Source of the DNA: Candidatus Latescibacterota bacterium
Lineage (GTDB): Bacteria; Latescibacterota; UBA2968
Length of the DNA stretch: 64,000 bases
Direction of reading: 5' to 3'
Assembly: GCA_965198115.1 (NCBI GenBank)
Contig: OZ240241.1
Coordinates: 1,632,001 to 1,696,000, forward strand
Position 1 is the stretch's first letter. The number at the start of each line of letters is the position of its first letter. Made by a program: the position numbers and the translations under genes. Positions 1 to 64,000 of the stretch are shown here, in pieces. Under the pieces are notes generated by a model. That model was given only the letters and a program-made list of their open reading frames with translations. It did no database searches and had not been told where the DNA came from.

Positions 1-897
1 CGATGGTATACACAGATCCAGCCCAGCCGTCCGACAGGCCACGTCCATCTCGCTCCGGAGCCGGCGGTTTGCGGCCACCCCTCCCGCCAGCAGGATGCGA
101 CTTGCACCTGCGCCTTCGCACGCCCGCACGGTCTTCGGTACCAAAGAGGCGACGACCGCCGCTTCGAAACTCGCAGCGACGTCCGCCTTCCGTTCTTCCT
201 TTTCCCGATCGGACATTTTTTGAAGATGGTAGAGAACCGCCGTCTTCAGTCCGGAGAAGCTGAACGATCGGGGGTCTGCCGGACCCCGAGGGTAGTTGAA
301 CGCCTGGTCGTCCCCGGCCTCGGCCAACACGGAAATGCGAGGCCCGCCCATCGTCGGCTGACCAGGCGCAAGCAGACCCAGTAGTTTGGCAACCTTATCG
401 AACGCTTCGCCCGCCGCGTCGTCCAGCGTCCGTGCCAGGTAACGATATCGTCCCTTTTCAACGACTTCGATTAAGTCCGTGTGCCCCCCGGATGCGACCA
501 AGGCGACGAATGGCGGTCCGAAGCCGGGTTCCTCGAGGAACCCGGAGAACAGATGGCCTTCCATATGATGGACCCCGACGACGGGCAACTGGCTCTTCCA
601 CGCCAGTCCCTTGGCCACACTGATCCCAACTAGCAGACACCCCACCAGACCGGGTCCGGAGGTGACCCCGATTCCGGCGAGGTCCCCCAGACCGAGGGCG
701 GCATCCTCCAGCGCTTCCCGAATCACAGGGACCAACGTACGCGTGTGGTTTCTCGACGCGATCTCGGGGACGACGCCCCCGTAGAGACTGTGATCGGTCT
801 GTGAGAAGATGACGTTCGACGCGATTCGGCCGTCAATCACGACCGACGCGGACGTCTCGTCGCACGACGTTTCTACACCCAGTACAGGTTCTCGCAA
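1..897 (-). CDS. tsaD: tRNA N6-adenosine threonylcarbamoyltransferase TsaD (3' end runs off the window)
   Basis: Manual translation from TTG at 897 gives VLGVETSCDETSASV, GGVVPEIASRNH, VTSGPGLVGCL, HHMEGH and LVASGGH. Absent from the ORF track, presumably because its stop lies outside the window. Confidence 0.95.
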   Translation of the reverse strand, partial: MREPVLGVETSCDETSASVVIDGRIASNVIFSQTDHSLYGGVVPEIASRNHTRTLVPVIREALEDAALGLGDLAGIGVTSGPGLVGCLLVGISVAKGLAWKSQLPVVGVHHMEGHLFSGFLEEPGFGPPFVALVASGGHTDLIEVVEKGRYRYLARTLDDAAGEAFDKVAKLLGLLAPGQPTMGGPRISVLAEAGDDQAFNYPRGPADPRSFSFSGLKTAVLYHLQKMSDREKEERKADVAASFEAAVVASLVPKTVRACEGAGASRILLAGGVAANRRLRSEMDVACRTAGLDLCIPS

Positions 898-934
898 CTC
901 AGATACCTTCACCAGGCTGAATGGAGAAAGAAAG

Positions 935-962
935 AGCCGGGCGAGAACGCTCTCGCCCGGCT
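935..962 (-). terminator. Intrinsic terminator hairpin after the small Zn-ribbon gene
   Basis: Perfect 12-bp stem AGCCGGGCGAGA/TCTCGCCCGGCT with a 4-nt loop, followed by a pyrimidine run on the minus strand. Confidence 0.7.
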
Positions 963-985
963 TAGAGATTTCGCGATGCCAAAGG

Positions 986-1177
986 CTACTTGTAGGATTC
1001 TGTAATTTCTCTTCCTACGCTGATTTCGCCGTTGTCGATGCGTAGATTGAATCCGCAGTCCGGATTGTTGCACACCCACGCCTTGTACATGATCGACGCC
1101 CCTTCGCGCCCATAATCCGACAGCGGCAGCAAAACACCGGTCCCACACTTCTGACACGATGGAAACGGATGCTCCAT
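986..1177 (-). CDS. Small conserved Zn-ribbon-like protein (63 aa)
   Basis: MEHPFPSCQKCGTGVLLPLSDYG...WVCNNPDCGF contains CxxC and CxxxxC. It has a GGAGG-type RBS plus its own promoter and terminator. Confidence 0.8.
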   Translation of the reverse strand: MEHPFPSCQKCGTGVLLPLSDYGREGASIMYKAWVCNNPDCGFNLRIDNGEISVGREITESYK

Positions 1178-1282
1178 CTTTCCCCCCTCCGCGTGAGCCT
1201 GCCGGCTCAATACACGAGCCCCCGGCGGTCCCCTTTGCCTGTCCACCAGGATGGCAACGGCTCGATCCGAATGAACACCGTA

Positions 1283-1311
1283 AAGCTAAGTGAACGAATC
1301 TAGCGTGTCAA
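1283..1311 (-). promoter_or_regulatory. Sigma70-type promoter for the small Zn-ribbon gene
   Basis: TTGACA-N17-TAGCTT on the minus strand. Confidence 0.65.
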
Positions 1312-1343
1312 TCGCCATTCAGGCCGCTTCGGGCGCCCCAAAA

Positions 1344-1372
1344 TTGACAAAGGTTGTTGATTCCCCTATAGT
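1344..1372 (+). promoter_or_regulatory. Sigma70-type promoter upstream of the XPB-like helicase
   Basis: TTGACA-N17-TATAGT, back-to-back with the divergent promoter. Confidence 0.75.
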
Positions 1373-1525
1373 TGAGATCGTTTCAACCCAGTGGCGCCAC
1401 CCTGAAGGACACCTCTGGAAACGGCGGTAAACGAGGTCTCCGTTTCGCTCGCGAGCCCCCTGATCTGGCCAGCGGGCATCCACCCGGTCAAGCATCACCG
1501 TCAGACTGCTCTCTACCCGATTCTG

Positions 1526-3214
1526 ATGAACTACGCAGCCGAAAATCCATTGATCGTTCAGAGTGATCTGAGCGTCCTCCTGGAGGTTAACAGCCCCAAA
1601 TACGAGGAAGCTCGGGATGTGCTCGCCCGCTTCGCCGAACTGGAGAAAAGCCCCGAGCACATCCACACCTACCGCATTACGCCCCTGTCCCTCTGGAACG
1701 CGGCGGCGGCGGGCCTCGATTCAGATGAGATCGGCGCCGTCCTCGAGGCCTACGGCAAATACGAGATTCCGCAGAACGTTACGGTCGAAATTGCGGAAAC
1801 GATTTCCCGATACGGAAGAATCGAACTCGACCGGGATGGCGATCATCTCGTCCTGACCGCCGACGACCCCCTCCTGCTCGTGGAGATCCTGCGTCACAAG
1901 ACCGTTCAGCCCTACATCAAGGAGCGAATCGACGAAACCCGGGCCGCGGTGGAGCCGCTGTATCGCGGTCACCTGAAACAGTCGCTCACGAAGATCGGGT
2001 TTCCCGTCCGGGACCTGGCCGGCTACCTGGCCGGCTTGCCCCTCTCCTTCTCCCTTCGGGATCAGACGCTCTTTGGCGAGCCGTTCACGTTGCGCGATTA
2101 CCAGCGTGAAGCATCCGACATCTTCTTCGCCGGCGGCGGTCCCGACGGCGGCAGCGGCACGATCGTCCTCCCCTGCGGTGCCGGCAAGACGATCGTCGGG
2201 ATGGCCGTGATGCACCGATACCAGGCCCAGACCCTGATACTCACGACGAACATCACGGCCTCAAGACAGTGGATGCAGGAGCTCGTCGACAAGACCGATC
2301 TCCGAAAAGACCAGATCGGCGAGTACTCGGGCGAGCGGAAGGAAGTTCGGCCCGTCACCGTGGCGACCTACCACATCCTGACGTATCGGAGAGAAAAGGG
2401 GGGTGAGTTCCCCCACTTCCGCCTCTTCAACGAGGGTGGGTGGGGGCTCATCATCTACGATGAAGTACACCTCCTGCCCGCCCCCGTCTTCCGATTCACG
2501 GCCGAACTCCAAGCCAGACGGCGGCTGGGGTTGACGGCCACGCTCGTTCGCGAGGACGGTCTGGAGACGGACGTCTTCAGCCTGATCGGTCCCAAGAGAT
2601 ACGACGTGCCGTGGCGCGAACTCGAAACTCAAGGTTGGATCGCGATAGCCGAGTGCAAGGAAATCCGAATCTCGCTACCCGAGAAAATGCGGCTCGACTA
2701 TGCCGTCGCCGGCGGCAGGGCAAAATTCAGGATCTCGTCCGAGAACCCGGACAAGGTGGCACTCGTTCGGCACCTCGTGGAGCGTCACGCCGACGACCAG
2801 ATCCTCGTGATCGGGCAATATCTCGCGCAGCTCGAAGAGTTGGCCAAAGATCTCCACGCGCCGATCATTCAGGGCAAGACACCGAGCGAAGAGCGCGATG
2901 AGCTTTACGAAAGTTTTCGAAGGAAGAAGCTGAAGATGCTGATCGTCTCGAAGGTCGCCAACTTCGCGGTCGATCTTCCCGACGCCAACGTCGCGATTCA
3001 GGTCTCCGGCACGTTCGGATCTCGCCAGGAAGAAGCCCAACGACTGGGCCGCATCCTCAGACCCAAACAGGGCGAGAACCTCGCTCATTTCTACACCCTC
3101 GTCACAAAGGACACACGCGAGCAGGAATTCGCACGAAACCGTCAGATGTTCTTGACCGAACAGGGTTATCGGTATTCGATCCACGACGCCGCTGACCTGA
3201 TGCCGTCCCCTTAA
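1526..3214 (+). CDS. XPB/Rad25-like superfamily 2 DNA helicase
   Basis: N-terminal LEKSPEHIHTYRITPLSLWNA (XPB N-domain), Walker A LPCGAGKT, DEVH box, GLTAT and QEEAQRLGRILR. Confidence 0.92.
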   Translation: MNYAAENPLIVQSDLSVLLEVNSPKYEEARDVLARFAELEKSPEHIHTYRITPLSLWNAAAAGLDSDEIGAVLEAYGKYEIPQNVTVEIAETISRYGRIELDRDGDHLVLTADDPLLLVEILRHKTVQPYIKERIDETRAAVEPLYRGHLKQSLTKIGFPVRDLAGYLAGLPLSFSLRDQTLFGEPFTLRDYQREASDIFFAGGGPDGGSGTIVLPCGAGKTIVGMAVMHRYQAQTLILTTNITASRQWMQELVDKTDLRKDQIGEYSGERKEVRPVTVATYHILTYRREKGGEFPHFRLFNEGGWGLIIYDEVHLLPAPVFRFTAELQARRRLGLTATLVREDGLETDVFSLIGPKRYDVPWRELETQGWIAIAECKEIRISLPEKMRLDYAVAGGRAKFRISSENPDKVALVRHLVERHADDQILVIGQYLAQLEELAKDLHAPIIQGKTPSEERDELYESFRRKKLKMLIVSKVANFAVDLPDANVAIQVSGTFGSRQEEAQRLGRILRPKQGENLAHFYTLVTKDTREQEFARNRQMFLTEQGYRYSIHDAADLMPSP

Positions 3215-3230
3215 GTCAGCTGAACACGAC

Positions 3231-4058
3231 GTGCCGATTCCGGCAGCCATCGAGCTTCTCCGTCCACTCAACGGCTCGATCACCGTAGGCTCAGTCCTCT
3301 TGGCCTCGTGGCTCGCTACGGGCGACCTCACCACCCCCGCCTATGTGGCCGCCCTGTCGGCCGCCCTCATCGTCAGTTTCGGAAACGCCCACAACGACGT
3401 CGTCGACATCGACGTCGACCGTCGCGCGCACCCCGACAGACCCCTCCCATCGGGTCGTCTGGCAGTGTCGATCGCCCAGAAACTGGCTTGGGGTTGCGCG
3501 ATCGCCGGTCTCGGTCTCGCACTGACTCTGTCGACCGCGTGCCGGGTCCTCGCCGCCACTATCGTTCTCGCACTGTGGGTCTACAATCGCTGGGCGAAGG
3601 GGTGGCCGGCCATCGGCAACGGAGCGATCGCGGCGATCGCGGCTTCCGCTTTCCCATTCGGAGGTTACGCGGTCGGCTCGATTGACAACCTATTCCCCAT
3701 TACGTCCTTCGCTTTCCTCCTCCATTTCGGTCGTGAAATCGTCAAGGACGTTGAGGACCTCCAGGCCGACGCGGAAGCCGGCCGATTCACCCTGCCTGGG
3801 GTCTGGGGGATACAGCTCGCTCGGGGAACCGCGACCACTGTCCTCATCGCCTTACTCGGGACCACCCCCTTACCCGCCCTTTACGGGATCTACGGGTGGC
3901 CCTACCTCACGGTAATCGCCGTTCTGGACATCGCCCTGGTCGGCGTGCTCTACCTGCTCTGGGTGGGTGAGACATCCTACCGATACACCCGGGCCAGCAG
4001 GGTGCTCAAAGTAGCCATGATCGTCGGTCTGGCCGCATTTCTAGTCGAGAAACCCTGA
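3231..4058 (+). CDS. UbiA-family prenyltransferase, DGGGP-synthase-like
   Basis: Multi-TM protein with the Asp-rich motifs NDVVDIDVD...PDRPLPSG and REIVKDVED. Confidence 0.85.
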   Translation: MPIPAAIELLRPLNGSITVGSVLLASWLATGDLTTPAYVAALSAALIVSFGNAHNDVVDIDVDRRAHPDRPLPSGRLAVSIAQKLAWGCAIAGLGLALTLSTACRVLAATIVLALWVYNRWAKGWPAIGNGAIAAIAASAFPFGGYAVGSIDNLFPITSFAFLLHFGREIVKDVEDLQADAEAGRFTLPGVWGIQLARGTATTVLIALLGTTPLPALYGIYGWPYLTVIAVLDIALVGVLYLLWVGETSYRYTRASRVLKVAMIVGLAAFLVEKP

Positions 4059-4077
4059 TCGACGAGAATCCCGAAAC

Positions 4078-4106
4078 TTGACACAACCCATTGATTATGC
4101 TAATTT
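4078..4106 (+). promoter_or_regulatory. Sigma70 promoter of the HU/IHF gene with an embedded IHF consensus site
   Basis: TTGACA-N17-TAATTT with an extended TG. Positions 4084-4096 on the minus strand read AATCAATGGGTTG, matching WATCAANNNNTTR. Confidence 0.65.
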
Positions 4107-4162
4107 AACGCAATGTAGGACGGAGGCTAGGGCCCTCATCTGCACCATCCAGGAGGTATGTC

Positions 4163-4543
4163 TTGGGCACCACCACCAAAAAGGAGTTGGCCCTTCGGGT
4201 CAGCGAGGAGACGGGCTGCAAGAAGAATCTCGCGTCCGAAATGGTGGACACGGTTTTCGAAGCCATGCGCGAAAGCCTGATGCATGCCGAACGGATCGAA
4301 ATCCGTGGGTTCGGTGTCTTTCAAGTCAAAGAAACACGCCCAAAGCCTGCTGCTCGAAACCCTCGAACGGGTCAGGTAATCTACGTGCCCGCGCGCCGTA
4401 AGACCCACTTCCGTCCTGGCAAGCTACTCAAAGAAGAGCTCCATCGACCTGCCGACCAGCATCTCGACCCGGTCGCGCCGGAAACACCACCTGAGAACGT
4501 ACCCCCGAACCCTCCCCGCGCAGATCTCGGTCAGCAACACTGA
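4163..4543 (+). CDS. HU/IHF-family DNA-binding protein with a Pro-rich C-terminal tail
   Basis: TKKELA...ERIEIRGFGVF...ARNPRTG...HFRPGKLLK; AGGAGG RBS upstream. Confidence 0.92.
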   Translation: MGTTTKKELALRVSEETGCKKNLASEMVDTVFEAMRESLMHAERIEIRGFGVFQVKETRPKPAARNPRTGQVIYVPARRKTHFRPGKLLKEELHRPADQHLDPVAPETPPENVPPNPPRADLGQQH

Positions 4544-4667
4544 TCGGCCGCCTACGAATGGCCGGGCCCTCGACGAGCGTTCGTCGGGGGCTTTCCTGTG
4601 CCGTCACGACATCCGTTGGTTCGACAACTCACGTCGTCCATCTAAGATCCGGTGAACGGAGAGGATT

Positions 4668-7040
<2,373 letters not shown>

Positions 7041-7051
7041 CATCATTTGTC

Positions 7052-7080
7052 TTGACAGAACTTACGCGGAGGGATAGACT
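7052..7080 (+). promoter_or_regulatory. Sigma70 promoter of tRNA-Ala
   Basis: TTGACA-N17-TAGACT, 15 nt upstream of the tRNA. Confidence 0.8.
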
Positions 7081-7095
7081 TACGCCCACTTGGAT

Positions 7096-7168
7096 GGGGC
7101 TGTAGCTCAGATGGGAGAGCGCCTGAATGGCATTCAGGAGGTCAGGGGTTCGATCCCCCTCAGCTCCA
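7096..7168 (+). tRNA. tRNA-Ala(GGC), CCA end not encoded
   Basis: GGGGCTG/CAGCTCC acceptor stem, CCTGA-ATGGCAT-TCAGG anticodon arm and GTTCGAT T-loop. Confidence 0.97.
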
Positions 7169-7184
7169 CTTTTTTCGAAGTGAA

Positions 7185-7218
7185 AAGGGTCCACCCTTAG
7201 GTGGACCCTTCCTGTTTT
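7185..7218 (+). terminator. Intrinsic terminator after the tRNA (probably bidirectional)
   Basis: Perfect 11-bp stem AAGGGTCCACC/GGTGGACCCTT with a CTTA loop. Confidence 0.75.
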
Positions 7219-7297
7219 GCGAACCGTTCTGTGATAGGGAACACAGTCGCCGCGCCGTCCGCAGCCCACATTGAATCGGGAGCGGTCCGCGTCGACG

Positions 7298-7663
7298 TCA
7301 GTTATCGATGGCCTCCTTCATCAGGTCCATGAGTTCGGACTTTCTGAACGGCTTCTCCAGCATGTAGCGAACCCCGGCGTTCGTGAGGGTTTCTCGAGCG
7401 TCGCGATTGAGATACCCCGAGATCACAACGACGGGTGTCGACATATCCCTGTCGCGGTAGAGCATCCAGACTTCGGAACCGTCGAAGTCCTCCAGATTCA
7501 GATCCAGTGTAATCAGATCGTAGTCCCCCGACAAGGCTCGTTCGGTCGCGACGATCGGATGCGCGGCGTAGTCAACCTCGAACCCTTCCGACGTAAGAAG
7601 GTCCTTCATCATCTCACAAAAACCCTGTTCGTCGTCGATGACGAGGATACGTTTGCCGGCCAT
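7298..7663 (-). CDS. Stand-alone response regulator receiver domain
   Basis: ILVIDDE...DLITLDLN...VVISGY...LEKPF; the conserved D, S/T and K are present. Confidence 0.9.
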   Translation of the reverse strand: MAGKRILVIDDEQGFCEMMKDLLTSEGFEVDYAAHPIVATERALSGDYDLITLDLNLEDFDGSEVWMLYRDRDMSTPVVVISGYLNRDARETLTNAGVRYMLEKPFRKSELMDLMKEAIDN

Positions 7664-7875
7664 GTTCTTCTCCCTGTAGTTGACGGACGTCTGCCCCAGT
7701 CATAAACTTAGGACCGCCCTCACCCGGGTCAAGCAGACCGGTGTGATCGAATGGCAACGAAACGGCTATTTGATCCGAAACTGGAACTGATCGGTCAAAT
7801 TTTTGGGCAGGGCGTGGATGGTGACTTTTCGTCCGACCGAAGATTCACCATATTGTAGTTCAGCAGAGGGCCCTC

Positions 7876-8229
7876 ATGAACATCCCGAACGAATCCGACA
7901 AGCAACTGACGCTCAACCGGCTCGACCGGCACAAGGGGAAGTATACCAAGCGCGACATCAAGGATATCCGCGCCCGCTTCAAGGCCAACTTCATGTTCCT
8001 CGAAGTCGTGAAGGAAGAAAAGTCGGGGATGTTCGGCAAATTCCTGGGCACGAAAACCGTCAGAGGAATCGGCAAGATTGCCCGTCTCGAATATCTCGGG
8101 CCGAATAAGTGGAAGCTTCTCATCTACAAATACGACGTCAACAAATACGCTCCTCATCCGAGTTTCACCGAGGGAACCGTCGAAGAATGCCTCGACGGCC
8201 ACCGTCTTCTTCTGACCATCGATCGCTGA
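7876..8229 (+). CDS. Hypothetical basic protein (117 aa)
   Basis: GC3-biased codons, a GAGG RBS and a strong hairpin downstream; no family recognised. Confidence 0.75.
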   Translation: MNIPNESDKQLTLNRLDRHKGKYTKRDIKDIRARFKANFMFLEVVKEEKSGMFGKFLGTKTVRGIGKIARLEYLGPNKWKLLIYKYDVNKYAPHPSFTEGTVEECLDGHRLLLTIDR

Positions 8230-8235
8230 ATGCAC

Positions 8236-8270
8236 GAGAGGGGTCCGTCACAACGTGACGGACCCCTCTC
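8236..8270. terminator. Bidirectional terminator hairpin between convergent genes
   Basis: Perfect 16-bp stem GAGAGGGGTCCGTCAC/GTGACGGACCCCTCTC. Confidence 0.8.
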
Positions 8271-8274
8271 CGTT

Positions 8275-9270
8275 TTACGACTGCGCTATCGACGCCGGCT
8301 CCTTCACGAATCGAGCGGCCTCCAGGACAAGTCGCGGGTCGGCGCCTGGCTTGACTCCCTCCTCGGTCAGGTGTCGCCGCCAGGCTCGCGATCCCGGCAT
8401 TCCCGCGAACAGACCTACGATGTGACGTGTCATCCGGTGAAGTCTCACGCCCTGCTGCGTCTGTTTTTTCACGTACCCGTAGAAACCTTCCAGGATTTCC
8501 TGGCGTGACGGCTTCCGCGCATCGCCAAAGATCCTCTCGTCCACATCACTCAACACGTAGGGGTGTTGATACGCCTCTCGGCCGATCATCGTGCCATCGA
8601 CGTGGGACAAATGGTTTTCCACGTCGATGAGCGTTCGAATCCCCCCGTTGATGACGATCTCCAGGTCGGCGCAGTCCCGCTTGAGACGATAAACCCGATC
8701 GTAGCGCAACGGCGGAACCTCGCGATTCTCCTTCGGACTCAACCCCTGCATCCACGCCTTTCGGGCGTGGATGGCGAACACACGACAACCACTCCCAGCC
8801 ACGACCCTGACGAACCGGTGCAGATCCTCGTAGTCGTCCCTGTCGTCGAATCCGATCCGTGTCTTCACCGTAACGGGAACGGTCACAGCCTGTCGCATCG
8901 CGGAGACGCAGTCGCCGACGAGCTCGGGCTCGGCCATCAAGCAAACGCCGAAACGACCGGACTGGACACGGTCGCTCGGACACCCCACGTTCAGGTTGAT
9001 CTCGTCGTAGCCGAAATCCTCGCCTATCCGGGCAGCGGCCGACAGCTTTCGGGGATCGCTCCCACCGAGCTGAAGGGCAACGGGATGCTCTTCCGGGCTG
9101 AACCCGAGCAACCGTCGAAGATCGCCGTGCAGAATGGCCTGCGCCGTCACCATCTCCGTGTAGAGGAGCGCGCGACGTGTCACGAGCCGGAGGAAATAAC
9201 GTTCGTGACGGTCCGTGCAGTCCATCATGGGAGCAACACAGACGCGTCGATCGGGTAGGTTTTTCATCAT
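8275..9270 (-). CDS. dusA: tRNA-dihydrouridine(20/20a) synthase DusA
   Basis: VAPMMDCTDRH, LYTEMV, EHPVALQLGGS, INLNVGCPSDRVQSGRFG and HARKAW..GLSPKENR. Confidence 0.95.
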   Translation of the reverse strand: MMKNLPDRRVCVAPMMDCTDRHERYFLRLVTRRALLYTEMVTAQAILHGDLRRLLGFSPEEHPVALQLGGSDPRKLSAAARIGEDFGYDEINLNVGCPSDRVQSGRFGVCLMAEPELVGDCVSAMRQAVTVPVTVKTRIGFDDRDDYEDLHRFVRVVAGSGCRVFAIHARKAWMQGLSPKENREVPPLRYDRVYRLKRDCADLEIVINGGIRTLIDVENHLSHVDGTMIGREAYQHPYVLSDVDERIFGDARKPSRQEILEGFYGYVKKQTQQGVRLHRMTRHIVGLFAGMPGSRAWRRHLTEEGVKPGADPRLVLEAARFVKEPASIAQS

Positions 9271-9354
9271 CGCTTGATAGGCAAGCACGCCAGAACGAGA
9301 AACGGGCGAATCGGCCGTTGACCGATCCGCCCGTTGCAGTGTTTTCTTTCAGGA

Positions 9355-10503
9355 TCAGCCGCTGTAGGCCGGCAGGTTCAGCTCGTCCCTGTTCACGATA
9401 CTCGGGGCCGCCTTGGGTATCCCGGCCTCGAGGAACGCGAGGATGTCGTTCTGATCCTGCCAGCACCCGTAGCCGTTCAGGATACCGGCCACGTTGCTCG
9501 CCGCCAGGGAGGCCATGCCCGATCGCGTCCAGATCGTAGCCGAAGCGATATGCGGCACGATCACCGCATTGAGGCAACTTTCGAGACCGGGCTTCATCTC
9601 CGGCTCGTCCTCGAAAACGTCGAGCCCGACCCTGAATTCCGGATTCTTTTTCAGGTGGTTCACCAGAGCGATCTCATCGTGCACCGGTCCCCGACTGGCA
9701 TTCACGAGAATCGCGTTGGGCTTCATCAGGTTGAGTCGTTCCTCGTTCATCAGGTGGTGCGTCGTCTCGTCCAGCAGCGGGTGCAGACTGACCACATCCG
9801 ATACCTTCAGGACCTCTTCGACCGAGTCGCAACGGCGCCACGTGATGGGTGTCTGACCTTGTGATTCAAGGAACGCGGCATAGGCTGTCAGGTAGTTTTC
9901 GAGGGGCTCGTTCTGGTAGAGGTCGTAGTAGACGAAGTTCATCTTGAAGCCCTCGACCATCATCTTGGCGTAGGCCGCGCCGATTCGGCCGGCACCGATG
10001 ACGCCGACCGTGTTTCCTGTCATCAGCTCACCCAAATAGAGCGTGGGCAACCACCCCTTGTAGTTGCCGGCCCGCATGAAGACGTCCGCCTCGGCCACAC
10101 GTCTTGCAGCGGAGAAAGTGAGCGAAACGGCCATCTCGGCCGTCGTTTCGGTCAGAACCCCGGGTGTGTTACCCACCGGTATACCGTGTTTATTGGCGTC
10201 GTCGACATTCACGTTGTTGTAGCCGACGGCGTAGTTGGCGTAGACCTTCCCACCGGCGGTCTTTAGGGCCGAAAAGAGCTCATCATCCCACCGTTCTGTG
10301 AGCTGACCGATCACACCGTCGCACTGATCGCCGATTTTCGCTTTGATTTCGTCGACGCTTAGAATGTCGGTGGATGTTCCGACCTCGACTTTGCAGTCGG
10401 CCTCGGTGAGCACCTGAAGCCAGTGATCGCCAGGTAGCTGTTTGGTCACGACCACGCGCTTGCTGCCCGATGGATTGTGAGTCTCCCAATTGCTGGATGA
10501 CAA
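9355..10503 (-). CDS. D-glycerate dehydrogenase / hydroxypyruvate reductase (plant HPR1-like)
   Basis: AVGYNNV, GNTPGVLTETTAE, GVIGAGRIG, LVNASRGP, LDVFEDEP and VPHIASA, plus the HPR1-type segments CDGVIGQLTE and MMVEGFKMN. Confidence 0.92.
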   Translation of the reverse strand: MSSSNWETHNPSGSKRVVVTKQLPGDHWLQVLTEADCKVEVGTSTDILSVDEIKAKIGDQCDGVIGQLTERWDDELFSALKTAGGKVYANYAVGYNNVNVDDANKHGIPVGNTPGVLTETTAEMAVSLTFSAARRVAEADVFMRAGNYKGWLPTLYLGELMTGNTVGVIGAGRIGAAYAKMMVEGFKMNFVYYDLYQNEPLENYLTAYAAFLESQGQTPITWRRCDSVEEVLKVSDVVSLHPLLDETTHHLMNEERLNLMKPNAILVNASRGPVHDEIALVNHLKKNPEFRVGLDVFEDEPEMKPGLESCLNAVIVPHIASATIWTRSGMASLAASNVAGILNGYGCWQDQNDILAFLEAGIPKAAPSIVNRDELNLPAYSG

Positions 10504-10542
10504 AGCACACCCTCCTCTACGGTTGAACCCGGCGATGCCGAG

Positions 10543-10935
10543 CTAAGGCTGAAGACCGAGCTGCCGAATCGAGTCCCTGCGTTCGACAACCTCCGCTGTC
10601 AAAGTCAGAAGCGAGCGAAACACGTCCACATCGACCGGCTTGGGAATCACCACGTCGGCCGCGTCGAGGTCGTCGTCGTCGATGGCCTCGGTGAAAGCCG
10701 AAACGATGGCAATGATGGTGTGGGCGCTGAGCCCGCGGATCACGGAAATCGCGTCGAGCCCGCTGACGCCCGACATGCGTACATCGAGTGAGACGAGATC
10801 GTAGGGTACCAGAATCGACCGTCCGATCGCGTCCTCGCCCGAACTGACGGCATCGACATCCCACCCAGCCTGTTCGGCAATGTGGGAGAGAAAATCGGTG
10901 ACCTCGGGGTCATCGTCAACGATGATTATTTTCAT
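10543..10935 (-). CDS. Stand-alone response regulator receiver domain
   Basis: MKIIIVDDD...DLVSLDVRMSGVSGLD...IVSAF...IPKPV. Confidence 0.9.
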   Translation of the reverse strand: MKIIIVDDDPEVTDFLSHIAEQAGWDVDAVSSGEDAIGRSILVPYDLVSLDVRMSGVSGLDAISVIRGLSAHTIIAIVSAFTEAIDDDDLDAADVVIPKPVDVDVFRSLLTLTAEVVERRDSIRQLGLQP

Positions 10936-11284
10936 AGATTTCCGTCGGAATGGGGCCCGTTGTGCGGCCGTCCAATGTAAAGGAATGCCTCGGGGTGGTC
11001 AAGCGGGAAAGCCTTGCAGGACGGGAGTTTAGACACAAAGGTTCGACATCGCACTGGCTGGATGGCCGGCTTATATGGCGAAACCTTACCAGCGAAACAC
11101 GCCGGTCCTATCGAGCGAAATGCGTTCGTTCGGGGCGCCTTCTCGCGCCGGCCTCGCCCGGGTGAACGACAACATTGACGTAGACCCCACTTCCCCGTAA
11201 GGTTACGATTCACCGAGCACCGCACCCTCTTCCCTACGAGGAATGCGGTCTTTCACCCAGCCGAATCGAAAACAGGAGAAACCC

Positions 11285-11959
11285 ATGAATCTCCTATTCG
11301 TCGGATGTGAGTACGCAGGAAAATCGACGATCGCGGCCGAAGTCATGAAATGGGCGGAAACCACGGTCGGCGGGACGAGTCACTTCCACGATCATTTCAC
11401 CGTGCCGTCCAGCGAGTTCTCTCCCGAAGCCCGAGCGTCGCTCAGGGACCTTCATCCGCAGGCACTCGAAACTTTCCAGCGCTATCAGATCGAGTATCAC
11501 GTACGTGACCATTTCTATGTCAACGATGACCACAACCTCATGGGCGTCGCCATAGAAGAGGCCGTCTACGCACCTCTATATTATGGCTACGGTTGCAAGG
11601 ACACCCTCGCCCCCAAGCGGAGTCCCGAGGGCCAGAGAACCGAGATGGCCCGCCGCATCGAAGAAAACATTCTCCGGATGGCGCCGGGCGCGGTCCTCGT
11701 ACACTTCAAGGCGTCACCCGATGTTATCGCGAAACGGATGCAGGAACAGCCTCACGCGTTCCAGGTCGTTCAGGAGAAGGACATCCCGCTCGTCCTGGAT
11801 CGCTTCGACGAGGAAGTCGATGCGTGCCTGATCGAGAGACGGTTCGTCCTCGACACGTCAGAGGCTTCGATCGAGGAGACGATGGAAGAATTCGTCCAGA
11901 AGTACGAGCCTTTCCACACGCAGGCTGATCTCGCCCGCATCAAGCAGGTGGCAGGCTGA
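11285..11959 (+). CDS. P-loop nucleoside/nucleotide kinase-like hypothetical protein
   Basis: NLLFVGCEYAGKST Walker A-like motif, LVHFKASPDVIAKRM lid region and an AGGAG RBS. Confidence 0.7.
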   Translation: MNLLFVGCEYAGKSTIAAEVMKWAETTVGGTSHFHDHFTVPSSEFSPEARASLRDLHPQALETFQRYQIEYHVRDHFYVNDDHNLMGVAIEEAVYAPLYYGYGCKDTLAPKRSPEGQRTEMARRIEENILRMAPGAVLVHFKASPDVIAKRMQEQPHAFQVVQEKDIPLVLDRFDEEVDACLIERRFVLDTSEASIEETMEEFVQKYEPFHTQADLARIKQVAG

Positions 11960-11998
11960 ACCAAAACGGCATCGGCATACGGATCCGACCGAACAAGA

Positions 11999-12027
11999 AA
12001 AGACCCTGGGCAATCTCCAGGGTCTTT
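11999..12027 (+). terminator. Intrinsic terminator hairpin
   Basis: Stem AAAGACCCTGG/CCAGGGTCTTT. Confidence 0.7.
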
Positions 12028-12044
12028 CGCTCATCTATAAAAAA

Positions 12045-13464
12045 GGCTATATCCGGATCTCTTAACGAGATGAAGTGGGTGAAGGTGCCGTGGTTCCTGG
12101 CATGGGGGCGCGGTTAGAGTGTGCGGAACCTCTTCGGAATCTGCTCAGGGATGTTTATGTCTCCGACGGTAAGGAAGATCATATCGTTGAATGCGTCGAG
12201 TGTGCGGAATCCGCTGGCTCGGTTCTTGACGATTTGGACGATTCGGTTGAGGCCTTCGGCGATGGCGTTGGTAAGACGCGTGTTCACGAATGCGAGGACG
12301 CCGAAGAAGTGCTGTCGCAGGGTCCTGACGAACTTTCGCAGGGGTTCAAGTCGACTTCTGAGTGCGGACGTCGTCCAGCATTTCAGGAAGCGTTCGGCAG
12401 CCCAGGGCGCTTTGTATTCCCAGAACTGCTCGAACTCGTCCTTGAGTCTCCAGGCTCTATAGATTCGGTAGTTCGCCTCCTCCAGTGCTTTGAGTGTCCG
12501 AGTATCCCCTCTGGAGCGTGTCGCTGAGTGCCGGTAGAGGAGCCATCGGAGGCCCTTCATGGCTTTGCGCTCATCCGGGGCAGCTTTACGCCACTGGTCC
12601 TTACGGACCTCGTCAACGGCGGCATTGAGAGCCTTGACGATGTGAAAGCGATCGAGGACCAGCTTGGCATTCGGACAGTGTTCCTGGATGGCTCCGATGT
12701 AAGCTTCGCTCATGTCGCAGCAGGCCCACTCGATCTTGGATCTCTGGTAGGGACTGAGAGCCTCTGTGAAGAACCGATCGATCGTTTTACGCGCCCTGCC
12801 GCGGCCAACCCACACCACGCAGGAGCGGTCCAGATCGTAAACGAGCGTGGCGTACCTGTGACGCTTGGCGTAGGAGATCTCGTCGATCCCGATGGTTTTG
12901 AGCCCTCGGATACGATGACCTTCACGAAGCCGCGTGATGGATCGGTGAAGGAGATCCGACAGCGTCGAGGCAGAGATGCGCAGTAACTCGGACGCCGCCT
13001 TCTGCGTCATGGTCTGGCAGTAGCGCAGCATGGCATACTCGAAGCGATACGTCACCCGAGAGAACCGCTCCGCCCACGGAATCTCCTCGACCACACGACC
13101 GTGGGTAGGACACCGAATCTCCCGAGGATGGTAGAGAAGCCAGACCCTCCACCCGCACACCGGAATGTCACGCCACCGACGCGGATGGGGCATTGTGCGG
13201 ACGATTTTACCTCGACGGCCGCACTCCGGACAACAACAACCATTCTTATGTGGCTTTACGGCGATGACGAAACAGCTTCTCCCCTCAAACCACCAGCTGA
13301 CAACACGGAACCCCTTGAATCTCAGCAGTTTCGATAGTAATCTGCTCCCGGTCATAGGTCGCACCCCCTTCGCTTTGATTGTCCTACACACACAACCAAG
13401 CGTAGGGAACGATCTATGACCTTGTCATTCTATAGTTTCACCGTTGAGAAACCCGGATAGAGCC
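12045..13464 (-). mobile_element. ISL3-family insertion sequence, copy 1 (1420 bp)
   Basis: Terminal imperfect inverted repeats GGCTATATCCGGATCTCTTAACG / GGCTCTATCCGGGTTTCTCAACG; preceded by ATAAAAAA at 12037-12044. Confidence 0.93.
12114..13391 (-). CDS. ISL3-family transposase
   Basis: Zn finger CPECG...CPTH, IGIDEIS, CCDMS..YI, LDRFHIV and TNAIAEGLN. Confidence 0.96.
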   Translation of the reverse strand: MCRTIKAKGVRPMTGSRLLSKLLRFKGFRVVSWWFEGRSCFVIAVKPHKNGCCCPECGRRGKIVRTMPHPRRWRDIPVCGWRVWLLYHPREIRCPTHGRVVEEIPWAERFSRVTYRFEYAMLRYCQTMTQKAASELLRISASTLSDLLHRSITRLREGHRIRGLKTIGIDEISYAKRHRYATLVYDLDRSCVVWVGRGRARKTIDRFFTEALSPYQRSKIEWACCDMSEAYIGAIQEHCPNAKLVLDRFHIVKALNAAVDEVRKDQWRKAAPDERKAMKGLRWLLYRHSATRSRGDTRTLKALEEANYRIYRAWRLKDEFEQFWEYKAPWAAERFLKCWTTSALRSRLEPLRKFVRTLRQHFFGVLAFVNTRLTNAIAEGLNRIVQIVKNRASGFRTLDAFNDMIFLTVGDINIPEQIPKRFRTL

Positions 13465-13473
13465 TTTTTTATT

Positions 13474-14893
13474 GGCTATATCCGGATCTCTCAACGAGAT
13501 GAAGTGGGTGAAGGTGCCGTGGTTCCTGGCATGGGGGCGCGGTTAGAGTGTGCGGAACCTCTTCGGAATCTGCTCAGGGATGTTTATGTCTCCGACGGTA
13601 AGGAAGATCATATCGTTGAATGCGTCGAGTGTGCGGAATCCGCTGGCTCGGTTCTTGACGATTTGGACGATTCGGTTGAGGCCTTCGGCGATGGCGTTGG
13701 TAAGACGCGTGTTCACGAATGCGAGGACGCCGAAGAAGTGCTGTCGCAGGGTCCTGACGAACTTTCGCAGGGGTTCAAGTCGACTTCTGAGTGCGGACGT
13801 CGTCCAGCATTTCAGGAAGCGTTCGGCAGCCCAGGGCGCTTTGTATTCCCAGAACTGCTCGAACTCGTCCTTGAGTCTCCAGGCTCTATAGATTCGGTAG
13901 TTCGCCTTCTCCAGTGCTTTGAGTGTCCGAGTATCCCCTCTGGAGCGTGTCGCTGAGTGCCGGTAGAGGAGCCATCGGAGGCCCTTCATGGCTTTGCGCT
14001 CATCCGGGGCAGCTTTACGCCACTGGTCCTTACGGACCTCGTCAACGGCGGCATTGAGAGCCTTGACGATGTGAAAGCGATCGAGGACCAGCTTGGCATT
14101 CGGACAGTGTTCCTGGATGGCTCCGATGTAAGCTTCGCTCATGTCGCAGCAGGCCCACTCGATCTTGGATCTCCGGTAGGGACTGAGAGCCTCTGTGAAG
14201 AACCGATCGATCGTTTTACGCGCCCTGCCGCGGCCAACCCACACCACGCAGGAGCGGTCCAGATCGTAAACGAGCGTGGCGTACCTGTGACGCTTGGCGT
14301 AGGAGATCTCGTCGATCCCGATGGTTTTGAGCCCTCGGATACGATGACCTTCACGAAGCCGCGTGATGGATCGGTGACGGAGATCCGACAGCGTCGAGGC
14401 AGAGATGCGCAGCAACTCGGACGCCGCCTTCTGCGTCATGGTCTGGCAGTAGCGCAGCATGGCATACTCGAAGCGATACGTCACCCGAGAGAACCGCTCC
14501 GCCCACGGAATCTCCTCGACCACACGACCGTGGGTAGGACACCGAATCTCCCGAGGATGGTAGAGAAGCCAGACCCTCCACCCGCACACCGGAATGTCAC
14601 GCCACCGACGCGGATGGGGCATTGTGCGGACGATTTTACCTCGACGGCCGCACTCCGGACAACAACAACCATTCTTATGTGGCTTTACGGCGATGACGAA
14701 GCAGCTTCTCCCCTCAAACCACCAGCTGACAACACGGAACCCCTTGAATCTCAGCAGTTTCGATAGTAATCTGCTCCCGGTCATAGGTCGCACCCCCTTC
14801 GCTTTGATTGTCCTACACACACAACCAAGCGTAGGGAACGATCTATGACCTTGTCATTCTATAGTTTCACCGTTGAGAAACCCGGATAGAGCC
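13474..14893 (-). mobile_element. ISL3-family insertion sequence, copy 2 (1420 bp, tandem direct repeat of copy 1)
   Basis: Same inverted repeats; about 6 SNPs relative to copy 1; followed by ATAAAAAA at 14894-14901. Confidence 0.93.
13543..14820 (-). CDS. ISL3-family transposase
   Basis: Near-identical to 12114..13391, with three amino acid differences (L/R, Q/R, E/K). Confidence 0.96.
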   Translation of the reverse strand: MCRTIKAKGVRPMTGSRLLSKLLRFKGFRVVSWWFEGRSCFVIAVKPHKNGCCCPECGRRGKIVRTMPHPRRWRDIPVCGWRVWLLYHPREIRCPTHGRVVEEIPWAERFSRVTYRFEYAMLRYCQTMTQKAASELLRISASTLSDLRHRSITRLREGHRIRGLKTIGIDEISYAKRHRYATLVYDLDRSCVVWVGRGRARKTIDRFFTEALSPYRRSKIEWACCDMSEAYIGAIQEHCPNAKLVLDRFHIVKALNAAVDEVRKDQWRKAAPDERKAMKGLRWLLYRHSATRSRGDTRTLKALEKANYRIYRAWRLKDEFEQFWEYKAPWAAERFLKCWTTSALRSRLEPLRKFVRTLRQHFFGVLAFVNTRLTNAIAEGLNRIVQIVKNRASGFRTLDAFNDMIFLTVGDINIPEQIPKRFRTL

Positions 14894-14977
14894 ATAAAAA
14901 AACAGACGCCAACCTGTGGGTCGCAGGTTAACGTCTGGTAGGACAGTAGTGATGCCGAATCACTGAAATTACCATCG

Positions 14978-17900
14978 TCAAAAAGACCCGGAAACTTTAG
15001 TCTCCACCTGTTCCACGCGCTGGTTCGGCCCGGCTTCCGACGACACGACCGCCCTGGGTCCTCCAAGCAACTCCGCCGCTGTCCGTCTGGCCGCATCCAT
15101 CTTCGGCCAGATGACTTCCCGATAGCCCCGTACATGGTCTGGCAGCCTGAACGCACGCACGTAGGCCGAATACCGACCGGCGCCCTCGGCCAGAAACCGT
15201 TCGACGAGCCCGCAATACCAGTCTCGGTAGGCCTTCTCCTCTCGATGCCACGCCGGCAGCAGTCCCCTCAAAAACCGCAGCCGTTTGAAGCGTCGCAGCA
15301 TCCAGTCTTTTGTGGGCAGGTCGAACCTGATGTCCATCCCGAACAACTGGAAATGGGGCCGCGTCAGGTGACTGTAGACGATGCGATCGCCCCGCGCCCG
15401 ATCGACGTTGTATCGCTCCTGATCCCGAATCCGCTTTTCTTCGCTCGTCAGCAGATGGGCAACGTAAATTTCGTCCTTGTAGGCCAAGACTCGCGCCAGG
15501 TTCGGAATGAGGGCCCGCGTCGCTTCGAGCCCGAGGTCCTTTGAATCGATGGCCCGAACCGCCTCGACGAGATCGGCATAGCGTGTCGCAACGCCTTCAC
15601 CCCCCCATTGGAAGGTGTCGTAGACACCGAGTGCAAACTGGATTCGGTCGGCTTCGCCCATTTCCCAGGAGTCGGCGCGTCTGACGAGGGTTCGATACGT
15701 TTCTCCCGCCTTGCGCCCGTGCGCACGCGCCAGGAACATTGACTTGGTCGTCGCAAAACCTTCAAGATCGACCTCGGACGTGGGCTTTTCAAAAGCCGCT
15801 GGCTCCAGGGCCGCCTTCCGACCCATGTCGAACGCCTTGAGGTTCGGTTCGATCTCATCGGGACGGATGTTGGCCGACATCGCCCAGGTCAGGTTCTCCA
15901 GACGCACCGGAAGCGCTCCCCGCTGGTAGGCGGCACCCAGAAGGATGCTGTTCGCGTAGATCTTGTTTCCAAGAAATCGCTCCGAGATCTCACCCAGATC
16001 CATACCGAAGAACCGGTCCCGCCGCGTGTGATCTTGGATTCTCTCCGCCAGTTCTGCGGGATCGAAAGCATCGGCACCCGTCATCGTGAGCACGGTTTCC
16101 CGCTTCCCTGTCTCGACGACGGCTGTCGTATGCGCCGGACTCGCCACACACGCCGTACCCCCAGGGTCCACACCACGAACCGCTTCCAGCATGTCCAGCC
16201 CGAGCAACAGGTCCGCGTGACCATATGGCGTCAACTGCGAAATGATCCGATCGTCCTTTGCGAAGCTCACGTGCGAATAGACAGCTCCGTTTCGGATCGC
16301 CAACCCCTTTTTGTTCGTGAACCTGACCCGGTAGCCCTCTTTTGCGCCGGCCGTCGAAATGATGGCGGCGATGGTGTTGACCCCCATGCCGCCCACCCCG
16401 GCGACGTAGGCATACCAGGCCGCATCGAACCCCTCGATTTCAGGATCCGGCAGCGACGAAAGGTCGATCGACTCGGTTCGTAACACGGGAGCCTGGGTCC
16501 GATGCACCGTCGCCTCCTCGAACGAGGGGCAGGTCTTGTCGCCGTTGTTGACGGTCAGCCTCGTGCAGGCCCCGTCCCCCACACACAGAGACAGGTCCGT
16601 CGTAACCTTGGGTCCGTGTAGCGACTCCTCGACGGCCAATCCGGAGCATCCCGTTCCCCGCGTGCATTCGAGACAGTACTCGCAGACCTCGGGCGTGATG
16701 TTGATATATGTCTCTTCGGGAATAAAGCCCTGTTGCTTTTCCACCGCGCGCTGCTCCGACCGCTGGCGGCGGTGGTAGGTGATCCCACACTCCTTGTCGG
16801 CGATGATGATTTTCACGCCGTCCTTGAGCACCGTCTCCTCGACGATCTCCCGATACCGCTCGCGATCGGCCGGGTTCATCCGAACGACGGCGCTCGGACC
16901 GTTTTCATCGTTCCCGGCCATGCCACGAACGACCTTTTCGATGTCCTGCGCAAAAGTCGGCCGTCCCATGATGTCCGTATCCACACCCGGGGTCGGCTGG
17001 TGACCGGTCATGGCGGTCGTCTTGTTGTCCAGGATCACGTAGGTGATGTCCTGACCGTGCTTCATCGAATCCGAGATGGCAGCCATGCCGCTGTGGAAGA
17101 AGGTCGAGTCTCCCATAAAAACCAGCTGTTTGTTCTCGATGAACGGATCGATGCCGGCACCCGTCCCCCCGCCCAGTCCCATCCCCGACAGGTTGTGCAT
17201 CAGCCGGTTGAACGGCTTGTACTTCAGGAGCGAGTAGCACCCGATGTCACCGTGGAAAATGAGATCCCTTTCCGTCGACCCGTGGATGTTTTCCATGTAG
17301 ACCGGATCCATGAAATCGTCGACCATCCGATCCAGAACGCTGGCGCTGTCGCGGTGTGGACATCCCGGGCAGAAAGAGGGCGTTCTCGCCGTCGCCGAAA
17401 TCTCGTAGTGCCGCGTTTCTTCGATGAGCACGACCTCCTCATCGATTCGCCCGCGATCTACGGCTGCATCATCCAGCGACTTGAGGAGGGGTGCCAGTGT
17501 TTCGAGCGTAATCGAAGGGTTGAGACCCCGCGTATCGGGGAAACCGGGTTTGTCCCCGGGAAACGTCTTGCCCCAAACCGGGAGTTCGGCCACCTCGCCC
17601 GATCTGCAGAGCTGGTGGGCCAGCGCCTGGACCTGCTCCTCCAAAAAGGGACGCTTTTCCTCCACGACGACGAGGGCATCGACAAACTGTGAAAACTGTT
17701 TCAGGATGACGCCGTCCAGAGGGTAAGTCAGCCCGTACTTCAGGATCGGAAACCGCCCCGTCAACCCGAGCAATTCGAGCGCGTGCTCCAGGTAGCAGTA
17801 GGCCAGACTGCTCGTCACGAACCCGATGGGACTTCTGGACCCTGAGGGAGCGTGGAGAATCCGGTTCAGGCCCACCTCACGTACGCCTTCGAGCAACGCC

Positions 17901-18601
17901 GGAAAACGCTCGTGGAGGACCTGGTCCTCCTTTTGGGCGGTGCTCGGAGGAATGATCACGCGGTCGTCGACGGGAATGGTCGTGCTGTCGATCGTGAGCG
18001 GGGTATGCGTCGTCAAATCGGGAAAACTGTTGGGCGCGACCTCGACCGTTCCCCCGCCATCGGCCTGGTTCGAGGTGACGAGATACGCCACGTAGAGCCG
18101 CGTCGCCTCGGACAGATCGAAGGCGTGGCCGATCCAGTCCTTGATTTCCTGCGACGTCGACGGTTCCAGGATCGGCATGTAAAGATGTCGGGCTATGAAT
18201 CTGGAGTCGGCGGGAACCTGCGTTCCTTCGGACCAGGTGTCGTCGCCAAAGACGGCCACCGCCGCGCCCCCCGGTGACGTACCGGCCATGTTGCCCAGAG
18301 CCAACGCGTCCGCCGCGACGTGAGCACCCACGCTCTTCATCACGGCCATGGCCCGAATCGGCGCCATTTGCGAACCGTTCAGCCGTGCCGCGCCCAACGC
18401 CTCGTTGTTCGCGATCTGAACAGTGACACCCTTTTCGACCAGGAGCTCGCGAATACGCTCGGCCGCATCGAAAACCTCGGCGACGGGTGAACCCGGATAC
18501 CCGGTCAGCAGCCCGACCCGGTTCTCGATCGCACCCTTGACGATCAGTTCATTCCCCGTGAAGATGCTCACGCCGGATTCTTGTTCGAACCTCGGATCCA
18601 T
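14978..18601 (-). CDS. Fused indolepyruvate:ferredoxin oxidoreductase-family protein (alpha + ferredoxin + beta + C-terminal domain)
   Basis: GYPGSP, NNEALG, RTPSFCPGCPHR, GDIGCY, TPP motif GDSTFFHSG...LDNKTTAMTGHQ, CEYCLEC, GVGGMG and LAYKDEIYVA. Confidence 0.92.
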   Translation of the reverse strand: MDPRFEQESGVSIFTGNELIVKGAIENRVGLLTGYPGSPVAEVFDAAERIRELLVEKGVTVQIANNEALGAARLNGSQMAPIRAMAVMKSVGAHVAADALALGNMAGTSPGGAAVAVFGDDTWSEGTQVPADSRFIARHLYMPILEPSTSQEIKDWIGHAFDLSEATRLYVAYLVTSNQADGGGTVEVAPNSFPDLTTHTPLTIDSTTIPVDDRVIIPPSTAQKEDQVLHERFPALLEGVREVGLNRILHAPSGSRSPIGFVTSSLAYCYLEHALELLGLTGRFPILKYGLTYPLDGVILKQFSQFVDALVVVEEKRPFLEEQVQALAHQLCRSGEVAELPVWGKTFPGDKPGFPDTRGLNPSITLETLAPLLKSLDDAAVDRGRIDEEVVLIEETRHYEISATARTPSFCPGCPHRDSASVLDRMVDDFMDPVYMENIHGSTERDLIFHGDIGCYSLLKYKPFNRLMHNLSGMGLGGGTGAGIDPFIENKQLVFMGDSTFFHSGMAAISDSMKHGQDITYVILDNKTTAMTGHQPTPGVDTDIMGRPTFAQDIEKVVRGMAGNDENGPSAVVRMNPADRERYREIVEETVLKDGVKIIIADKECGITYHRRQRSEQRAVEKQQGFIPEETYINITPEVCEYCLECTRGTGCSGLAVEESLHGPKVTTDLSLCVGDGACTRLTVNNGDKTCPSFEEATVHRTQAPVLRTESIDLSSLPDPEIEGFDAAWYAYVAGVGGMGVNTIAAIISTAGAKEGYRVRFTNKKGLAIRNGAVYSHVSFAKDDRIISQLTPYGHADLLLGLDMLEAVRGVDPGGTACVASPAHTTAVVETGKRETVLTMTGADAFDPAELAERIQDHTRRDRFFGMDLGEISERFLGNKIYANSILLGAAYQRGALPVRLENLTWAMSANIRPDEIEPNLKAFDMGRKAALEPAAFEKPTSEVDLEGFATTKSMFLARAHGRKAGETYRTLVRRADSWEMGEADRIQFALGVYDTFQWGGEGVATRYADLVEAVRAIDSKDLGLEATRALIPNLARVLAYKDEIYVAHLLTSEEKRIRDQERYNVDRARGDRIVYSHLTRPHFQLFGMDIRFDLPTKDWMLRRFKRLRFLRGLLPAWHREEKAYRDWYCGLVERFLAEGAGRYSAYVRAFRLPDHVRGYREVIWPKMDAARRTAAELLGGPRAVVSSEAGPNQRVEQVETKVSGSF

Positions 18602-18603
18602 CG

Positions 18604-19980
18604 CTAGAAATCCAGTTCCCAGTTCGGATTGTAGATCTCACCCGGTCGCGTCGAGTGAACCAGCTCGTAGACACCCAACCCGCGCCGGTCCCTGAAGATG
18701 AAATCGTAGTTTCCGGTCGTTTCGTAGTGCCAGATCTCGAAAGGCTTGCCGCCTTCGTCGTTCGAGCTGACTGCACGATCTGTTGGAGTACCGTACCTGA
18801 TGTAGACTCGCCCCTTGTCCGTCCTCGAACCGTAACTGCCACGAAGGTCGGAAAAATGCTCATCGGCGTAGGCTGACCGCCGCAGGTGTGTCATCAACCT
18901 TTCGTTGATCGGCGTGCCCGGGGACGGATCGATCTTAGCCCAGAACGTCCGGAGATACGTGTCGCGCGCCACCTGATCGGGTAGCTGCTCGTAGGTCCGG
19001 TAATCCTTCTCAAAAGCCACCCAGCGAATGTCACGGTAGTGTCGGAGTCGGGCGGCCTCCTCGGCCGACAGCAGCGACTCCCCTCCAATACCCTTCACCA
19101 CGAAAGGACTTCGACGCACCGTGAGTTGCTTCGTGTCCCAATCCAGGGCCTGGACCTGGAGGTAGTAGGGCCCTTCGTCCAGGCCTTTGGTCGAGATGGA
19201 GTCGACCAACACGGCACTCCCGCCCCCCTTCTTGTAGCGATGGTCGACGGAGCGGGAGACGGAAACGCCCGCAGTGTCGGTCAGCTCGTACTTGACATCG
19301 AACGCGCCCCGCTCGCCGGGAGGGGAGAGATTGTAGATTTCGTGGTAGAAATAGACGGCGGACCCGACTGCGTAGACCCGCGACGCCTCGGGCACGACCG
19401 ACCATCCGTGACGGGAGAACCGCCCCTCCTCGGTGGCCTCGATCTGGCTCGAGAAGATCGGTTCACTCATCGTCAGCGTGTCTTCGTAGCTCTCGACCTC
19501 GATCGTCGCAGCCACGTCACCTCGAACGTCGGCGTGGACGTCCTCCACGGTGTAGCTGAACCGGTATCGTCCCGGGTCCAGCGCGAACCCAACCCTGTCA
19601 CGCACAGGCCCGCCGGCCGCCCGCAGCAGACTCAGGCTCTCTACCGAGAGACCCCGTGTGTGTGTGTCATCCGCAACCCTCTTTCCTGCCAGGTCCGTGA
19701 TCTCGACGGCGATTCGCACCTGCGACACGAAATCATCGTCCTCCTCCACAAACCGCAGTTGCTTGGCGCTCATCAACAGGTAGAATTCTTGCAGCGTCGC
19801 TCCATCTGGCCCCCGGAAACTGGCCGTATCCACGAAGAACCGGAGCCCGTCGTCGTGCGAAAGCGGGCGACTCACAAACCCGGCTGCTGGAGGTAGATCC
19901 CCGTAGCCCTCTCCCGGCCCGAAGGCCAGTAGCGCAACGAGGAAGAAGACGCTCGAAAGACCTCGTTTCGATCCGAACAA
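18604..19980 (-). CDS. Secreted GWxTD-domain protein
   Basis: Signal peptide; C-terminal FWAKIDPSPGTPINE...YADEHF...GSRTDKGRVYIRYGTP...EIWHY. Confidence 0.85.
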   Translation of the reverse strand: MFGSKRGLSSVFFLVALLAFGPGEGYGDLPPAAGFVSRPLSHDDGLRFFVDTASFRGPDGATLQEFYLLMSAKQLRFVEEDDDFVSQVRIAVEITDLAGKRVADDTHTRGLSVESLSLLRAAGGPVRDRVGFALDPGRYRFSYTVEDVHADVRGDVAATIEVESYEDTLTMSEPIFSSQIEATEEGRFSRHGWSVVPEASRVYAVGSAVYFYHEIYNLSPPGERGAFDVKYELTDTAGVSVSRSVDHRYKKGGGSAVLVDSISTKGLDEGPYYLQVQALDWDTKQLTVRRSPFVVKGIGGESLLSAEEAARLRHYRDIRWVAFEKDYRTYEQLPDQVARDTYLRTFWAKIDPSPGTPINERLMTHLRRSAYADEHFSDLRGSYGSRTDKGRVYIRYGTPTDRAVSSNDEGGKPFEIWHYETTGNYDFIFRDRRGLGVYELVHSTRPGEIYNPNWELDF

Positions 19981-20001
19981 GGTGGTCCTCCGTCCATCGT
20001 T

Positions 20002-20370
20002 TCACGCGTCGTTCGTTTCGGCTGGTCCGAGGAGAACGTCGTTGTTCCGAACTTCGACCGGGTAGGTCGCGACCCGATAGTGTTCGGCCTCGGGGCAGAC
20101 ACCGGACTCGAGTGCGAACCGCAGTCCGTGCCAGATGCAGATCACGTAGGAATCGTCGAAATCGATCGTGCCGATCGGCCGGTTGTTGTGGGGGCAGACG
20201 TTGTCGATGGCCCGAAAGGTCCCGCCGACCCGGAAGACACCGACATCGCGACCGAAGGCGACGACGACCTTGGCGGAGTTTTCCGGAAAATCGTCCAGCG
20301 TGCCCACCTTCACATAACCGGACGTTCTCGTCTCGTTCTTCGATCCCATCCACGACTTGAGATCGAACAC
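20002..20370 (-). CDS. Rieske [2Fe-2S] ferredoxin
   Basis: NVCPH...ICIWHG..F...SG motifs. Confidence 0.88.
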   Translation of the reverse strand: MFDLKSWMGSKNETRTSGYVKVGTLDDFPENSAKVVVAFGRDVGVFRVGGTFRAIDNVCPHNNRPIGTIDFDDSYVICIWHGLRFALESGVCPEAEHYRVATYPVEVRNNDVLLGPAETNDA

Positions 20371-20372
20371 GG

Positions 20373-21266
20373 CTACGTCCGCGAGACGGGTTCGGCCTGT
20401 TCGGCCGCGTGGTATGAACTCCGCACGAGGGGCCCCGATTCGACGTGCCTGAACCCCTCATCGAGCGCCTCGCGTCTGAGCTCGTCGAACAGGTGGGGCT
20501 CGTAGAATCGATCGACGGGAACGTGCGCGGGAGACGGCTGCAGATACTGACCGATCGTCAGGATATCGACCCCTTGGCGGGCGATGTCCCGGATGGTCTG
20601 CACGACTTCGTCCCACGTCTCTCCCGCTCCGACCATGACACCCGACTTGATCGGCAACGCCGCGTCGATGGCACGCGCACGCGCCAGCAAGGTCAACGAC
20701 TGCGCGTAGTTCGCCTGGGGACGCATCAAACGATACAGACGTGGAACGGTCTCCAGGTTGTGGTTCAAGATCTCGGGCCCGGTCTCCAACACCGTCTCGA
20801 GCGCGGCCACGTCTCCCTGGAAATCCGGAATCAGAACCTCGACCGATGTCTCCGGGCAAGCCAGATGGACCTTCCGAATCGTATCTGCAAAGATCGCGGC
20901 TCCCCCATCCTCGAGCTCGTCCCGATTGACCGACGTAATCACGGCGTGGCGGAGACCGAGTGCGGCGACAGCGCAGGCGACCCGATTGGGTTCGTCGAGG
21001 TCCAGACCCTCGGGGCGCCCCGTCTTGACCGCACAGAAGCCGCACCGTCGCGTGCAGACATCCCCCAGGATCATGAACGTCGCCGTTTGGCTACTCCAGC
21101 ACTCGCCGATATTCGGACAGCGCGCACTCTCGCAGACCGTGTGCAGGCGGTGTCGGTCGACGAGCTTCTTCAGCTGGAGGTAGGCCCGGCTCCCCGGCGC
21201 CTGAACCCTGAACCAGGGAGGCAATCGCCGCCGCCGCGGGCGATCGATCTCCATCAATTCGCTCAC
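20373..21266 (-). CDS. lipA: Lipoyl synthase
   Basis: HTVCESARCPNIGECW, CTRRCGFC and GPLVRSSYHA. Confidence 0.97.
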   Translation of the reverse strand: MSELMEIDRPRRRRLPPWFRVQAPGSRAYLQLKKLVDRHRLHTVCESARCPNIGECWSSQTATFMILGDVCTRRCGFCAVKTGRPEGLDLDEPNRVACAVAALGLRHAVITSVNRDELEDGGAAIFADTIRKVHLACPETSVEVLIPDFQGDVAALETVLETGPEILNHNLETVPRLYRLMRPQANYAQSLTLLARARAIDAALPIKSGVMVGAGETWDEVVQTIRDIARQGVDILTIGQYLQPSPAHVPVDRFYEPHLFDELRREALDEGFRHVESGPLVRSSYHAAEQAEPVSRT

Positions 21267-22627
21267 GGGTGCGCCACCGCCTCTCCAAGAAGCGTCTTTT
21301 GCGTAGCGTCCGTGATCCGCACGGGGACGAAGGTGTTGGGCGCCGCATCCGAAGGAAATACGACCGTCTTGAAGCCGTCCGATTTTCCGAACACACGGCC
21401 CTCGCCCTTGCGCGCCGTCCCTTCGACGAGAACGTCCAACACGCTGCCCACGTAAGTTCGATTGACCTCTTTGGAGATCTGGCTCTGGAGCGCGATCAGC
21501 CTTTCCAGACGCCGACCCTTCTCCGCTTCGGAAACCGTGTTCGGAATCTCCCGATGGGCGATCGTCCCGTCCCGCTCGGAGTACTTGAACGTGAAAGCGA
21601 AGTCGTAGCGCACCCGCCTCATCAGATCGAGTGTTTCCTCGAAATCCCCCTCTGTCTCCCCCGGAAAACCGACGATCACATCGGTGGACAACGCAAGCGT
21701 CGGCACGGCGTCACGAAGTCGATCGACGAGCCTCAGGTAGCTCTCCCGGTCATAGGTTCGCTGCATCCGTTCGAGGACCCGTGTGGAACCCGACTGAACC
21801 GGAAGGTGCACGAACTTGCACACCTCGTCGATCTCGGCCATCGTCTGGATCAGCTTTTCATCGAAGTCACTCGGATGGGGGGACGTAAACCGGACGCGAT
21901 CGATACCGGGGACACCGGCGACCCGCAGCAACAGATCCGAAAAGTCACACGCTCCGTCACGATAGGAATTGACGGTCTGCCCGAGTAGCGTGACCTCCCG
22001 GAAACCCTGTCCCGCTGCGACTTCCACCTGTCTGACGATCTCCTCCACACGAACACTTCGCTCGCGTCCTCGCACGTAGGGCACGACGCAGAACGTGCAA
22101 AACTTATCGCAGCCCCGCTGGACCGTAATCCACGCGTTGACCCCGTCGGCGCGCACGGGATCGACTCCGTCGTAGTGCTCTTCTCGATCCAGTCGCACGT
22201 GCAGGGCCGGCTCAGTCTTCGACCGCGTCACCAGGTCGGCCAGCTCGCGATAGGAATCAGGGCCCATCACCAGATCGACGTAGGGCAGTCGGTCCATCAG
22301 TCCTTCGGCCATGTGCTTGGCCATGCATCCGCAGACCCCGAGCAGCACGTCAGGATTCCTGATCTTCAGATGCCTCAGCTGGCCGAGCCTGCCGAGAACG
22401 CGCTCCTCGGCGTGCTCGCGAATGGCACACGTATTCAGCAGAACCACGTCGGCCTCTTCGGGCGTCGCTGCCGTGGAGAATCCGGCCTCGTCCAAAACGC
22501 CACGTATCAGCTCGGAGTCGGACACGTTCATCTGACACCCATAGGTCTCGATGAAAACCGCCCCTGAAGACTTCCCGAACCCGGGCTCGTGGGCGGACGC
22601 AATGTCGACCAATGTGTCCACGTTCAC
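21263..22627 (-). CDS. miaB: tRNA-2-methylthio-N6-dimethylallyladenosine synthase MiaB
   Basis: ETYGCQMNVSDSE, NTCAIREHAE, GCDKFCTFCVVP and a TRAM domain. Start placed at the GTG overlapping the queG stop. Confidence 0.95.
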   Translation of the reverse strand: MNVDTLVDIASAHEPGFGKSSGAVFIETYGCQMNVSDSELIRGVLDEAGFSTAATPEEADVVLLNTCAIREHAEERVLGRLGQLRHLKIRNPDVLLGVCGCMAKHMAEGLMDRLPYVDLVMGPDSYRELADLVTRSKTEPALHVRLDREEHYDGVDPVRADGVNAWITVQRGCDKFCTFCVVPYVRGRERSVRVEEIVRQVEVAAGQGFREVTLLGQTVNSYRDGACDFSDLLLRVAGVPGIDRVRFTSPHPSDFDEKLIQTMAEIDEVCKFVHLPVQSGSTRVLERMQRTYDRESYLRLVDRLRDAVPTLALSTDVIVGFPGETEGDFEETLDLMRRVRYDFAFTFKYSERDGTIAHREIPNTVSEAEKGRRLERLIALQSQISKEVNRTYVGSVLDVLVEGTARKGEGRVFGKSDGFKTVVFPSDAAPNTFVPVRITDATQKTLLGEAVAHP

Positions 22628-23751
22628 TCCGTTCCGATGGCGCTCAACGCATCCTCGATTTCGACGCGTACACACTCATCGCCTTCATCCTTCAACGCCT
22701 CGGTCAGCACGTCTTTGGCTTCATCGCCACCGATCTGCCCGAGGGCCCACGCGGCGTGGCCACGAACGAGGGGTTCCTCATCGACCAGGGCATCTCCCAA
22801 AACAGGGACATCGCCCTCACCTCCCGTGTTGCCGAGAGCGACTGCGGCATTTCTCAAAAGGCCACGGCGCTTCGTCCGTTTGACCGGACTCTTGCTGAAT
22901 GTCCTGCTGAATTCCGCCTGGTTCATCCTCAGCAAGTCAGCCAGGACGGGCCGATCCCGACCTGCTTTCGGCGCCAACGCCGGATCCTCGGTCGTCTGCC
23001 CGTGCTTTTCGTTCCAGGGGCAGACGTCCTGGCACACATCGCATCCGTAGATCCAATCTCCCACGCCCGTCCGCAATTCCTTCGGAATCGCCCCCTTCAA
23101 CTCGATCGTAAGGTACGATATGCACTTGCGTGAATCCAGTTCGTAGGGGGCGACGATTGCGTCGGTCGGACAGGCCTCGATGCAGCGCACACACGTGCCG
23201 CAGTGGTCGGTCGTCGGCGCGTCGCCCTGCAGGTCCAGGGTCAGAAGAATCTCTCCGATGAAGAAAAAAGACCCCGAGCGCTGGTGAATCAGGTTGGTGT
23301 GCTTGCCGAACCAGCCCAGGCCGGCCGCTTCCGCAAAATCCCGTTCGAGCACGGGACCCGTGTCGACGTAGACCTTGCCCTCCGTGTCGGGCCACCTCTT
23401 CCGGATCTCGTCCAGGACGGCCTGGAGACGGGGCGTCATCACGTCGTGATAGTCATCGCCCCGCGCGTAGGACGAGATCTGCCCCGTCGGCTCCGACCCC
23501 GGCCCGTCACTCGGCCCCGGATGGTAGAGCGCGCCCACGCACAGAATCGAGCGTGCACCCGGCAGGATGGCCCTCGGATCGCCCCTCCGGTCGAGGTTGC
23601 GGGCCAGGTAGGCCATTTGGCCGCCGAATCCCCGACCCAGCCAGTCTTCGTAGGCCTGCCAGTGAGTGGGAGGAGCCGCCGAAGCCACACCGACCAGATC
23701 GAAGCCGGCCGCGCGTGCCAGATCCTTCACCTGTTGGGTAACCGGCTTCAA
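22624..23751 (-). CDS. queG: Epoxyqueuosine reductase
   Basis: YARGDDYH, VDTGPVLER, CGTCVRCIEACPT, CISYLTIE, GCDVCQDVCPWN and C-terminal HEAT repeats. Confidence 0.96.
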   Translation of the reverse strand: MKPVTQQVKDLARAAGFDLVGVASAAPPTHWQAYEDWLGRGFGGQMAYLARNLDRRGDPRAILPGARSILCVGALYHPGPSDGPGSEPTGQISSYARGDDYHDVMTPRLQAVLDEIRKRWPDTEGKVYVDTGPVLERDFAEAAGLGWFGKHTNLIHQRSGSFFFIGEILLTLDLQGDAPTTDHCGTCVRCIEACPTDAIVAPYELDSRKCISYLTIELKGAIPKELRTGVGDWIYGCDVCQDVCPWNEKHGQTTEDPALAPKAGRDRPVLADLLRMNQAEFSRTFSKSPVKRTKRRGLLRNAAVALGNTGGEGDVPVLGDALVDEEPLVRGHAAWALGQIGGDEAKDVLTEALKDEGDECVRVEIEDALSAIGTE

Positions 23752-23764
23752 TCGATCCCAAAGG

Positions 23765-23796
23765 AAAAGGGCAGAACACGCTTGGTGCCCTGCCCT
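23765..23796 (-). terminator. Terminator-like hairpin between the IscU-like gene and queG
   Basis: On the minus strand: AGGGCAGGGCAC-caagc-GTGTTCTGCCCT followed by TTTCC. Confidence 0.55.
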
Positions 23797-23817
23797 GAAC
23801 AGTCGCGTGAATGCCCG

Positions 23818-24198
23818 TCAGCTCGGTGGGGCATCCGCAGCCAACGCCGTCAAGGCAGCGCTCACGGCATCGGCGGCAAGACGAGCAGCGTGACGCCGAG
23901 TCGGGGGCAGTCCACCCAGCGCCTCTTCCACGTCAGCGGCGGTGATGTTCAACCCCTCGATCGGTCTTCCATTCAACAGCTCGGTCAGAATCGACGCTGC
24001 CGCGATCGTTGCCGTACACCCCTGAGCGCTGAATCGCGTCTCCGCTACGCGCCCGTCGGTGATTCGAACGTGAATCTCGAGCACCGCTCCCGTCACCGGA
24101 TTCGTGGCCCCGCCAACGGCGTCGGGCTCCTCGAGCGTGCCGACATTTCTCGGATTCCGAAAATGATCGAGCGCGATCTCGCTATATGGGTCCGACAC
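23818..24198 (-). CDS. IscU/NifU-N-like scaffold protein lacking two of the three Cys ligands
   Basis: YSEIALDHFRNPRNVG, F.AQGCTATIAAAS and LGGLPPTRRH. Confidence 0.85.
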   Translation of the reverse strand: MSDPYSEIALDHFRNPRNVGTLEEPDAVGGATNPVTGAVLEIHVRITDGRVAETRFSAQGCTATIAAASILTELLNGRPIEGLNITAADVEEALGGLPPTRRHAARLAADAVSAALTALAADAPPS

Positions 24199-24204
24199 GG
24201 TGTC

Positions 24205-24705
24205 TCAGTAGTGCACGTTGTCGAGTGGGCGACGCGGTGGCGTCAGGGTCACACGCTCATCGACCTCGAGCAGCCGCTCTTTCGTATAAATGAAGTCCGC
24301 CCGGCTCTCCGCTGCAAGTTCGGACCGTTCGGTCATGACGATCGCGTCTTCGGGACACGCCTCGACGCACATCCCGCAGAATATACAGCGGAGCATGTCG
24401 ATCTCGAACCGATGCGGGTACTTCTCACGATCCGGCCACGGAGCTTCGGCCGCCTCGATCGTTATGCAATCGGCAGGGCAGGCCGTCGCGCACATGTAGC
24501 ACGCCACGCACTTCGGGCGACCCTGGTCGTCTTTAGTCAGCTTGTGGAGGCCGCGATACCCCTCGGGTTTTTCCCACGTCTCTTCCGGGTACTGCATCGT
24601 GATCTTCTTTCCGAAAAGATGCTTGAAGGTCAGCGACAGGCCTTTTGTGATTGCCGGAAGATACATCTTTTCGGTCAGCGTCATTTCGTGACCTACTTTT
24701 ACCAT
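24205..24705 (-). CDS. nuoI: NADH-quinone oxidoreductase subunit I
   Basis: ITMQYPEE, YRGLH, CVACYMCATACP, FEIDMLRCIFCGMCVEACP and YTKERLL. Confidence 0.92.
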   Translation of the reverse strand: MVKVGHEMTLTEKMYLPAITKGLSLTFKHLFGKKITMQYPEETWEKPEGYRGLHKLTKDDQGRPKCVACYMCATACPADCITIEAAEAPWPDREKYPHRFEIDMLRCIFCGMCVEACPEDAIVMTERSELAAESRADFIYTKERLLEVDERVTLTPPRRPLDNVHY

Positions 24706-26356
24706 TCTTACGGTCTCCTCTGCGGTTCCGGTTGCGACCCCGGCGCCGCTTGTTGTTCGGCCGGCCCGCCCACTCCGTTGCCACGGTCTGGCGGATCACT
24801 GTCACTTGAATCTCGCCGGGATAGGTCATCTCTTCCCGGATTTTCTGCGCGATATCGAACGAAAGGTTCTTGGCCTGCTCGTCGCTGATGCGACCTGCGT
24901 TCGCCATCACCCGAACTTCGCGCCCGGCGTTGATGGCGTAGGCATCCCGTACACCCTGGAACGCCCGCGCCAAATCCTCCAAATCGCGCACGCGATTGAT
25001 GTAGGCGTCGGCGTCGTCTCGCCTGGCCCCGGGGCGCGATGATGAAATGGCGTCAGCTGCTTTGACGAGGAAAGAAATCGGCGAACTCGGCTCCGCTTCC
25101 TCGTGATGATAGAGGATGGCGTTGATGACCTCGGGTCCCTCGCCGTACTTCTTGGCGAGATCGACACCGATGCCGATGTGCGTCCCCTCTTGCTCGTGAT
25201 CGACCGCTTTCCCGATGTCGTGAAGCAGGGCGCATCGACGTGCGATCTTTTCATCCAGCCTCAGCTCCGAAGCCATAGCCCCGGCCAAGTAGGCAACTTC
25301 CTTGCAGTGCCCGATCATGCTCTGGCCGAAACTCGTACGGTATTTCAGCTTGCCGACCAGCTTGATCATTTCGGGGTGCATCTTCTCCACCCCGACCTCT
25401 TTCACTGCCCTGCGACCCTCTTCCTCGATCACGCTTTCGATCTTCTTTTCACTCGCGGCAACCACTTCTTCGACGCGACCCGGGCTGATTCGCCCTTCCC
25501 TCACCAGCTGCTCCATAGCCAGCCTGGCGACATCACGTTTGATCGGGTCGAAGCTCGACAACACGACCGCTTCTGGCGTGTCGTTCACGATCACCTTGAC
25601 GCCTGCCGCAGCTTCGAAGGAGATGATGTTGCGACCTTCTTTGCCGACGATGCGTCCTTTGATGTCGTCGTCGGGGAGGGGTACGACCGAGATGGAAGAC
25701 TGAACCGTCTGGTCGGTGGAGCAGCGCTCGATGGCGTTCGCGATGATGCGCTTGGCCTCTCGTTCGGCCTGCTCTTTGGCCTGATCGATCTTTTCCCGGC
25801 CGATTTCGGTCGCCACGCGCTGAAGATCGTTCCTGATCTGTTCCAGGAGCATCTCCCGTGCGTGCTCGGCGTTCATGCCGGAAACGCGCTCGAGCTTCGA
25901 TCGTTGCTCGCGCAGCAGGGTCTCGAGATCCTCGTTCTGCCGCTTGAGCCGGTTCTCCAGTCTTTGTGCTTCCTTTTCTCGCCGACCGACACTCCGCTCT
26001 CGATCGCCCACGACTTCGAGTCGACCGGAAGCTTCGGTTTCCTGAGCCTGCAGGTCCGATTCGCGCGTGTCGAGTTCGGCCCTTTTTACGTCGATCGACT
26101 CTTCATACTTCGCCTTGGAATCGTACCAGGCGTTCTTCTCTTCTAAGAATGTTTCTTTCCGTTGTCGGTCGGCTTTTTCGACCAAATTGCCGACACGACG
26201 CTCGTTTTCGGTTTCGATTTCCTTGAGTTGCCGGGTCTTGACGCGGGCACAGAAGACCCACCCCAAGCCGAACAGGAGGATGGCACCCGCCAGGCCGCCT
26301 CCCAGCCACACCACATCCGGTGCCATCGAAGCTCCCTGAAGCCACGAAACGTCCAT
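24533..26356 (-). CDS. rny: Ribonuclease Y (C-terminus as sequenced overlaps nuoI by 173 nt; possible indel near 24740)
   Basis: N-terminal TM helix, coiled coil, KH motif KGRIVGKEGRNI, HD motif LLHDIGK, ADAISSSRPGARR and YPGEIQVTVIR. Confidence 0.95.
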   Translation of the reverse strand: MDVSWLQGASMAPDVVWLGGGLAGAILLFGLGWVFCARVKTRQLKEIETENERRVGNLVEKADRQRKETFLEEKNAWYDSKAKYEESIDVKRAELDTRESDLQAQETEASGRLEVVGDRERSVGRREKEAQRLENRLKRQNEDLETLLREQRSKLERVSGMNAEHAREMLLEQIRNDLQRVATEIGREKIDQAKEQAEREAKRIIANAIERCSTDQTVQSSISVVPLPDDDIKGRIVGKEGRNIISFEAAAGVKVIVNDTPEAVVLSSFDPIKRDVARLAMEQLVREGRISPGRVEEVVAASEKKIESVIEEEGRRAVKEVGVEKMHPEMIKLVGKLKYRTSFGQSMIGHCKEVAYLAGAMASELRLDEKIARRCALLHDIGKAVDHEQEGTHIGIGVDLAKKYGEGPEVINAILYHHEEAEPSSPISFLVKAADAISSSRPGARRDDADAYINRVRDLEDLARAFQGVRDAYAINAGREVRVMANAGRISDEQAKNLSFDIAQKIREEMTYPGEIQVTVIRQTVATEWAGRPNNKRRRGRNRNRRGDRKNGKSRSRNDADRKDVSSGNHKRPVADLQASFRKEDHDAVPGRDVGKTRGVSRPPQAD

Positions 26357-26593
26357 CGGAGCCTCCGATCATCACACACATTCAGATCCAGGCGTGAAGA
26401 CATCGAGATCGACAGACGCAGGGCGTCGTTTGCCACCCGTGGTACAAGGGTCGTCGGAATCAGACCTGTTAGGAAGCCGTCGATCACAAGCCGTGTCTCC
26501 ACGGCGCCACCGATTGCCGGTCGCGCAGAATGGACGCAGGGGAAAAACCGAAACCGCCTCTCCCCCGCGTGAAGCACGTGGCACGAAAAGTCT

Positions 26594-26917
26594 TCAAACG
26601 CTGAACGACTCTCCGCACCCGCATTGATTCTTGGCATTGGGGTTGTTGATCTTGAACCCCTGCCCCATCAGGCCGTCGTCGAAATCGAGCTCAGACCCGG
26701 CCAGGTAGAGCGCGCTCTTCATGTCGATAAACAGGCGCACTCCGTGACTTTCGACCACGTTCGTGTCGTCTGTCGGTGCTGCTTCGAACTCGAGCTTGTA
26801 CTGCAGACCCGAGCAGCCCCCACCCACGACCCGCATACGCAGCCCGTAGTCGGGTTGTCCCTCGCGTTCGAGCAGGCCCTGGATTTTTTCGGCGGCTGTT
26901 TCCGTCACGGTCAACAT
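26594..26917 (-). CDS. IscA/HesB/ErpA-family Fe-S carrier protein
   Basis: GGGCSGLQY and NPNAKNQCGCGESF. Confidence 0.95.
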   Translation of the reverse strand: MLTVTETAAEKIQGLLEREGQPDYGLRMRVVGGGCSGLQYKLEFEAAPTDDTNVVESHGVRLFIDMKSALYLAGSELDFDDGLMGQGFKINNPNAKNQCGCGESFSV

Positions 26918-26941
26918 AACACGTTCTCCCGTCCCTCCCTC

Positions 26942-27421
26942 TCAGTTCAACGAGGTGAGGCACGCCTTTACAGCATCGAAGTCGGGCAACACGCCGGCGT
27001 CTTCGGACACACTGGCGAATCGGACGACGCCATCCTTGTCGATCACGAAAGCCGACCGCTTTGCGACGCCCTCGAAACCCAGAAGATCCTCGTACTTGCA
27101 GTCATACGCGGCGCAGACCTCTTTGTTGAAGTCGCTAAGCAAAGGCACTGCGATGTTACTGTCTTTAGCCCAGGCCTCCTGTGCAAAAGGGCTGTCGACG
27201 CTGATGGCCAGGACCTGGGCGTTCAATCCCTCGTAATCGTTCAGACCGCCGCTCACTGAGCAGAGCTCGTCGGTACAGATCGACGTATAAGCGAGCGGAA
27301 CGAACAGCAATACGACGTTCTGCTTTCCTTTGTAGTCTCCTAATGATACATCGTCCAGACCCTCGTCCGTCTTTCGCTTGAGCGTGAAATCCGGGGCCTG
27401 GTCTCCAACATTAACGGGCAT
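26942..27421 (-). CDS. Peroxiredoxin (AhpC/TSA family, AhpE-like)
   Basis: GDQAPDFTL, FVPLAYTSICTDELC, ISVDSPF and RSAFVIDKDGVVR. Confidence 0.92.
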   Translation of the reverse strand: MPVNVGDQAPDFTLKRKTDEGLDDVSLGDYKGKQNVVLLFVPLAYTSICTDELCSVSGGLNDYEGLNAQVLAISVDSPFAQEAWAKDSNIAVPLLSDFNKEVCAAYDCKYEDLLGFEGVAKRSAFVIDKDGVVRFASVSEDAGVLPDFDAVKACLTSLN

Positions 27422-27455
27422 GGATCCTCCAGATGAAATGTTGTTGCGCGAGACC

Positions 27456-28070
27456 TTACCCAGCGGCCTCGTAGAGCTCGTTCACTTTGTTCCAGTTGAT
27501 CACGTTTTCCCACGCGGCGATGTAGTCCGGGCGACGGTTCTGGTAGTTGAGGTAATACGCGTGCTCCCAGACGTCGAGCCCCAGAATCGGTGTGCCCTCA
27601 CCCGTCATCACGGGGTTGTCCTGATTGGGCGTGCTCAGAATGTCGACCTGGCCCCCACCCGTAGCGATGAGCCACGCCCACCCACTGCCAAACCGGGTCG
27701 CGGCGGCCGTGTTGAACGTTTCCTTGCACTTTTCACCATCGCCAAACTTGGCGTGAACAGCATTCATGAGCGCCTCGGAAGGCTCGCCACCCTCGCCCTC
27801 AGGTGCCATGATCTGCCAGAACAAGCTGTGATTGTAATGACCGCCGCCGTTGTTGCGGACGGCCGTCCGCTTGTCTTCGGGCACGCTGTCGAGATCGGCG
27901 ACCAGTTCACCGATCGGTTTGTCTTCGAGGCCCGTGCCTTCCAGTGCGGCGTTCAAATTGGTCACGTAAGCGTTGTGGTGTTTACCGTGGTGGATTTCCA
28001 TCGTCTGTGCATCGATGTGGGGCGCGAGTGCGTCGTGAGCATAGGGAAGATCGGGCAGCGTGTGCGCCAT
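27456..28070 (-). CDS. sodA: Mn/Fe superoxide dismutase
   Basis: [41 protein letters not shown] and DVWEHAYY; the GGG and NQD residues are Mn-type. Confidence 0.95.
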
Positions 28071-28182
28071 CGGTGTAGCTCCTCTCTGAGGGAAGCGGGT
28101 TCGTTCCCTGAATGGGCCGCGGGGAAATGCGACGCGGACAGGGATCAATAAACAATAGGTATGTTCAGGTGAGAATAGAGAG

Positions 28183-28211
28183 AATATATAGTAGTGGTTC
28201 GGACGCGTCAA
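28183..28211 (-). promoter_or_regulatory. Sigma70 promoter for sodA
   Basis: TTGACG-N17-TATATT on the minus strand, in an AT-rich stretch. Confidence 0.65.
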
Positions 28212-28251
28212 GATCGGCCCAAAAGCGCCCTTTTTCAGAAAAAACCGGGAC

Positions 28252-29130
28252 TTAGACGCGATTTTTCGGGCCAGAATCCGGGCTCAGAATCAGGTTGTCG
28301 ATCAGCCTCGCTCGCCCGAACCGCACGGCTGTCGCCAGCAGTGTGGGGGCCTGAATCCTGGACACGGGCTGAAGGGTCTCGAGATCGACCGCTTCCACGT
28401 AGTCGACGTCTCCCACTCTCTTCAGCGCCTCCCGAACGGCGGCGACCACGCGATCTCCCCGACGCTCCCCGACCTCGACGGTCGCCGCACCCGCTTGAAG
28501 CGCGTGATACAGGAGCGGGGCGACGCGGCGTTCCTCTGCGCTCAGATACGCATTGCGGGAACTCCTCGCCAAACCGTCGCTCTCCCTGATCGTCGGTGAC
28601 ACAAGGACTTCCACGTCGAAACCGAGATCGGCAGCCAAACGCTCGATGACTTTGGCCTGCTGTGCGTCCTTTTGACCGAACACCGCAAAGTGCGGCTTGA
28701 CCGCGATGAACAGCTTGGTCACGACTGTTGTCACACCCGCGAAATGCCCGGGCCGCGACGCCCCGCAAAGGTGGTCGGTCAGCCCGAGGACCTCGACCTG
28801 GCTGGTGAACGCCTCGGGATAGATCTCGGCCAGGTCGGGGGCAAAAATCGCGTCGACGCCGGCTCGTTCGATCCACGCACGGTCGGTTTCAAAGTCGCGA
28901 GGGTAGCTGGCGAAATCTTCTGCGGGGCCGAATTGCTTGGGATTGACGAAAACCGTGGCGACGGTGCGATCCGCCACGCGAACCGCACGCTCGATCAGGC
29001 TCAGGTGGCCGCCGTGGAGCGCCCCCATCGTCGGGACGCAGCCGACGCGGAGACCTTCGCATCGCCACGCCTCGGACAGTCGCTGCATCTCCCGAACCGA
29101 CCGGATCACGCGGAGGGGGTCACGGCCCAC
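28252..29130 (-). CDS. panC: Pantoate--beta-alanine ligase
   Basis: [49 protein letters not shown] and RLIDN. Confidence 0.97.
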
Positions 29131-29875
29131 CGGGGAAACGCCTCTCCTTCACGTCCTCGCGGTAGCGTCTGGCCGCTTTCGCCGTGACCTCGAACAGATC
29201 CGCATACTTCCGTACGAAGGAGGGCACGCTTTCGTGCTGACCCAGCACGTCGGTAATCACCAGCACCTGCCCGTCGCACTCGCTTCCCGCTCCGATGCCG
29301 ATCGTCGGAACGTCGACCCTCGCCGTGATGTCCTGCGCCGTCTGGTGGGACATGAACTCCAGCACGATCGCGTAGCACCCCGCGTCGGCCAGACGCTCGG
29401 CCTGACGACCGATCCGTGCGGCGGATTCGGGTTTCGTTCCCTGACGCACCGTGCGTTTTGCGGTCTGGGGGAGCAGCCCCACGTGCCCCATGACGGGAAT
29501 GTCCGCGGCCACGAGTCTTTCCACAACCTCGACCCTAGGGCCCTCCAACTTGACGCTGTTCGCGCCAGCGTCGATCAACGCCCGTGCCGAAGCGAGCGCG
29601 TCCTCTGGATTCTCGTAGCTGCCGAAGGGTAGATCGGCGAGCAAATGGGTCGACTCGATCCCCCGCGCCACCGCCTCCACGTGATGTAGCATCATCTCCA
29701 GACTCAGATCCGACGTCCGCTCGAGCCCCAGTTCATTCTGCGCAACCGAGTCTCCGACCAGGAGGATGTCCAGACCGCTCGCGTCCAACGCTCTGGCGGT
29801 CGGGAAATCGTAGACCGTCAGCATGGCAACGGGCTCTCTTCCCTTCATGTCCCGAATGTCCTGGGCAGATTTCAT
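29120..29875 (-). CDS. panB: 3-methyl-2-oxobutanoate hydroxymethyltransferase
   Basis: MLTVYD, LLVGDS, ADLPFGSY, VKLEG, GHVGLLPQ, IGIGAG and DGQVLV. Confidence 0.96.
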   Translation of the reverse strand: MKSAQDIRDMKGREPVAMLTVYDFPTARALDASGLDILLVGDSVAQNELGLERTSDLSLEMMLHHVEAVARGIESTHLLADLPFGSYENPEDALASARALIDAGANSVKLEGPRVEVVERLVAADIPVMGHVGLLPQTAKRTVRQGTKPESAARIGRQAERLADAGCYAIVLEFMSHQTAQDITARVDVPTIGIGAGSECDGQVLVITDVLGQHESVPSFVRKYADLFEVTAKAARRYREDVKERRFPGGP

Positions 29876-29883
29876 GGCACCGA

Positions 29884-30527
29884 TCAGACACTCACCTGTG
29901 TCGGCTGATAGTAGCGTGTACCTGCTGGCGGGGCGCTCACCTGCTCCAACAGGGCCTCGAAGTCCTCGGGGCGATGGGCAAAGTCCACCTGCGAGACATT
30001 CACGACCAGAAGCGGCGACTGCCGGTAGTGAAAGAAGAAGTGCGTGTAGGCTTCGTTCAACCGCGCAAGATACGTATCGGTGATGGCGCGCTCGTAGCCC
30101 CGCCCCCGACTGCGAATCCTGCGGGTCAGATTTTCCACCGTATCCTGCAGAAAAATAACAAGATCGGGCCTAGGAATCCGATCGTCGAGGGTCTCGGCGA
30201 GCCGATCGTAGAGCGCCAACTCGGCCTCGCCCAGCGTCACGTGGGCGTAGATTCCCTCCCGGCCGAACAGACACGTCGACACGACCTGCGATCTGAACAG
30301 ATCGAGCTGATGGAGACTTTGCAACTGACGGTGTAGCGATTGAGAAGATAAAAAACCTGAGTCTGGAACCCGAATCGATCGAGGTCCTCGTAGAACAACG
30401 GTAGAAAGGGGTTGTCATCCGGATCTTCGGCCTCGAGACGAGCCCCCATGCGGGTGGCCAGCATCTGCGCCAAATGGCGTTTGCCGACCCCGGTGACTCC
30501 TTCTACGACGACGTATCGAACGGACAA
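29884..30527 (-). CDS. Deoxynucleoside kinase family protein, split by a frameshift near 30333
   Basis: N-part VVEGVTGVGK...NPFLPLFYED...FQTQVFYLLNRY; C-part QLDLF...PRPDLVIFL...RGRGYE...YLARLNEAY. Lies in the usual folK-dck-panB order. Confidence 0.85.
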
Positions 30528-30545
30528 CAGGCCACCCTTCGAATG

Positions 30546-31052
30546 TCACGCCTCGATGAGAACGACCTCGGGGACCGGCTCCATCGAAGAAGCGTCCACA
30601 AGGGACAACAAGTCGGCGACGGTGCGCCGCACGATGGGATGCACCAGGTGGGGATTCAGATCGCAGAGCGGCTGGAGTACGAACGCCCGTTCGTGCGCGT
30701 GGGGATGCGGGACGGACAGACCCGGAAGCTCGATGACGGAGTCGCCGTGGAACAGGATGTCGAGATCCAAAACCCGCGGCCCCCACCTCTCCTTCCGAAC
30801 GCGGCCGAACACCAGCTCCGTCTTTAAGAAAACGTCGAGCAGGGCTCTGGGTTCGAGCGTCGACTCCAGCTCGAGCACGCCGTTCATAAAGGCCGGCTGA
30901 TCCTGAGGGCCAATCGGAGGATTCCGATAGACCGGTGAGGCGCGAACAACACGGATGCCGGACTCTCTTTGAAGTGCCGTAGTCGCCGACCGGAGCGTCG
31001 CTCCAGGATTCCCGATGTTGCCACCCAACCCAGCGTAGACGATGGCACTCAA
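30546..31052 (-). CDS. folK: 2-amino-4-hydroxy-6-hydroxymethyldihydropteridine diphosphokinase
   Basis: GLGGNIG, RWGPRVLDLDIL and VPHP...ERAFVLQPL. Confidence 0.96.
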   Translation of the reverse strand: MSAIVYAGLGGNIGNPGATLRSATTALQRESGIRVVRASPVYRNPPIGPQDQPAFMNGVLELESTLEPRALLDVFLKTELVFGRVRKERWGPRVLDLDILFHGDSVIELPGLSVPHPHAHERAFVLQPLCDLNPHLVHPIVRRTVADLLSLVDASSMEPVPEVVLIEA

Positions 31053-31441
31053 GAGGGGGTTCGACCCGACCGGCGGACCTCGACCTCGACACCGTCGAAC
31101 TGACCCTCTACAGGGGGATCGGGTTTACGCACGCGCACGACGACGCCACCCACGTCGAACTGCGTCAGAATCGCGTCCGCGATCCGATCGGCCAGCGACT
31201 CGACCAAACCGTAGCGCTCCCCCGTCACGATCTGCTCGGCCAGGGCGAAAACCCCGGGATAGTCGACCACCCCCTCCACGCCCGAAACATCGGGACTGGG
31301 GCCCAGTTCGCGCGTGCCATCGAAGGACGATTCGATTTCCACATCGACCTCGAACCGCTGTCCGAGCCGGCCCTCTTCTGCAAAAAGACCGTGATACCCG
31401 TAAAACCGCATGTTCCGGATGCGAAGCCAATCCCCAGCCAT
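31049..31441 (-). CDS. folB: Dihydroneopterin aldolase
   Basis: FYGYHG...EE..LGQRFEVD, VDY, LVESLADRIA and VRVRKP; adjacent to folK. Confidence 0.93.
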   Translation of the reverse strand: MAGDWLRIRNMRFYGYHGLFAEEGRLGQRFEVDVEIESSFDGTRELGPSPDVSGVEGVVDYPGVFALAEQIVTGERYGLVESLADRIADAILTQFDVGGVVVRVRKPDPPVEGQFDGVEVEVRRSGRTPS

Positions 31442-31496
31442 AGGTGGAATATTTCGGTCACCCGATGCGGAGTCAAGGACAAACTCTGTCTCGATT

Positions 31497-32537
31497 TCAG
31501 GGCGAAAACGGGAGTTCGGAGACGGTCGCCGACCCATCCTCTCCCAGACGGAGCGGCGTCCCCGGAACCTCGTTCCCCCGCCGAACCGAGGCCAGGGCGA
31601 TCGTGCGGCCGAGGGCTCTCGATCGAGTCGAGGATCGTACGTCGCCCACCTCCTTCTCCCCGTTGAAAACCGGCGTTCCGCGGTTCGGCGGTCGGCCGGA
31701 CCCGACCTCGAGCCCGACCAGATAGCGTCTGGGCTTCCCCAGGTTTTGCATCTTTGCCAGTGTTTCCTGCCCGATGAAACACCCCTTCGTGAACGACACG
31801 GTATCCGCCAGCCCCCCTTCTAGTGGGACGACACGGTCGTCGACATCGACACCGTAGCGGGGATGGCCGCGCTCGATCCTCCGGAGCTCCACAGCTCCGA
31901 ACCCCGCGGGTCTTGCCCCCGCCTCCACGAGTCGGGTCCACGTAGCTTCCCCCTCCTCGGCCGGTAGCCACACATCGAACCCTAGATCGGCCGCGTAGCC
32001 CCTCTTGACGATCCACCCGTCCGGACAGGGCGGAAACGCAAGCGACTCGTGGTCGTCCCCAGGCACCTCGACCCCGAGCACCTCCAACACCGACGTTGAT
32101 AAGGGCCCCTGTATGCCAAGAACGGACCAGGATTCGGACACATCTTCGATCGAAACATCGTCACCGATCAGATAGCGATCGAGAAACGCCGCCGCGGACG
32201 TGTGCAGATCCGGTTCGAACTCCAAAAACATCGCTTCCCCGCGGTTGTAGAGGTGCAGGTCGGCCTGCGTGTTTCCCTTTGGGTCCGTCAATGCCGTGTG
32301 ATTGCCCTTACCTGGCTGGACGTCTTCGACCGTGTTCGTGAGCATTCCGTGGAGGAACCTGGCGCGATCGGCTCCCGTCACACGCAGTTTTCCGCGCGCA
32401 CTCCGGTCGATCAGCGCCGCATTGCTCCGAATCGCCTCGTACTCGGCCGCCGCATCCCCATAGTCCACGGCGACCTCACGCCCCTCGATCGTTTCGAAAC
32501 TGCCTTGTGCCTGAACCTCGCGCAGCCCCATGCTCAT
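31497..32537 (-). CDS. YgfZ/GcvT-like folate-binding protein
   Basis: GADRARFLHGMLTN and the KGCFIGQE signature of the YgfZ family. Confidence 0.88.
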   Translation of the reverse strand: MSMGLREVQAQGSFETIEGREVAVDYGDAAAEYEAIRSNAALIDRSARGKLRVTGADRARFLHGMLTNTVEDVQPGKGNHTALTDPKGNTQADLHLYNRGEAMFLEFEPDLHTSAAAFLDRYLIGDDVSIEDVSESWSVLGIQGPLSTSVLEVLGVEVPGDDHESLAFPPCPDGWIVKRGYAADLGFDVWLPAEEGEATWTRLVEAGARPAGFGAVELRRIERGHPRYGVDVDDRVVPLEGGLADTVSFTKGCFIGQETLAKMQNLGKPRRYLVGLEVGSGRPPNRGTPVFNGEKEVGDVRSSTRSRALGRTIALASVRRGNEVPGTPLRLGEDGSATVSELPFSP

Positions 32538-32686
32538 CTCCTTGGCGAACTGCTTCCACAGACGTCACCCGGTGACTATCATAGCCAGCCTACCGAACGT
32601 GTCAAGGCGGCGCGTTCTCTTGGCTTGCCGTGACGCGGCAGCCCCATACTTTAGAGAGTCGGAACTCTACTCCTCAGGAGGTCAAC

Positions 32687-33655
32687 TTGAAAGCAATCCG
32701 CGTGCACCAGACTGGCGGGCCCGAGCGTCTGAGTCTGGACGAAGTGCCCGTAGCCGACCCGGGCGAGGGCGAAATTCTCATACGCGTCGACGCGGCGGGA
32801 CTCAACTACATCGACACCTACCACCGATCCGGCCTGTATCCCCTGGAGTTGCCGGTCACGCTCGGTCTCGAGGGCGGGGGCGCGGTCGAACGACTCGGGG
32901 ACGGCGTTGAAGACTTCGAACCCGGTGACCTCGTCGGCTGGGCAACCTGCCAGGGATCGTATGCCGATTACCTCTGCGCGCCTGCCGAGAAAGTCGTCAA
33001 ACTGCCCGATGGCATCACTACCGAGCAGGCCGCGGCCGTCATGCTGCAGGGCATGACCGTCCACTACCTCACGCACACGACCTATCCCCTCAAAAGTGGG
33101 GACACCGCGCTCGTTCACGCTGCCGCTGGAGGCGTCGGGCTCCTGATGGTCCAAATCGCGAAGAAACTCGGAGCGCGCGTCATCGGCACGGTAGGAACCG
33201 AGGAAAAGGCCGACCTCGCACGCGGGGCCGGCGCCGACGAAATCATCCTCTACGCGGAGCAGGATTTCGAAGCGGAAACCCGCCGACTGACGGATGGCGA
33301 TGGTGTGGACGTCGCCTACGACTCCGTTGGAAAGGCGACGTGGGAAGGCTCCATGAACAGTCTGAAGCCGCGTGGGTATCTCGTGCTCTTCGGGAACGCC
33401 AGCGGCCCGGTCCCCCCCGTCGACCCCTTCCTCCTGACACAGAAGGGCTCTTTATTCATGACGCGTCCCACCCTGATGAGCTACACCCTGACCCGCGAGG
33501 AGCTCCTCGGCAGAGCCCACGACATCCTCGGCTGGGTCGCGGACGGATCGCTGAACCTGAGAATCGACAGACAGCTCCCCCTCGCTCAGGCGGCCGATGC
33601 CCATCGTGCCCTCGAATCGAGGGCGACCAAGGGAAAGGTACTGATCCTGCCGTAA
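32687..33655 (+). CDS. qor: NADPH:quinone oxidoreductase (MDR family, Qor-like)
   Basis: GLNYIDTYHRSGLY, HAAAGGVG, YDSVGK, FGNASG and KGSLFMTRP; AGGAGG RBS before the TTG start. Confidence 0.92.
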   Translation: MKAIRVHQTGGPERLSLDEVPVADPGEGEILIRVDAAGLNYIDTYHRSGLYPLELPVTLGLEGGGAVERLGDGVEDFEPGDLVGWATCQGSYADYLCAPAEKVVKLPDGITTEQAAAVMLQGMTVHYLTHTTYPLKSGDTALVHAAAGGVGLLMVQIAKKLGARVIGTVGTEEKADLARGAGADEIILYAEQDFEAETRRLTDGDGVDVAYDSVGKATWEGSMNSLKPRGYLVLFGNASGPVPPVDPFLLTQKGSLFMTRPTLMSYTLTREELLGRAHDILGWVADGSLNLRIDRQLPLAQAADAHRALESRATKGKVLILP

Positions 33656-33781
33656 CCCGGCTCGCACGGATTCCGCATCATCTGGCCGTGTCTCGCGAGG
33701 GGCGCGGCCACTTCTATCTTCATTCTTATCAAACCTTTAGCCTCTTTATCAGAAAAAGTGCCGAAAAACAAGAAAAAGGGC

Positions 33782-33863
33782 TAAAGGTCGATCAACCACC
33801 TGCCGATATACTGAGAGAAGGGGCGACTTACCCACCTCACGGGTCACCCCTCGATGCCGATAT
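33782..33863 (+). promoter_or_regulatory. Tandem sigma-28 (FliA/SigD)-like promoters
   Basis: TAAA-N16-GCCGATAT at 33782-33809 and TCAC-N15-GCCGATAT at 33837-33863; an IHF-consensus TATCAAACCTTTA lies at 33727-33739. Confidence 0.55.
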
Positions 33864-33925
33864 CACGGCGTTCCGACGGGGGTCGGGGCGCAACTGTAGG
33901 TCCCCTCTTACTTGGGTCGAAATCG

Positions 33926-34132
33926 ATGGATCGTGATCGTGTGCGACAACTACAATCCACAATCAGCCGACAACTTTCGCACCTCACCGGAGAGGAGGTC
34001 AAAATCACTGACTTGGAGGCCATCTATTTTGCCTCGGCCGAGCTTACGATCGCCCTCACCCGACAGTCGGGTATGAAAGGTTGCTCATGCCAGCAGAAAT
34101 CAATAACTCCGTCATTTCAGCAGCGTCCCTGA
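33926..34132 (+). CDS. Possible small hypothetical protein
   Basis: MDRDRVRQLQSTISRQLSHLTGEEVKITDLEAIYF looks protein-like, but the ORF overlaps the next gene by 46 nt. Confidence 0.35.
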   Translation: MDRDRVRQLQSTISRQLSHLTGEEVKITDLEAIYFASAELTIALTRQSGMKGCSCQQKSITPSFQQRP

Positions 34133-34362
34133 CACCCCGTTCTGTCCCTCAAGGCCAGGCGGAGTTGAGGTCGCGCGACAACGCGGCGGAGGGGAACACC
34201 TCGAATCCTCAGGCCGTTCTGGCCAGCCGAAACGAGGAAGTCGTACGGGCGCCCGATCCGGGAACGAGCGGGCAGGGCGCCGAAAATCAATCTCAGCAGA
34301 ACACCTCCGCCGCCGACAGCGGCGACGGTGGAGTCGGAAACAACCTGGATGTAACGATCTAA
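34087..34362 (+). CDS. Low-complexity hypothetical protein ending GVGNNLDVTI
   Basis: GAAAGG RBS; S/N/Q/A/G-rich; C-terminal GxxLD motif. Confidence 0.65.
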   Translation: MPAEINNSVISAASLTPRSVPQGQAELRSRDNAAEGNTSNPQAVLASRNEEVVRAPDPGTSGQGAENQSQQNTSAADSGDGGVGNNLDVTI

Positions 34363-34510
34363 CCCGTCTATTCTGCGCAACGAATCGTTCAACGCGGCGA
34401 CCTCCTGGTCAGAGGTTCGGGGCGATTCGAAGCGACGTAATCGGTTGATTCGGTCACCGGTTACGGAAACCTCAGTCGAAGCGATTGATCACGTTTGGTA
34501 GGGTAGTGAT

Positions 34511-35490
34511 ATGCCGATCTTTGTATCGCGGTTTTCGCCTGAAAGGTCGCTCATCGGTAATTTCCTTTCTCCGCGCTCACCCGCCAGGGAAGCGCAGGAG
34601 GAGTTGGAAGCCGATCGAGAGTGGCAGCCACTGGAAACAGTGGCAACCCCGCACCGGCCGGAGACCGGGTTCAGTCTGCGAATCGTTCCACTCCCGATTC
34701 TACGACCCGATCTGCGACCGAGAACGCCGCGTCCGGGCAGGACGCACCTTCCCAGAACATCAGTGCCGACTCGCTCACGCTCCTCGATCAGCTGCGGCTC
34801 AGACGAAACGCCGCCAACCTGATCGCAGACATCCGTGAGAATACGGGATCGGCCGAACCGATCGAGGATCCTCCAGCCACAGAAGGCGACGGTGTGGTCT
34901 CAGCCGGAGCCGGTGCTCTGGCAGAGCGCCTGACGGCGCTCGTCGAGGAGCTGGCTACGGACGGTGGCGACAACGTCGTCCCGGTCGAAGCATCCTCTGA
35001 ATTGATCGAACCCGTCGCGGTCGAGAATCAAGCAGCCAGCGAAGCTGCAGCGACCGAGCGGCTCGAAGTTCTGATCGACGCGTTGCAAGCGGGCGACTCG
35101 ACGGAGGCAGGAGCCGCCGTCGTCCAACCCGCCAGCGCACCCGCGGAGTCGGTCGAGCTCGCGCCACGCGAAGTGCAGGAGCGCAGTCTGCGGCAGGATC
35201 TGCAGACGATCGCTACCGGTCTTCGCGAGGACGCCGCTATCGAGAGCCAGCGGAGTGTGGCCCAGGCTGCGCGAACAGCCGAGGCCGCAGCTCAGCGGGG
35301 TCAGCGTCAGGAGGTCCGCCAGAACCAACGGGAGATTCAGTCCCTGCAGACGGACCGACGTAGTGCCCAACAGGATGTGCAACGGGCAGACCAGGCTATC
35401 CGTCAGTTGCAGACGCGGAACACTCGGATTCAATCGAGCTCGTCGCAGCCGACGAACACGGGGAATTCACTCGACCTTCTGGCCGAATAG
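34511..35490 (+). CDS. Low-complexity coiled-coil protein ending TGNSLDLLAE (probable frameshift near 34620)
   Basis: The N-terminus of ORF 34511 joins ORF 34621..35490 if one G is added; Q/R-rich coiled coil and a C-terminal GxxLD motif. Confidence 0.65.
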
Positions 35491-35613
35491 TCACCACCGG
35501 GGTTTGAGCCTGACCCGGGCCCGAAACCAGGCTCAAGACGACGCGTACATCGGAGTGGCGCTTCGTCAACGTACCTCGTCTCTCAACTAGAGCGGTGGTA
35601 CCGATTGGTCAGT

Positions 35614-35654
35614 CCCCCTTTCTCTCGGTCTTCCGAGGGGAAGGGGGGTTTTTT
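35614..35654 (+). terminator. Intrinsic terminator
   Basis: Stem CCCCCTTTCTCTCGG/CCGAGGGGAAGGGGG followed by a T-run. Confidence 0.7.
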
Positions 35655-35685
35655 CATTGACCAGTGACCATTGACCAGTGACCAG
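35655..35685. repeat. Heptamer tandem repeat (CAKTGAC)x4
   Basis: CATTGAC CAGTGAC CATTGAC CAGTGAC CAG. Confidence 0.75.
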
Positions 35686-35797
35686 AGTTTGGGTGTAGGA
35701 GGATGGAAGGGTGTTTGGATAAAGGGCTTGCTCACGATTTGGGGTTCCCCTATCATCATTCGCAACGCAGCGTCGTCCCCCCTTTCCGGGTCCTGTC

Positions 35798-36085
35798 GTG
35801 CAAGATATCGCAGATCATCTCAAAGTCCTCGCCGACCCGGCCAGGCTCCGCATTCTTAAAGAGCTCATGGTCGTCAAAGCCGAAAAGAACGTTTGTGTGC
35901 GCGACCTGGCCGAGCGACTCAAGATTTCCCAGCCCAACGTCTCCCACCACCTGAAGGTGCTGAAGTCTGCTGGCTTCATCTCGTGTAAGAAACCGTGCGA
36001 TGAAGATCAGCGATACGCCTACTATTCCGTCGATCGCGCGAAGATCGAAGGTCTCTTCTGTAACGTCATTGAATCGATCTCGTAG
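35798..36085 (+). CDS. ArsR/SmtB-family transcriptional regulator
   Basis: LKVLADPARLRIL, CVRDLA...ISQPNVSHHLKVLK.AG and YYSV. Confidence 0.92.
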   Translation: MQDIADHLKVLADPARLRILKELMVVKAEKNVCVRDLAERLKISQPNVSHHLKVLKSAGFISCKKPCDEDQRYAYYSVDRAKIEGLFCNVIESIS

Positions 36086-36106
36086 AGTGGGAAAGGCGTA
36101 GAACCA

Positions 36107-36144
36107 CCCTTCGATACGCGGCGTAGCCGCTACTCAGGGCAGGC
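36107..36144 (+). repeat. REP-like intergenic repeat (CCCTTCGA...CTCAGGGCAGGC type)
   Basis: Related to the copies at 42423 and 46217. Confidence 0.55.
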
Positions 36145-36341
36145 AGATGAACACAAATGGGGAGTCGGCCATTTGATCCAGTCCCTATTCGGGAAAATGA
36201 TTTGAAAGTGTCCGGAGGCTTGCCGCAGGCAACGATGATGACAATTGGTAGTGAGGTTTGAAACAGACATCCCGCAGCTTAGAAAAAAGTGGCCTCGTCG
36301 GCATCGACGGGGCCCTTCGTCGTTTTAGACAGATGGTTTGA

Positions 36342-36914
36342 TCAACCTGGAGGCACAACCACGATCGCGCGCGGACGCGTCGGGCAGGCGTGTTCGCACA
36401 CGCCGCATCCGACACAGACGTCGCCAACGGCCACCATTCCTCCGGCGTCCAACGCGAGTGCCTTTTCGCCCACCGGGCAAAGATCGATGCATATTCTGCA
36501 ATCGACGTCGTGTGTTCGCTCGCATTGATCGACGTCGACCCGGGCCCGCCCCATCCGAATCGCCTCTCTCGGCAGAACCTCGAGAGCGCCCGTTGGACAC
36601 GCCGGCATGCACGCGAGGTCGTCGCACACGACACAGGGTTGGGTTTCGGCGAGGATGACGGGTGTCCCGTCTTGGGACGGATCGGACGAACTCAACGGTT
36701 GAATCGCATCGGCCGGGCAGGCACCGACACAAGCGTGGCACTTCGAACACACATCCAGAAAGTCGGGCCTCGCGCCGGGAGGTCGGAGAATCCTCACCGG
36801 GCCGGTCTCCCTATCTAGCTTCTCCTCGACGAATTCGGCGGCGGGCAGCACGTATCGTCTCACCACCTCGCGAAAGAAACCGCGCCGTCCAGAGTCCTCG
36901 TTCACTTCACCCAC
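36342..36914 (-). CDS. NapG/MauM-like 4Fe-4S polyferredoxin
   Basis: RRGFFRE, LRPPGA, CSKCHACVGACP, CVVCDDLACMPACP, CRICIDLCP and CVGCGVCEHACP. Confidence 0.9.
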   Translation of the reverse strand: MGEVNEDSGRRGFFREVVRRYVLPAAEFVEEKLDRETGPVRILRPPGARPDFLDVCSKCHACVGACPADAIQPLSSSDPSQDGTPVILAETQPCVVCDDLACMPACPTGALEVLPREAIRMGRARVDVDQCERTHDVDCRICIDLCPVGEKALALDAGGMVAVGDVCVGCGVCEHACPTRPRAIVVVPPG

Positions 36915-36926
36915 CTCACCTGACGA

Positions 36927-37700
36927 TCACGAGACCGCGACCTGTCGGGCCACGGAACGCAGATCCATTTCATACTCGATGTCTACGATCGGTGGACGCG
37001 ATGGGATCTGATTGATCCCGTGCCTGGACGCCCGTCCCATTCGCTCCAGCAGATAGGGCACCACCGCGCGATCGATCGGATGAACCGTGTAGACGTTCGT
37101 CTCTCTCACATCGTCCCACGCGAACCCCAGTCCTTCGAGCCGTTTCGCCATCAGGTTCACGACATAGGTCCCCTTCTCCCCGATCGCGTCTTCCGTCGTC
37201 TCGCCACACCGGATGATCGCCTGCCGTGTCAGTTCTGGTGACGCCACCTCTCCACCCCCTGCGATCACGAAGGACGACGCATCCTCGTCGGCGGCATCTG
37301 CGTCTGGCACCGCGCAGGAGAATGCGTGCATCGTCTGTTCGTCCGGTGGATCGAGCGACGGCGCGACGTTTGTGCGCGCGATCGGATTCTCGTCGCCGTC
37401 GTAGACCTCCCAGGAACGGAGCACGTCGCAATACGTCTCGTTGTAGGCCTTGAAACCGTCAATCGTGTAGGGCGAAGGGCAACGGAGCTCGATCGCACAA
37501 AGGGATTCGCGCGGTTCGCCGACATCGGATAGATACCGATCGATTCGATCGAACCCGCCGCGCCACGGCAACAGATGTTCGAACTGAATCCGCTCGACTC
37601 GAAACCCCGGTTCCGCGGCAACACCGCTCGAATACGGTGAGCCCCCGCGCAGGTAGCGGTATCGACCGCTGGGGTGCGGGCGACCTGGCCGGTTACTCAC
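36927..37700 (-). CDS. CnbZ-like (2-amino-5-chloromuconate deaminase family) protein
   Basis: YSSGVAAEPGF, LCAIELRCPSP, NPIARTNVAP, SFVIAGGGE and RPPIVDIEYEMD; its GTG overlaps the upstream stop. Confidence 0.7.
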   Translation of the reverse strand: MSNRPGRPHPSGRYRYLRGGSPYSSGVAAEPGFRVERIQFEHLLPWRGGFDRIDRYLSDVGEPRESLCAIELRCPSPYTIDGFKAYNETYCDVLRSWEVYDGDENPIARTNVAPSLDPPDEQTMHAFSCAVPDADAADEDASSFVIAGGGEVASPELTRQAIIRCGETTEDAIGEKGTYVVNLMAKRLEGLGFAWDDVRETNVYTVHPIDRAVVPYLLERMGRASRHGINQIPSRPPIVDIEYEMDLRSVARQVAVS

Positions 37701-38749
37701 AAAACCTCCTCGGGTTCGGTCAGATACGAAACGAGCAACCTGCCCGTATTGACGATGCCCTCGGTCGAGCACATCTCGTATCCGTGCGTGTTGTCGCCCG
37801 GGTAGGCCAGACACAGTGCGCGCCCGGCCGCCCCCGCCTTCTTTGCGATGCTCGCGTCACTCCCGTAAGACGTGACGACGGCGGCTTGCGCGCCGAATCC
37901 CAACCGGTCGGCTCTCGCGTGGAGACGATCGAGCGTTGCCTGATGATACAGTCCCTGGGCATCGGCGTGCAACAGCACGGGAGAGCCGCCATTCCGAATC
38001 TGATACTCTTCGGCGACGGGCGCAATGTCGAGTGCGATCACTTCGTCGACCGGCAGGCGTTCGATGGCGTGGACCGCGCCGATCGCCCCGACCTCCTCTT
38101 CCGAACTCACCACGAGGTAGACGTCGCGCAACGGGGGTGTTCGCTCGAGCGTTCGCGCCGTTTCGAGCAGAATCGCGACACCCGCCCGGCAGTCGAGGTT
38201 ATAGCCACAGATGAAACCCTCGATATGCTTCGCCCTCTTCCGTTCCCGATCCAGCACGATTCTCGTACCGGGTCGAACACCGGCGCCCTTGAGCGTTTCC
38301 TTCGACACCTTCGTTTCCACCCACATCGATTCCCAGTCCAACGAAGCCCCCGCTTTCACACGACCGGCGGGACTGTCGGTCGAGACGTGCTTCGCACCGA
38401 TCGACAGCACACCCGGCATGGTCTCTTTGGCTCCGAGGATCTCAACGGGTCTTTCGCCGATCGCCCAGGGGTGAAGACCTCCGAGGGCCCGAACACGAAG
38501 ACGGCCATTCGACTCAACGCGCTTCACCATCATAGCGATCTCATCTTTGTGCGCCGTCACCGCGACCGCATTGTCGGTATCACTCCCCGGTATCTTCACG
38601 ATCAGGTTGCCGGCTGCGTCGACCGCCGTTTCCATTCCCAACCCCGCAAAGACATCGGTACAGTAAGTCGCGACTTCGTCTTCCACACCCGATGGCGCGT
38701 GCGCGAGCATGAGAGACTCCGTGTCTCTCATCAGTCTCTGAGGTTCCAA
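37697..38749 (-). CDS. M42-family metallo-aminopeptidase / endoglucanase-like protein
   Basis: APSGVE, AHKDEI, NLDCRAG, SEEEVG, ALDI, GSDA and HGYE; TTG start after a GAGG RBS. Confidence 0.88.
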   Translation of the reverse strand: MEPQRLMRDTESLMLAHAPSGVEDEVATYCTDVFAGLGMETAVDAAGNLIVKIPGSDTDNAVAVTAHKDEIAMMVKRVESNGRLRVRALGGLHPWAIGERPVEILGAKETMPGVLSIGAKHVSTDSPAGRVKAGASLDWESMWVETKVSKETLKGAGVRPGTRIVLDRERKRAKHIEGFICGYNLDCRAGVAILLETARTLERTPPLRDVYLVVSSEEEVGAIGAVHAIERLPVDEVIALDIAPVAEEYQIRNGGSPVLLHADAQGLYHQATLDRLHARADRLGFGAQAAVVTSYGSDASIAKKAGAAGRALCLAYPGDNTHGYEMCSTEGIVNTGRLLVSYLTEPEEVL

Positions 38750-39053
38750 CGCATCCTCTCCGGAAGGGTCAACAACGAAAGCTGCAACGGATCCCCGTTT
38801 CTCAGCCCGATGGCTAAAGACTGGGCGGGGTCCGGCCGAACTATGTGGGGTATCCCCCGATGTTACCCCTTGATTTGTAAGGGATTGACTTCCTCCATGC
38901 AAGTTCTCATCCTTTAGACTGGGCCGCACGTGAGGCCCTGACGATCCGCTGCTTGACAGCGCGCGACGAATTCCTTTATTGTCGCCGCCTCCCAAACGTG
39001 CACGGGCATCTTGCCACCAGCGTCCTTCACCCCACACCACAAGGAACTCCGAA

Positions 39054-39920
39054 GTGGCGCGTGCATCCAAGACGAATTTCAAGGGTGTAAAAGATTCGCT
39101 CCATCGGTATCTCGAAGACGTGGCTTCTTCCCAGCCACTCTCCGCAGCAGAGGAAATCTCACTCGCCCAACGCATCAAAAAGGGCGACCTCGAGGCACGG
39201 GCAAAACTCGTCGAAGCGAACCTCCGCTTCGTCATCACCGTCGCACGTGAGTATCAAAACCAGGGCGTCCCTCTCGTCGACCTCATCAGCGCCGGTAACA
39301 TCGGTCTGATCGTCGCGGCCGAACGGTTCGACGAAACGAAGGGATTCAAGTTTATCTCCTACGCTGTCTGGTGGATCCGGCAATCCATTTTACAAACGTT
39401 GGCCGAGCACTCACGCGTCGTGCGTTTGCCCCTCAATCGGGTCGATCTCCTGCGTCGCATCGCTCGATACACGAACAGCAAGCAGCAGGAAACTTCCTCA
39501 AAGCCGCAGGAAGAAGAGATCGCCGAAGAGTTGGGCATCACCGTCGAGCAAGTCGTCGACACGCTGTCGACCGGTCAGCGCGTGCTCTCGCTCGACGCCA
39601 CATTCGGCGACGACGACGAGAACAGTCTGCTCGAAATCATGGCGGATGACAACCAAGAACCACCCGACGAAATGATGTTGAAGAACTCGCTCGAGTACGA
39701 AATCCACGCAACTCTGGATACGCTCGACAACCGGGAAAAGGAAGTTATCAAGCTCTACTTCGGTCTGAGCGGCGAGCCCGAAATGACCCTCGAAGAGATC
39801 GGTCTCCAGTTCAGGCTCACTCGCGAGCGCGTACGCCAAATCAAAGAGAAGGCCTTACGGAAGCTTCGTCATCCCACGCGAGGCCGCAAACTGATCTCCT
39901 TCTCGGAAAGCGGCGCCTGA
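39054..39920 (+). CDS. RNA polymerase sigma-70 factor, RpoD/SigA family (short form, no region 1.1)
   Basis: ANLRFVITVA, DLISAGNIGL, FKFISYAVWWIRQ and TLEEIG..F.LTRERVRQIKEKAL. Confidence 0.95.
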   Translation: MARASKTNFKGVKDSLHRYLEDVASSQPLSAAEEISLAQRIKKGDLEARAKLVEANLRFVITVAREYQNQGVPLVDLISAGNIGLIVAAERFDETKGFKFISYAVWWIRQSILQTLAEHSRVVRLPLNRVDLLRRIARYTNSKQQETSSKPQEEEIAEELGITVEQVVDTLSTGQRVLSLDATFGDDDENSLLEIMADDNQEPPDEMMLKNSLEYEIHATLDTLDNREKEVIKLYFGLSGEPEMTLEEIGLQFRLTRERVRQIKEKALRKLRHPTRGRKLISFSESGA

Positions 39921-39946
39921 CGACCGATTAAAACGAGAAAGAAATG

Positions 39947-39980
39947 AGGGCTGTGTCCACAGGACGCAGCCCTTTGTGTT
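39947..39980 (+). terminator. Terminator between the sigma factor gene and murD
   Basis: Stem AGGGCTGTGTCC/GGACGCAGCCCT followed by a T-rich tail. Confidence 0.7.
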
Positions 39981-39998
39981 TCCCTCCCACCTTCAACC

Positions 39999-41393
39999 TC
40001 ACATACCGTCCACGAGCTCCCTGAACCTTCTTCCACGCTCCTCGAAATTGGCGAACATCCCGTAGCTGGCACACGCCGGTGACAGGAGCACCGTCTCTCC
40101 CGAACGCGCCTCCTCCTTCGCCGCAACCACCGCCGAATCGAAATCTGACGCGTGGTGCACGTGCGTCGACGCCTCGGGAGGCACCGAGTTTTCGATCGCG
40201 TTCGCCGTCTCGCCCACCAGAACCAGGCACCTCACCCGTTCCGCGATGCGTCTGCCAAGATCGTCGAACGGAATCCCTTTGTCGTAGCCACCTGCAATCA
40301 GAACGATGTCGCCCTCGATCGCATCCAGGGCCACGGCCGTTCGGTCGGGACTCGTCGCAACCGAATCATTCACGAAAGTCACACCCTTCACGCTCCCCAC
40401 GCACTCGAGCCGGTGCTCGACACCCTCAAACGTGCGGAGAACGTCCGCGACGCTGTCCCTGCCGACACCGACAGCCAGCGCGGCCGCTGATGCCGCACAG
40501 GCGTTCGCGACGTTGTGCCGACCGGGAACACGCAGATCGGCCGTCGCGACCAGCGTTGACCCATCCGCCACGATGTGATCGTCTTCCACGAACACCGACG
40601 TGTCGTCACCCGACACAGACCCGGTGGCGAACCACAGCGTCCTGGCCTCCGTCCGCCAACCTGCGACTTCCTCATCGTCGCGATTCAGAACGGCCACGTC
40701 GTCTTCGGTCTGATGCTCGAGGATCCCTTGCTTCGACGATCGGTAATCGTCGATCGAACCGTGTATGTCCAGATGATTGATCGAAAAGTTGGTCACCACC
40801 GCCAGGCGAGGCGACCACGCCATCCCCCGCAGGTGTCTCAGCTGAAAACTCGACAGCTCCAACACGACGGGAACGTCCTCCGACAAAGCCTCGAGCTCAT
40901 CCAGGAGCGAGATTCCCATGTTTCCACCCACGCTGGCACCTTTCCATCGCCGCTGAATCATGGCCCCGATCAGGGTCGTCGTCGTCGTCTTGCCGCTGCT
41001 GCCCGTCACCCCGAACACGGGTGATGGACATCTCGCCAGGAAGAGACCGATTTCCGTCGTAATCGGTACATCTTCTTCCCTCGCCACGTTCAAAAACGGA
41101 GAAGAAAGGGGCACGGCCGGGTTGGCCACGACCAGGTCCGCTTCCCGAAAATCTCGACCCTCGTGACCGCCGAGTCGAAATCGAACGTCGAGATCGGACA
41201 ACGCGTCGACAGACGCCGCCAGCTCCGACTGGGTCGATGTATCCGTCACCGTCACCTCAGCGCCCTGCTCGACTAGATAACGCGTCGCGGAAACAGCGCC
41301 CCCGAGTCGCCCGAGCCCCATAATCAGAACGCGCCTTCCCTTCAGGGAAAGCGCGGCATCGAGGATGGCCTGTGGCGATAGATCGGACGTCAC
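39999..41393 (-). CDS. murD: UDP-N-acetylmuramoyl-L-alanine--D-glutamate ligase
   Basis: GVTGSSGKTTT, GGNMG, LELSSFQL, HRLE, NDSVAT, GGYDKG and LLSPACASY. Confidence 0.95.
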   Translation of the reverse strand: MTSDLSPQAILDAALSLKGRRVLIMGLGRLGGAVSATRYLVEQGAEVTVTDTSTQSELAASVDALSDLDVRFRLGGHEGRDFREADLVVANPAVPLSSPFLNVAREEDVPITTEIGLFLARCPSPVFGVTGSSGKTTTTTLIGAMIQRRWKGASVGGNMGISLLDELEALSEDVPVVLELSSFQLRHLRGMAWSPRLAVVTNFSINHLDIHGSIDDYRSSKQGILEHQTEDDVAVLNRDDEEVAGWRTEARTLWFATGSVSGDDTSVFVEDDHIVADGSTLVATADLRVPGRHNVANACAASAAALAVGVGRDSVADVLRTFEGVEHRLECVGSVKGVTFVNDSVATSPDRTAVALDAIEGDIVLIAGGYDKGIPFDDLGRRIAERVRCLVLVGETANAIENSVPPEASTHVHHASDFDSAVVAAKEEARSGETVLLSPACASYGMFANFEERGRRFRELVDGM

Positions 41394-42370
41394 AATTTTC
41401 GCCCTTCGAGCATGAACAGCACGATTTCCACGAGCGTGACCAGGTCGAGCGCATTGTGATGGAGAACGTCGTGCATCTCGATCGCATTACCTGTCCGCAC
41501 GAACGCATGATACGCATCGGGAATCGCTTCGCCCGGAATATCTCCCGTCCGCCCCCGCTTGCAGATGGCTCGTTCGAGCGTCTGTAGCTTGCAGTTCGGC
41601 AAACGCTCCTTATAACGGCGGCGCCCTTCGTGCAAAAGATCGATATGCACGAGATCGTCGGGCAAATCGTAGCCATAGTAGCCCATGCGATCGCGAACAT
41701 AGGGCAGGTCGTAGGTCTTGCCGTTGAAACTCACGACGGTTTTCGCATAGCTCAAGATTCGCCCCAACTCGAACAGGAGCGCGGCCTCTTCCGTGTAGTC
41801 TCTTGCCAGGAGTTGCAGCACGCGGAGCTCTCCGTCGCGCGCGGCGACCACCCCCACCAGGAACAGAGGCGTACCAGCCGTGAACCCTGTCGCTTCGATG
41901 TCCAGAAAGAGCAGTCGATCGCCCGGCGTGTGGGACAGAGCGCCGAATGTTTCGTGAGGGTCGTGCGGGAGCATCGCGACCCCCTGCAGCGATGACATCA
42001 GCCGGGCAAACCGGGCGGTCATCGTGTCCCCATCCCCAGGCAACAGTTCGGCGACCGAACGATCGACCATGAGAAAGGACCCGGCGGGTGTTTCCCACGG
42101 ATCTCCGACCACAATCTCTTCGATCGCGCGCCGTATTCGGACGTCGGCGGGGCCGGCCATCGTCCGATCGATGGACGAAGAGGCATCCTGGGTCACCGCG
42201 ACTGACATCGCAGCTTCTCGACGACGAAGCGCTGAGCGTCGGAGCGCGGAGATGCGTGTTCGGAGTTGGTGGGTTAGCATCGGTTTTCTGTTGGGAAACT
42301 TCGGGCCATTCCTTTCCGCAATCGTCATTTGTTGTCTTCTCTTTCCGGATAGAGCCCCTTTTATGACCAA
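41390..42370 (-). CDS. YprB-like ribonuclease H-fold domain protein (start uncertain)
   Basis: LFLDIEATG, FLVG, VSFNGKTYDLP, HIDLLH, CKLQTLE, DIPG..IP and HNALDL. Confidence 0.85.
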   Translation of the reverse strand: MVIKGALSGKRRQQMTIAERNGPKFPNRKPMLTHQLRTRISALRRSALRRREAAMSVAVTQDASSSIDRTMAGPADVRIRRAIEEIVVGDPWETPAGSFLMVDRSVAELLPGDGDTMTARFARLMSSLQGVAMLPHDPHETFGALSHTPGDRLLFLDIEATGFTAGTPLFLVGVVAARDGELRVLQLLARDYTEEAALLFELGRILSYAKTVVSFNGKTYDLPYVRDRMGYYGYDLPDDLVHIDLLHEGRRRYKERLPNCKLQTLERAICKRGRTGDIPGEAIPDAYHAFVRTGNAIEMHDVLHHNALDLVTLVEIVLFMLEGRKL

Positions 42371-42422
42371 AAGAGAAACAGAAAAGTCCCACTCAGGCGC
42401 CGTGGGGGCTGGTGGCCTCGGC

Positions 42423-42447
42423 TCCCTCGACTACGCTCGGGACAGGC
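42423..42447 (+). repeat. REP-like repeat TCCCTCGACTACGCTCGGGACAGGC
   Basis: Related to the copies at 36107 and 46217. Confidence 0.6.
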
Positions 42448-42764
42448 TCGTCACAGGTGGCAGGGCCCCATCCAGTAGCCGACGTGCTCCACCCCACCCC
42501 CATACCGTCCGCCGGCAGTCGGTTGCGTTACAGAAGAGTCAATAATGATGGTGCGCTTGCGGACTAGCACCCGTAGGAGGTGGAAGGAACATCGGGGCCG
42601 CCTGTCGCCTTTCCCTCGGCGCCATCTTGTGGTCCCGATAGCCAGCATCGAGAGACCACCCAGAACCGTTCAATCACGGATGATCCATAATGAATCTCAA
42701 TTATCCTTGTGTGCTCTCTCCATAGACAGGCGGAAGTCTTCTTATTCATCTGCTCGTGTTTGCG

Positions 42765-42793
42765 ATTGTAGTCAGGTTGGGAAATCGAGTCAA
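42765..42793 (-). promoter_or_regulatory. Near-consensus sigma70 promoter on the minus strand
   Basis: TTGACT-N17-TACAAT. Confidence 0.65.
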
Positions 42794-42876
42794 GGTGGGG
42801 GCATTTCACGGAATGCGTTTGTTCGCGCGCGTCCGATGGGCTAAATTGACGCGCCGATCGAACGAAACGACTCGCC

Positions 42877-43875
42877 ATGACCAACTACATCATCCGACGC
42901 CTGCTCCACATGATCCCTACGCTGATCCTGATCTCCATGGTCAGCTTCGTCGTGATCCAAGCGCCCCCCGGCGACATGCTCACGTCCCGTCTGGCCGAAC
43001 TGGCCGAGCAGGGCGAGCTGGGATCCGAAAGCGCCGTCGCGCAGATCGAGGCGCTCCGCGAACGCTATGGCTTGAACGATCCGCTTTACATTCAGTATTT
43101 CAGGTGGATCGGCAACATCGCCTTCAACGGCGACTTCGGTCAATCGTTCACCTACGAGATGGACGTGATTCAGCTGCTCGGGGAACGTTTGGGCCTCACC
43201 CTCACGCTCACCCTGTCGACGCTCGTCTTCACGTGGATCGTGGCCATTCCGATCGACATCTACTCGGCGACCAAGCCCTACTCCCTGGGCGACTATGGAT
43301 TCACGCTCCTCGGGTTCGTCGGCCTCGCCACACCCAACTTTCTGCTCGCTCTCGTCATCATGTTCTGCCAGATCACCGTCTTCGAAACGGAATCCGTCGG
43401 CGGGCTCTTGTCGCCGCAGTACATCGGCGCGCCCTGGTCGTTCGCAAAATTCCAGGACCTGTTGGCTCACATCTGGGTCCCGATCGTCGTCATCGGAACG
43501 AGCGGCACGGCCAGCGTCATCCGCATCATGCGCGGCAACCTGCTCGACGTGCTGGGCCAGCAGCACATTCAAACGGGGCGGGCGAAAGGACTGACCGAAA
43601 CCAAAGTCATCGTCAAATACGGTGTCCGCATCGCGATCAACCCCCTCGTCAGCCGTCTCGGACTCGCGCTCCCGAACCTCCTGTCCGGCGCCGTCGTCAC
43701 GGGCATCGTCCTCGGTCTGCCCACCGCCGGTCCGATCTTTCTGACCGCCTTGACATCCCAGGACATGTATCTGGCCGGCGCCTTCCTCTTGCTCTCGGCC
43801 ACCTTCCTGTTGATGGGCAACCTGCTCGCCGACATTCTTCTCGCGTGGCTCGACCCGAGGATCCGATATGAATAG
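42877..43875 (+). CDS. Peptide/nickel ABC transporter permease (DppB/OppB-like)
   Basis: YIIRRLL, YGLNDPL..QY, GDFGQSF, the EAA-loop motif TGRAKGL and DPRIR. Confidence 0.95.
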   Translation: MTNYIIRRLLHMIPTLILISMVSFVVIQAPPGDMLTSRLAELAEQGELGSESAVAQIEALRERYGLNDPLYIQYFRWIGNIAFNGDFGQSFTYEMDVIQLLGERLGLTLTLTLSTLVFTWIVAIPIDIYSATKPYSLGDYGFTLLGFVGLATPNFLLALVIMFCQITVFETESVGGLLSPQYIGAPWSFAKFQDLLAHIWVPIVVIGTSGTASVIRIMRGNLLDVLGQQHIQTGRAKGLTETKVIVKYGVRIAINPLVSRLGLALPNLLSGAVVTGIVLGLPTAGPIFLTALTSQDMYLAGAFLLLSATFLLMGNLLADILLAWLDPRIRYE

Positions 43876-45010
43876 CGCCCCGGCCGTCGCCGGCGAGCAA
43901 TCGATCGAAGAGCCCGAGGCCGTCGCCACAACAGCCTCCTATTCTCAGCGAAAGCTCATCTGGCGACGCTTCAAGAAGCATCGGGCAGGCGTTATCGGCG
44001 GGTACGTGGTCATCCTCCTCTACGTCATTGTCGGCCTGGGGGAATTCCTGGCTCCGCACGGCGTGAGTAACCGCTATTACAAAGTCGTCCACTGCCCGCC
44101 TCAGCGGATTCACTTCTTCTCCAACGAGGGATTCCACCTTCGCCCGTTTGTCTACGGGATCAAAGGCCATCTCGATCGCCAGACGGGAATCAAAAAGTAC
44201 ACCGAAGACTCCGAGCTGAAGCATCCCATCTACTTATTCGCGAAGGGTGATGCCTACTTCTTCTACGGTCTGTTCACCTGGGACCGTCACCTGTTCGGGA
44301 CCGGTGTGGACAATCCGATTTTTCTCCTCGGAACGGACCGGTTCGGCCGCGATCTGCTGTCCCGCATCATCGTCGGGGGACGCATCTCCCTCTCGATCGG
44401 ACTGTTCGCCGTCTTCCTCAGCCTCACCCTCGGCTCGGTCCTGGGTGTCACCTCCGGCTACTACGGCGGTGCGGTCGACAACCTGATCCAGCGCATCATC
44501 GAGCTGATCTTCGCCTTTCCCTCGATTCCGATCCTCATGGCCCTGAGCGCCGTGCTGCCCGCGGACTGGCCTTCGCACCTCGTCTTCATGGGCATCGTCA
44601 CCGTTCTCGCCCTGATCGGATGGGGCGGACTCGCACGCGAAATCCGAGGCAAGACCCTGTCGCTCCGGGAAGCCGACTTCGTCCTGGCCGCTCGCGTCTG
44701 CGGTGCGGGAGACGCGCGTATCATCTTTCGCCATCTGCTCCCCTCGATGATCAGCCACATCATCGTCATCGCCACCCTGGCAATCCCGATTTTCATCCTC
44801 GGGGAGAGCACCCTCAGTTTCCTGGGTCTCGGCATCAAGCCGCCCTCCACGAGTTGGGGGCTCCTGCTTTCCGACGCCATGAACATCCACTCGCTCAGCC
44901 TCTATCCGTGGCTGCTCGCACCCGGTTTCTGCATCATCATCGCCGTCCTCGCGTTCAACTTCCTGGGCGATGGCCTGCGCGACGCCGCCGACCCGTATTC
45001 GAGCCGATGA
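43868..45010 (+). CDS. Peptide/nickel ABC transporter permease (DppC/OppC-like)
   Basis: LGTDRFGRDLLSR, RHLLP, LSFLGLG and FNFLGDGLRDAADP. Confidence 0.95.
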   Translation: MNSAPAVAGEQSIEEPEAVATTASYSQRKLIWRRFKKHRAGVIGGYVVILLYVIVGLGEFLAPHGVSNRYYKVVHCPPQRIHFFSNEGFHLRPFVYGIKGHLDRQTGIKKYTEDSELKHPIYLFAKGDAYFFYGLFTWDRHLFGTGVDNPIFLLGTDRFGRDLLSRIIVGGRISLSIGLFAVFLSLTLGSVLGVTSGYYGGAVDNLIQRIIELIFAFPSIPILMALSAVLPADWPSHLVFMGIVTVLALIGWGGLAREIRGKTLSLREADFVLAARVCGAGDARIIFRHLLPSMISHIIVIATLAIPIFILGESTLSFLGLGIKPPSTSWGLLLSDAMNIHSLSLYPWLLAPGFCIIIAVLAFNFLGDGLRDAADPYSSR

Positions 45011-45018
45011 GAAACGAA

Positions 45019-45124
45019 CACGAAGACGCGAAGTCGCGAAGTCGCGAAGGATAGAACGGATGATCACTACCCCGTGCGTGTGGAGATCCGAAGTTGTCTT
45101 TCTTCGAGCCTTCGTGACTTCGTG
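45019..45124. repeat. Octamer tandem repeats in inverted arrangement (CRCGAAGN x4 ... NCTTCGWG x3)
   Basis: CACGAAGA CGCGAAGT CGCGAAGT CGCGAAGG at 45019-45050 and TCTTCGAG CCTTCGTG ACTTCGTG at 45101-45124. Confidence 0.7.
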
Positions 45125-45132
45125 TTGATTCT

Positions 45133-46128
45133 ATGAGCGAAGACCAACAACCGTTGCTCGAGATCAATAACCTGAAGACGCATTTCTTCACGGATGACGG
45201 GGTGGTGCGTGCGGTCGACGGGGTGTCGTTTTCCGTCGGGAAGAGTGAAACGATTGGGGTCGTGGGAGAGAGCGGATGCGGGAAGAGTATCACTGCCTTC
45301 TCGACGATGCGTCTGATCCCGGAACCACTTGGCAGAATCGTGGATGGAGAGATCGTCTTCCACCGGAACGGCAGCTCGGTCGATTTGACGAAACTGCCGC
45401 CGCGCGGCCAGGAAATGCGCGACATCCGTGGCAACGACATCGCGATGATCTTTCAGGAACCGATGACGTCGCTCAGCCCGGTCCACACGATCGGGAACCA
45501 GATCGGCGAAGCCATCGAACTCCACCAGGAAGTCGACAAAGCCGAGGCGCGTAGGCGATCTGAAGAGACTTTGCTGAAGGTTCGTCTCCCCCGACCCGAT
45601 CGGCAGCTCGACGCCTATCCGCACGAGCTCTCCGGCGGCATGCGCCAGCGCGCGATGATCGCCATGGCCCTCTCCTGCAATCCCAGCCTGCTCATCGCCG
45701 ACGAACCGACGACCGCACTGGACGTGACCGTCCAGGCTCAGATCCTCGACCTCATGGAGCAACTCCAAAGCGATATCGGCATGTCGATCATGCTCATCAC
45801 GCACGACCTGGGCGTCGTCGCGCGCATGGCCGATCACGTCGCCGTCATGTATCTGGGCAAGGTGGTCGAGTACTCGGACGTCCGAACGATCTTCAAACAA
45901 CCGCGTCATCCTTACACGCAGGGGTTGCTGAAGTCGATCCCCGTCATCGGACGCAAAGAACAGCTCGTGCCGATTGAAGGTTCCGTGCCCGACCCGTTCG
46001 AGTTGCCGACAGGATGCACGTTCGCGCCCCGATGTCCTCACGCGACCGATCAGTGCCGGGAAGCGCCGACCTTACGTGAAGTTTCGGCGGGACATCAGGT
46101 GAGCTGTTGGCTGGAGGTAGAACCGTAG
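45133..46128 (+). CDS. Peptide ABC transporter ATP-binding protein (DppD/OppD-like)
   Basis: [29 protein letters not shown] and GCTFAPRC. Confidence 0.96.
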
Positions 46129-46216
46129 GCGGTGGACGGTTACGACGGGCCTCATTCTCGTGGGCGGTGGTAGTGGGCGGTCGGCGGTAAAGACGGACTT
46201 CGCGACAACCTTGGGC

Positions 46217-46264
46217 CCCTCGACTTCGCTCGGGATAAACTCCGGGGCGAACGGCGGTTCGCCC
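46217..46264 (+). repeat. REP-like repeat CCCTCGACTTCGCTCGGGATAAACTCCGGGGCGAACGG
   Basis: Related to the copies at 36107 and 42423; lies between dppD and dppF. Confidence 0.6.
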
Positions 46265-46300
46265 GATGTTAAAGCCCACAACATTGCGTGAACGACACAA

Positions 46301-47328
46301 ATGACCGAGACAAACGGAAAATCTGAAGTTCTGTTCGAGATCGAAGACCTCAGGACCTATTTCCCAATCAAGAAAGGGATCTGGCGAAAGGTCGTCGGCC
46401 ACGTCAAGGCGGTGGATGGCGTCAGCATGACGCTGCACCGTGGGGAAACGCTGGGGCTCGTCGGCGAAAGTGGGTGTGGGAAAACCACGACGGGGCGATC
46501 GATGATCCGGTTGATCGAACCGACGAGTGGCCGTGTGACGTTCCACCACGACGGTCAGGCGATCGATCTTCGAAACGTCGAGAAGGAAGAGCTTAGAGGC
46601 CTGCGACGTTACCTGCAATACATCTTCCAGGACCCCTTCTCATCGCTCAACCCGCGCATGACCGTGTTCGACATCGTCGCGGAGCCGCTCGTCATCAACC
46701 AGATCGCCAGCGGATCCGAACTGGAAGGGCGCGTCGAGCAGCTGCTCGTTCGCGTCGGCCTTAGACCCGATCATCTTCGCCGCTATCCGCACGCGTTCAG
46801 CGGTGGACAACGTCAGCGCATCGGAATCGCCCGGGCACTCGCCCTCACCCCTCGTCTCATCATCGCGGACGAACCGGTCAGCGCGCTCGACGTCTCGGTC
46901 CAGGCTCAGGTCATCAATCTAATGGAAGAGCTTCAGGAGGAATTCGATCTTACCTACTTGTTCGTTGCGCACGACCTGAGTGTCGTCGAGCACATCAGCG
47001 ACCGCGTTGCCGTCATGTATCTCGGCCAGATCGTCGAGATGACCGAGGCCAGCCAGCTCTACGAACGTCCCTTGCACCCCTACACCGTTGCACTCATGTC
47101 GGCTGTTCCCGTCGCGGACCCCGATCACCGCATGGACCGTGTCCCCCTCGAGGGCGACGTCCCCGATCCGCCGACGCCCCCTCCAGATGCAAATTCCATC
47201 CTCGTTGTTCCTACGCGCAAGACATCTGCAAGACGGACGACCCCTCGCTACGCGAAATCGAGCCCGGTCACGAAGCCAGCTGTCACTTCGCGGGCGAGCT
47301 CGAGTTTCAACAGATCCAACCCGCCTGA
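46301..47328 (+). CDS. Peptide ABC transporter ATP-binding protein (DppF/OppF-like), frameshift near 47170
   Basis: [16 protein letters not shown] and DEPVSALD. The conserved C-terminus CKFHPRC...GHEASCH is in another frame, ending at TGA 47326-47328. Confidence 0.9.
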
Positions 47329-47787
47329 CATCGAACATCGAGAATCGAAAAAAGCACGATACATCCGACCGACCGCCGCTCGATACCACGGGTCCGAGCG
47401 TGAAATCTTGAAGCCGTTGACCACATCGACTCCGTCCTCCAGGCTGTCGACCAGTCGTCGCAGGTCGGCGACACGATACTGCCCGTCGCCGTCGGTATAG
47501 AAGACCCATTCTCGTGAAGCGTTTTTGAACCCGGTCGTCAGAGCCGCACCGTAGCCCCGGTTTTCCCCGTGGGCGATCACCCGCACAGCCGGAATCGCCC
47601 CGGAGATTTTATGGAGACGTTCGATACTCTTGTCCGAGCTGCCATCGTCCACGACCAGAATCTCGTATTCCGAAGCGAGAGACCCGGCCAGGTCGTCGGC
47701 CTCGATCACCAGCTCGCCGATCGTATGTTCGTCGTTGTAACAGGGGAAGAAGATCGACAGAGAAGACAGGCGAGGGGCCGTAGGCAT
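47248..47787 (-). pseudogene. Glycosyltransferase family 2, apparently truncated at the 3' end
   Basis: FFPCYND, VVDDGSSD, NRGYGAAL and YTDGDGQY. Homology ends around residue 147, where the gene collides with convergent dppF. Confidence 0.65.
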
Positions 47788-48887
47788 TCAGACTGATCGC
47801 GCAGGGTCGACACCACGCGATCGACTTCTGCGTCCGTCAGTTCGGGATAGATCGGCAGACACAGCACATCTCTGCAAATACGTGTCGAGACGGGAAGGTC
47901 GGTGGGAATCCTGCGAAACGTCGAGAACGCGGGCTGCTCGTGCAGGGCGCGCGGATACAGCACGCCCGTGCCGATGCCGGCTGACGACAGCCGGGCCTGG
48001 AGACCGTCCCGATCCGGATGTCGTACGCAGAACTGGTGAAAAACGTGGTCGGCCTCCACAGCGGGCAGTCGCAGGTTCAGGCCCGACAGCCCCTCGACGT
48101 ATCTTCCCGCGACTTGGCGTCGGCGGGCATTGTCCCGATCGAGGTGTGCGAGACGAACGCCCAGAACAGCCGCCTGGATGTCGTCCAATCGGCTGTTCAT
48201 GCCCAGCTCCAAGCTGACCTGGCGTTCCTGCCACCCGTATTGCCTCAGCGTCCTCGCTCGTTCGAGGAGGCCGGTGTCGTCGCTCGCCAGGCAACCGCCA
48301 TCTCCCAAAGCAGGAAGGTTCTTCGTAGGATAAAAGCTGAAGGCGGAAACATCCCCAAAACTGCCCGTCAGGCGATCTCCTATTCGGGCACCGTGCGATT
48401 GCGCGCAATCCTCGACGACGCTGAGGCCGTGTTCTCGGGCGATCGATCCTAAACGCTCCATCGGAGCGGGACAGCCGTAGAGGTGGACAGGGAGGATAAC
48501 CTTCGTGGCGGAACAGACGGCCTCCGCGACCCGTTCGGGGTCGAGTGTGCAAGAATCCGGATCGACGTCGACCAGCACCGGACGCGCTCCCGAACGGACG
48601 ACGGCCGTGGCTGTCGCCGACGCGGTCACTGCCGGCACGAGCACCTCATCCTCCGGCCCCAATCCAAGCGTCCTCAGGGCCAGCTCGAGCGCGTCCGTTC
48701 CGCTCGCCGTTCCCACGACGCCCGCCACCCCGAGGTAGTCTGCGAACGCGCGCTCGAACCGATCGCACGCCGCCCCCAGCACATACCACCCGCTATTCAG
48801 GACCTCAGCAATCGCCTCGTCGATCTGTGTCCGAAGCCGGTCATAGCCGCGACCCGGGGCGGCGGGGTGGATGGAAGGTTGACCCAT
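47706..48887 (-). CDS. DegT/DnrJ/EryC1/StrS-family aminotransferase
   Basis: SGTDAL, PVHLYG, EDCAQSHG, FSFYPTKNL..LGDGG and NSRLDDIQAA. The true stop may be near 47790 (TGAATG junction). Confidence 0.92.
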   Translation of the reverse strand: MGQPSIHPAAPGRGYDRLRTQIDEAIAEVLNSGWYVLGAACDRFERAFADYLGVAGVVGTASGTDALELALRTLGLGPEDEVLVPAVTASATATAVVRSGARPVLVDVDPDSCTLDPERVAEAVCSATKVILPVHLYGCPAPMERLGSIAREHGLSVVEDCAQSHGARIGDRLTGSFGDVSAFSFYPTKNLPALGDGGCLASDDTGLLERARTLRQYGWQERQVSLELGMNSRLDDIQAAVLGVRLAHLDRDNARRRQVAGRYVEGLSGLNLRLPAVEADHVFHQFCVRHPDRDGLQARLSSAGIGTGVLYPRALHEQPAFSTFRRIPTDLPVSTRICRDVLCLPIYPELTDAEVDRVVSTLRDQSECLRPLACLLCRSSSPVTTTNIRSASW

Positions 48888-48917
48888 CAGATCACGATGA
48901 ACAGGAGAGCCACGTCC

Positions 48918-49250
48918 TCACCCGTTCAGCTGTCTCAGAAACTGGAAGGTATAGATACCGGAGTCGTGGCCATCCTTCCACACGATCTGGATCGCATACC
49001 GACCGACCTTCTGGATTCGGTCGATTTCTGCGCTGGCTGCCATCTGGCCGGGGGTGATCACGTGCAGGTCGCTCGACGATGTCTCACGGTGGCTCTCGCA
49101 GACCGCACACGGACAGCTCCGTCTGAGAAGGTCGAGCGGCAAATTCGATCTCGTTCGGTCACGCCACTCGATCTGCATCGTGGCGTCTTCGACCGATACG
49201 TGGATTTTCTCGGGCACAGCGGGATTCACGTCGGCACCTTGACTTTTCAT
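48918..49250 (-). CDS. DUF971 / gamma-butyrobetaine hydroxylase N-terminal-like domain protein
   Basis: IEWRD...LRRSCPCAVC...VGRYAIQIVWKDGHDSGIYTF..LR. Confidence 0.88.
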   Translation of the reverse strand: MKSQGADVNPAVPEKIHVSVEDATMQIEWRDRTRSNLPLDLLRRSCPCAVCESHRETSSSDLHVITPGQMAASAEIDRIQKVGRYAIQIVWKDGHDSGIYTFQFLRQLNG

Positions 49251-49370
49251 CTCCCGGACCTACATTTCGCCAAACCGTGGTCGAAGGCATTCACCGGGCC
49301 GAGGTTTCAGACCTCCGGCCCGGAACTTTTTCTGCTAAAATGAGTATAACTCACAGCACCTGTTGAAGAT

Positions 49371-50132
49371 ATGAACGTTCTCCACATCAGATTCGGACAC
49401 TCGCTGCTCTCGACGCTCGCCAGAGCCACGCTCGTTCAGAAGCAGTTTCAACGGCTCCTGGCCGACCGGCCGACGGGTGTGCGCGTGGCGTGCCGTAGCA
49501 AGCAGCCACACGCCGACCTGAACAGCCGTTACACCGCCATCACGCTGCGGTCCGCCGGAGCCACGGCCGGAGCCATGCTCCTCTCCTTCCTCCTTTACCC
49601 GGAACACATCCCAACCGTCGGCCAGGGCACGCGAAGACCCGCCATAATTCACGTGGAACACATTCCGGAGACGGTGCAGAGAACACAGCCACCTGCCCCA
49701 CCCAGACCCGTCGTTCCGATCGCGGTCGAGGGGGACGTGCCCGACACCGTCACCATCGAACCCACAGACCTCGACCTCGATGCCATCCCCATCGACCTCT
49801 CCCTCTCCGGGCCTCCTGGAGGGGGCGGGCCCCTTTCAGACGAGCCCATGGACGCGTCCGAGATCGACTACAAACCCCACCTGCTCACGCTCATCATGCC
49901 GGCGTTTCCGAGCGAGGCCCGAAGGGACCGATTGAAATCCGGATCCGCGAAGGTCAAGCTGCTGGTCGACAAACGGGGAAAGGTCGAAAAGGTGGAGTTT
50001 GTGGATGGACCTGCGGTGTTCAGAGAGGAAGCGATCTCCACAGCCTACCGCTACCGGTTCCGCCCGGGCAAGCATCAGGGGGAAGTCAGAAAAGTGTGGA
50101 TGGAGATTTCGATACAGTTCCGATACGACTGA
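49371..50132 (+). CDS. TonB-family energy transducer-like protein (start uncertain)
   Basis: TM segment, Pro-rich linker and C-terminal P.FP..A...G...V..LVD..GKV...YRFRPGK..G. Confidence 0.78.
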   Translation: MNVLHIRFGHSLLSTLARATLVQKQFQRLLADRPTGVRVACRSKQPHADLNSRYTAITLRSAGATAGAMLLSFLLYPEHIPTVGQGTRRPAIIHVEHIPETVQRTQPPAPPRPVVPIAVEGDVPDTVTIEPTDLDLDAIPIDLSLSGPPGGGGPLSDEPMDASEIDYKPHLLTLIMPAFPSEARRDRLKSGSAKVKLLVDKRGKVEKVEFVDGPAVFREEAISTAYRYRFRPGKHQGEVRKVWMEISIQFRYD

Positions 50133-50139
50133 AACCTCA

Positions 50140-50622
50140 CTACCCGTCGGAATCATCCGTTTTCTTCAAGGACGCGATCTGCTCGTTTGCCGCTCTCAGC
50201 CTCTTGGAGAGGACGCGCGTCATGTTGAGCACCATACTCAGGTGCGCATCACGATGTGCCTCGAAGAAAAGCCGAAGGGTTTCGAGTGGGAATTCCAGCA
50301 ACATCGCCTCGGGATCCGCCCGGACCGTCGCTGACCTCGGCAACACATCCACGAAAACCATCTCGCCAAAGAAGTCCCCGCGGCGGTGCAGCCGCGTCAA
50401 CTCGACCTTGTTCCCGTCGCCCGTCTTTTTCTCGATGACCACCTCGCCATCGTGAAGGATATACATCGATTCACCGGGCTCCCCCTCCTCCACGATCACG
50501 TTACCATCGCGGAACTGGTGAATCGCGGCCGCGCCGACGAGAGATTCCAGCTCGTCCATGTTCAGGCCGACCAGAAGTGGCGACAGGCTCAATGTATGGT
50601 AGTCGATCTCGCTCATGTTCAC
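50140..50622 (-). CDS. Cyclic nucleotide-binding domain protein
   Basis: IVEEGEPGESMYIL..GEV...GDFFGEM...PRSATVRA. Confidence 0.9.
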   Translation of the reverse strand: MNMSEIDYHTLSLSPLLVGLNMDELESLVGAAAIHQFRDGNVIVEEGEPGESMYILHDGEVVIEKKTGDGNKVELTRLHRRGDFFGEMVFVDVLPRSATVRADPEAMLLEFPLETLRLFFEAHRDAHLSMVLNMTRVLSKRLRAANEQIASLKKTDDSDG

Positions 50623-50626
50623 TCGT

Positions 50627-51328
50627 TCATCGACGGGTCACACCGTGTCTCAGCGTCAATTCCTGCAGCAGCACGCCGTAGGACGTCCTCAGGCTCGAAT
50701 CGAGACGAAAGGCGTGCCGGTAGGAACGAGCCGCCTCCCGATAAAAACCCTTGGCCGTCAGCACCCGCCCCAGAAGAAGGTAGTTTTCAGCGAAATCGGG
50801 CGCCAGCTCGGTAATCCGCGTGGCCATCTCGTGGGCGGTCTCGAAGTCTCGACGAGCCACGTGAATCCAAGCCTTCCCGAATCGGCTGTGGGGGTTCGTC
50901 GGATCCTTCTCCTCGGCAAGACTGTAGTAGAGGAGGGCGTTGTCGAGGTCTCCCGATCGGTGATACAGATAGCCGAGGCTCGACAGAATACCTGCATCGA
51001 GGGTGTCGATGGCCGCAACCTGCAGACCAGCCTGGATCGACTGCTCCAGGTCATCGAGGTGCAGGTAGCAACTCGCCAAGAGTCGCAGGGCTTGAAGGTG
51101 ACCCGTACGGTGAAGCAGGAAATCGCCCAACTCCGATGCGGCCGAGGCGTAATCCCCGTTTTCCATCGAAAGCCGTACACCGTCGAGACCGGGGTCGAGT
51201 ACGACTCCTGCCGTATCCGGACTCAGGTCGATGTCGGCTGGCTGTAGCAGCGCATCGAGGCCCGTCTGGGCGTATCCGGCCCCGCCGAGCAGGAGCCAAA
51301 CGAACGCCACCACGCAGAACCGACTCAT
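50627..51328 (-). CDS. Secreted TPR protein
   Basis: Signal peptide followed by TPR-like helical repeats (LGYLY...GDLDNA, LGRVL...G.Y.EA). Confidence 0.8.
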   Translation of the reverse strand: MSRFCVVAFVWLLLGGAGYAQTGLDALLQPADIDLSPDTAGVVLDPGLDGVRLSMENGDYASAASELGDFLLHRTGHLQALRLLASCYLHLDDLEQSIQAGLQVAAIDTLDAGILSSLGYLYHRSGDLDNALLYYSLAEEKDPTNPHSRFGKAWIHVARRDFETAHEMATRITELAPDFAENYLLLGRVLTAKGFYREAARSYRHAFRLDSSLRTSYGVLLQELTLRHGVTRR

Positions 51329-51963
51329 CCTACCACTTTCCCCTTCAGATAGAGCAACGAGTATATCCCCAGGACGCCCCCGAACCCTCCGACGACGATC
51401 ACGATGGTCGTGTTCGACAGTCCACCGAGGGTCCCGAGCACTTCTGCGTGCAGCTTGACGAACGCCTCGTTCCCGGGTTCCAGATCGAGCACCCGTTCGA
51501 TGGCTGTCCGCGCTTGGGCTTCCTCACCACGACCGTAATGAATCCGAGCAAGGTTGTAATAGGCCGTGGCGACATCCGGGGACACACGAACCGCCTGGCG
51601 ATACAGCCGCTCGGCAGCCTCCGGCTTCCCCTGTCTTTCGTAGACCGTACCGAGGTTGTTGTAGGCGTCGCCGTCCTTGGGATCCAGCTTGAGCACTTCC
51701 CGATAATACTTCTCTGCAAGGTCGTATCGTTTTTGAACAAAGCAGAGATACGCCAGATTGTAACGCGCATCTCGATGCTTGGGGTCGCGCTTGACGACCT
51801 TGAGATAGAGATCGACCGCCTTTCTCAGATCTTTCGGACGGTCGATACCCAGTTGCGCCTGCTGGGCCTGTTCGAAGAGCGCATCCGTCTCGTCAGCGTG
51901 AAGATACGCCGGGAAAAGCCCTGCCAGGGCCGACACGAAAGTAACCACCCAAACGCGGACCAA
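51325..51963 (-). CDS. TPR protein with a signal peptide and a C-terminal TM anchor
   Basis: ARYNLA, AYNNLG and AYYNLA repeats; hydrophobic C-terminal helix. Confidence 0.85.
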   Translation of the reverse strand: MVRVWVVTFVSALAGLFPAYLHADETDALFEQAQQAQLGIDRPKDLRKAVDLYLKVVKRDPKHRDARYNLAYLCFVQKRYDLAEKYYREVLKLDPKDGDAYNNLGTVYERQGKPEAAERLYRQAVRVSPDVATAYYNLARIHYGRGEEAQARTAIERVLDLEPGNEAFVKLHAEVLGTLGGLSNTTIVIVVGGFGGVLGIYSLLYLKGKVVG

Positions 51964-52254
51964 TCGTTCCTCTCTGAACAGGACTAAAATGGGAACATCA
52001 GATCGATTCGGGTTCTCAGGCTACTCGCGAACCGAACCTCGTCGAGAGACATGACGATGGGCGGCCGGTGCCTCCATAAGTCGAGGCACAGCTGCGCCGA
52101 GATGTCGAGTCGGCGGCTCGCGAGCCGCGCGACGAGGAAAGAGACCGTCAAGAGTCGGATCACGTCAAGTCCTGTTCAATGCTTAAATCATAGCATCGGC
52201 CTCCAACCGGAGTCAAGCTCGATTGGCGATCCAATGTATTTAAGAATCAAGGTG

Positions 52255-53367
52255 TTAGTTGTCCATCGCCCCCTGGTCGATCCAAAGCCGGACCAGCGCC
52301 AGGTCCCCACCGTTCAAAAAAGGCCCGCCCTGCGGCATCCTGTCCCCCAAAATGCCGGCTGAACCGGATATTTTCTGCATCAGGTAACTCGAGTCGGGCG
52401 ACCCGGGTGTCACACGCGGGGTCGTCGGAACCTGGGAGCTGGCCACACCGACCAGCGCCCGCCACGCCGTGTCGGCCGCCATTACCAGACCCTCCCCGGG
52501 GGGAAATCGATCGGATGCCGCGTGGCACCCGACGAACGCACAGTTTTGGTCGAACAGGGGTTGGATGTCCCGCGAAAAACCGGTCTCGGGTCGATAGGAG
52601 AAGGATTCGGACAGGGTGGCCGCACGGAGTCCGTCCGCGCCCATCACGCCGTCGATCTCGATCGTAAGAGAAACGCCCGCGGCGAGCGGCGACGTCGTCG
52701 CAGTCAGCAGGTCCGCTCCGTCGAACATCGTCGACAGAACGCTAACCTCACCCGCATCGGTCGTCACACGAACGGTTGGAATCAGAGCGGAATCGACCGC
52801 CTTCGTGAACGTGATCTGGACGCGGTCTGCCGCCGACGCGACGACGGCCCGGATATCGGGGGGCGTCGGGGGGGCTTTCGTTCGGAGCGCTCCCGCGCCG
52901 ATCCAGTCGCGGATCGCGGCGATCTCCGCAATATCCAAAGGGGGGCGCTCCAGCGGCATGCGGTCCCCAAAAGCCACGCGACCCGCGGAGTCTACGCCCT
53001 CGAGTTTCCAGATGAGCAGGCTGTTGTCGGGGTCGCCAGCGATCACCTGAGGACCGTTCCGGCTCAGAGTCGGGTCGAAGAGCTCATCGTAGCTGACCGG
53101 TGAGGTGAGATCGAGCCCGGCGTCTCTCTCGCCCACGCCTCCTGGCTCGTGGCAACCCCCCGTACACGACCGGTCGAACACATCCTGGACATCTCGATCG
53201 AAGAACGACGAGGTCCCCGACGGGGCGGCCACAATCGGTGCGGTCGTGAAGGTCTGCCGCGTTCGAACATCGCTGCAGGCCACGATCAACACGGCCAGCA
53301 CACAGATCGTCACTGGTGGCAGTAGCCGCAAAAGCCGACACCCCCCGTGCGTGTGTTGACGTGACAC
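52255..53367 (-). CDS. Putative lipoprotein cytochrome c with two atypical heme motifs (alternative start GTG 53313)
   Basis: Lipobox-like LIVAC; two similar domains F.RD.Q..FD..C(X3/X4)CH...PG.PD.S.L..K...GDRMP...WI..GA flanking an Ig-like region. Confidence 0.78.
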   Translation of the reverse strand: MSRQHTHGGCRLLRLLPPVTICVLAVLIVACSDVRTRQTFTTAPIVAAPSGTSSFFDRDVQDVFDRSCTGGCHEPGGVGERDAGLDLTSPVSYDELFDPTLSRNGPQVIAGDPDNSLLIWKLEGVDSAGRVAFGDRMPLERPPLDIAEIAAIRDWIGAGALRTKAPPTPPDIRAVVASAADRVQITFTKAVDSALIPTVRVTTDAGEVSVLSTMFDGADLLTATTSPLAAGVSLTIEIDGVMGADGLRAATLSESFSYRPETGFSRDIQPLFDQNCAFVGCHAASDRFPPGEGLVMAADTAWRALVGVASSQVPTTPRVTPGSPDSSYLMQKISGSAGILGDRMPQGGPFLNGGDLALVRLWIDQGAMDN

Positions 53368-54473
53368 GCGTAGCAGGTCGCTCCGTCATCGGTATGGAAG
53401 TCTCCTCGGCCGGCTACGTCGGCGAAGTTCACCCCGTGGGTGGCCGGGTCCGTCCCCCGGACACCATCGAAGTCCACGTGGCACTGCAGACAACTCGGGT
53501 CTGCGGCATCGACGTCGTGACAGGCGATGCATCTTTCGATGTCGCGTCGCGCCCACGATGCGTGACGCCCGCCACCCGACCCCATTCCCGCCACCCAGGG
53601 CTCCGGGTCCTGGGGCAACGGACCGTGCCAGATCGGTTTAAATCGTTCCTCCCTGTCCTCAACGCGGTGGCAATCGATGCAGTAGTCCGGTTCGTGGCAG
53701 GACTGACACCGCCGTTCCTTCCCAGCTGCGTCGAGAGGATGCAGAAATCGATAGTTGGGTTCGTGCTGTCTTTGCACCACCTGCCCGATCCTTCCCCGCG
53801 AACTCGGGGCATAAGTCGGAACCCGGTCGGTCGGACTCGACGCCTGGACCAGGAGAGCGCCGGCGTGGCAGTCCTCGCACCAACTGTCGTCGTGGCATTT
53901 TTCGCACGGCATGTCGTCGGCACGACTGTGTTGTTTGTGTTCGTAAACCCAATCCACCCGGTGAGTCTGTGGTCGAATGACCTCCACCCTGGGATGGCAG
54001 GTCTCACACACCAGCGGGGCGTCAGCGTCCTGGTGACAGGTCAGACAGTCGTCCATGATCGGCCAGTTGTGCCGGCTGGCATAGTCGGTCTCCGTCATCC
54101 CCAGGTGGCACCCCTCGCACGACAGCTGAACCGTCTCGAGATGGTACCCGTGTGGAAACTCGATCAGCCGTTCGGGACTGTCGAACGCGACCCTCTGGAC
54201 GTCGGGCCGGTGACACATTCCACACTGCGTTTCGTCCTCGACCTCGCTGTGACACGTGCCACACGTCGCTTCCTTGGGCAGAATGTTGTCACGCGATCGC
54301 GAGCTCGCAGCCGCCTCCGTATGACAGTCCACACACGTCAAGCCGTAGTCGAGCAGGTGCTCTGCGTGCGAAAAGATGATCAGGGCAGATCGATTCTGCT
54401 CGGGTATCGTCACGTGCGACCTGTCTTCGGCGTGGGCGGCCCACACCATCACAAGTGCGGTGATCAGAATCAT
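53310..54473 (-). CDS. Periplasmic multiheme cytochrome c (14 CxxCH motifs)
   Basis: Signal peptide MILITALVMVWAAHA; FSHAEH and FPHGYH c7-like motifs; 14 CxxCH motifs counted; ATGA overlap with the upstream gene. Confidence 0.92.
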   Translation of the reverse strand: MILITALVMVWAAHAEDRSHVTIPEQNRSALIIFSHAEHLLDYGLTCVDCHTEAAASSRSRDNILPKEATCGTCHSEVEDETQCGMCHRPDVQRVAFDSPERLIEFPHGYHLETVQLSCEGCHLGMTETDYASRHNWPIMDDCLTCHQDADAPLVCETCHPRVEVIRPQTHRVDWVYEHKQHSRADDMPCEKCHDDSWCEDCHAGALLVQASSPTDRVPTYAPSSRGRIGQVVQRQHEPNYRFLHPLDAAGKERRCQSCHEPDYCIDCHRVEDREERFKPIWHGPLPQDPEPWVAGMGSGGGRHASWARRDIERCIACHDVDAADPSCLQCHVDFDGVRGTDPATHGVNFADVAGRGDFHTDDGATCYACHVNTRTGGVGFCGYCHQ

Positions 54474-55816
54474 CGAGGCCCACGCTTCGCAAAAATCCAT
54501 CCGGTCGCGCTGAAGAAGAAACGCAGATCGTGTCCGTTTCCCGGAAACGGATTCGCCCGCGTGGCCAGTTTGAGATCCTGAGAGAGATTCTGTCCTTGCA
54601 GGGTGAGGCTGAAGCGTCGCATCGGTCGAATGTGGAGACCCAGCGTCTGCGATGCGACCATCGACCGCGAGCCGCCCGCTTCGTGCGTCTTGAATCGAGT
54701 CAGATTGAAGGACGCCTCGGCCCACACGCGTTCGTGGAGTGTCTTTCGAACGACCGAGGTGACCCCGTCGGAAACGCCACCCGAGCCACGGCGTGCCACG
54801 TATCCGACGACACCGTTGAGCACCTGGGCGCCCGCGTTGAAGCGAGCTCCTCGATCGGAGGCATAGTCCACGAGACTCGCGATCCCGAAGAGCCCGAAGA
54901 AACGGTTGAACCGGTAGGTTCCGCGCAGGGAGTATTCCTGATTTCCGGCCTGGGCGAACACCGCGAAGAGACTGTTCTGGTCAACGTAGGGTGTGCGGTG
55001 TATGAAGTCCGCCGAGAGGGAGGTAGGACCGCGCTGAAAGCGGAGGACGCCCTCGACGCGACGCGTCTTCCAACCGTCCGGGATGCTCGTATCCCACCTG
55101 AAGTACCCCGAAAGTGGGCCGACCTGGCGTCGCAGATCAAGGCCGGCCATTTCCTGCTCGACTTCGCCCGGTTTGATCTCCAAAGCGGAAAGGCCCGCGG
55201 CTTCACGGTACTCTGCGCGATAGGGTTTGGCTTCTCGGCTGCGGCGGTAATAGCTCAGACCCATTGTGGTTCCCGCCAGCGTAGACAGAAACCGACCGCC
55301 GTAGATGTGGCCCTCGCTCCACGACGAGACCCCTTCTTCTCCGGCGGCCACGAGTGTACCCACGTAGAAGTCCCATTCCCCCACTCCGGAAGCGCGGCCC
55401 GATGCACGCAGGCCATCGATCCGACCGACACCCACACCCGACAGGATCGTCTGTCGCCCGAATTTCCCCACGAACCGTCGACCCGCGTCCCGATACCTCA
55501 CGAACCCGTGGTAGAGTCGGTAGGCAGGGTCGCCGCCGATGCCGGCCCTCATCTCCTTCGACATCCTTCCATAGACGTGAAGGGAGACCTCCGGGCGGCC
55601 GACGCCCATCAACCGGACGCGGCCCGTTTGGTAGACCCGGAAGGATCCAGTCGTCACCGAATCCTGAAGCGCCCGCTCGAACGTGTAGAACGCGGATGTG
55701 AACCGACCGGAAAGTGTTGTCCCCCAGACGGTTAAAGATAAAAAGTAGAGTAAACAGAGAAGGAGAAGCCCGCGGATCTGCCAGCCCGTCATCGAGTCGA
55801 ATCTCAGGAAGGTCAT
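54470..55816 (-). CDS. Putative outer-membrane beta-barrel (porin-like) protein
   Basis: Signal peptide; alternating aromatic/hydrophobic beta pattern throughout, GRQ motif and a final FFFSATGWIF strand; coupled to the multiheme cytochrome. Confidence 0.72.
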   Translation of the reverse strand: MTFLRFDSMTGWQIRGLLLLCLLYFLSLTVWGTTLSGRFTSAFYTFERALQDSVTTGSFRVYQTGRVRLMGVGRPEVSLHVYGRMSKEMRAGIGGDPAYRLYHGFVRYRDAGRRFVGKFGRQTILSGVGVGRIDGLRASGRASGVGEWDFYVGTLVAAGEEGVSSWSEGHIYGGRFLSTLAGTTMGLSYYRRSREAKPYRAEYREAAGLSALEIKPGEVEQEMAGLDLRRQVGPLSGYFRWDTSIPDGWKTRRVEGVLRFQRGPTSLSADFIHRTPYVDQNSLFAVFAQAGNQEYSLRGTYRFNRFFGLFGIASLVDYASDRGARFNAGAQVLNGVVGYVARRGSGGVSDGVTSVVRKTLHERVWAEASFNLTRFKTHEAGGSRSMVASQTLGLHIRPMRRFSLTLQGQNLSQDLKLATRANPFPGNGHDLRFFFSATGWIFAKRGPR

Positions 55817-55863
55817 TCAGGGAGCGGCGGTCGCGGACGCCTCGCTACGGGAGGAACGATCGA

Positions 55864-55984
55864 CTTGCCTGGGCTGTCGGAAATACAAATCCCGGCCTGC
55901 CGATCCGTGTCGTCGTAACGTCCGACGGCGTAGGGAGATCCGTCGGGGGGAAGACGACGGGGGAAAGCCGACAGGCCGGGCAAG
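55864..55984 (-). promoter_or_regulatory. Structured 5' leader of the porin-cytochrome operon (candidate cis-regulatory RNA)
   Basis: Segment 55968-55984 is complementary to both 55891-55903 and 55864-55880, with nested inner stems. Candidate promoter TTGCGG-N17-TACCTT at 56009-56037. Confidence 0.45.
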
Positions 55985-56058
55985 GTGCCTTTTTCCAATG
56001 ATTTACAAAAGGTAATACATGTCCAATGGGGCCGCAAGACCACGGGTGTTCGGATCCG

Positions 56059-57192
56059 TCAGGCCAACGTTTTCCACGCTACGGATCCCTCGACCGACTC
56101 GAATGCACCGTTTTTCGGGTTTTCGCTCAGGTTGAACAGAGTCTTTTTGCCGTCCAGACTCCACGATTCGAGCTGAGGCCCGATGTCCGATTGCTGGACC
56201 TTGGTTTCGGCCCAGGTTTCGTCCATCTCGATCACACCCGACGAGGAGTCCTTGACGTGCGAAAGTTGCAGGGCCCTCACGCGGCAGCCGGTGTGGATTT
56301 CTCCCCTAACCCGACACCGCACCGGGACAGCCTGTTCGAGTCCTTCCAGAAGCTCGTTCCGTTCCAGTTGGAGCCCCTCGACATCTTTCCGAAGCTGGTC
56401 CGCCCGTTGTACTATCATCACGTGCTCGCGGAGCTCTTCGATCACTTTTAGGAAAATCCTGTGCCGACTCGGGTTCTGGCTTACGTAACCTTTATTCGTT
56501 CGCGTGATCATGCCCACGACGACTTTCAGATAAAACTCCTGCAGGGCCCTCGCGGCGTCTTGCCTATCTCCCAAGGCATTGTAAAATGCGTTCAGATCGA
56601 CTTTCAGTTCCCCGGGACCCGGAATGAGAATGCTGCCCAGCCGCAAATCGACCTGGGGGTAATCCCGAATGAACTTTCGTGCGCCTGCCCCGACCTTCAC
56701 CTCGAGTGCTGAAAGTTCCTTGTCGATCGTCTGCATGGCGGCACGCTGTCGTTTGAGGTCTGTGATCTCTCCCGAGCGGTAGCCGAGGGAGACGACCGTC
56801 TCTCGGAGATCGCCACGAACTTCCACACCCATGTCCGAGTGAAGTTCGCTGTTTGCAACATCCCCTTGTACGACGATATGACGCGCCCGGATTCGGGCGT
56901 GCTGCACGGCTTTTTCCACGACCAGCGTCTCATCCACTTCTATCTGACACGTACCCCTCTCGTCACCCAGAACATCCCCGTTAATCGAGAGGTGGCCCCG
57001 CCCCGATATGACGCTGCTGCGAAAGACAGCGCCCTGGATCAGTCCGTTCTGATCGCCGAAATTCAGCTCGCCGCTTTCCGCGTTGACTTCGGGTACGACC
57101 CGAACTTCTTCTTCTTCCTCGGCGTGGTCGTCAGGTTCCGGCATAGAGCTCCCTTCCGTGCCCCCACTCCGATTCTCACCTTCCTGCGTCAT
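56059..57192 (-). CDS. Hypothetical protein, FapA/DUF342-like beta-helix plus coiled coil
   Basis: Repeated I.V.GDV-type beta-helix motifs, a coiled coil and C-terminal VRGEIHTGCRV. Confidence 0.55.
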   Translation of the reverse strand: MTQEGENRSGGTEGSSMPEPDDHAEEEEEVRVVPEVNAESGELNFGDQNGLIQGAVFRSSVISGRGHLSINGDVLGDERGTCQIEVDETLVVEKAVQHARIRARHIVVQGDVANSELHSDMGVEVRGDLRETVVSLGYRSGEITDLKRQRAAMQTIDKELSALEVKVGAGARKFIRDYPQVDLRLGSILIPGPGELKVDLNAFYNALGDRQDAARALQEFYLKVVVGMITRTNKGYVSQNPSRHRIFLKVIEELREHVMIVQRADQLRKDVEGLQLERNELLEGLEQAVPVRCRVRGEIHTGCRVRALQLSHVKDSSSGVIEMDETWAETKVQQSDIGPQLESWSLDGKKTLFNLSENPKNGAFESVEGSVAWKTLA

Positions 57193-57576
57193 TACCTAAA
57201 CCGCGAATCTCATCTCTCTTGTTGACCAGTTCCCGGGTCAGGTCGACCAGCCTCTTAATGGTCTCGGTCCTCACCGGCTTCGCCAGTACCAGATCCGTAT
57301 GTTCGAACACATCCTCCGACACTTCCTCCGTATATCCCGACACGATCGCGATCACTGCCCACGGCATCATACCCCGACGACGGACAGGATATCGATGCCG
57401 CTCACGCCCGACATTTTGATGTCCAGCGTGACCAGATCGAATCGCGTCTGGATGGCACGTGCCAGAGCCTCCTCGCCGCTTTCAGCCACCTCGACGAGAT
57501 CCGCCCCCAGCGTTCGAATGCTATCCGACAAAAAATCGCGAACATCCTGATCATCGTCTACGACAAGAGCTTTCAT
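57176..57576 (-). CDS. Stand-alone response regulator receiver domain, frameshifted near 57375
   Basis: MKALVVDDD...DLVTLDIKMSGVSGID, then after one inserted base RGMMPWAVIAIVSGY...LAKPV; paralog of 10543..10935. Confidence 0.8.
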
Positions 57577-57594
57577 GAGTCCTCCCAACTTCCT

Positions 57595-58311
57595 CTACGA
57601 CCCGAACTGTTTCGCAAGTTCCAGAAAGTCGACAAACCCGACCGTTCCATCCCCATCTAAATCGAACCGCGGGTCGAACCCGGACTCGCCGGCCGAAATC
57701 CCAAACCCACTGGCGAACCTCAAAAAGTCGGCAAAGTCGACGCGGCCGCTCCCATCGAAGTCGGCGGAGACCGCGCTCTCCTGCAATCGACCCAGTTGAA
57801 TCACCCCCAGAGGGGAGCCCGCTTCCGGCGCGACGGACGCCGCGAGGGAAGACAGATCGCCAAGCGTGATCGGACGGATCAGCGTGAGAGAGTCGCCTGC
57901 CGCGGTGAAACTGAGGCTATCCGTCGTGTTGGCTGAGGTCAAGACGAGCGTTGTGTCGTCGACCCGGTAGGTGCCCCCTTCCTCCACCGTATCCCTGACG
58001 CTCACCTGAAGAGGGGCACCCAGAACGGTCAGAGCCACATCGACCCGAAGCACATAGGCAAGCGAAAAACCATCCGCCGAATCCAGATTCAGCTGCCCCG
58101 ATACGAGAGCGGTCAGTGCCAGATCGTCGGCTGCGGCCGTAAGCGCCGGATCGGCGTAAACCTGAACGACGACGTCGGCTCCACCCCACAACCCGGCGGG
58201 ATCGCCGCCCGACGCGATCGGCACCTCGTCCAGCGTCTGGCCCGCGGCTGTGGCCGCCGACAAAAGAATGCCCACGAACAGGAAGATCCGACGACTACGT
58301 CCACGATTCAT
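57595..58311 (-). CDS. Secreted protein with a C-terminal dockerin/EF-hand-like domain
   Basis: Signal peptide; ADFDGSGRVDFADFLRFASGFG...FDLDGDGTVGFVDFLELAKQFG. Confidence 0.82.
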   Translation of the reverse strand: MNRGRSRRIFLFVGILLSAATAAGQTLDEVPIASGGDPAGLWGGADVVVQVYADPALTAAADDLALTALVSGQLNLDSADGFSLAYVLRVDVALTVLGAPLQVSVRDTVEEGGTYRVDDTTLVLTSANTTDSLSFTAAGDSLTLIRPITLGDLSSLAASVAPEAGSPLGVIQLGRLQESAVSADFDGSGRVDFADFLRFASGFGISAGESGFDPRFDLDGDGTVGFVDFLELAKQFGS

Positions 58312-58467
58312 CGGATAAATATACAACTCCGCGGACCGAGATGAAGCCATCATGTTGCCCTTGAGTTCCCGCGTCGGCCGCGACGAACTTCCCAGCCACA
58401 AGGGGGATTCCTGTGCAACGATCAATTTGGGTGCCCAACCGCCCGTCCGCCCCCAGACCCGAAAGCA

Positions 58468-59291
58468 TCAGGGCCATCGCGTCTCGAACGCGTCCATCCC
58501 CTGGCCATAAACCAGGTCCCCATACACCCGCCATTCGGTCAAGACTCCATCTGCCAGGGGCGCGTCTTCCTGGAGCACACCCAGATTCACGTCCAACTCG
58601 GCCACCGTCGAAGGAGCTGTCATCGCCACCTGAACGGCGGGGTGCGAGAGCGCGAAACGATAGCAGTCGACGGGAGTAGGGACACGCCTCGTCCACTCTG
58701 AGTGGCCCTGGAGGAGAGAACCCCATCGAGTGCACGTGAACGCCACGACGGGGACCTGTGAGTCGAGCGCCGTCGAGAGCAGGTTCGACTCGGACTTTCT
58801 GTGGGCCATGTTGTAACGATGCATCACCACGTCGACGCGACCGGACGCCACAAGACGCTCAGCCAGCGGACGGTCGTGGACGCTCGCACCCACGTACCGG
58901 GTTCTTCCCTGATCCTTGAGCGATTCAATCGTCCGCAGTGCCCCATCCTCACCCAGAATCGTATCGAGATCCTCCTCCGGCGACACATACTCCGCGAAGA
59001 ACACATCCACATCTTCAATGCCAACTCGCTCCGAAACCTCATCGGCGTATGCCAGAATCGCGTCGGGCGATCGGTCTTCTGTACCTGTGGCGACGATCAA
59101 GGACTCCCTGCGATCACGGCAGACACGGCGCAGACCTTCCACCATTCCGTCGAACCGCATCGAGTAGAAAACAGGTAGTTCACGCCAGCCCGCACAGCCC
59201 GGTCCACCATCTGCGGCGTGGTGCGATCGTTGCCCCCGAGACCCAGGACAGACGCCCGTTCTCCTTCCCGACTGTGAATCGGATTATTCAC
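58468..59291 (-). CDS. Aldo/keto reductase family protein, frameshifted near 59170
   Basis: N-part SVLGLGG...AVRAGVNYLF; C-part LKDQGRTRYVGASVH, VMHRYNMAHR and YRFALSHPAV. Confidence 0.8.
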
Positions 59292-60357
59292 GATCGATAT
59301 CGACGTGTCGTTTCTGCTCGCTCGATTGGTAGGCCGCCTCGACGACTTTGCCGACTTCCAGCGCGTCCGCGCCGGAGGCAGGTGGCGATCCATCGGTCAG
59401 AGCAGCTTGGATGAAGTCATCCAGGAAGGCAACCCCGTAGACACCACCATATGCGTCGTTTTCCGCGAGTGTGTATTCGAAGGTCTTCAGCGGGGTCGAC
59501 TGCCAGGCCGGTGCCACACTCGTGAGCTCCAGACGGGGCGGCTCATTCGAAGGCCGCCACACGAGTTGACCTTCACTCCCCCGAATCGCGACATATGAAT
59601 CGTAGCTCGGGCCCATGTAGCCCGCCCCACTGATCGACAGCTGGTATCCGGCCTGGAGGCTCCCGATGACACCGGTCGAGAATCGCACGGACACCGATGC
59701 GACATCCTCCACGTCGATCGCTTCCCCGCTGACCGTGTCGACCATCGCGCTCACGGACACGATTTCGTCATCCAGCAGGTAGCGCAACAGATCCACGTAA
59801 TGACACCCCAACCACGACAGGATGCCGCCCCCGGAAACCGACCGATCGAACAGCCAGTGGGTGGGGTCCCTGAACTGGACCTGCGAGGTGACCATGCGTG
59901 CCTCGCACGTCGTGATACGACCCAGGGCACCGTCTCGAATCAGCTTCCGGGCGTCTCGCGAAATAGGATGATACCGGTTCTGATACATCACCCCGAGCGT
60001 CCGCACCCCTTCCCGTGCGATTCGGACGACCTCACGCACCGACCCGCTGGTCGGTCCGATCGGTTTTTCGCTGAGGACGTGCGTGCCCCCGCTCAGCATT
60101 CTGCCACAGACCTCCGCGTTCACGTCATTCGGCATGCAGGCGACGCCGATCGGGCACGCCTCGCCCAGGATACCGTCCACATCGCTGAAGCCACGGACGA
60201 CCTTTTCGCACGTCGATTGCGCCTCATCGAGCGCCCGGGCGTCTTCATCGTAGACAACGACCTCGTCCACACGGTCGCTGTGAGAAAGGGTTCGCAGATG
60301 AGCGGCCGAATGCGGGTGCCTCAACCCGAAAAAGGCCACTTTGGTGCCATCGCTCAC
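59284..60357 (-). CDS. Gfo/Idh/MocA-family oxidoreductase
   Basis: HVLSEKP, GGGIL..LGCHYVD, VEDVA and EAAYQS. Confidence 0.92.
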   Translation of the reverse strand: MSDGTKVAFFGLRHPHSAAHLRTLSHSDRVDEVVVYDEDARALDEAQSTCEKVVRGFSDVDGILGEACPIGVACMPNDVNAEVCGRMLSGGTHVLSEKPIGPTSGSVREVVRIAREGVRTLGVMYQNRYHPISRDARKLIRDGALGRITTCEARMVTSQVQFRDPTHWLFDRSVSGGGILSWLGCHYVDLLRYLLDDEIVSVSAMVDTVSGEAIDVEDVASVSVRFSTGVIGSLQAGYQLSISGAGYMGPSYDSYVAIRGSEGQLVWRPSNEPPRLELTSVAPAWQSTPLKTFEYTLAENDAYGGVYGVAFLDDFIQAALTDGSPPASGADALEVGKVVEAAYQSSEQKRHVDIDRE

Positions 60358-61769
60358 GGATCACCCTCCTTGAAATAGGGCTCGTCATCAACCGCCAGTT
60401 GTAGTGTCCTGAGCTCCCTTCGAAGAGACGCGACCGTGGTCGCATACTCGGGATCCTCGTAGACGTTGTTGAGTTCATAGGGATCCTTGTTCAAGTCGAA
60501 CAACTCCCATTCTGGCGTCTTGGTCTCATCGACCGTCCCGGGCTGGCCCAACGCATCCGCGTAGTAGTAGATCAACTTGTGATCGTGCGTTCGGATCCCG
60601 TAGTGTGCGTAGACGTGGTGCTGTGACAGATGCATCCAGTAGCGGTAATACATCGACGATCGCCATCCCTCGGGCGCCTCCCCCTCCAGAATAGATCTGA
60701 AGCTGCGACCCTGGAAGTAATCGGGTACCGCGACTTCGGCGTAGTCCAGGAAGGTGGCAGGAAAGTCGACATTCAGAGCCATGTCATTGCTCACGCGGCC
60801 GGGGGGGATCTCGCGCGGATACCGAGCGATGAACGGCATCCGCAAGGATTCCTCATACATAAACCGCTTGTCATACCACCCGTGGTCACCCAGGAAGAAA
60901 CCCTGGTCGGACGTGTAGACAACCAGTGTGTCGTCGGCGATCTCTTCGGACTCTAGGTAGTCGAGGACGCGACCGACGTTGTCGTCGATGCTGGCCACGC
61001 AGCGGAGGTAGTCCTTGATGTAGCGTTGATACTTCCAACGCTTCTCCTCATCGGGAGACAGGCCTTCCGGCGTCGGGCCTTTTAGATCGCGCTCGATGAG
61101 GTCGCGGTCCACCCTCATTCTGGCCTCTTTCGCCGCCGAAGCTCTGTTTTCGTAATCGTCCCAGAACGTCTTCGGCTCCGGAATGTCCACGCCGTCGTAC
61201 ATCGTAGCGTGTTTCTCGTCGGGCTCCCACCAACGATGCGGCGCCTTGTGATGAAGCATCAGGAAAAACGGCCGATCGCGATCCCGGTTGTCGAGCCACG
61301 CGAGCGACAGGTCGGTGATGATGTCTGTCACGTATCCATCGAGTCGCCGCGACGTTCCCATCTTGCTCATCTCCGGGTTGTGGTAGTCGCCTTGCCCGGG
61401 AAGAACGTCCCAGTAGTCGAATCCCGTCGGGTCGTGGTGTCCACCGTGACCCAGATGCCACTTCCCGACGATTGCCGTCTGATAGCCGCCCGCACGCAAG
61501 AGTTTGGCGACGTTCTCCTGACGCCCGTCGAGTTTTGCTCCCAGAGTCGTCACGCCGTTCACGTGGTTGTAGGTACCTGTCAGGATGGTCGCGCGGCTCG
61601 GCGTGCAGATGGAATTCGTACAGAAGCAGTTGTCGAATCTCACACCCGACTTCGCGATCCTGTCCAGGTTGGGGGTCTCGTTGATTCGGCTCCCGTAACA
61701 ACTCATGGCATGAGATGCGTGGTCGTCCGACATGATGAACAGGATATTCGGTCTATCAGCCACGATCAT
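60354..61769 (-). CDS. Sulfatase (Cys-type formylglycine motif)
   Basis: RPNILFIMSDDH, CTPSRATILTG, GKWHLG, HKAPHR and SDQGFFLGDHGWYDKR. Confidence 0.95.
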   Translation of the reverse strand: MIVADRPNILFIMSDDHASHAMSCYGSRINETPNLDRIAKSGVRFDNCFCTNSICTPSRATILTGTYNHVNGVTTLGAKLDGRQENVAKLLRAGGYQTAIVGKWHLGHGGHHDPTGFDYWDVLPGQGDYHNPEMSKMGTSRRLDGYVTDIITDLSLAWLDNRDRDRPFFLMLHHKAPHRWWEPDEKHATMYDGVDIPEPKTFWDDYENRASAAKEARMRVDRDLIERDLKGPTPEGLSPDEEKRWKYQRYIKDYLRCVASIDDNVGRVLDYLESEEIADDTLVVYTSDQGFFLGDHGWYDKRFMYEESLRMPFIARYPREIPPGRVSNDMALNVDFPATFLDYAEVAVPDYFQGRSFRSILEGEAPEGWRSSMYYRYWMHLSQHHVYAHYGIRTHDHKLIYYYADALGQPGTVDETKTPEWELFDLNKDPYELNNVYEDPEYATTVASLRRELRTLQLAVDDEPYFKEGDP

Positions 61770-62599
61770 CTCCCTTGCTGCAGCTCTGCCCCACAACACC
61801 GGCAGTAGACAGCGTCGGCGTGATGTCCTTCCGCTGAGCAAGACGGACAGGCCTGCGTCGAGACCGTGATGTTCGACCGTGTCATCTCCGCAGTCACGAT
61901 GCCCGTCGGTACGGCGATGATGCTATATCCGAATATCATAATGACCGCCGCAATCGATTGGCCCAACCCGGTACGGGGCGAAATGTCACCGTAGCCGACT
62001 GTCGTCAGTGTGACGATCGCCCAGTAGATGCTCCTCGGAATGCTCGTGAACCCGTTCTCGGCACCCTCGATCACATACATGGCCGATCCGAAAATCACGA
62101 CGATCGTCGCCACCGTGAACAGGAAAACCGTGATTTTCCTCCGGCTCGCCTGCAGGGCCGCCCCGAGGTGCTCCGCCTCCCCCACGTATTGAACGAGCTT
62201 CAGAATCCTGAAAACCCTCACCAGCCGGAGCGCGCGGATGACCCTGAAATACTGGGTCCCCGGCAACAGCACGCTCAAGTAGGTGGGTACCACGGCCAGC
62301 AGGTCTACAATCCCGTAGAAGCTCCGGGCATAGCCGAGGGGTCGTCGGACGGCGAACAGCCGGAGAATGTACTCGATCGTAAAGAGAATTGTAAAACCCC
62401 ACTCGAGTCTCAAGAGCAACGGTCCGTGAACCCGACGGATCGATGAGACGCTGTCCACCATGGCTACTGCGATGCTGCCCAGAATGCAAAGGATGAGCAC
62501 GATGTCGAAAATCTTGCCCGCGCGAGTATCCGCCTCGAAGATCACTTCGTGGAGGATCGCCCTCACGTTCGATTCCGGTCTTGCTCTGGATTCGCTCAC
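61766..62599 (-). CDS. Voltage-gated potassium channel-like ion transporter
   Basis: S4 segment RVIRALRLVRVFRILKL, selectivity filter TTVGYGD and C-terminal CPSC...C..C. Confidence 0.93.
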   Translation of the reverse strand: MSESRARPESNVRAILHEVIFEADTRAGKIFDIVLILCILGSIAVAMVDSVSSIRRVHGPLLLRLEWGFTILFTIEYILRLFAVRRPLGYARSFYGIVDLLAVVPTYLSVLLPGTQYFRVIRALRLVRVFRILKLVQYVGEAEHLGAALQASRRKITVFLFTVATIVVIFGSAMYVIEGAENGFTSIPRSIYWAIVTLTTVGYGDISPRTGLGQSIAAVIMIFGYSIIAVPTGIVTAEMTRSNITVSTQACPSCSAEGHHADAVYCRCCGAELQQGR

Positions 62600-62608
62600 T
62601 GGAAACCG

Positions 62609-63694
62609 TCAGACGCTGATAAAGTGGTAGATCGATGGGTGAAGACCGCGGAGATGAATCGGGTAGCGCCGAGCCAGTCGGAAAGGGAGATTTCCTGCCT
62701 CGGCACGGGCTTCGACCTCACGATCTCGGTCCGTAACGACGACAAGGCGGCCCTCGGGCTTCAGAGCCGGTTGGCACACGCGCATCAAGTCGGGCAGGTC
62801 GAACACGTCACGCCGTGTGAGGTCGGCCACCACACAGTCGACGGCCTCACCCCGGCACGGAAGATGCCGCCCGTCCCAGATGGACGTTGCCAGACTCAGT
62901 CCGGCGGCTGCCGAATTGATCGCAGCCGCCCGAACACAGGCCTCGTGCGTATCCAAAGCGGTCAGGGTGATAGCCTGGAGCAGGCCTGCTTCGATTAAAG
63001 ACCCACCCCCGCGACATACGGGATCGAGCCATCTCTCGCCAGCACGCGGCTGTCCGATCAGGGCGACCGCAGCGGCAACCGGCGACGGCAACTCGCCCCC
63101 TACGAGAGCGTGTGTGTGATCACGAACACCTGGCGTCGCCAGACGGAGACCGACTCGAGCGCGTCGCCTTTCGATCGAAACGTGGATCGTGTAGGGACCG
63201 GATTGCTCCCCGGCGTCGAGATCGTACTGTGCTGCTAGAACGGTCAGGAGGACTTGCTGCAGCTCCCCCGCGGAAAAGCGATGCCCGCGCCCCACTGTGC
63301 AAGTTACTCGCACACCCGGATTTCGCGGAGGGCCGTTCAGCACATCGAAGAGGGCGACCGACGGTATGATGTCCATCCTGGCGAGCGCGTCGGCAACGCG
63401 AAGCATGCCGGGCCGCCCGACGGTGACGTCCTCAACTTTCCCCAGATCGGCGAAGATGGCGCTCACGGTCCGCAGATCCAAAAGACGTCGGGGCGATCGC
63501 TCGAACCGAAAGTGGACGCGACTCTGCCGTCTCCGACGATCGATACGTAGATCGCGCACGCCCTTCAGCGAGCGAAGCTCCTTCTCCGTAAACCCGTCGA
63601 GTCCGCCGGGCGCCGTCGCGAAAAAGTCGTAGACCTTTTCGATCTCCGAGGGGCGGGCCGGCTCGATGCCCAGAATGTCCGCGAAGTCGTTCAC
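62609..63694 (-). CDS. THUMP-domain RNA methyltransferase-like protein (degenerate)
   Basis: FFATAPGGL N-terminus, THUMP-like middle, WLDPVCRGGGSLIEA motif I-like; NPPY motif absent. Confidence 0.6.
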   Translation of the reverse strand: MNDFADILGIEPARPSEIEKVYDFFATAPGGLDGFTEKELRSLKGVRDLRIDRRRRQSRVHFRFERSPRRLLDLRTVSAIFADLGKVEDVTVGRPGMLRVADALARMDIIPSVALFDVLNGPPRNPGVRVTCTVGRGHRFSAGELQQVLLTVLAAQYDLDAGEQSGPYTIHVSIERRRARVGLRLATPGVRDHTHALVGGELPSPVAAAVALIGQPRAGERWLDPVCRGGGSLIEAGLLQAITLTALDTHEACVRAAAINSAAAGLSLATSIWDGRHLPCRGEAVDCVVADLTRRDVFDLPDLMRVCQPALKPEGRLVVVTDRDREVEARAEAGNLPFRLARRYPIHLRGLHPSIYHFISV

Positions 63695-64000
63695 TTACCG
63701 CTTCTGAATCCGCCCATCGACCACACCCCTCAGGCTGGGCGCCGTCCTGATGGCCTTGGCCAGCGCATCTCGAACCTGGACGCCCGTCGCCCGAACACGC
63801 GCCGGGATCGCAACCTTGGTCTCGACGGCCACGGTATAGTCTTTCCGGTCCTCCACGGGGGTCCCCCCGATCAGAACATCGACGAGTTGCCCTACCCCCT
63901 GTGGAACCTGCTCGTAGACCACGACCGCGCCCGAGGGGTAGAACATCAGTTCGCCGATTTCCGACAGGCTCAGGAGATCGCGAACCTGGCCCCCCTTCAA
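63695..64000 (-). CDS. C-terminal fragment of a protein (5'-nucleotidase C-domain-like); 5' end lies outside the window
   Basis: LKGGQVRDLL...SG...IGGTPVEDRKDYTVA...DGRI. Confidence 0.5.
   Translation of the reverse strand: MKGGQVRDLLSLSEIGELMFYPSGAVVVYEQVPQGVGQLVDVLIGGTPVEDRKDYTVAVETKVAIPARVRATGVQVRDALAKAIRTAPSLRGVVDGRIQKR

Follow-up and report, generated by a model that had tools for sequence, protein, structure and literature searches.

The presence of porin-cytochrome genes is usually taken to mean that an organism reduces or oxidizes metals, and what determines the direction in which such a conduit carries electrons is an open question. The window analyzed here, a stretch of 64,000 nucleotides from a Candidatus Latescibacterota genome, raises this question through an operon of three overlapping minus-strand genes, one of them for a cytochrome with 14 CxxCH motifs. 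Inspection of the ORFs places it exactly where the initial annotation had put it. Its features are as follows:

54470..55816, minus strand: β-barrel gene, ORF of 448 aa
53310..54473, minus strand: 14-heme cytochrome gene, ORF of 387 aa with exactly 14 CxxCH
52255..53313, minus strand: lipoprotein gene, ORF as first called, 352 aa
52255..53331, minus strand: lipoprotein gene with the likelier TTG start, from comparison of N-termini
55817..56058, minus strand: upstream intergenic region of 242 bp, probable promoter region (consensus match only)
52187..52216, minus strand: sigma-70-like promoter, 10/12 with extended -10 (consensus match), directly after the lipoprotein stop

Both the ATGA and the GTGA overlaps reported originally are seen in the operon DNA. 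The GTGA junction is probably not genuine, since the lipoprotein likelier begins at the TTG at 53331, from which its N-terminus resembles those of the two closest relatives. For the barrel, too, another start is likelier: translation from the second ATG (55792) would give a protein of 440 aa, and its two closest relatives begin at the corresponding place in the alignment. A weak sigma-70-like match lies upstream of the operon (56025-55998, 9/12; consensus match only), and the promoter at 52187..52216 suggests that the TPR genes downstream form a separate unit and that the operon consists of three genes. A look-up for RNA holders of the operon listed none, a result that says nothing about its expression. 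Next to the operon the window encodes TPR proteins and one protein that is FapA-like. Nearby cytochromes of the tetraheme, ImcH, CbcL, or T9SS-tagged kinds were not found.

Does this operon encode a conduit at all? The 448-aa protein, described at first as rich in β-strands, is predicted to be an outer-membrane β-barrel: the AlphaFold2 model (pLDDT 91.9, pTM 0.84) possesses 22 strands and no plug. The signal peptide ends at approximately residue 32, giving a mature protein of 416 aa. The best structural matches of the model are the barrels of TonB-dependent receptors (Z 20.2, rmsd 4.2, 373 aligned); identification as such a receptor was ruled out, the plug being absent and the matches confined to barrel parts. 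By sequence the barrel has no relative among solved structures, the window protein matched no Pfam or NCBIfam family, and the MtrB/PioB models of these two collections matched none of 88 barrel members; standard annotation overlooks the family because no dedicated model exists in either. The inner face is rich in Arg, with the inferred lumen side carrying 27 K/R vs 10 D/E, and the net charge is +24. Across the family this charge ranges from -8 to +29, so that the basic character is not family-wide.

The adjacent gene encodes a protein whose charge (-27) is complementary to that of the barrel. A six-frame survey of the genome found no other frame with more than eight CxxCH motifs; judged on sequence, a frame with 14 is far beyond chance, and 14 motifs are present in 115 of the 118 aligned family members. 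The cytochrome, an exported c-type protein, consists of two c7-type triheme domains (hemes 1-6) followed by an 8-heme C-terminal half. It matches PF14522 above the cut-off, and a profile search aligned its positions 30-166 with PDB 3ov0 (E 6.8e-31); 3ov0 and 3ouq we take to be the c7 polymer GSU1996. The likeness lies in the tandem c7 triheme modules of the N-terminal 165 residues, whereas the window protein differs in possessing two modules only, an unrelated 8-heme half, and an adjoining barrel gene. GSU1996 is described as wire-like in the available text of PMC11492766. The 8-heme half has no solved relative, and the most conserved stretch of the cytochrome comprises residues 276-387. Outside the CxxCH motifs, conservation reaches 99-100% at 12 other His and 81% at Met140; with 13 conserved distal ligands counted for 14 hemes, one heme may be accessible to a substrate.

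That last feature would also fit an arrangement lacking a transmembrane wire, in which the barrel would form a channel or serve as an export pore, the two other products being periplasmic redox proteins that are merely co-expressed with it. The top fold matches of the barrel are transporters and ushers, and the N-terminal half of the cytochrome is like a periplasmic c7 polymer. We nevertheless consider this arrangement unlikely, as the barrel model is plugless, Arg residues are conserved on the lumen side, and the gene order is strict. Eighty related loci were drawn from Latescibacterota, KSB1, Calditrichota, Kryptonia, and Ignavibacteria. The co-conservation anticipated in the initial annotation is borne out for barrel and cytochrome, the genes of which are neighbors in 77 of these loci; the remaining three lack upstream DNA. 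The barrel lies directly upstream of the cytochrome in 72 and within approximately 0.2-1.6 kb in five more, and it adjoins the cytochrome in all 13 relatives having the latter. The third gene varies freely across the five phylum-level groups, whereas the adjacency of the other two is strict; this is the pattern of a constant porin-cytochrome pair and a variable third gene that Shi et al. 2014 (PMC4245776, in the part available) report for Pcc clusters. Other multiheme proteins, including ImcH-like, CbcL-like, and T9SS-tagged cytochromes, occur at 69 of the 80 loci. The plugless barrel, the strict adjacency, the multiheme-rich loci, and the complementary charges of barrel and cytochrome make it likely that the operon encodes a trans-envelope conduit, its direction left aside.

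To which family does this conduit belong? Pcc clusters are given barrels of 18-22 strands and 5-14 hemes in the accessible portion of Shi et al. 2014 (PMC4245776), and the window possesses 22 predicted strands with 14 CxxCH in an adjacent, overlapping gene. The differences from MtrA and MtrB had been read as signs of a distinct complex, a reading that gives way here: the barrel-plus-14-heme core is not new, its sizes being within the published range. The same portion names a 400-aa, 14-heme periplasmic cytochrome of Ignavibacterium album, whose cluster IALB_1840-1837 likewise presents a porin, then a cytochrome of about 400 aa with 14 hemes, then a cytochrome gene with atypical motifs (PMC4245776). 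This four-gene layout recurs in the Ignavibacteria loci recovered with the window cytochrome profile, in the order tetraheme, porin, 14-heme (392-405 aa), and 5-9-heme CxxxxCH protein; the cytochromes are approximately 36-41% identical to that of the window. From layout, size, and heme count, rather than from an alignment, we infer that the core is homologous to the I. album cluster, which has a putative role in electron transfer. Cluster look-ups returned names from Ignavibacteria and Stygiobacter but no protein of I. album or M. roseus. The window differs in its third gene, whose product, a diheme His/Met lipoprotein containing an Ig spacer, is unrelated.

The order porin, periplasmic cytochrome, lipoprotein cytochrome and the 18-22-strand barrel are also those of the Geobacter Pcc (OmbB-OmaB-OmcB). 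OmaB carries 8 hemes and OmcB 12, against 14 in the window cytochrome, and electron transfer across liposomes has been demonstrated for the Geobacter system. None of the three window proteins matched an NCBIfam model of the ExtABCD/ExtEFG kind. With MtrCAB, MtoAB, and PioAB the window operon shares the concept of a barrel into which a multiheme cytochrome is inserted, and MtrB (6r2q_B) matches the barrel model with Z 16.0 (rmsd 6.3, 361 aligned). As MtoAB and PioAB illustrate, such conduits can run inward. Both are counted among Fe(II)-oxidation proteins in the passages available of PMC10654088. Membership of the Mtr/Mto group was rejected, however, on heme count, the c7-type N-terminal half, barrel size and strands, and the lack of a family-model match. 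MtrB has 28 predicted strands (PMC4245776, in part), MtrB/PioB barrels measure about 650-700 aa, and MtrA is a decaheme protein, whereas the window hemes are c7-derived; 6r2q_A was matched only with E 0.0017, and no DmsE/MtrA model matched the window cytochrome.

What is new is the Latescibacterota form: in place of a multiheme third gene, it has one for a diheme lipoprotein with a weak likeness to FoxE. The usual third gene of Pcc clusters encodes an outer-membrane lipoprotein cytochrome. Here the lipobox Cys is invariant in an alignment of 28 sequences, and the two heme domains proposed at the outset are retained with a change of motif: canonical CxxCH is absent from the protein, and the putative sites are CX3CH (C50-H55) and CX4CH (C258-H264), both invariant in 28/28. 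CX3-4CH motifs are present in some outer cytochromes of Geobacter-type Pcc (PMC4245776, same portion). In that alignment Met119 is invariant and Met326 nearly so, and the product is a likely diheme protein with His/Met ligation. Its class-I-like heme domains are duplicates (36% identical, E 7e-16) separated by an Ig-like spacer resembling S-layer Ig domains (Z 15.4; Foldseek, spacer only). The Atlas indicates PSCyt1-type domains, and profile matches include the C-terminus of hydrazine synthase alpha (1.4e-5) and the monoheme 4rlr (0.005). The match to FoxE (5mab) is weak, E 2.3e-5 over both domains with neither significant alone.

According to the text available of PMC10654088, Rhodobacter ferrooxidans SW2 oxidizes Fe(II) with FoxE, a diheme His/Met protein. 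Its two c-type heme domains, with Met distal ligands in an RMP motif, have putative counterparts in the lipoprotein, both domains aligning weakly. Unlike FoxE, the lipoprotein has a lipid anchor, an Ig spacer, and CX3CH/CX4CH motifs, and its partners are a barrel and a 14-heme protein, with no FoxY/FoxZ adjoining. An orthologue of FoxE was accordingly rejected, given the E value and the different architecture, in favor of a shared domain family. As no type II secretion ATPase was found in the host, surface display of the lipoprotein is unexplained.

Within this one phylum a homologous barrel-plus-14-heme core appears in two settings: either with a multiheme cap and ImcH/CbcL, or with aa3 oxidases and a diheme His/Met cap, ImcH/CbcL not having been found. 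The two constitute a matched pair for testing direction. ImcH-like genes were found in 0/11 lipoprotein-only genomes vs 6/12 with the multiheme third gene and CbcL-like genes (one query protein) in 0/11 vs 11/12, several of the genomes being incomplete; among the 12 members of the phylum that have the multiheme form, at least one of the two was found in 11. Carriers of the diheme form are one clade on the cytochrome tree (a quick version of 72 rows, limited to loci at which neither gene is truncated or split), so that the contrast represents about one evolutionary event, not eleven. Subunit I of aa3 oxidase is encoded by 12/12 carriers vs 7/12 genomes with the multiheme third gene. One genome (G054) carries both forms. 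Neither the exchange of caps nor the missing ImcH/CbcL had been remarked upon in the initial annotation.

Because a diheme His/Met cap has been swapped in and ImcH/CbcL are missing, we leave the direction open; inward flow is slightly favored, as ImcH/CbcL were not found, aa3 oxidase is present in all carriers, and the FoxE match spans both domains. An inward-running conduit of the Ignavibacterium-type Pcc family can thus be proposed tentatively, at somewhat less than an even chance. The 14-heme cytochrome would thread the plugless 22-strand barrel, its conserved 8-heme half sitting inside the positively charged barrel and its two c7 domains extending into the periplasm. The two His/Met hemes of the lipoprotein, presumably of high potential, may form the outer pick-up site for reduced donors, such as complexed Fe(II), reduced humics, or partner cells, or else a periplasmic relay, and electrons would pass to the aa3 oxidase in oxygen respiration. 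Calvin-cycle autotrophy was rejected because RuBisCO was not found in the host; the conduit would therefore provide extra energy to a heterotroph. A specific tie to the Rieske/cytochrome b/8-heme/aa3 operon, present in 30 of 61 relatives, was ruled out, since the conduit is absent from 18 of those 30.

The same conduit may instead run outward, as presumed for the ancestral cluster, a possibility that we hold to be real without thinking it probable. In anoxic spells ACIII, a Rieske/cytochrome b complex, or NrfH would oxidize quinol in place of ImcH/CbcL, and the 14-heme wire and His/Met cap would deliver electrons to acceptors of high potential, for example Mn oxides, chelated Fe(III), humics, or partner cells. 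The host has matches to the heme maturation genes that the initial annotation asked about, namely ccmE, F, A, B, and C and ccsB. It also encodes NrfH, ACIII, and two clusters for Rieske/cytochrome b, and electrons could be driven outward by any one of these. The host has few intact anaerobic outlets: an ISL3 element interrupts nrfA, the gene for the Nar/Nxr-like alpha subunit carries a frameshift, and neither a bd oxidase nor a NiFe hydrogenase was found. The ImcH-like, CbcL-like, and T9SS-tagged multihemes of the wider family are typical of outward transfer. Moreover, the part available of PMC7399161 counts Fe(III) reducers and anode dwellers among the Ignavibacteria that have such clusters, and one cluster member bears the name Stygiobacter electus. 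Against outward flow, the diheme form lacks the multiheme outer cytochrome together with the dedicated quinol oxidoreductases, every carrier encodes the aa3 oxidase, and neither Fe(III) nor Mn(IV) oxides supported growth of I. album itself, as stated in the portion consulted of PMC4245776.

The spread of the conduit is patchy (14 of 61 relatives; 0/21 and 0/15 in two well-sampled genera), and in 4 of 11 relatives with the diheme form one of its genes is broken. Several relatives have, after the operon, TPR genes and a gene that probably encodes a cyclic-nucleotide-binding protein. These observations could suit a role outside energy metabolism, in the reductive uptake of iron or other metals or in redox buffering or sensing outside the cell, or else a decaying relic. 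We judge this quite improbable: the three window genes are intact and strongly conserved, at 39-76% identity, across the order, no iron-uptake genes are seen among the ORFs of window positions 44000-64000, and the breaks may be assembly errors.

Returning to electron uptake, a fuller scenario is that an outward conduit of anaerobic FCB-group ancestors was rewired in aerobic marine Latescibacterota, with ImcH, CbcL, and multiheme surface cytochromes lost, a FoxE-like high-potential diheme lipoprotein gained, and extracellular Fe(II), reduced organics, or neighbor cells feeding the Rieske/8-heme/aa3 chain. This scenario is speculative and, as a whole, doubtful. If the stripped form does take up electrons, marine Latescibacterota would have an unrecognized role in iron or organic redox cycling, and the rewiring, if true, would provide a new marker by which to recognize marine lithoheterotrophy, as well as a natural example of Pcc wire reversal. 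If the flow is outward, the diheme form is a further member of a group already described from genes.

Our search, which left most subscription journals outside its range, found no literature linking porin-cytochrome systems with Latescibacter and none on Stygiobacter cytochromes, species descriptions in such journals likewise lying outside it; the passages available of PMC5317091, PMC5492636, PMC10367259, and PMC11570789 contain no cluster of the window type. The heme-domain type of the lipoprotein is also present in unrelated proteins of many relatives. The nearest Atlas clusters of the barrel (score 0.98) include a Thermodesulfobacteriota "porin family protein," which is offered as a lead only.

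The three-gene operon is real and well conserved. The overlapping minus-strand genes reported in the initial annotation, with their ATGA and GTGA junctions, were all recovered from the sequence:

55816-54470, minus strand: barrel gene (gene 1), ORF of 448 aa
54473-53310, minus strand: cytochrome gene (gene 2), ORF of 387 aa with 14 CxxCH motifs
53313-52255, minus strand: lipoprotein gene (gene 3), ORF of 352 aa

Comparison with relatives suggests ATG 55792 as the true start of the barrel and TTG 53331 as that of the lipoprotein. The GC content of the locus (62-63%) falls inside the range of the window, and a promoter-like site 3′ of gene 3 points to a unit of three genes. The count of 14 CxxCH motifs in the second gene was confirmed, and the cytochrome stands alone in this respect; the next-richest frames among all reading frames of the 8.4-Mb genome have at most eight. 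Upstream of the operon lies a FapA-like gene (56059-57192); downstream come two TPR genes and one that probably encodes a cyclic-nucleotide-binding protein (50140-51963). Their positions are kept in several relatives, and these neighbours probably represent lineage synteny.

A search with the cytochrome matched 615 proteins, and the window protein was aligned with 117 of the best 120. Fourteen motifs are present in 115 of the 118 aligned sequences, among which 12 further His residues (99-100%) and Met140 (81%) are conserved, which makes 13 conserved candidates for distal ligands; the equivalent position of the first c7 domain is taken variably by K, M, H or E. A match to the c7 polymer 3ov0 spans residues 30-166 (E 6.8e-31). 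Conservation is highest in the C-terminal part, for which no solved relative was found. We infer that this half would sit within the barrel, with the c7 domains reaching into the periplasm. Shorter versions with 11-12 hemes adjoin the same barrel in other Latescibacterota (loci L135-L140), which suggests that the length of the wire is adjusted.

The barrel protein has no match in Pfam or NCBIfam; generic barrel models are matched weakly by a few of the 88 family members, and the Atlas places it with unnamed barrels (score 0.98). The proposal that it folds as a β-barrel is upheld by AlphaFold2, which, from an 88-sequence alignment, predicts 22 strands (pLDDT 91.9) without a plug domain. A structural search with this model found the barrel parts of TonB-dependent receptors as the best matches (Z 20.2), as well as ushers and MtrB (Z 16.0, rmsd 6.3). 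Since a plugless 22-strand barrel leaves a large hole, an occupant would be expected. With faces assigned by strand alternation, the inner face carries 27 K/R versus 10 D/E, many of the Arg residues being conserved; net charge runs from -8 to +29 across the family, so this basic character is not universal. The operon is likely to encode a porin-cytochrome conduit; that barrel and cytochrome form no wire is improbable.

The third protein had been described as bearing a lipobox and two heme domains. The lipobox Cys and two candidate sites are present, but these are CX3CH and CX4CH only, the canonical CxxCH being absent. Forty-nine proteins matched it; an alignment of 28 shows no variation at the lipobox Cys, either Cys-Cys-His set or Met119, and hardly any at Met326. 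An S-layer-like Ig domain (Z 15.4) lies between the two heme domains, which are PSCyt1-like duplicates (36% identity). His/Met hemes tend toward high potential. The profile matches FoxE, presented in PMC10654088 as a diheme His/Met cytochrome oxidising Fe(II), in both domains (E 2.3e-5), and also hydrazine synthase alpha (E 1.4e-5) and the monoheme 4rlr (E 0.005). The host genome yielded no T2SS/PilB-type ATPase, and the lipoprotein carries no T9SS tail; the seven host T9SS C-terminal tails over cut-off include none on operon proteins. Many relatives without the conduit also have the heme domain, there as a lone module of other exported proteins (sampled loci L111:5281-6807 and L112:5085-5585); some match exists in 34 of 61 genomes.

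The GTDB survey with the cytochrome gave at least 600 stretches, of which 547 encode a relative. The best 80 loci, which were analysed, are named as Latescibacterota, KSB1, Calditrichota, Kryptonia, Ignavibacteria and Bacteroidota; some Latescibacterota loci are filed as Gemmatimonadetes, three of them being marine Latescibacterota of class UBA2968 according to PMC9874027. Synteny is kept: the barrel gene lies directly upstream of the cytochrome at 72 of the 80 loci and within ~0.2-1.6 kb at five, three having no upstream DNA. By an ORF test that misses broken genes, the following gene is multiheme at 49, a diheme lipoprotein at 6, other or undetected at 19 and off contig at 6. Another protein with ≥4 hemes occurs at 69 loci; the remaining 11 are the nine closest (L001-L009) and two short loci. 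In a quick tree the window clusters with eight of these nine (SH-aLRT 100). At other loci the neighbours include ImcH-like proteins, which have a NapC/NirT region and CXXXCH as their first motif, as described in PMC4251993, CbcL-like proteins (multiheme plus cytochrome b) and T9SS-tagged 8-9-heme cytochromes, the last adjoining the barrel/14-heme pair at Ignavibacteria- and KSB1-like loci (L031:4411-6015, L016:3615-5291).

Of 61 close genomes, 14 were found to have the cytochrome, spread over 10 of 17 genera; two large genera gave 0/21 and 0/15. In the phylum the count is 24 of 168 genomes. These sets overlap in part with the 80 loci. The barrel adjoins it in all 13 close relatives having it, and the lipoprotein follows in 11 of these (8 intact, 3 broken); in a fourth genome with breakage, barrel and cytochrome are split. 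In twelve members of the phylum a third gene with 6-14 hemes takes the place of the lipoprotein; one genome, G054, has both forms. A non-respiratory role or a relic appears quite improbable.

Pcc clusters have been defined by 18-22-strand porins and 5-14-heme periplasmic cytochromes in an account (Shi et al. 2014, PMC4245776) that singles out I. album IALB_1838 (400 aa, 14 hemes), whose neighbours are the porin IALB_1839, the periplasmic cytochrome IALB_1840 and IALB_1837, an outer cytochrome with atypical motifs. The Ignavibacteria loci found here share the layout of the IALB_1840-1837 cluster, and the window core therefore very probably belongs to this I. album-type family, judged by layout. 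Mtr/Mto and FoxEYZ were rejected as the identity of the system. The cap (gene 3) and the genomic setting are new, but the core is already described as a family; no report of the cluster in Latescibacterota was found in the literature, mostly non-subscription journals. OmbB-like clusters are carried by anode Ignavibacteria and noted in M. roseus and I. album (Arbour et al., PMC7399161). As stated in PMC4245776, I. album did not use Fe(III) or Mn(IV) oxides, so that even the known family member is without demonstrated function.

Direction was addressed by contrasting 24 genomes with the cytochrome: 11 lipoprotein-only (including the window), 12 multiheme-form and G054. ImcH-like genes were found in 0/11 lipoprotein-only versus 6/12 multiheme-form genomes, and CbcL-like genes (single-protein query) in 0/11 versus 11/12. 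G054 has both. The aa3 subunit I is present in 12/12 carriers of the lipoprotein form versus 7/12 others. Because the compared genomes are kin, the ImcH/CbcL/aa3 contrast amounts to about one event. A Rieske/cytochrome b/8-heme/aa3 operon is found in 12/12 carriers but also in 18 non-carriers among the 61 genomes, which makes it a lineage trait. The best single reading, a tentative one, is that electrons would flow inward through the conduit to oxygen respiration; outward flow is only slightly less likely, and the host gene set is compatible with uptake to O2 as well as with an outward route for emergencies.

The ccm maturation genes proposed for checking have matches in the host (ccmE, F, A, B, C and ccsB), those of ccmE, ccmA and ccsB-type being partly below curated cut-offs. 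NrfH and ACIII-like genes are also encoded, along with two aa3-type oxidases and two Rieske/cytochrome b clusters. Searches of this genome (completeness 100%) for RuBisCO, bd oxidase and NiFe hydrogenase found none. The gene content points to an aerobic heterotroph whose anaerobic outlets are mostly not intact. At L083:5339-8717 nrfH is intact and over cut-off, but an ISL3 transposase splits nrfA. One host operon (L087:2518-12463), an unusual bc-oxidase arrangement, combines a Rieske protein and a split cytochrome b with an aa3 oxidase and a membrane-anchored cytochrome of 1004 aa and 8 hemes; this 8-heme protein was found in 30 of 61 relatives, including 22/22 of family f2. The second Rieske and cytochrome b cluster (L086:5802-8313), with a hexaheme cytochrome, is a candidate quinol-side partner of the conduit.

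A type II DMSO-reductase-family cluster (L116:3122-10988; G000:C1 ~4213100-4221000 of the host) has an intact beta subunit (436 aa), a probable chaperone and a gamma subunit (530 aa) with heme b and diheme c that matches TIGR03477 below cut-off. Its Nar/Nxr-like alpha subunit is broken up into four frames, reflecting either a pseudogene or assembly errors; the N-terminal motifs presumably recall periplasmic Nitrospira/anammox-type NXR or Nar. Repeated transposase-like ORFs in other sampled genome regions (L084, L089, L093, L094) suggest active insertion-sequence expansion.

What the first reader, a model, noticed from the sequence alone, without database searches (positions are those of the whole stretch)
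55864..56037. Switch-like leader RNA with mutually exclusive pairings upstream of the porin-cytochrome operon
Seen in sequence (minus-strand transcript): the 5' segment CUUGCCCGGCCUGUCGG (55984-55968) can pair with UCGGCAGGCCGGG (55903-55891, 13 bp including G-U). That pairing closes a long nested hairpin with inner stems CGUCGU/ACGACG and CCGACGG/CCGUCGG. The same segment can instead pair with CCGACAGCCCAGGCAAG (55880-55864, 15 of 17 positions). A candidate promoter TTGCGG-N17-TACCTT lies just upstream. I recognise no known riboswitch aptamer here. Inference: an undescribed cis-regulatory RNA or attenuator controlling the heme-rich operon.
Basis: partly seen in the sequence, partly recalled or inferred. 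Interest (0 to 1): 0.7.

Follow-up and report, generated by a model that had tools for sequence, protein, structure and literature searches.

The report
New Latescibacterota small hairpin RNA gene
A conserved, uncatalogued hairpin sequence of about 120 bases, sitting behind a conserved promoter-like motif in 14 genomes of an uncultured bacterial class, is likely a free-standing regulatory RNA rather than the two-state switch first proposed, and is predicted to bind the ribosome-binding sites of other genes' messages through an exposed C-rich loop.

Summary
The pairings and promoter motif are in the sequence as reported. The switch is not supported. The distal partner (55880-55864) is missing in the relatives, including the same-genus genome. 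In the predicted ensemble its pairing reaches at most 0.06.

What is conserved is the nested hairpin. It was found in 14 of 132 genomes of the class (three families), with covariation, and matches no Rfam family. All 14 carry a sigma70-like motif upstream. It ends in a U-rich tail or a separate terminator.

The porin gene follows directly in only 6 of 14. Elsewhere the next gene points the other way, or encodes a TPR protein, transporter or peptidase, so it is not a porin-specific leader. The best-kept part is an unpaired C-rich loop (AYCUYYCYAC), repeated at the 5' end in one family and complementary to Shine-Dalgarno-type sequence.

Best reading (0.45): an Hfq-independent trans-acting small RNA with anti-Shine-Dalgarno seeds, working like NfeR1 or RepG. 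No conserved target or expression data were found. Rivals: regulated terminator leader (0.25), protein sponge (0.12), short 6S-like RNA (0.1).

The parts
55881..56003 (-). Predicted small RNA, about 120 nt; 5' end inferred as 6-7 nt after the -10 box, 3' end inferred at the U-rich tail
   Evidence: Homologues in 14 of 132 class genomes; ends not measured
56032..56037 (-). -35-like box TTGCGG
   Evidence: TTG(C/A)nn kept in 14 of 14 homologues
56009..56014 (-). -10-like box TACCTT
   Evidence: TAnnnT at 17 nt spacing in 13 of 14, 18 nt in G058; chance 0.0014 per 20-position window
55985..56003 (-). Purine-rich 5' leader, not conserved in pairing
   Evidence: Leader:tail pairing p<0.05 in 2 of 13
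55968..55980 (-). Closing stem P1, 5' strand (core of segment A)
   Evidence: Pair probability 0.87-1.0 in transcripts up to 154 nt; 95.5% of cells paired, 3 pairs with two-sided change
55960..55967 (-). C/U-rich internal loop strand
   Evidence: A C/U run at this place in 10 of 11 homologues of families f1 and f2, not G007
55954..55959 (-). Stem P2, 5' strand
   Evidence: Folds; variable in sequence
55940..55946 (-). Stem P3, 5' strand
55929..55939 (-). Apical loop AUCUCCCUACG, candidate seed
   Evidence: Motif A(U/C/G)CUYYCYAC in 14 of 14; mean unpaired probability 0.78-0.98 in 13 of 14, 0.46 in G010
55922..55928 (-). Stem P3, 3' strand
55911..55916 (-). Stem P2, 3' strand
55891..55903 (-). 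Closing stem P1, 3' strand (segment B)
55881..55890 (-). U-rich tail AUUUGUAUUU, terminator-like
   Evidence: At least 6 U in the first 10 nt in 10 of 11 f1/f2 homologues; not called by the terminator scan, which needs a loop of 3-8 nt
55864..55880 (-). Segment C, inverted copy of A; only in this genome
56059..57192 (-). Upstream neighbour: FapA-like protein (context)
   Evidence: PF03961, E=2.7e-4, below cut-off; orthologues
54470..55816 (-). Downstream neighbour: outer-membrane beta-barrel, start at 55816 or 55792 (context)
53310..54473 (-). Multiheme cytochrome c, likely start overlapping the porin stop (context)
   Evidence: PF14522, PF14537; 14 CxxCH in the ORF

Best explanation
This is likely a free-standing small RNA gene: a conserved promoter-like motif would drive a transcript of about 120 nt (up to about 190 nt where a second terminator follows) that is predicted to fold into one rod exposing a C-rich loop. 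The loop, helped by the other C/U-rich single strands, would pair with G/A-rich ribosome-binding sites of mRNAs from other loci and block their translation, without Hfq. Shown: conservation, covariation, promoter motif, changing neighbours, loop conservation and repetition. Inferred: transcription, termination, base-pairing, targets. In this genome the tail is leaky-looking and no second promoter motif was found, so the porin operon may be read through from the same promoter.
For: Own promoter motif in 14 of 14 homologues. A 3' end signal: U-rich tail in 10 of 11 f1/f2 homologues and a separate intrinsic terminator in 6 of 14 (G029, G047, G052, G054, G056, G058). Downstream gene varies: porin in 6 of 14; porin remnant then TPR gene in G002; Temptin_C/Ig protein in G036; oppositely oriented short-chain dehydrogenase in G051 and G052; TPR gene in G026; AI-2E transporter in G054 and G056; M42 peptidase in G058. 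Stems change while staying paired, and P1 has a different sequence in family f4, but the loop motif is kept in 14 of 14. An exact second copy, AUCUCCCCAC, lies at the 5' end in 3 of 3 f4 RNAs (chance 2.6e-5 per 15-nt window; one lineage, so one event). The loop complement contains GGAG-type words, which are enriched before start codons in this genome (GGAG 426 versus 66 of 2195 ORFs). No Hfq match in this genome.
Against: No target shared across genera: exact seed complements in 8 genomes were nearly all inside ORFs and not orthologous. The loop pairs best with GGGAG, a less common site here than AGGAG (77 versus 219), and its invariant final AC is not explained by anti-SD pairing. No RNA data exist for it. 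In 12 of 14 genomes a same-strand gene or gene remnant follows, and no second promoter of this pattern was found within 220 nt in 13 of 13 checked, which fits a leader too. Some homologues have alternative pairings downstream.
Confidence: 0.45

Rival explanations
1. It is a cis-acting leader: P1 plus the U-rich tail, or the terminator behind it, ends transcription unless a ligand or protein bound at the conserved loop allows read-through into whatever operon follows (a terminator-embedded sensor).
For: A conserved loop on a stem followed by U residues is the pattern that marked the HMP-PP riboswitch (PMC6478431, passages). A same-strand gene or remnant follows in 12 of 14 with no second promoter found. 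In family f4 the terminator's 5' arm pairs with the P1 3' strand better than 97-99% of 418 background terminator arms. In G029 and G047, B pairs with a downstream segment at p 0.003-0.02, and the G047 full-transcript fold opens P1. The porin lies within about 2.2 kb in 9 of 14.
Against: Downstream genes share no function, and two genera have an oppositely oriented gene. No alternative structure is common to the three families. Forced antiterminators cost 3.9, 9.8 and 16.4 kcal/mol in f4; in f2 the arm pairing is unremarkable (10-29% of background). GGCC/CCGG words are self-complementary and pair easily by chance.
Confidence: 0.25
2. It is a free-standing RNA that binds and titrates a protein recognising C-rich single strands, using the repeated AUCUCCC(C/U)AC motif.
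For: Two or more C/U-rich runs per RNA in 14 of 14, and an exact repeat in f4. The invariant AC fits protein contact. No conserved mRNA target was found.
Against: Only one exact motif copy in 11 of 14; sponge RNAs usually carry many (own knowledge). No candidate protein was identified.
Confidence: 0.12
3. It is a short, diverged 6S-like RNA that mimics an open promoter and holds RNA polymerase.
For: Rod shape with a closing stem. f4 RNAs have a 21-23 nt 5' segment opposite a small hairpin, like the 6S consensus (PMC8414754, passages). No 6S was found by RF00013 in 132 class genomes or by RF01685 in this genome, and none is conserved at zapA-rny, so the role is vacant.
Against: Core is 93-122 nt against 160-200 nt. 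In f1 and f2 the 3' side of the bulge is only about 3-5 nt. No Rfam 6S similarity even at E<=10. Found in only 14 of 132 genomes, and not in 36 mostly near-complete genomes of genera g4 and g7 (limited sensitivity).
Confidence: 0.1
4. One reading: A alternates between B and C to control the porin-cytochrome operon in this genome.
For: A:C is better than shuffled sequence (p about 0.003). G026 has a different strong downstream partner of A (p 0.003), and G052 and G056 have ones at p 0.01.
Against: C is absent in the same genus. The other partners lie at unrelated distances (34, 114, 97 nt) among 78 correlated tests. A:C pair probability is at most 0.06. A recent local inverted copy explains C (inference).
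Confidence: 0.04

Closest known systems
NfeR1 / alpha-r14 sRNAs of rhizobia (PMC10746234, passages read)
   Same: Hfq-independent, about 120 nt, conserved C/U-rich anti-Shine-Dalgarno motif in unpaired loops while stems vary, motif repeated.
   Different: Three hairpins with identical CCUCCUCCC loops there; one long rod with AYCUYYCYAC here. No Rfam match; different phylum.
RepG of Helicobacter pylori (PMC8295292, passages read)
   Same: C/U-rich loop on a terminator-type stem pairs with G-rich mRNA leaders; gene lies next to a response regulator gene.
   Different: RepG has more than one stem-loop and a known G-repeat target; no sequence or Rfam similarity; no target found here.
HMP-PP (thiS) riboswitch, terminator-embedded aptamer (PMC6478431, passages read)
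   Same: Stem followed by U residues with an unusually conserved loop.
   Different: thiS has a conserved alternative fold and exclusive thiamin gene context; neither holds here.
6S RNA (RF00013) and 6S-Flavo (RF01685)
   Same: Rod with closing stem and internal loops; stand-alone gene.
   Different: Shorter, small bulge in two of three families, patchy distribution, no model match.

Membership tests
Any Rfam 15 family | Covariance-model match at gathering score | tested here: not met
   (12 homologues, best E=1)
Ligand-sensing riboswitch or attenuator of the porin operon | Same functional class of gene downstream | tested here: not met
   Porin next in 6 of 14; five other kinds of neighbour
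Ligand-sensing riboswitch or attenuator of the porin operon | Conserved mutually exclusive structure | tested here: not met
   C only in G000; other alternatives lineage-specific
Ligand-sensing riboswitch or attenuator of the porin operon | Ligand-dependent folding or read-through | not testable with these tools
   Needs probing and termination assays
C-rich anti-SD trans-acting sRNAs (mode of action) | Own promoter and 3' end signal, independent of neighbours | tested here: met
   Sequence motifs only; not shown by transcripts
C-rich anti-SD trans-acting sRNAs (mode of action) | Conserved unpaired C/U-rich seed complementary to SD-type words | tested here: met
C-rich anti-SD trans-acting sRNAs (mode of action) | Conserved mRNA target with covarying site | tested here: inconclusive
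   Exact-seed search in 8 genomes found none shared across genera; one genus-level lead
NfeR1 / alpha-r14 family | Three hairpins each with CCUCCUCCC | tested here: not met
   Single rod, other motif; no Rfam match
6S RNA | 160-200 nt rod with large central bulge | tested here: not met
   Core 93-122 nt; small bulge in f1/f2, larger in f4
6S RNA | RF00013 or RF01685 match | tested here: not met
6S RNA | Binds sigma70 holoenzyme, templates product RNA | not testable with these tools
   Needs biochemistry
Small SRP RNA | RF00169 match | tested here: not met
   The genome's SRP RNA is elsewhere, C1:2141072-2141172, 70 bits
Dispersed repeat (REP or MITE) | Many copies in the genome | tested here: not met
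   One copy in G000; one per genome in relatives, two near-identical contigs in G051

The most novel reading that the evidence does not exclude
An undescribed RNA class of Latescibacterota whose invariant apical loop is a sensor or polymerase contact rather than a seed: either a terminator-embedded riboswitch for an unknown ligand that gates porin-multiheme electron-transfer genes, or the missing, minimal 6S-type RNA of this phylum.
Probability: 0.2. Interest if true: 0.8.

Novelty: new variant of a known kind. Interest (0 to 1): 0.45.

Why it matters
It gives a defined, covarying RNA family with promoter, alignment and models in an uncultured phylum for which my searches found no RNA regulator described. 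It sits at the head of a porin-multiheme cytochrome cluster in several lineages, so it is a concrete handle on how such electron-transfer genes might be controlled. The RNA is small enough to synthesise and probe. As an anti-SD sRNA it would be a new family of a familiar mechanism; as a sensor or minimal 6S it would matter much more.

Tried and rejected
Plus-strand reading as a 6S RNA with A:C as closing stem: folds well in this genome (-64 kcal/mol) but depends on C, which is not conserved; the promoter, U tail and C-G/U-G exchanges point to the minus strand. Folding energy alone favoured the minus strand in only 9 of 13.

Sigma54 promoter: no -24 GG box seen at the right place in G000 and G001, by eye.

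Leader peptide from the TTG at the start of P1: frame and length are not kept and f4 lacks it, by eye.

CsrA-type sponge: the ACGGA word lies mostly inside stem P3 and is lost in G029, G047, G052.

Loop pairing with the next 80 nt in cis: p<0.05 in 2 of 13. Leader:tail helix: p<0.05 in 2 of 13.

Expression: no RNA holder listed; laid contigs are from one study, may be this DNA's source, and show no differences.

Seven extra promoter-plus-loop pattern hits in the phylum did not score with R2 and were dropped as chance. The metagenome scan gave two loci nearly identical to G001.

Earlier findings: three look-ups returned nothing. Paper searches returned nothing.

Full report
Observation. On the minus strand, segment A (55984-55968) pairs with B (55903-55891) to close a rod with two inner stems and an 11-nt loop, or with C (55880-55864) at 15 of 17 positions. 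TTGCGG-N17-TACCTT lies at 56037-56009. Rfam gives nothing at gathering score over the window except a tRNA, and nothing credible at E<=10 here or on 12 homologues. The element is single-copy in the 8.4-Mb genome. The gene downstream models as a beta-barrel of about 23 strands with porin and usher matches, followed by a cytochrome with 14 CxxCH motifs. One named record carrying a homologue is titled Candidatus Latescibacterota (L172), which is my basis for the phylum name.

Homologues. Porin orthologues and DNA search gave the first five relatives. Model R1, built from six sequences, matched 11 other genomes of 60 at E<=2e-7 counting its own seeds. Synteny with the upstream FapA-like gene revealed a third family, f4. 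Model R2 matched 14 of 132 class genomes, in 8 of 31 genera and 3 of 4 families; G058 was the one match outside its training set and earlier hits. Only 28 candidates per genome were scored, so the misses (all 21 of g4, 15 of g7, 76 of f3) mean 'not found', not 'absent'. A promoter-plus-loop pattern over 168 phylum genomes added seven hits that failed R2 and were dropped.

What is conserved. The A:B rod folds with z between -3.0 and -6.6 in 13 of 13 tested. On 12 f1/f2 rows fitted to R1, 92.8% of cells pair, 4 of 20 pairs change on both sides, and 0 of 500 shuffles reach the covariation score, though 40 of 500 reach the pair count. On six f2 sequences aligned by MAFFT, 93.1% pair and 5 of 34 pairs change on both sides. 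Both structures were derived from these sequences, and kin are not independent. In f4 the closing stem has a different sequence and still pairs. C-G to U-G exchanges in P1 point to the minus strand. The promoter motif is kept in 14 of 14 at 17-nt spacing (18 in G058), against 0.0014 expected by chance. The hairpin is followed by at least 6 U in 10 nt in 10 of 11 f1/f2 cases, and by a separate intrinsic terminator in 6 of 14.

What is not conserved. Segment C is absent in the same-genus genome and all other homologues. In G000 the forced A:C state is 4.6 to 9.5 kcal/mol worse and its pairs reach at most 0.06 probability. Against my reading: G026 has another strong downstream partner for A (p 0.003), G052 and G056 weaker ones (p 0.01), G029 and G047 have one for B (p 0.003-0.02), and the full G047 transcript folds with P1 open. 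In f4 the terminator's 5' arm complements B better than 97-99% of 418 background arms, but the forced antiterminator costs 3.9-16.4 kcal/mol (the G052 transcript in that call was cut before its terminator, so its energy comparison is void). These alternatives differ in partner and position and come from 78 correlated tests, so no common switch emerges.

Neighbours. The porin gene is next in G000, G001, G007, G010, G029 and G047. G002 has a 48-residue porin-like remnant and then a TPR gene. G036 has a Temptin_C/Ig protein, then the porin. G051 and G052 have an oppositely oriented short-chain dehydrogenase, with the porin about 2 kb on. G026 has a TPR gene and no porin found with this query (97% complete, one contig). 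G054 and G056 have a terminator and an AI-2E transporter, with porins on other contigs. G058 has a terminator and an M42 peptidase (the G054 transporter was recognised by likeness to G056, not scanned). A response regulator or FapA-like gene lies upstream in 11 of 14. The unit of promoter, rod and 3' end signal thus stays while both neighbours change, which is how a free-standing gene behaves. No second promoter of this pattern was found within 220 nt downstream in 13 of 13 checked, so read-through into the next gene remains likely in some genomes.

Mechanism. The most constrained single-stranded part is the apical loop, A(U/C/G)CUYYCYAC in 14 of 14, predicted unpaired in 13. All three f4 RNAs carry a second exact copy at their 5' end, and every homologue has further C/U runs. 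The loop resembles the 16S rRNA 3' end found in this genome and complements GGAG-type words, which are about sixfold enriched before start codons. No Hfq was found. This is the layout of Hfq-independent sRNAs that silence mRNAs through C-rich loops, such as NfeR1 (PMC10746234, passages) and RepG (PMC8295292, passages). I commit to that mechanism at 0.45. Its weak point is the target. Exact seed complements in eight genomes were nearly all inside ORFs and not shared. One lead remains: a 15-nt perfect complement of loop plus P3 in the 3' UTR of a cNMP-domain gene in G000, with 12 nt kept in G001 but not in the best hits of six other RNA-bearing genomes. Five of 79 possible 15-mers of the RNA have a perfect complement somewhere in the genome, so this could be chance.

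Comparison and novelty. It is not SRP RNA, not a repeat, and not a member of any Rfam family. It fails the 6S tests of length, bulge size and model match (PMC8414754, passages), although no 6S RNA was found in this class and f4 RNAs look more 6S-like. It shares a conserved loop on a terminator-like stem with the HMP-PP riboswitch (PMC6478431, passages) but lacks its fixed gene context and conserved second fold. Searches for Latescibacter with 6S RNA and for Latescibacterota with porin-cytochrome found no paper; none of the 12 papers listed names the phylum. Most subscription journals are not covered, and I did not read the supplements of the large motif surveys listed there (PMC8632094, PMC11109978; search listing only), which could hold this motif.

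Verdict. A real, conserved RNA family not found in Rfam, most likely a free-standing small RNA. The proposed two-state switch is a feature of this genome alone. Interest 0.45; new variant of a known kind.

Noticed in passing
window 57176-57576 (-): Single-domain response regulator gene (PF00072) with a frameshift near 57379-57376. The same sequence is in the contigs of runs X1 and X2, which may be this DNA's source. The FapA-like gene is also split or has internal stops in G001, G002, G007 and G010, suggesting decay of this pair in family f1.
   Followed up: partly
L006:1501-1518 (G000 C1:1614936-1614953, -): 15-nt perfect complement of the RNA's loop and P3 strand, between the stop of a cNMP-domain gene and its terminator; 12 nt kept in G001 while flanks differ.
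   Followed up: yes
L053 about 1759-1900 (G000 zapA to RNase Y-like gene), also L117, L118, L120, L124: A hairpin of variable length followed by U residues lies between zapA and the next gene in five genomes, longest in G029, very short in G054. It may be a terminator or an eroded 6S-type RNA; the zapA-rny link to 6S is recalled, not tested.
   Followed up: partly
window 49371-55816: Cluster of beta-barrel, multiheme cytochrome, protein with weak planctomycete cytochrome c hits, two TPR proteins and a cNMP-domain protein, facing a TonB C-terminal protein. Porin orthologues in 9 of 41 relatives searched.
   Followed up: partly
L045:249-1334 (-) and L047: Secreted protein with a Temptin C-terminal-like domain holding a CxxCH, an Ig domain and a dockerin-like end, in the same cluster in G036 and G051.
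   Followed up: no
L045, about 60-95 nt after the hairpin (G036): A separate hairpin that repeats the first bases of P1.
   Followed up: no
window 7096-7168 (+): A tRNA gene, the only Rfam match in the window.
   Followed up: no
G051:C50 and G051:C62 (L051, L047): Two near-identical copies of the whole locus on different contigs, probably strain mixing in the assembly.
   Followed up: no
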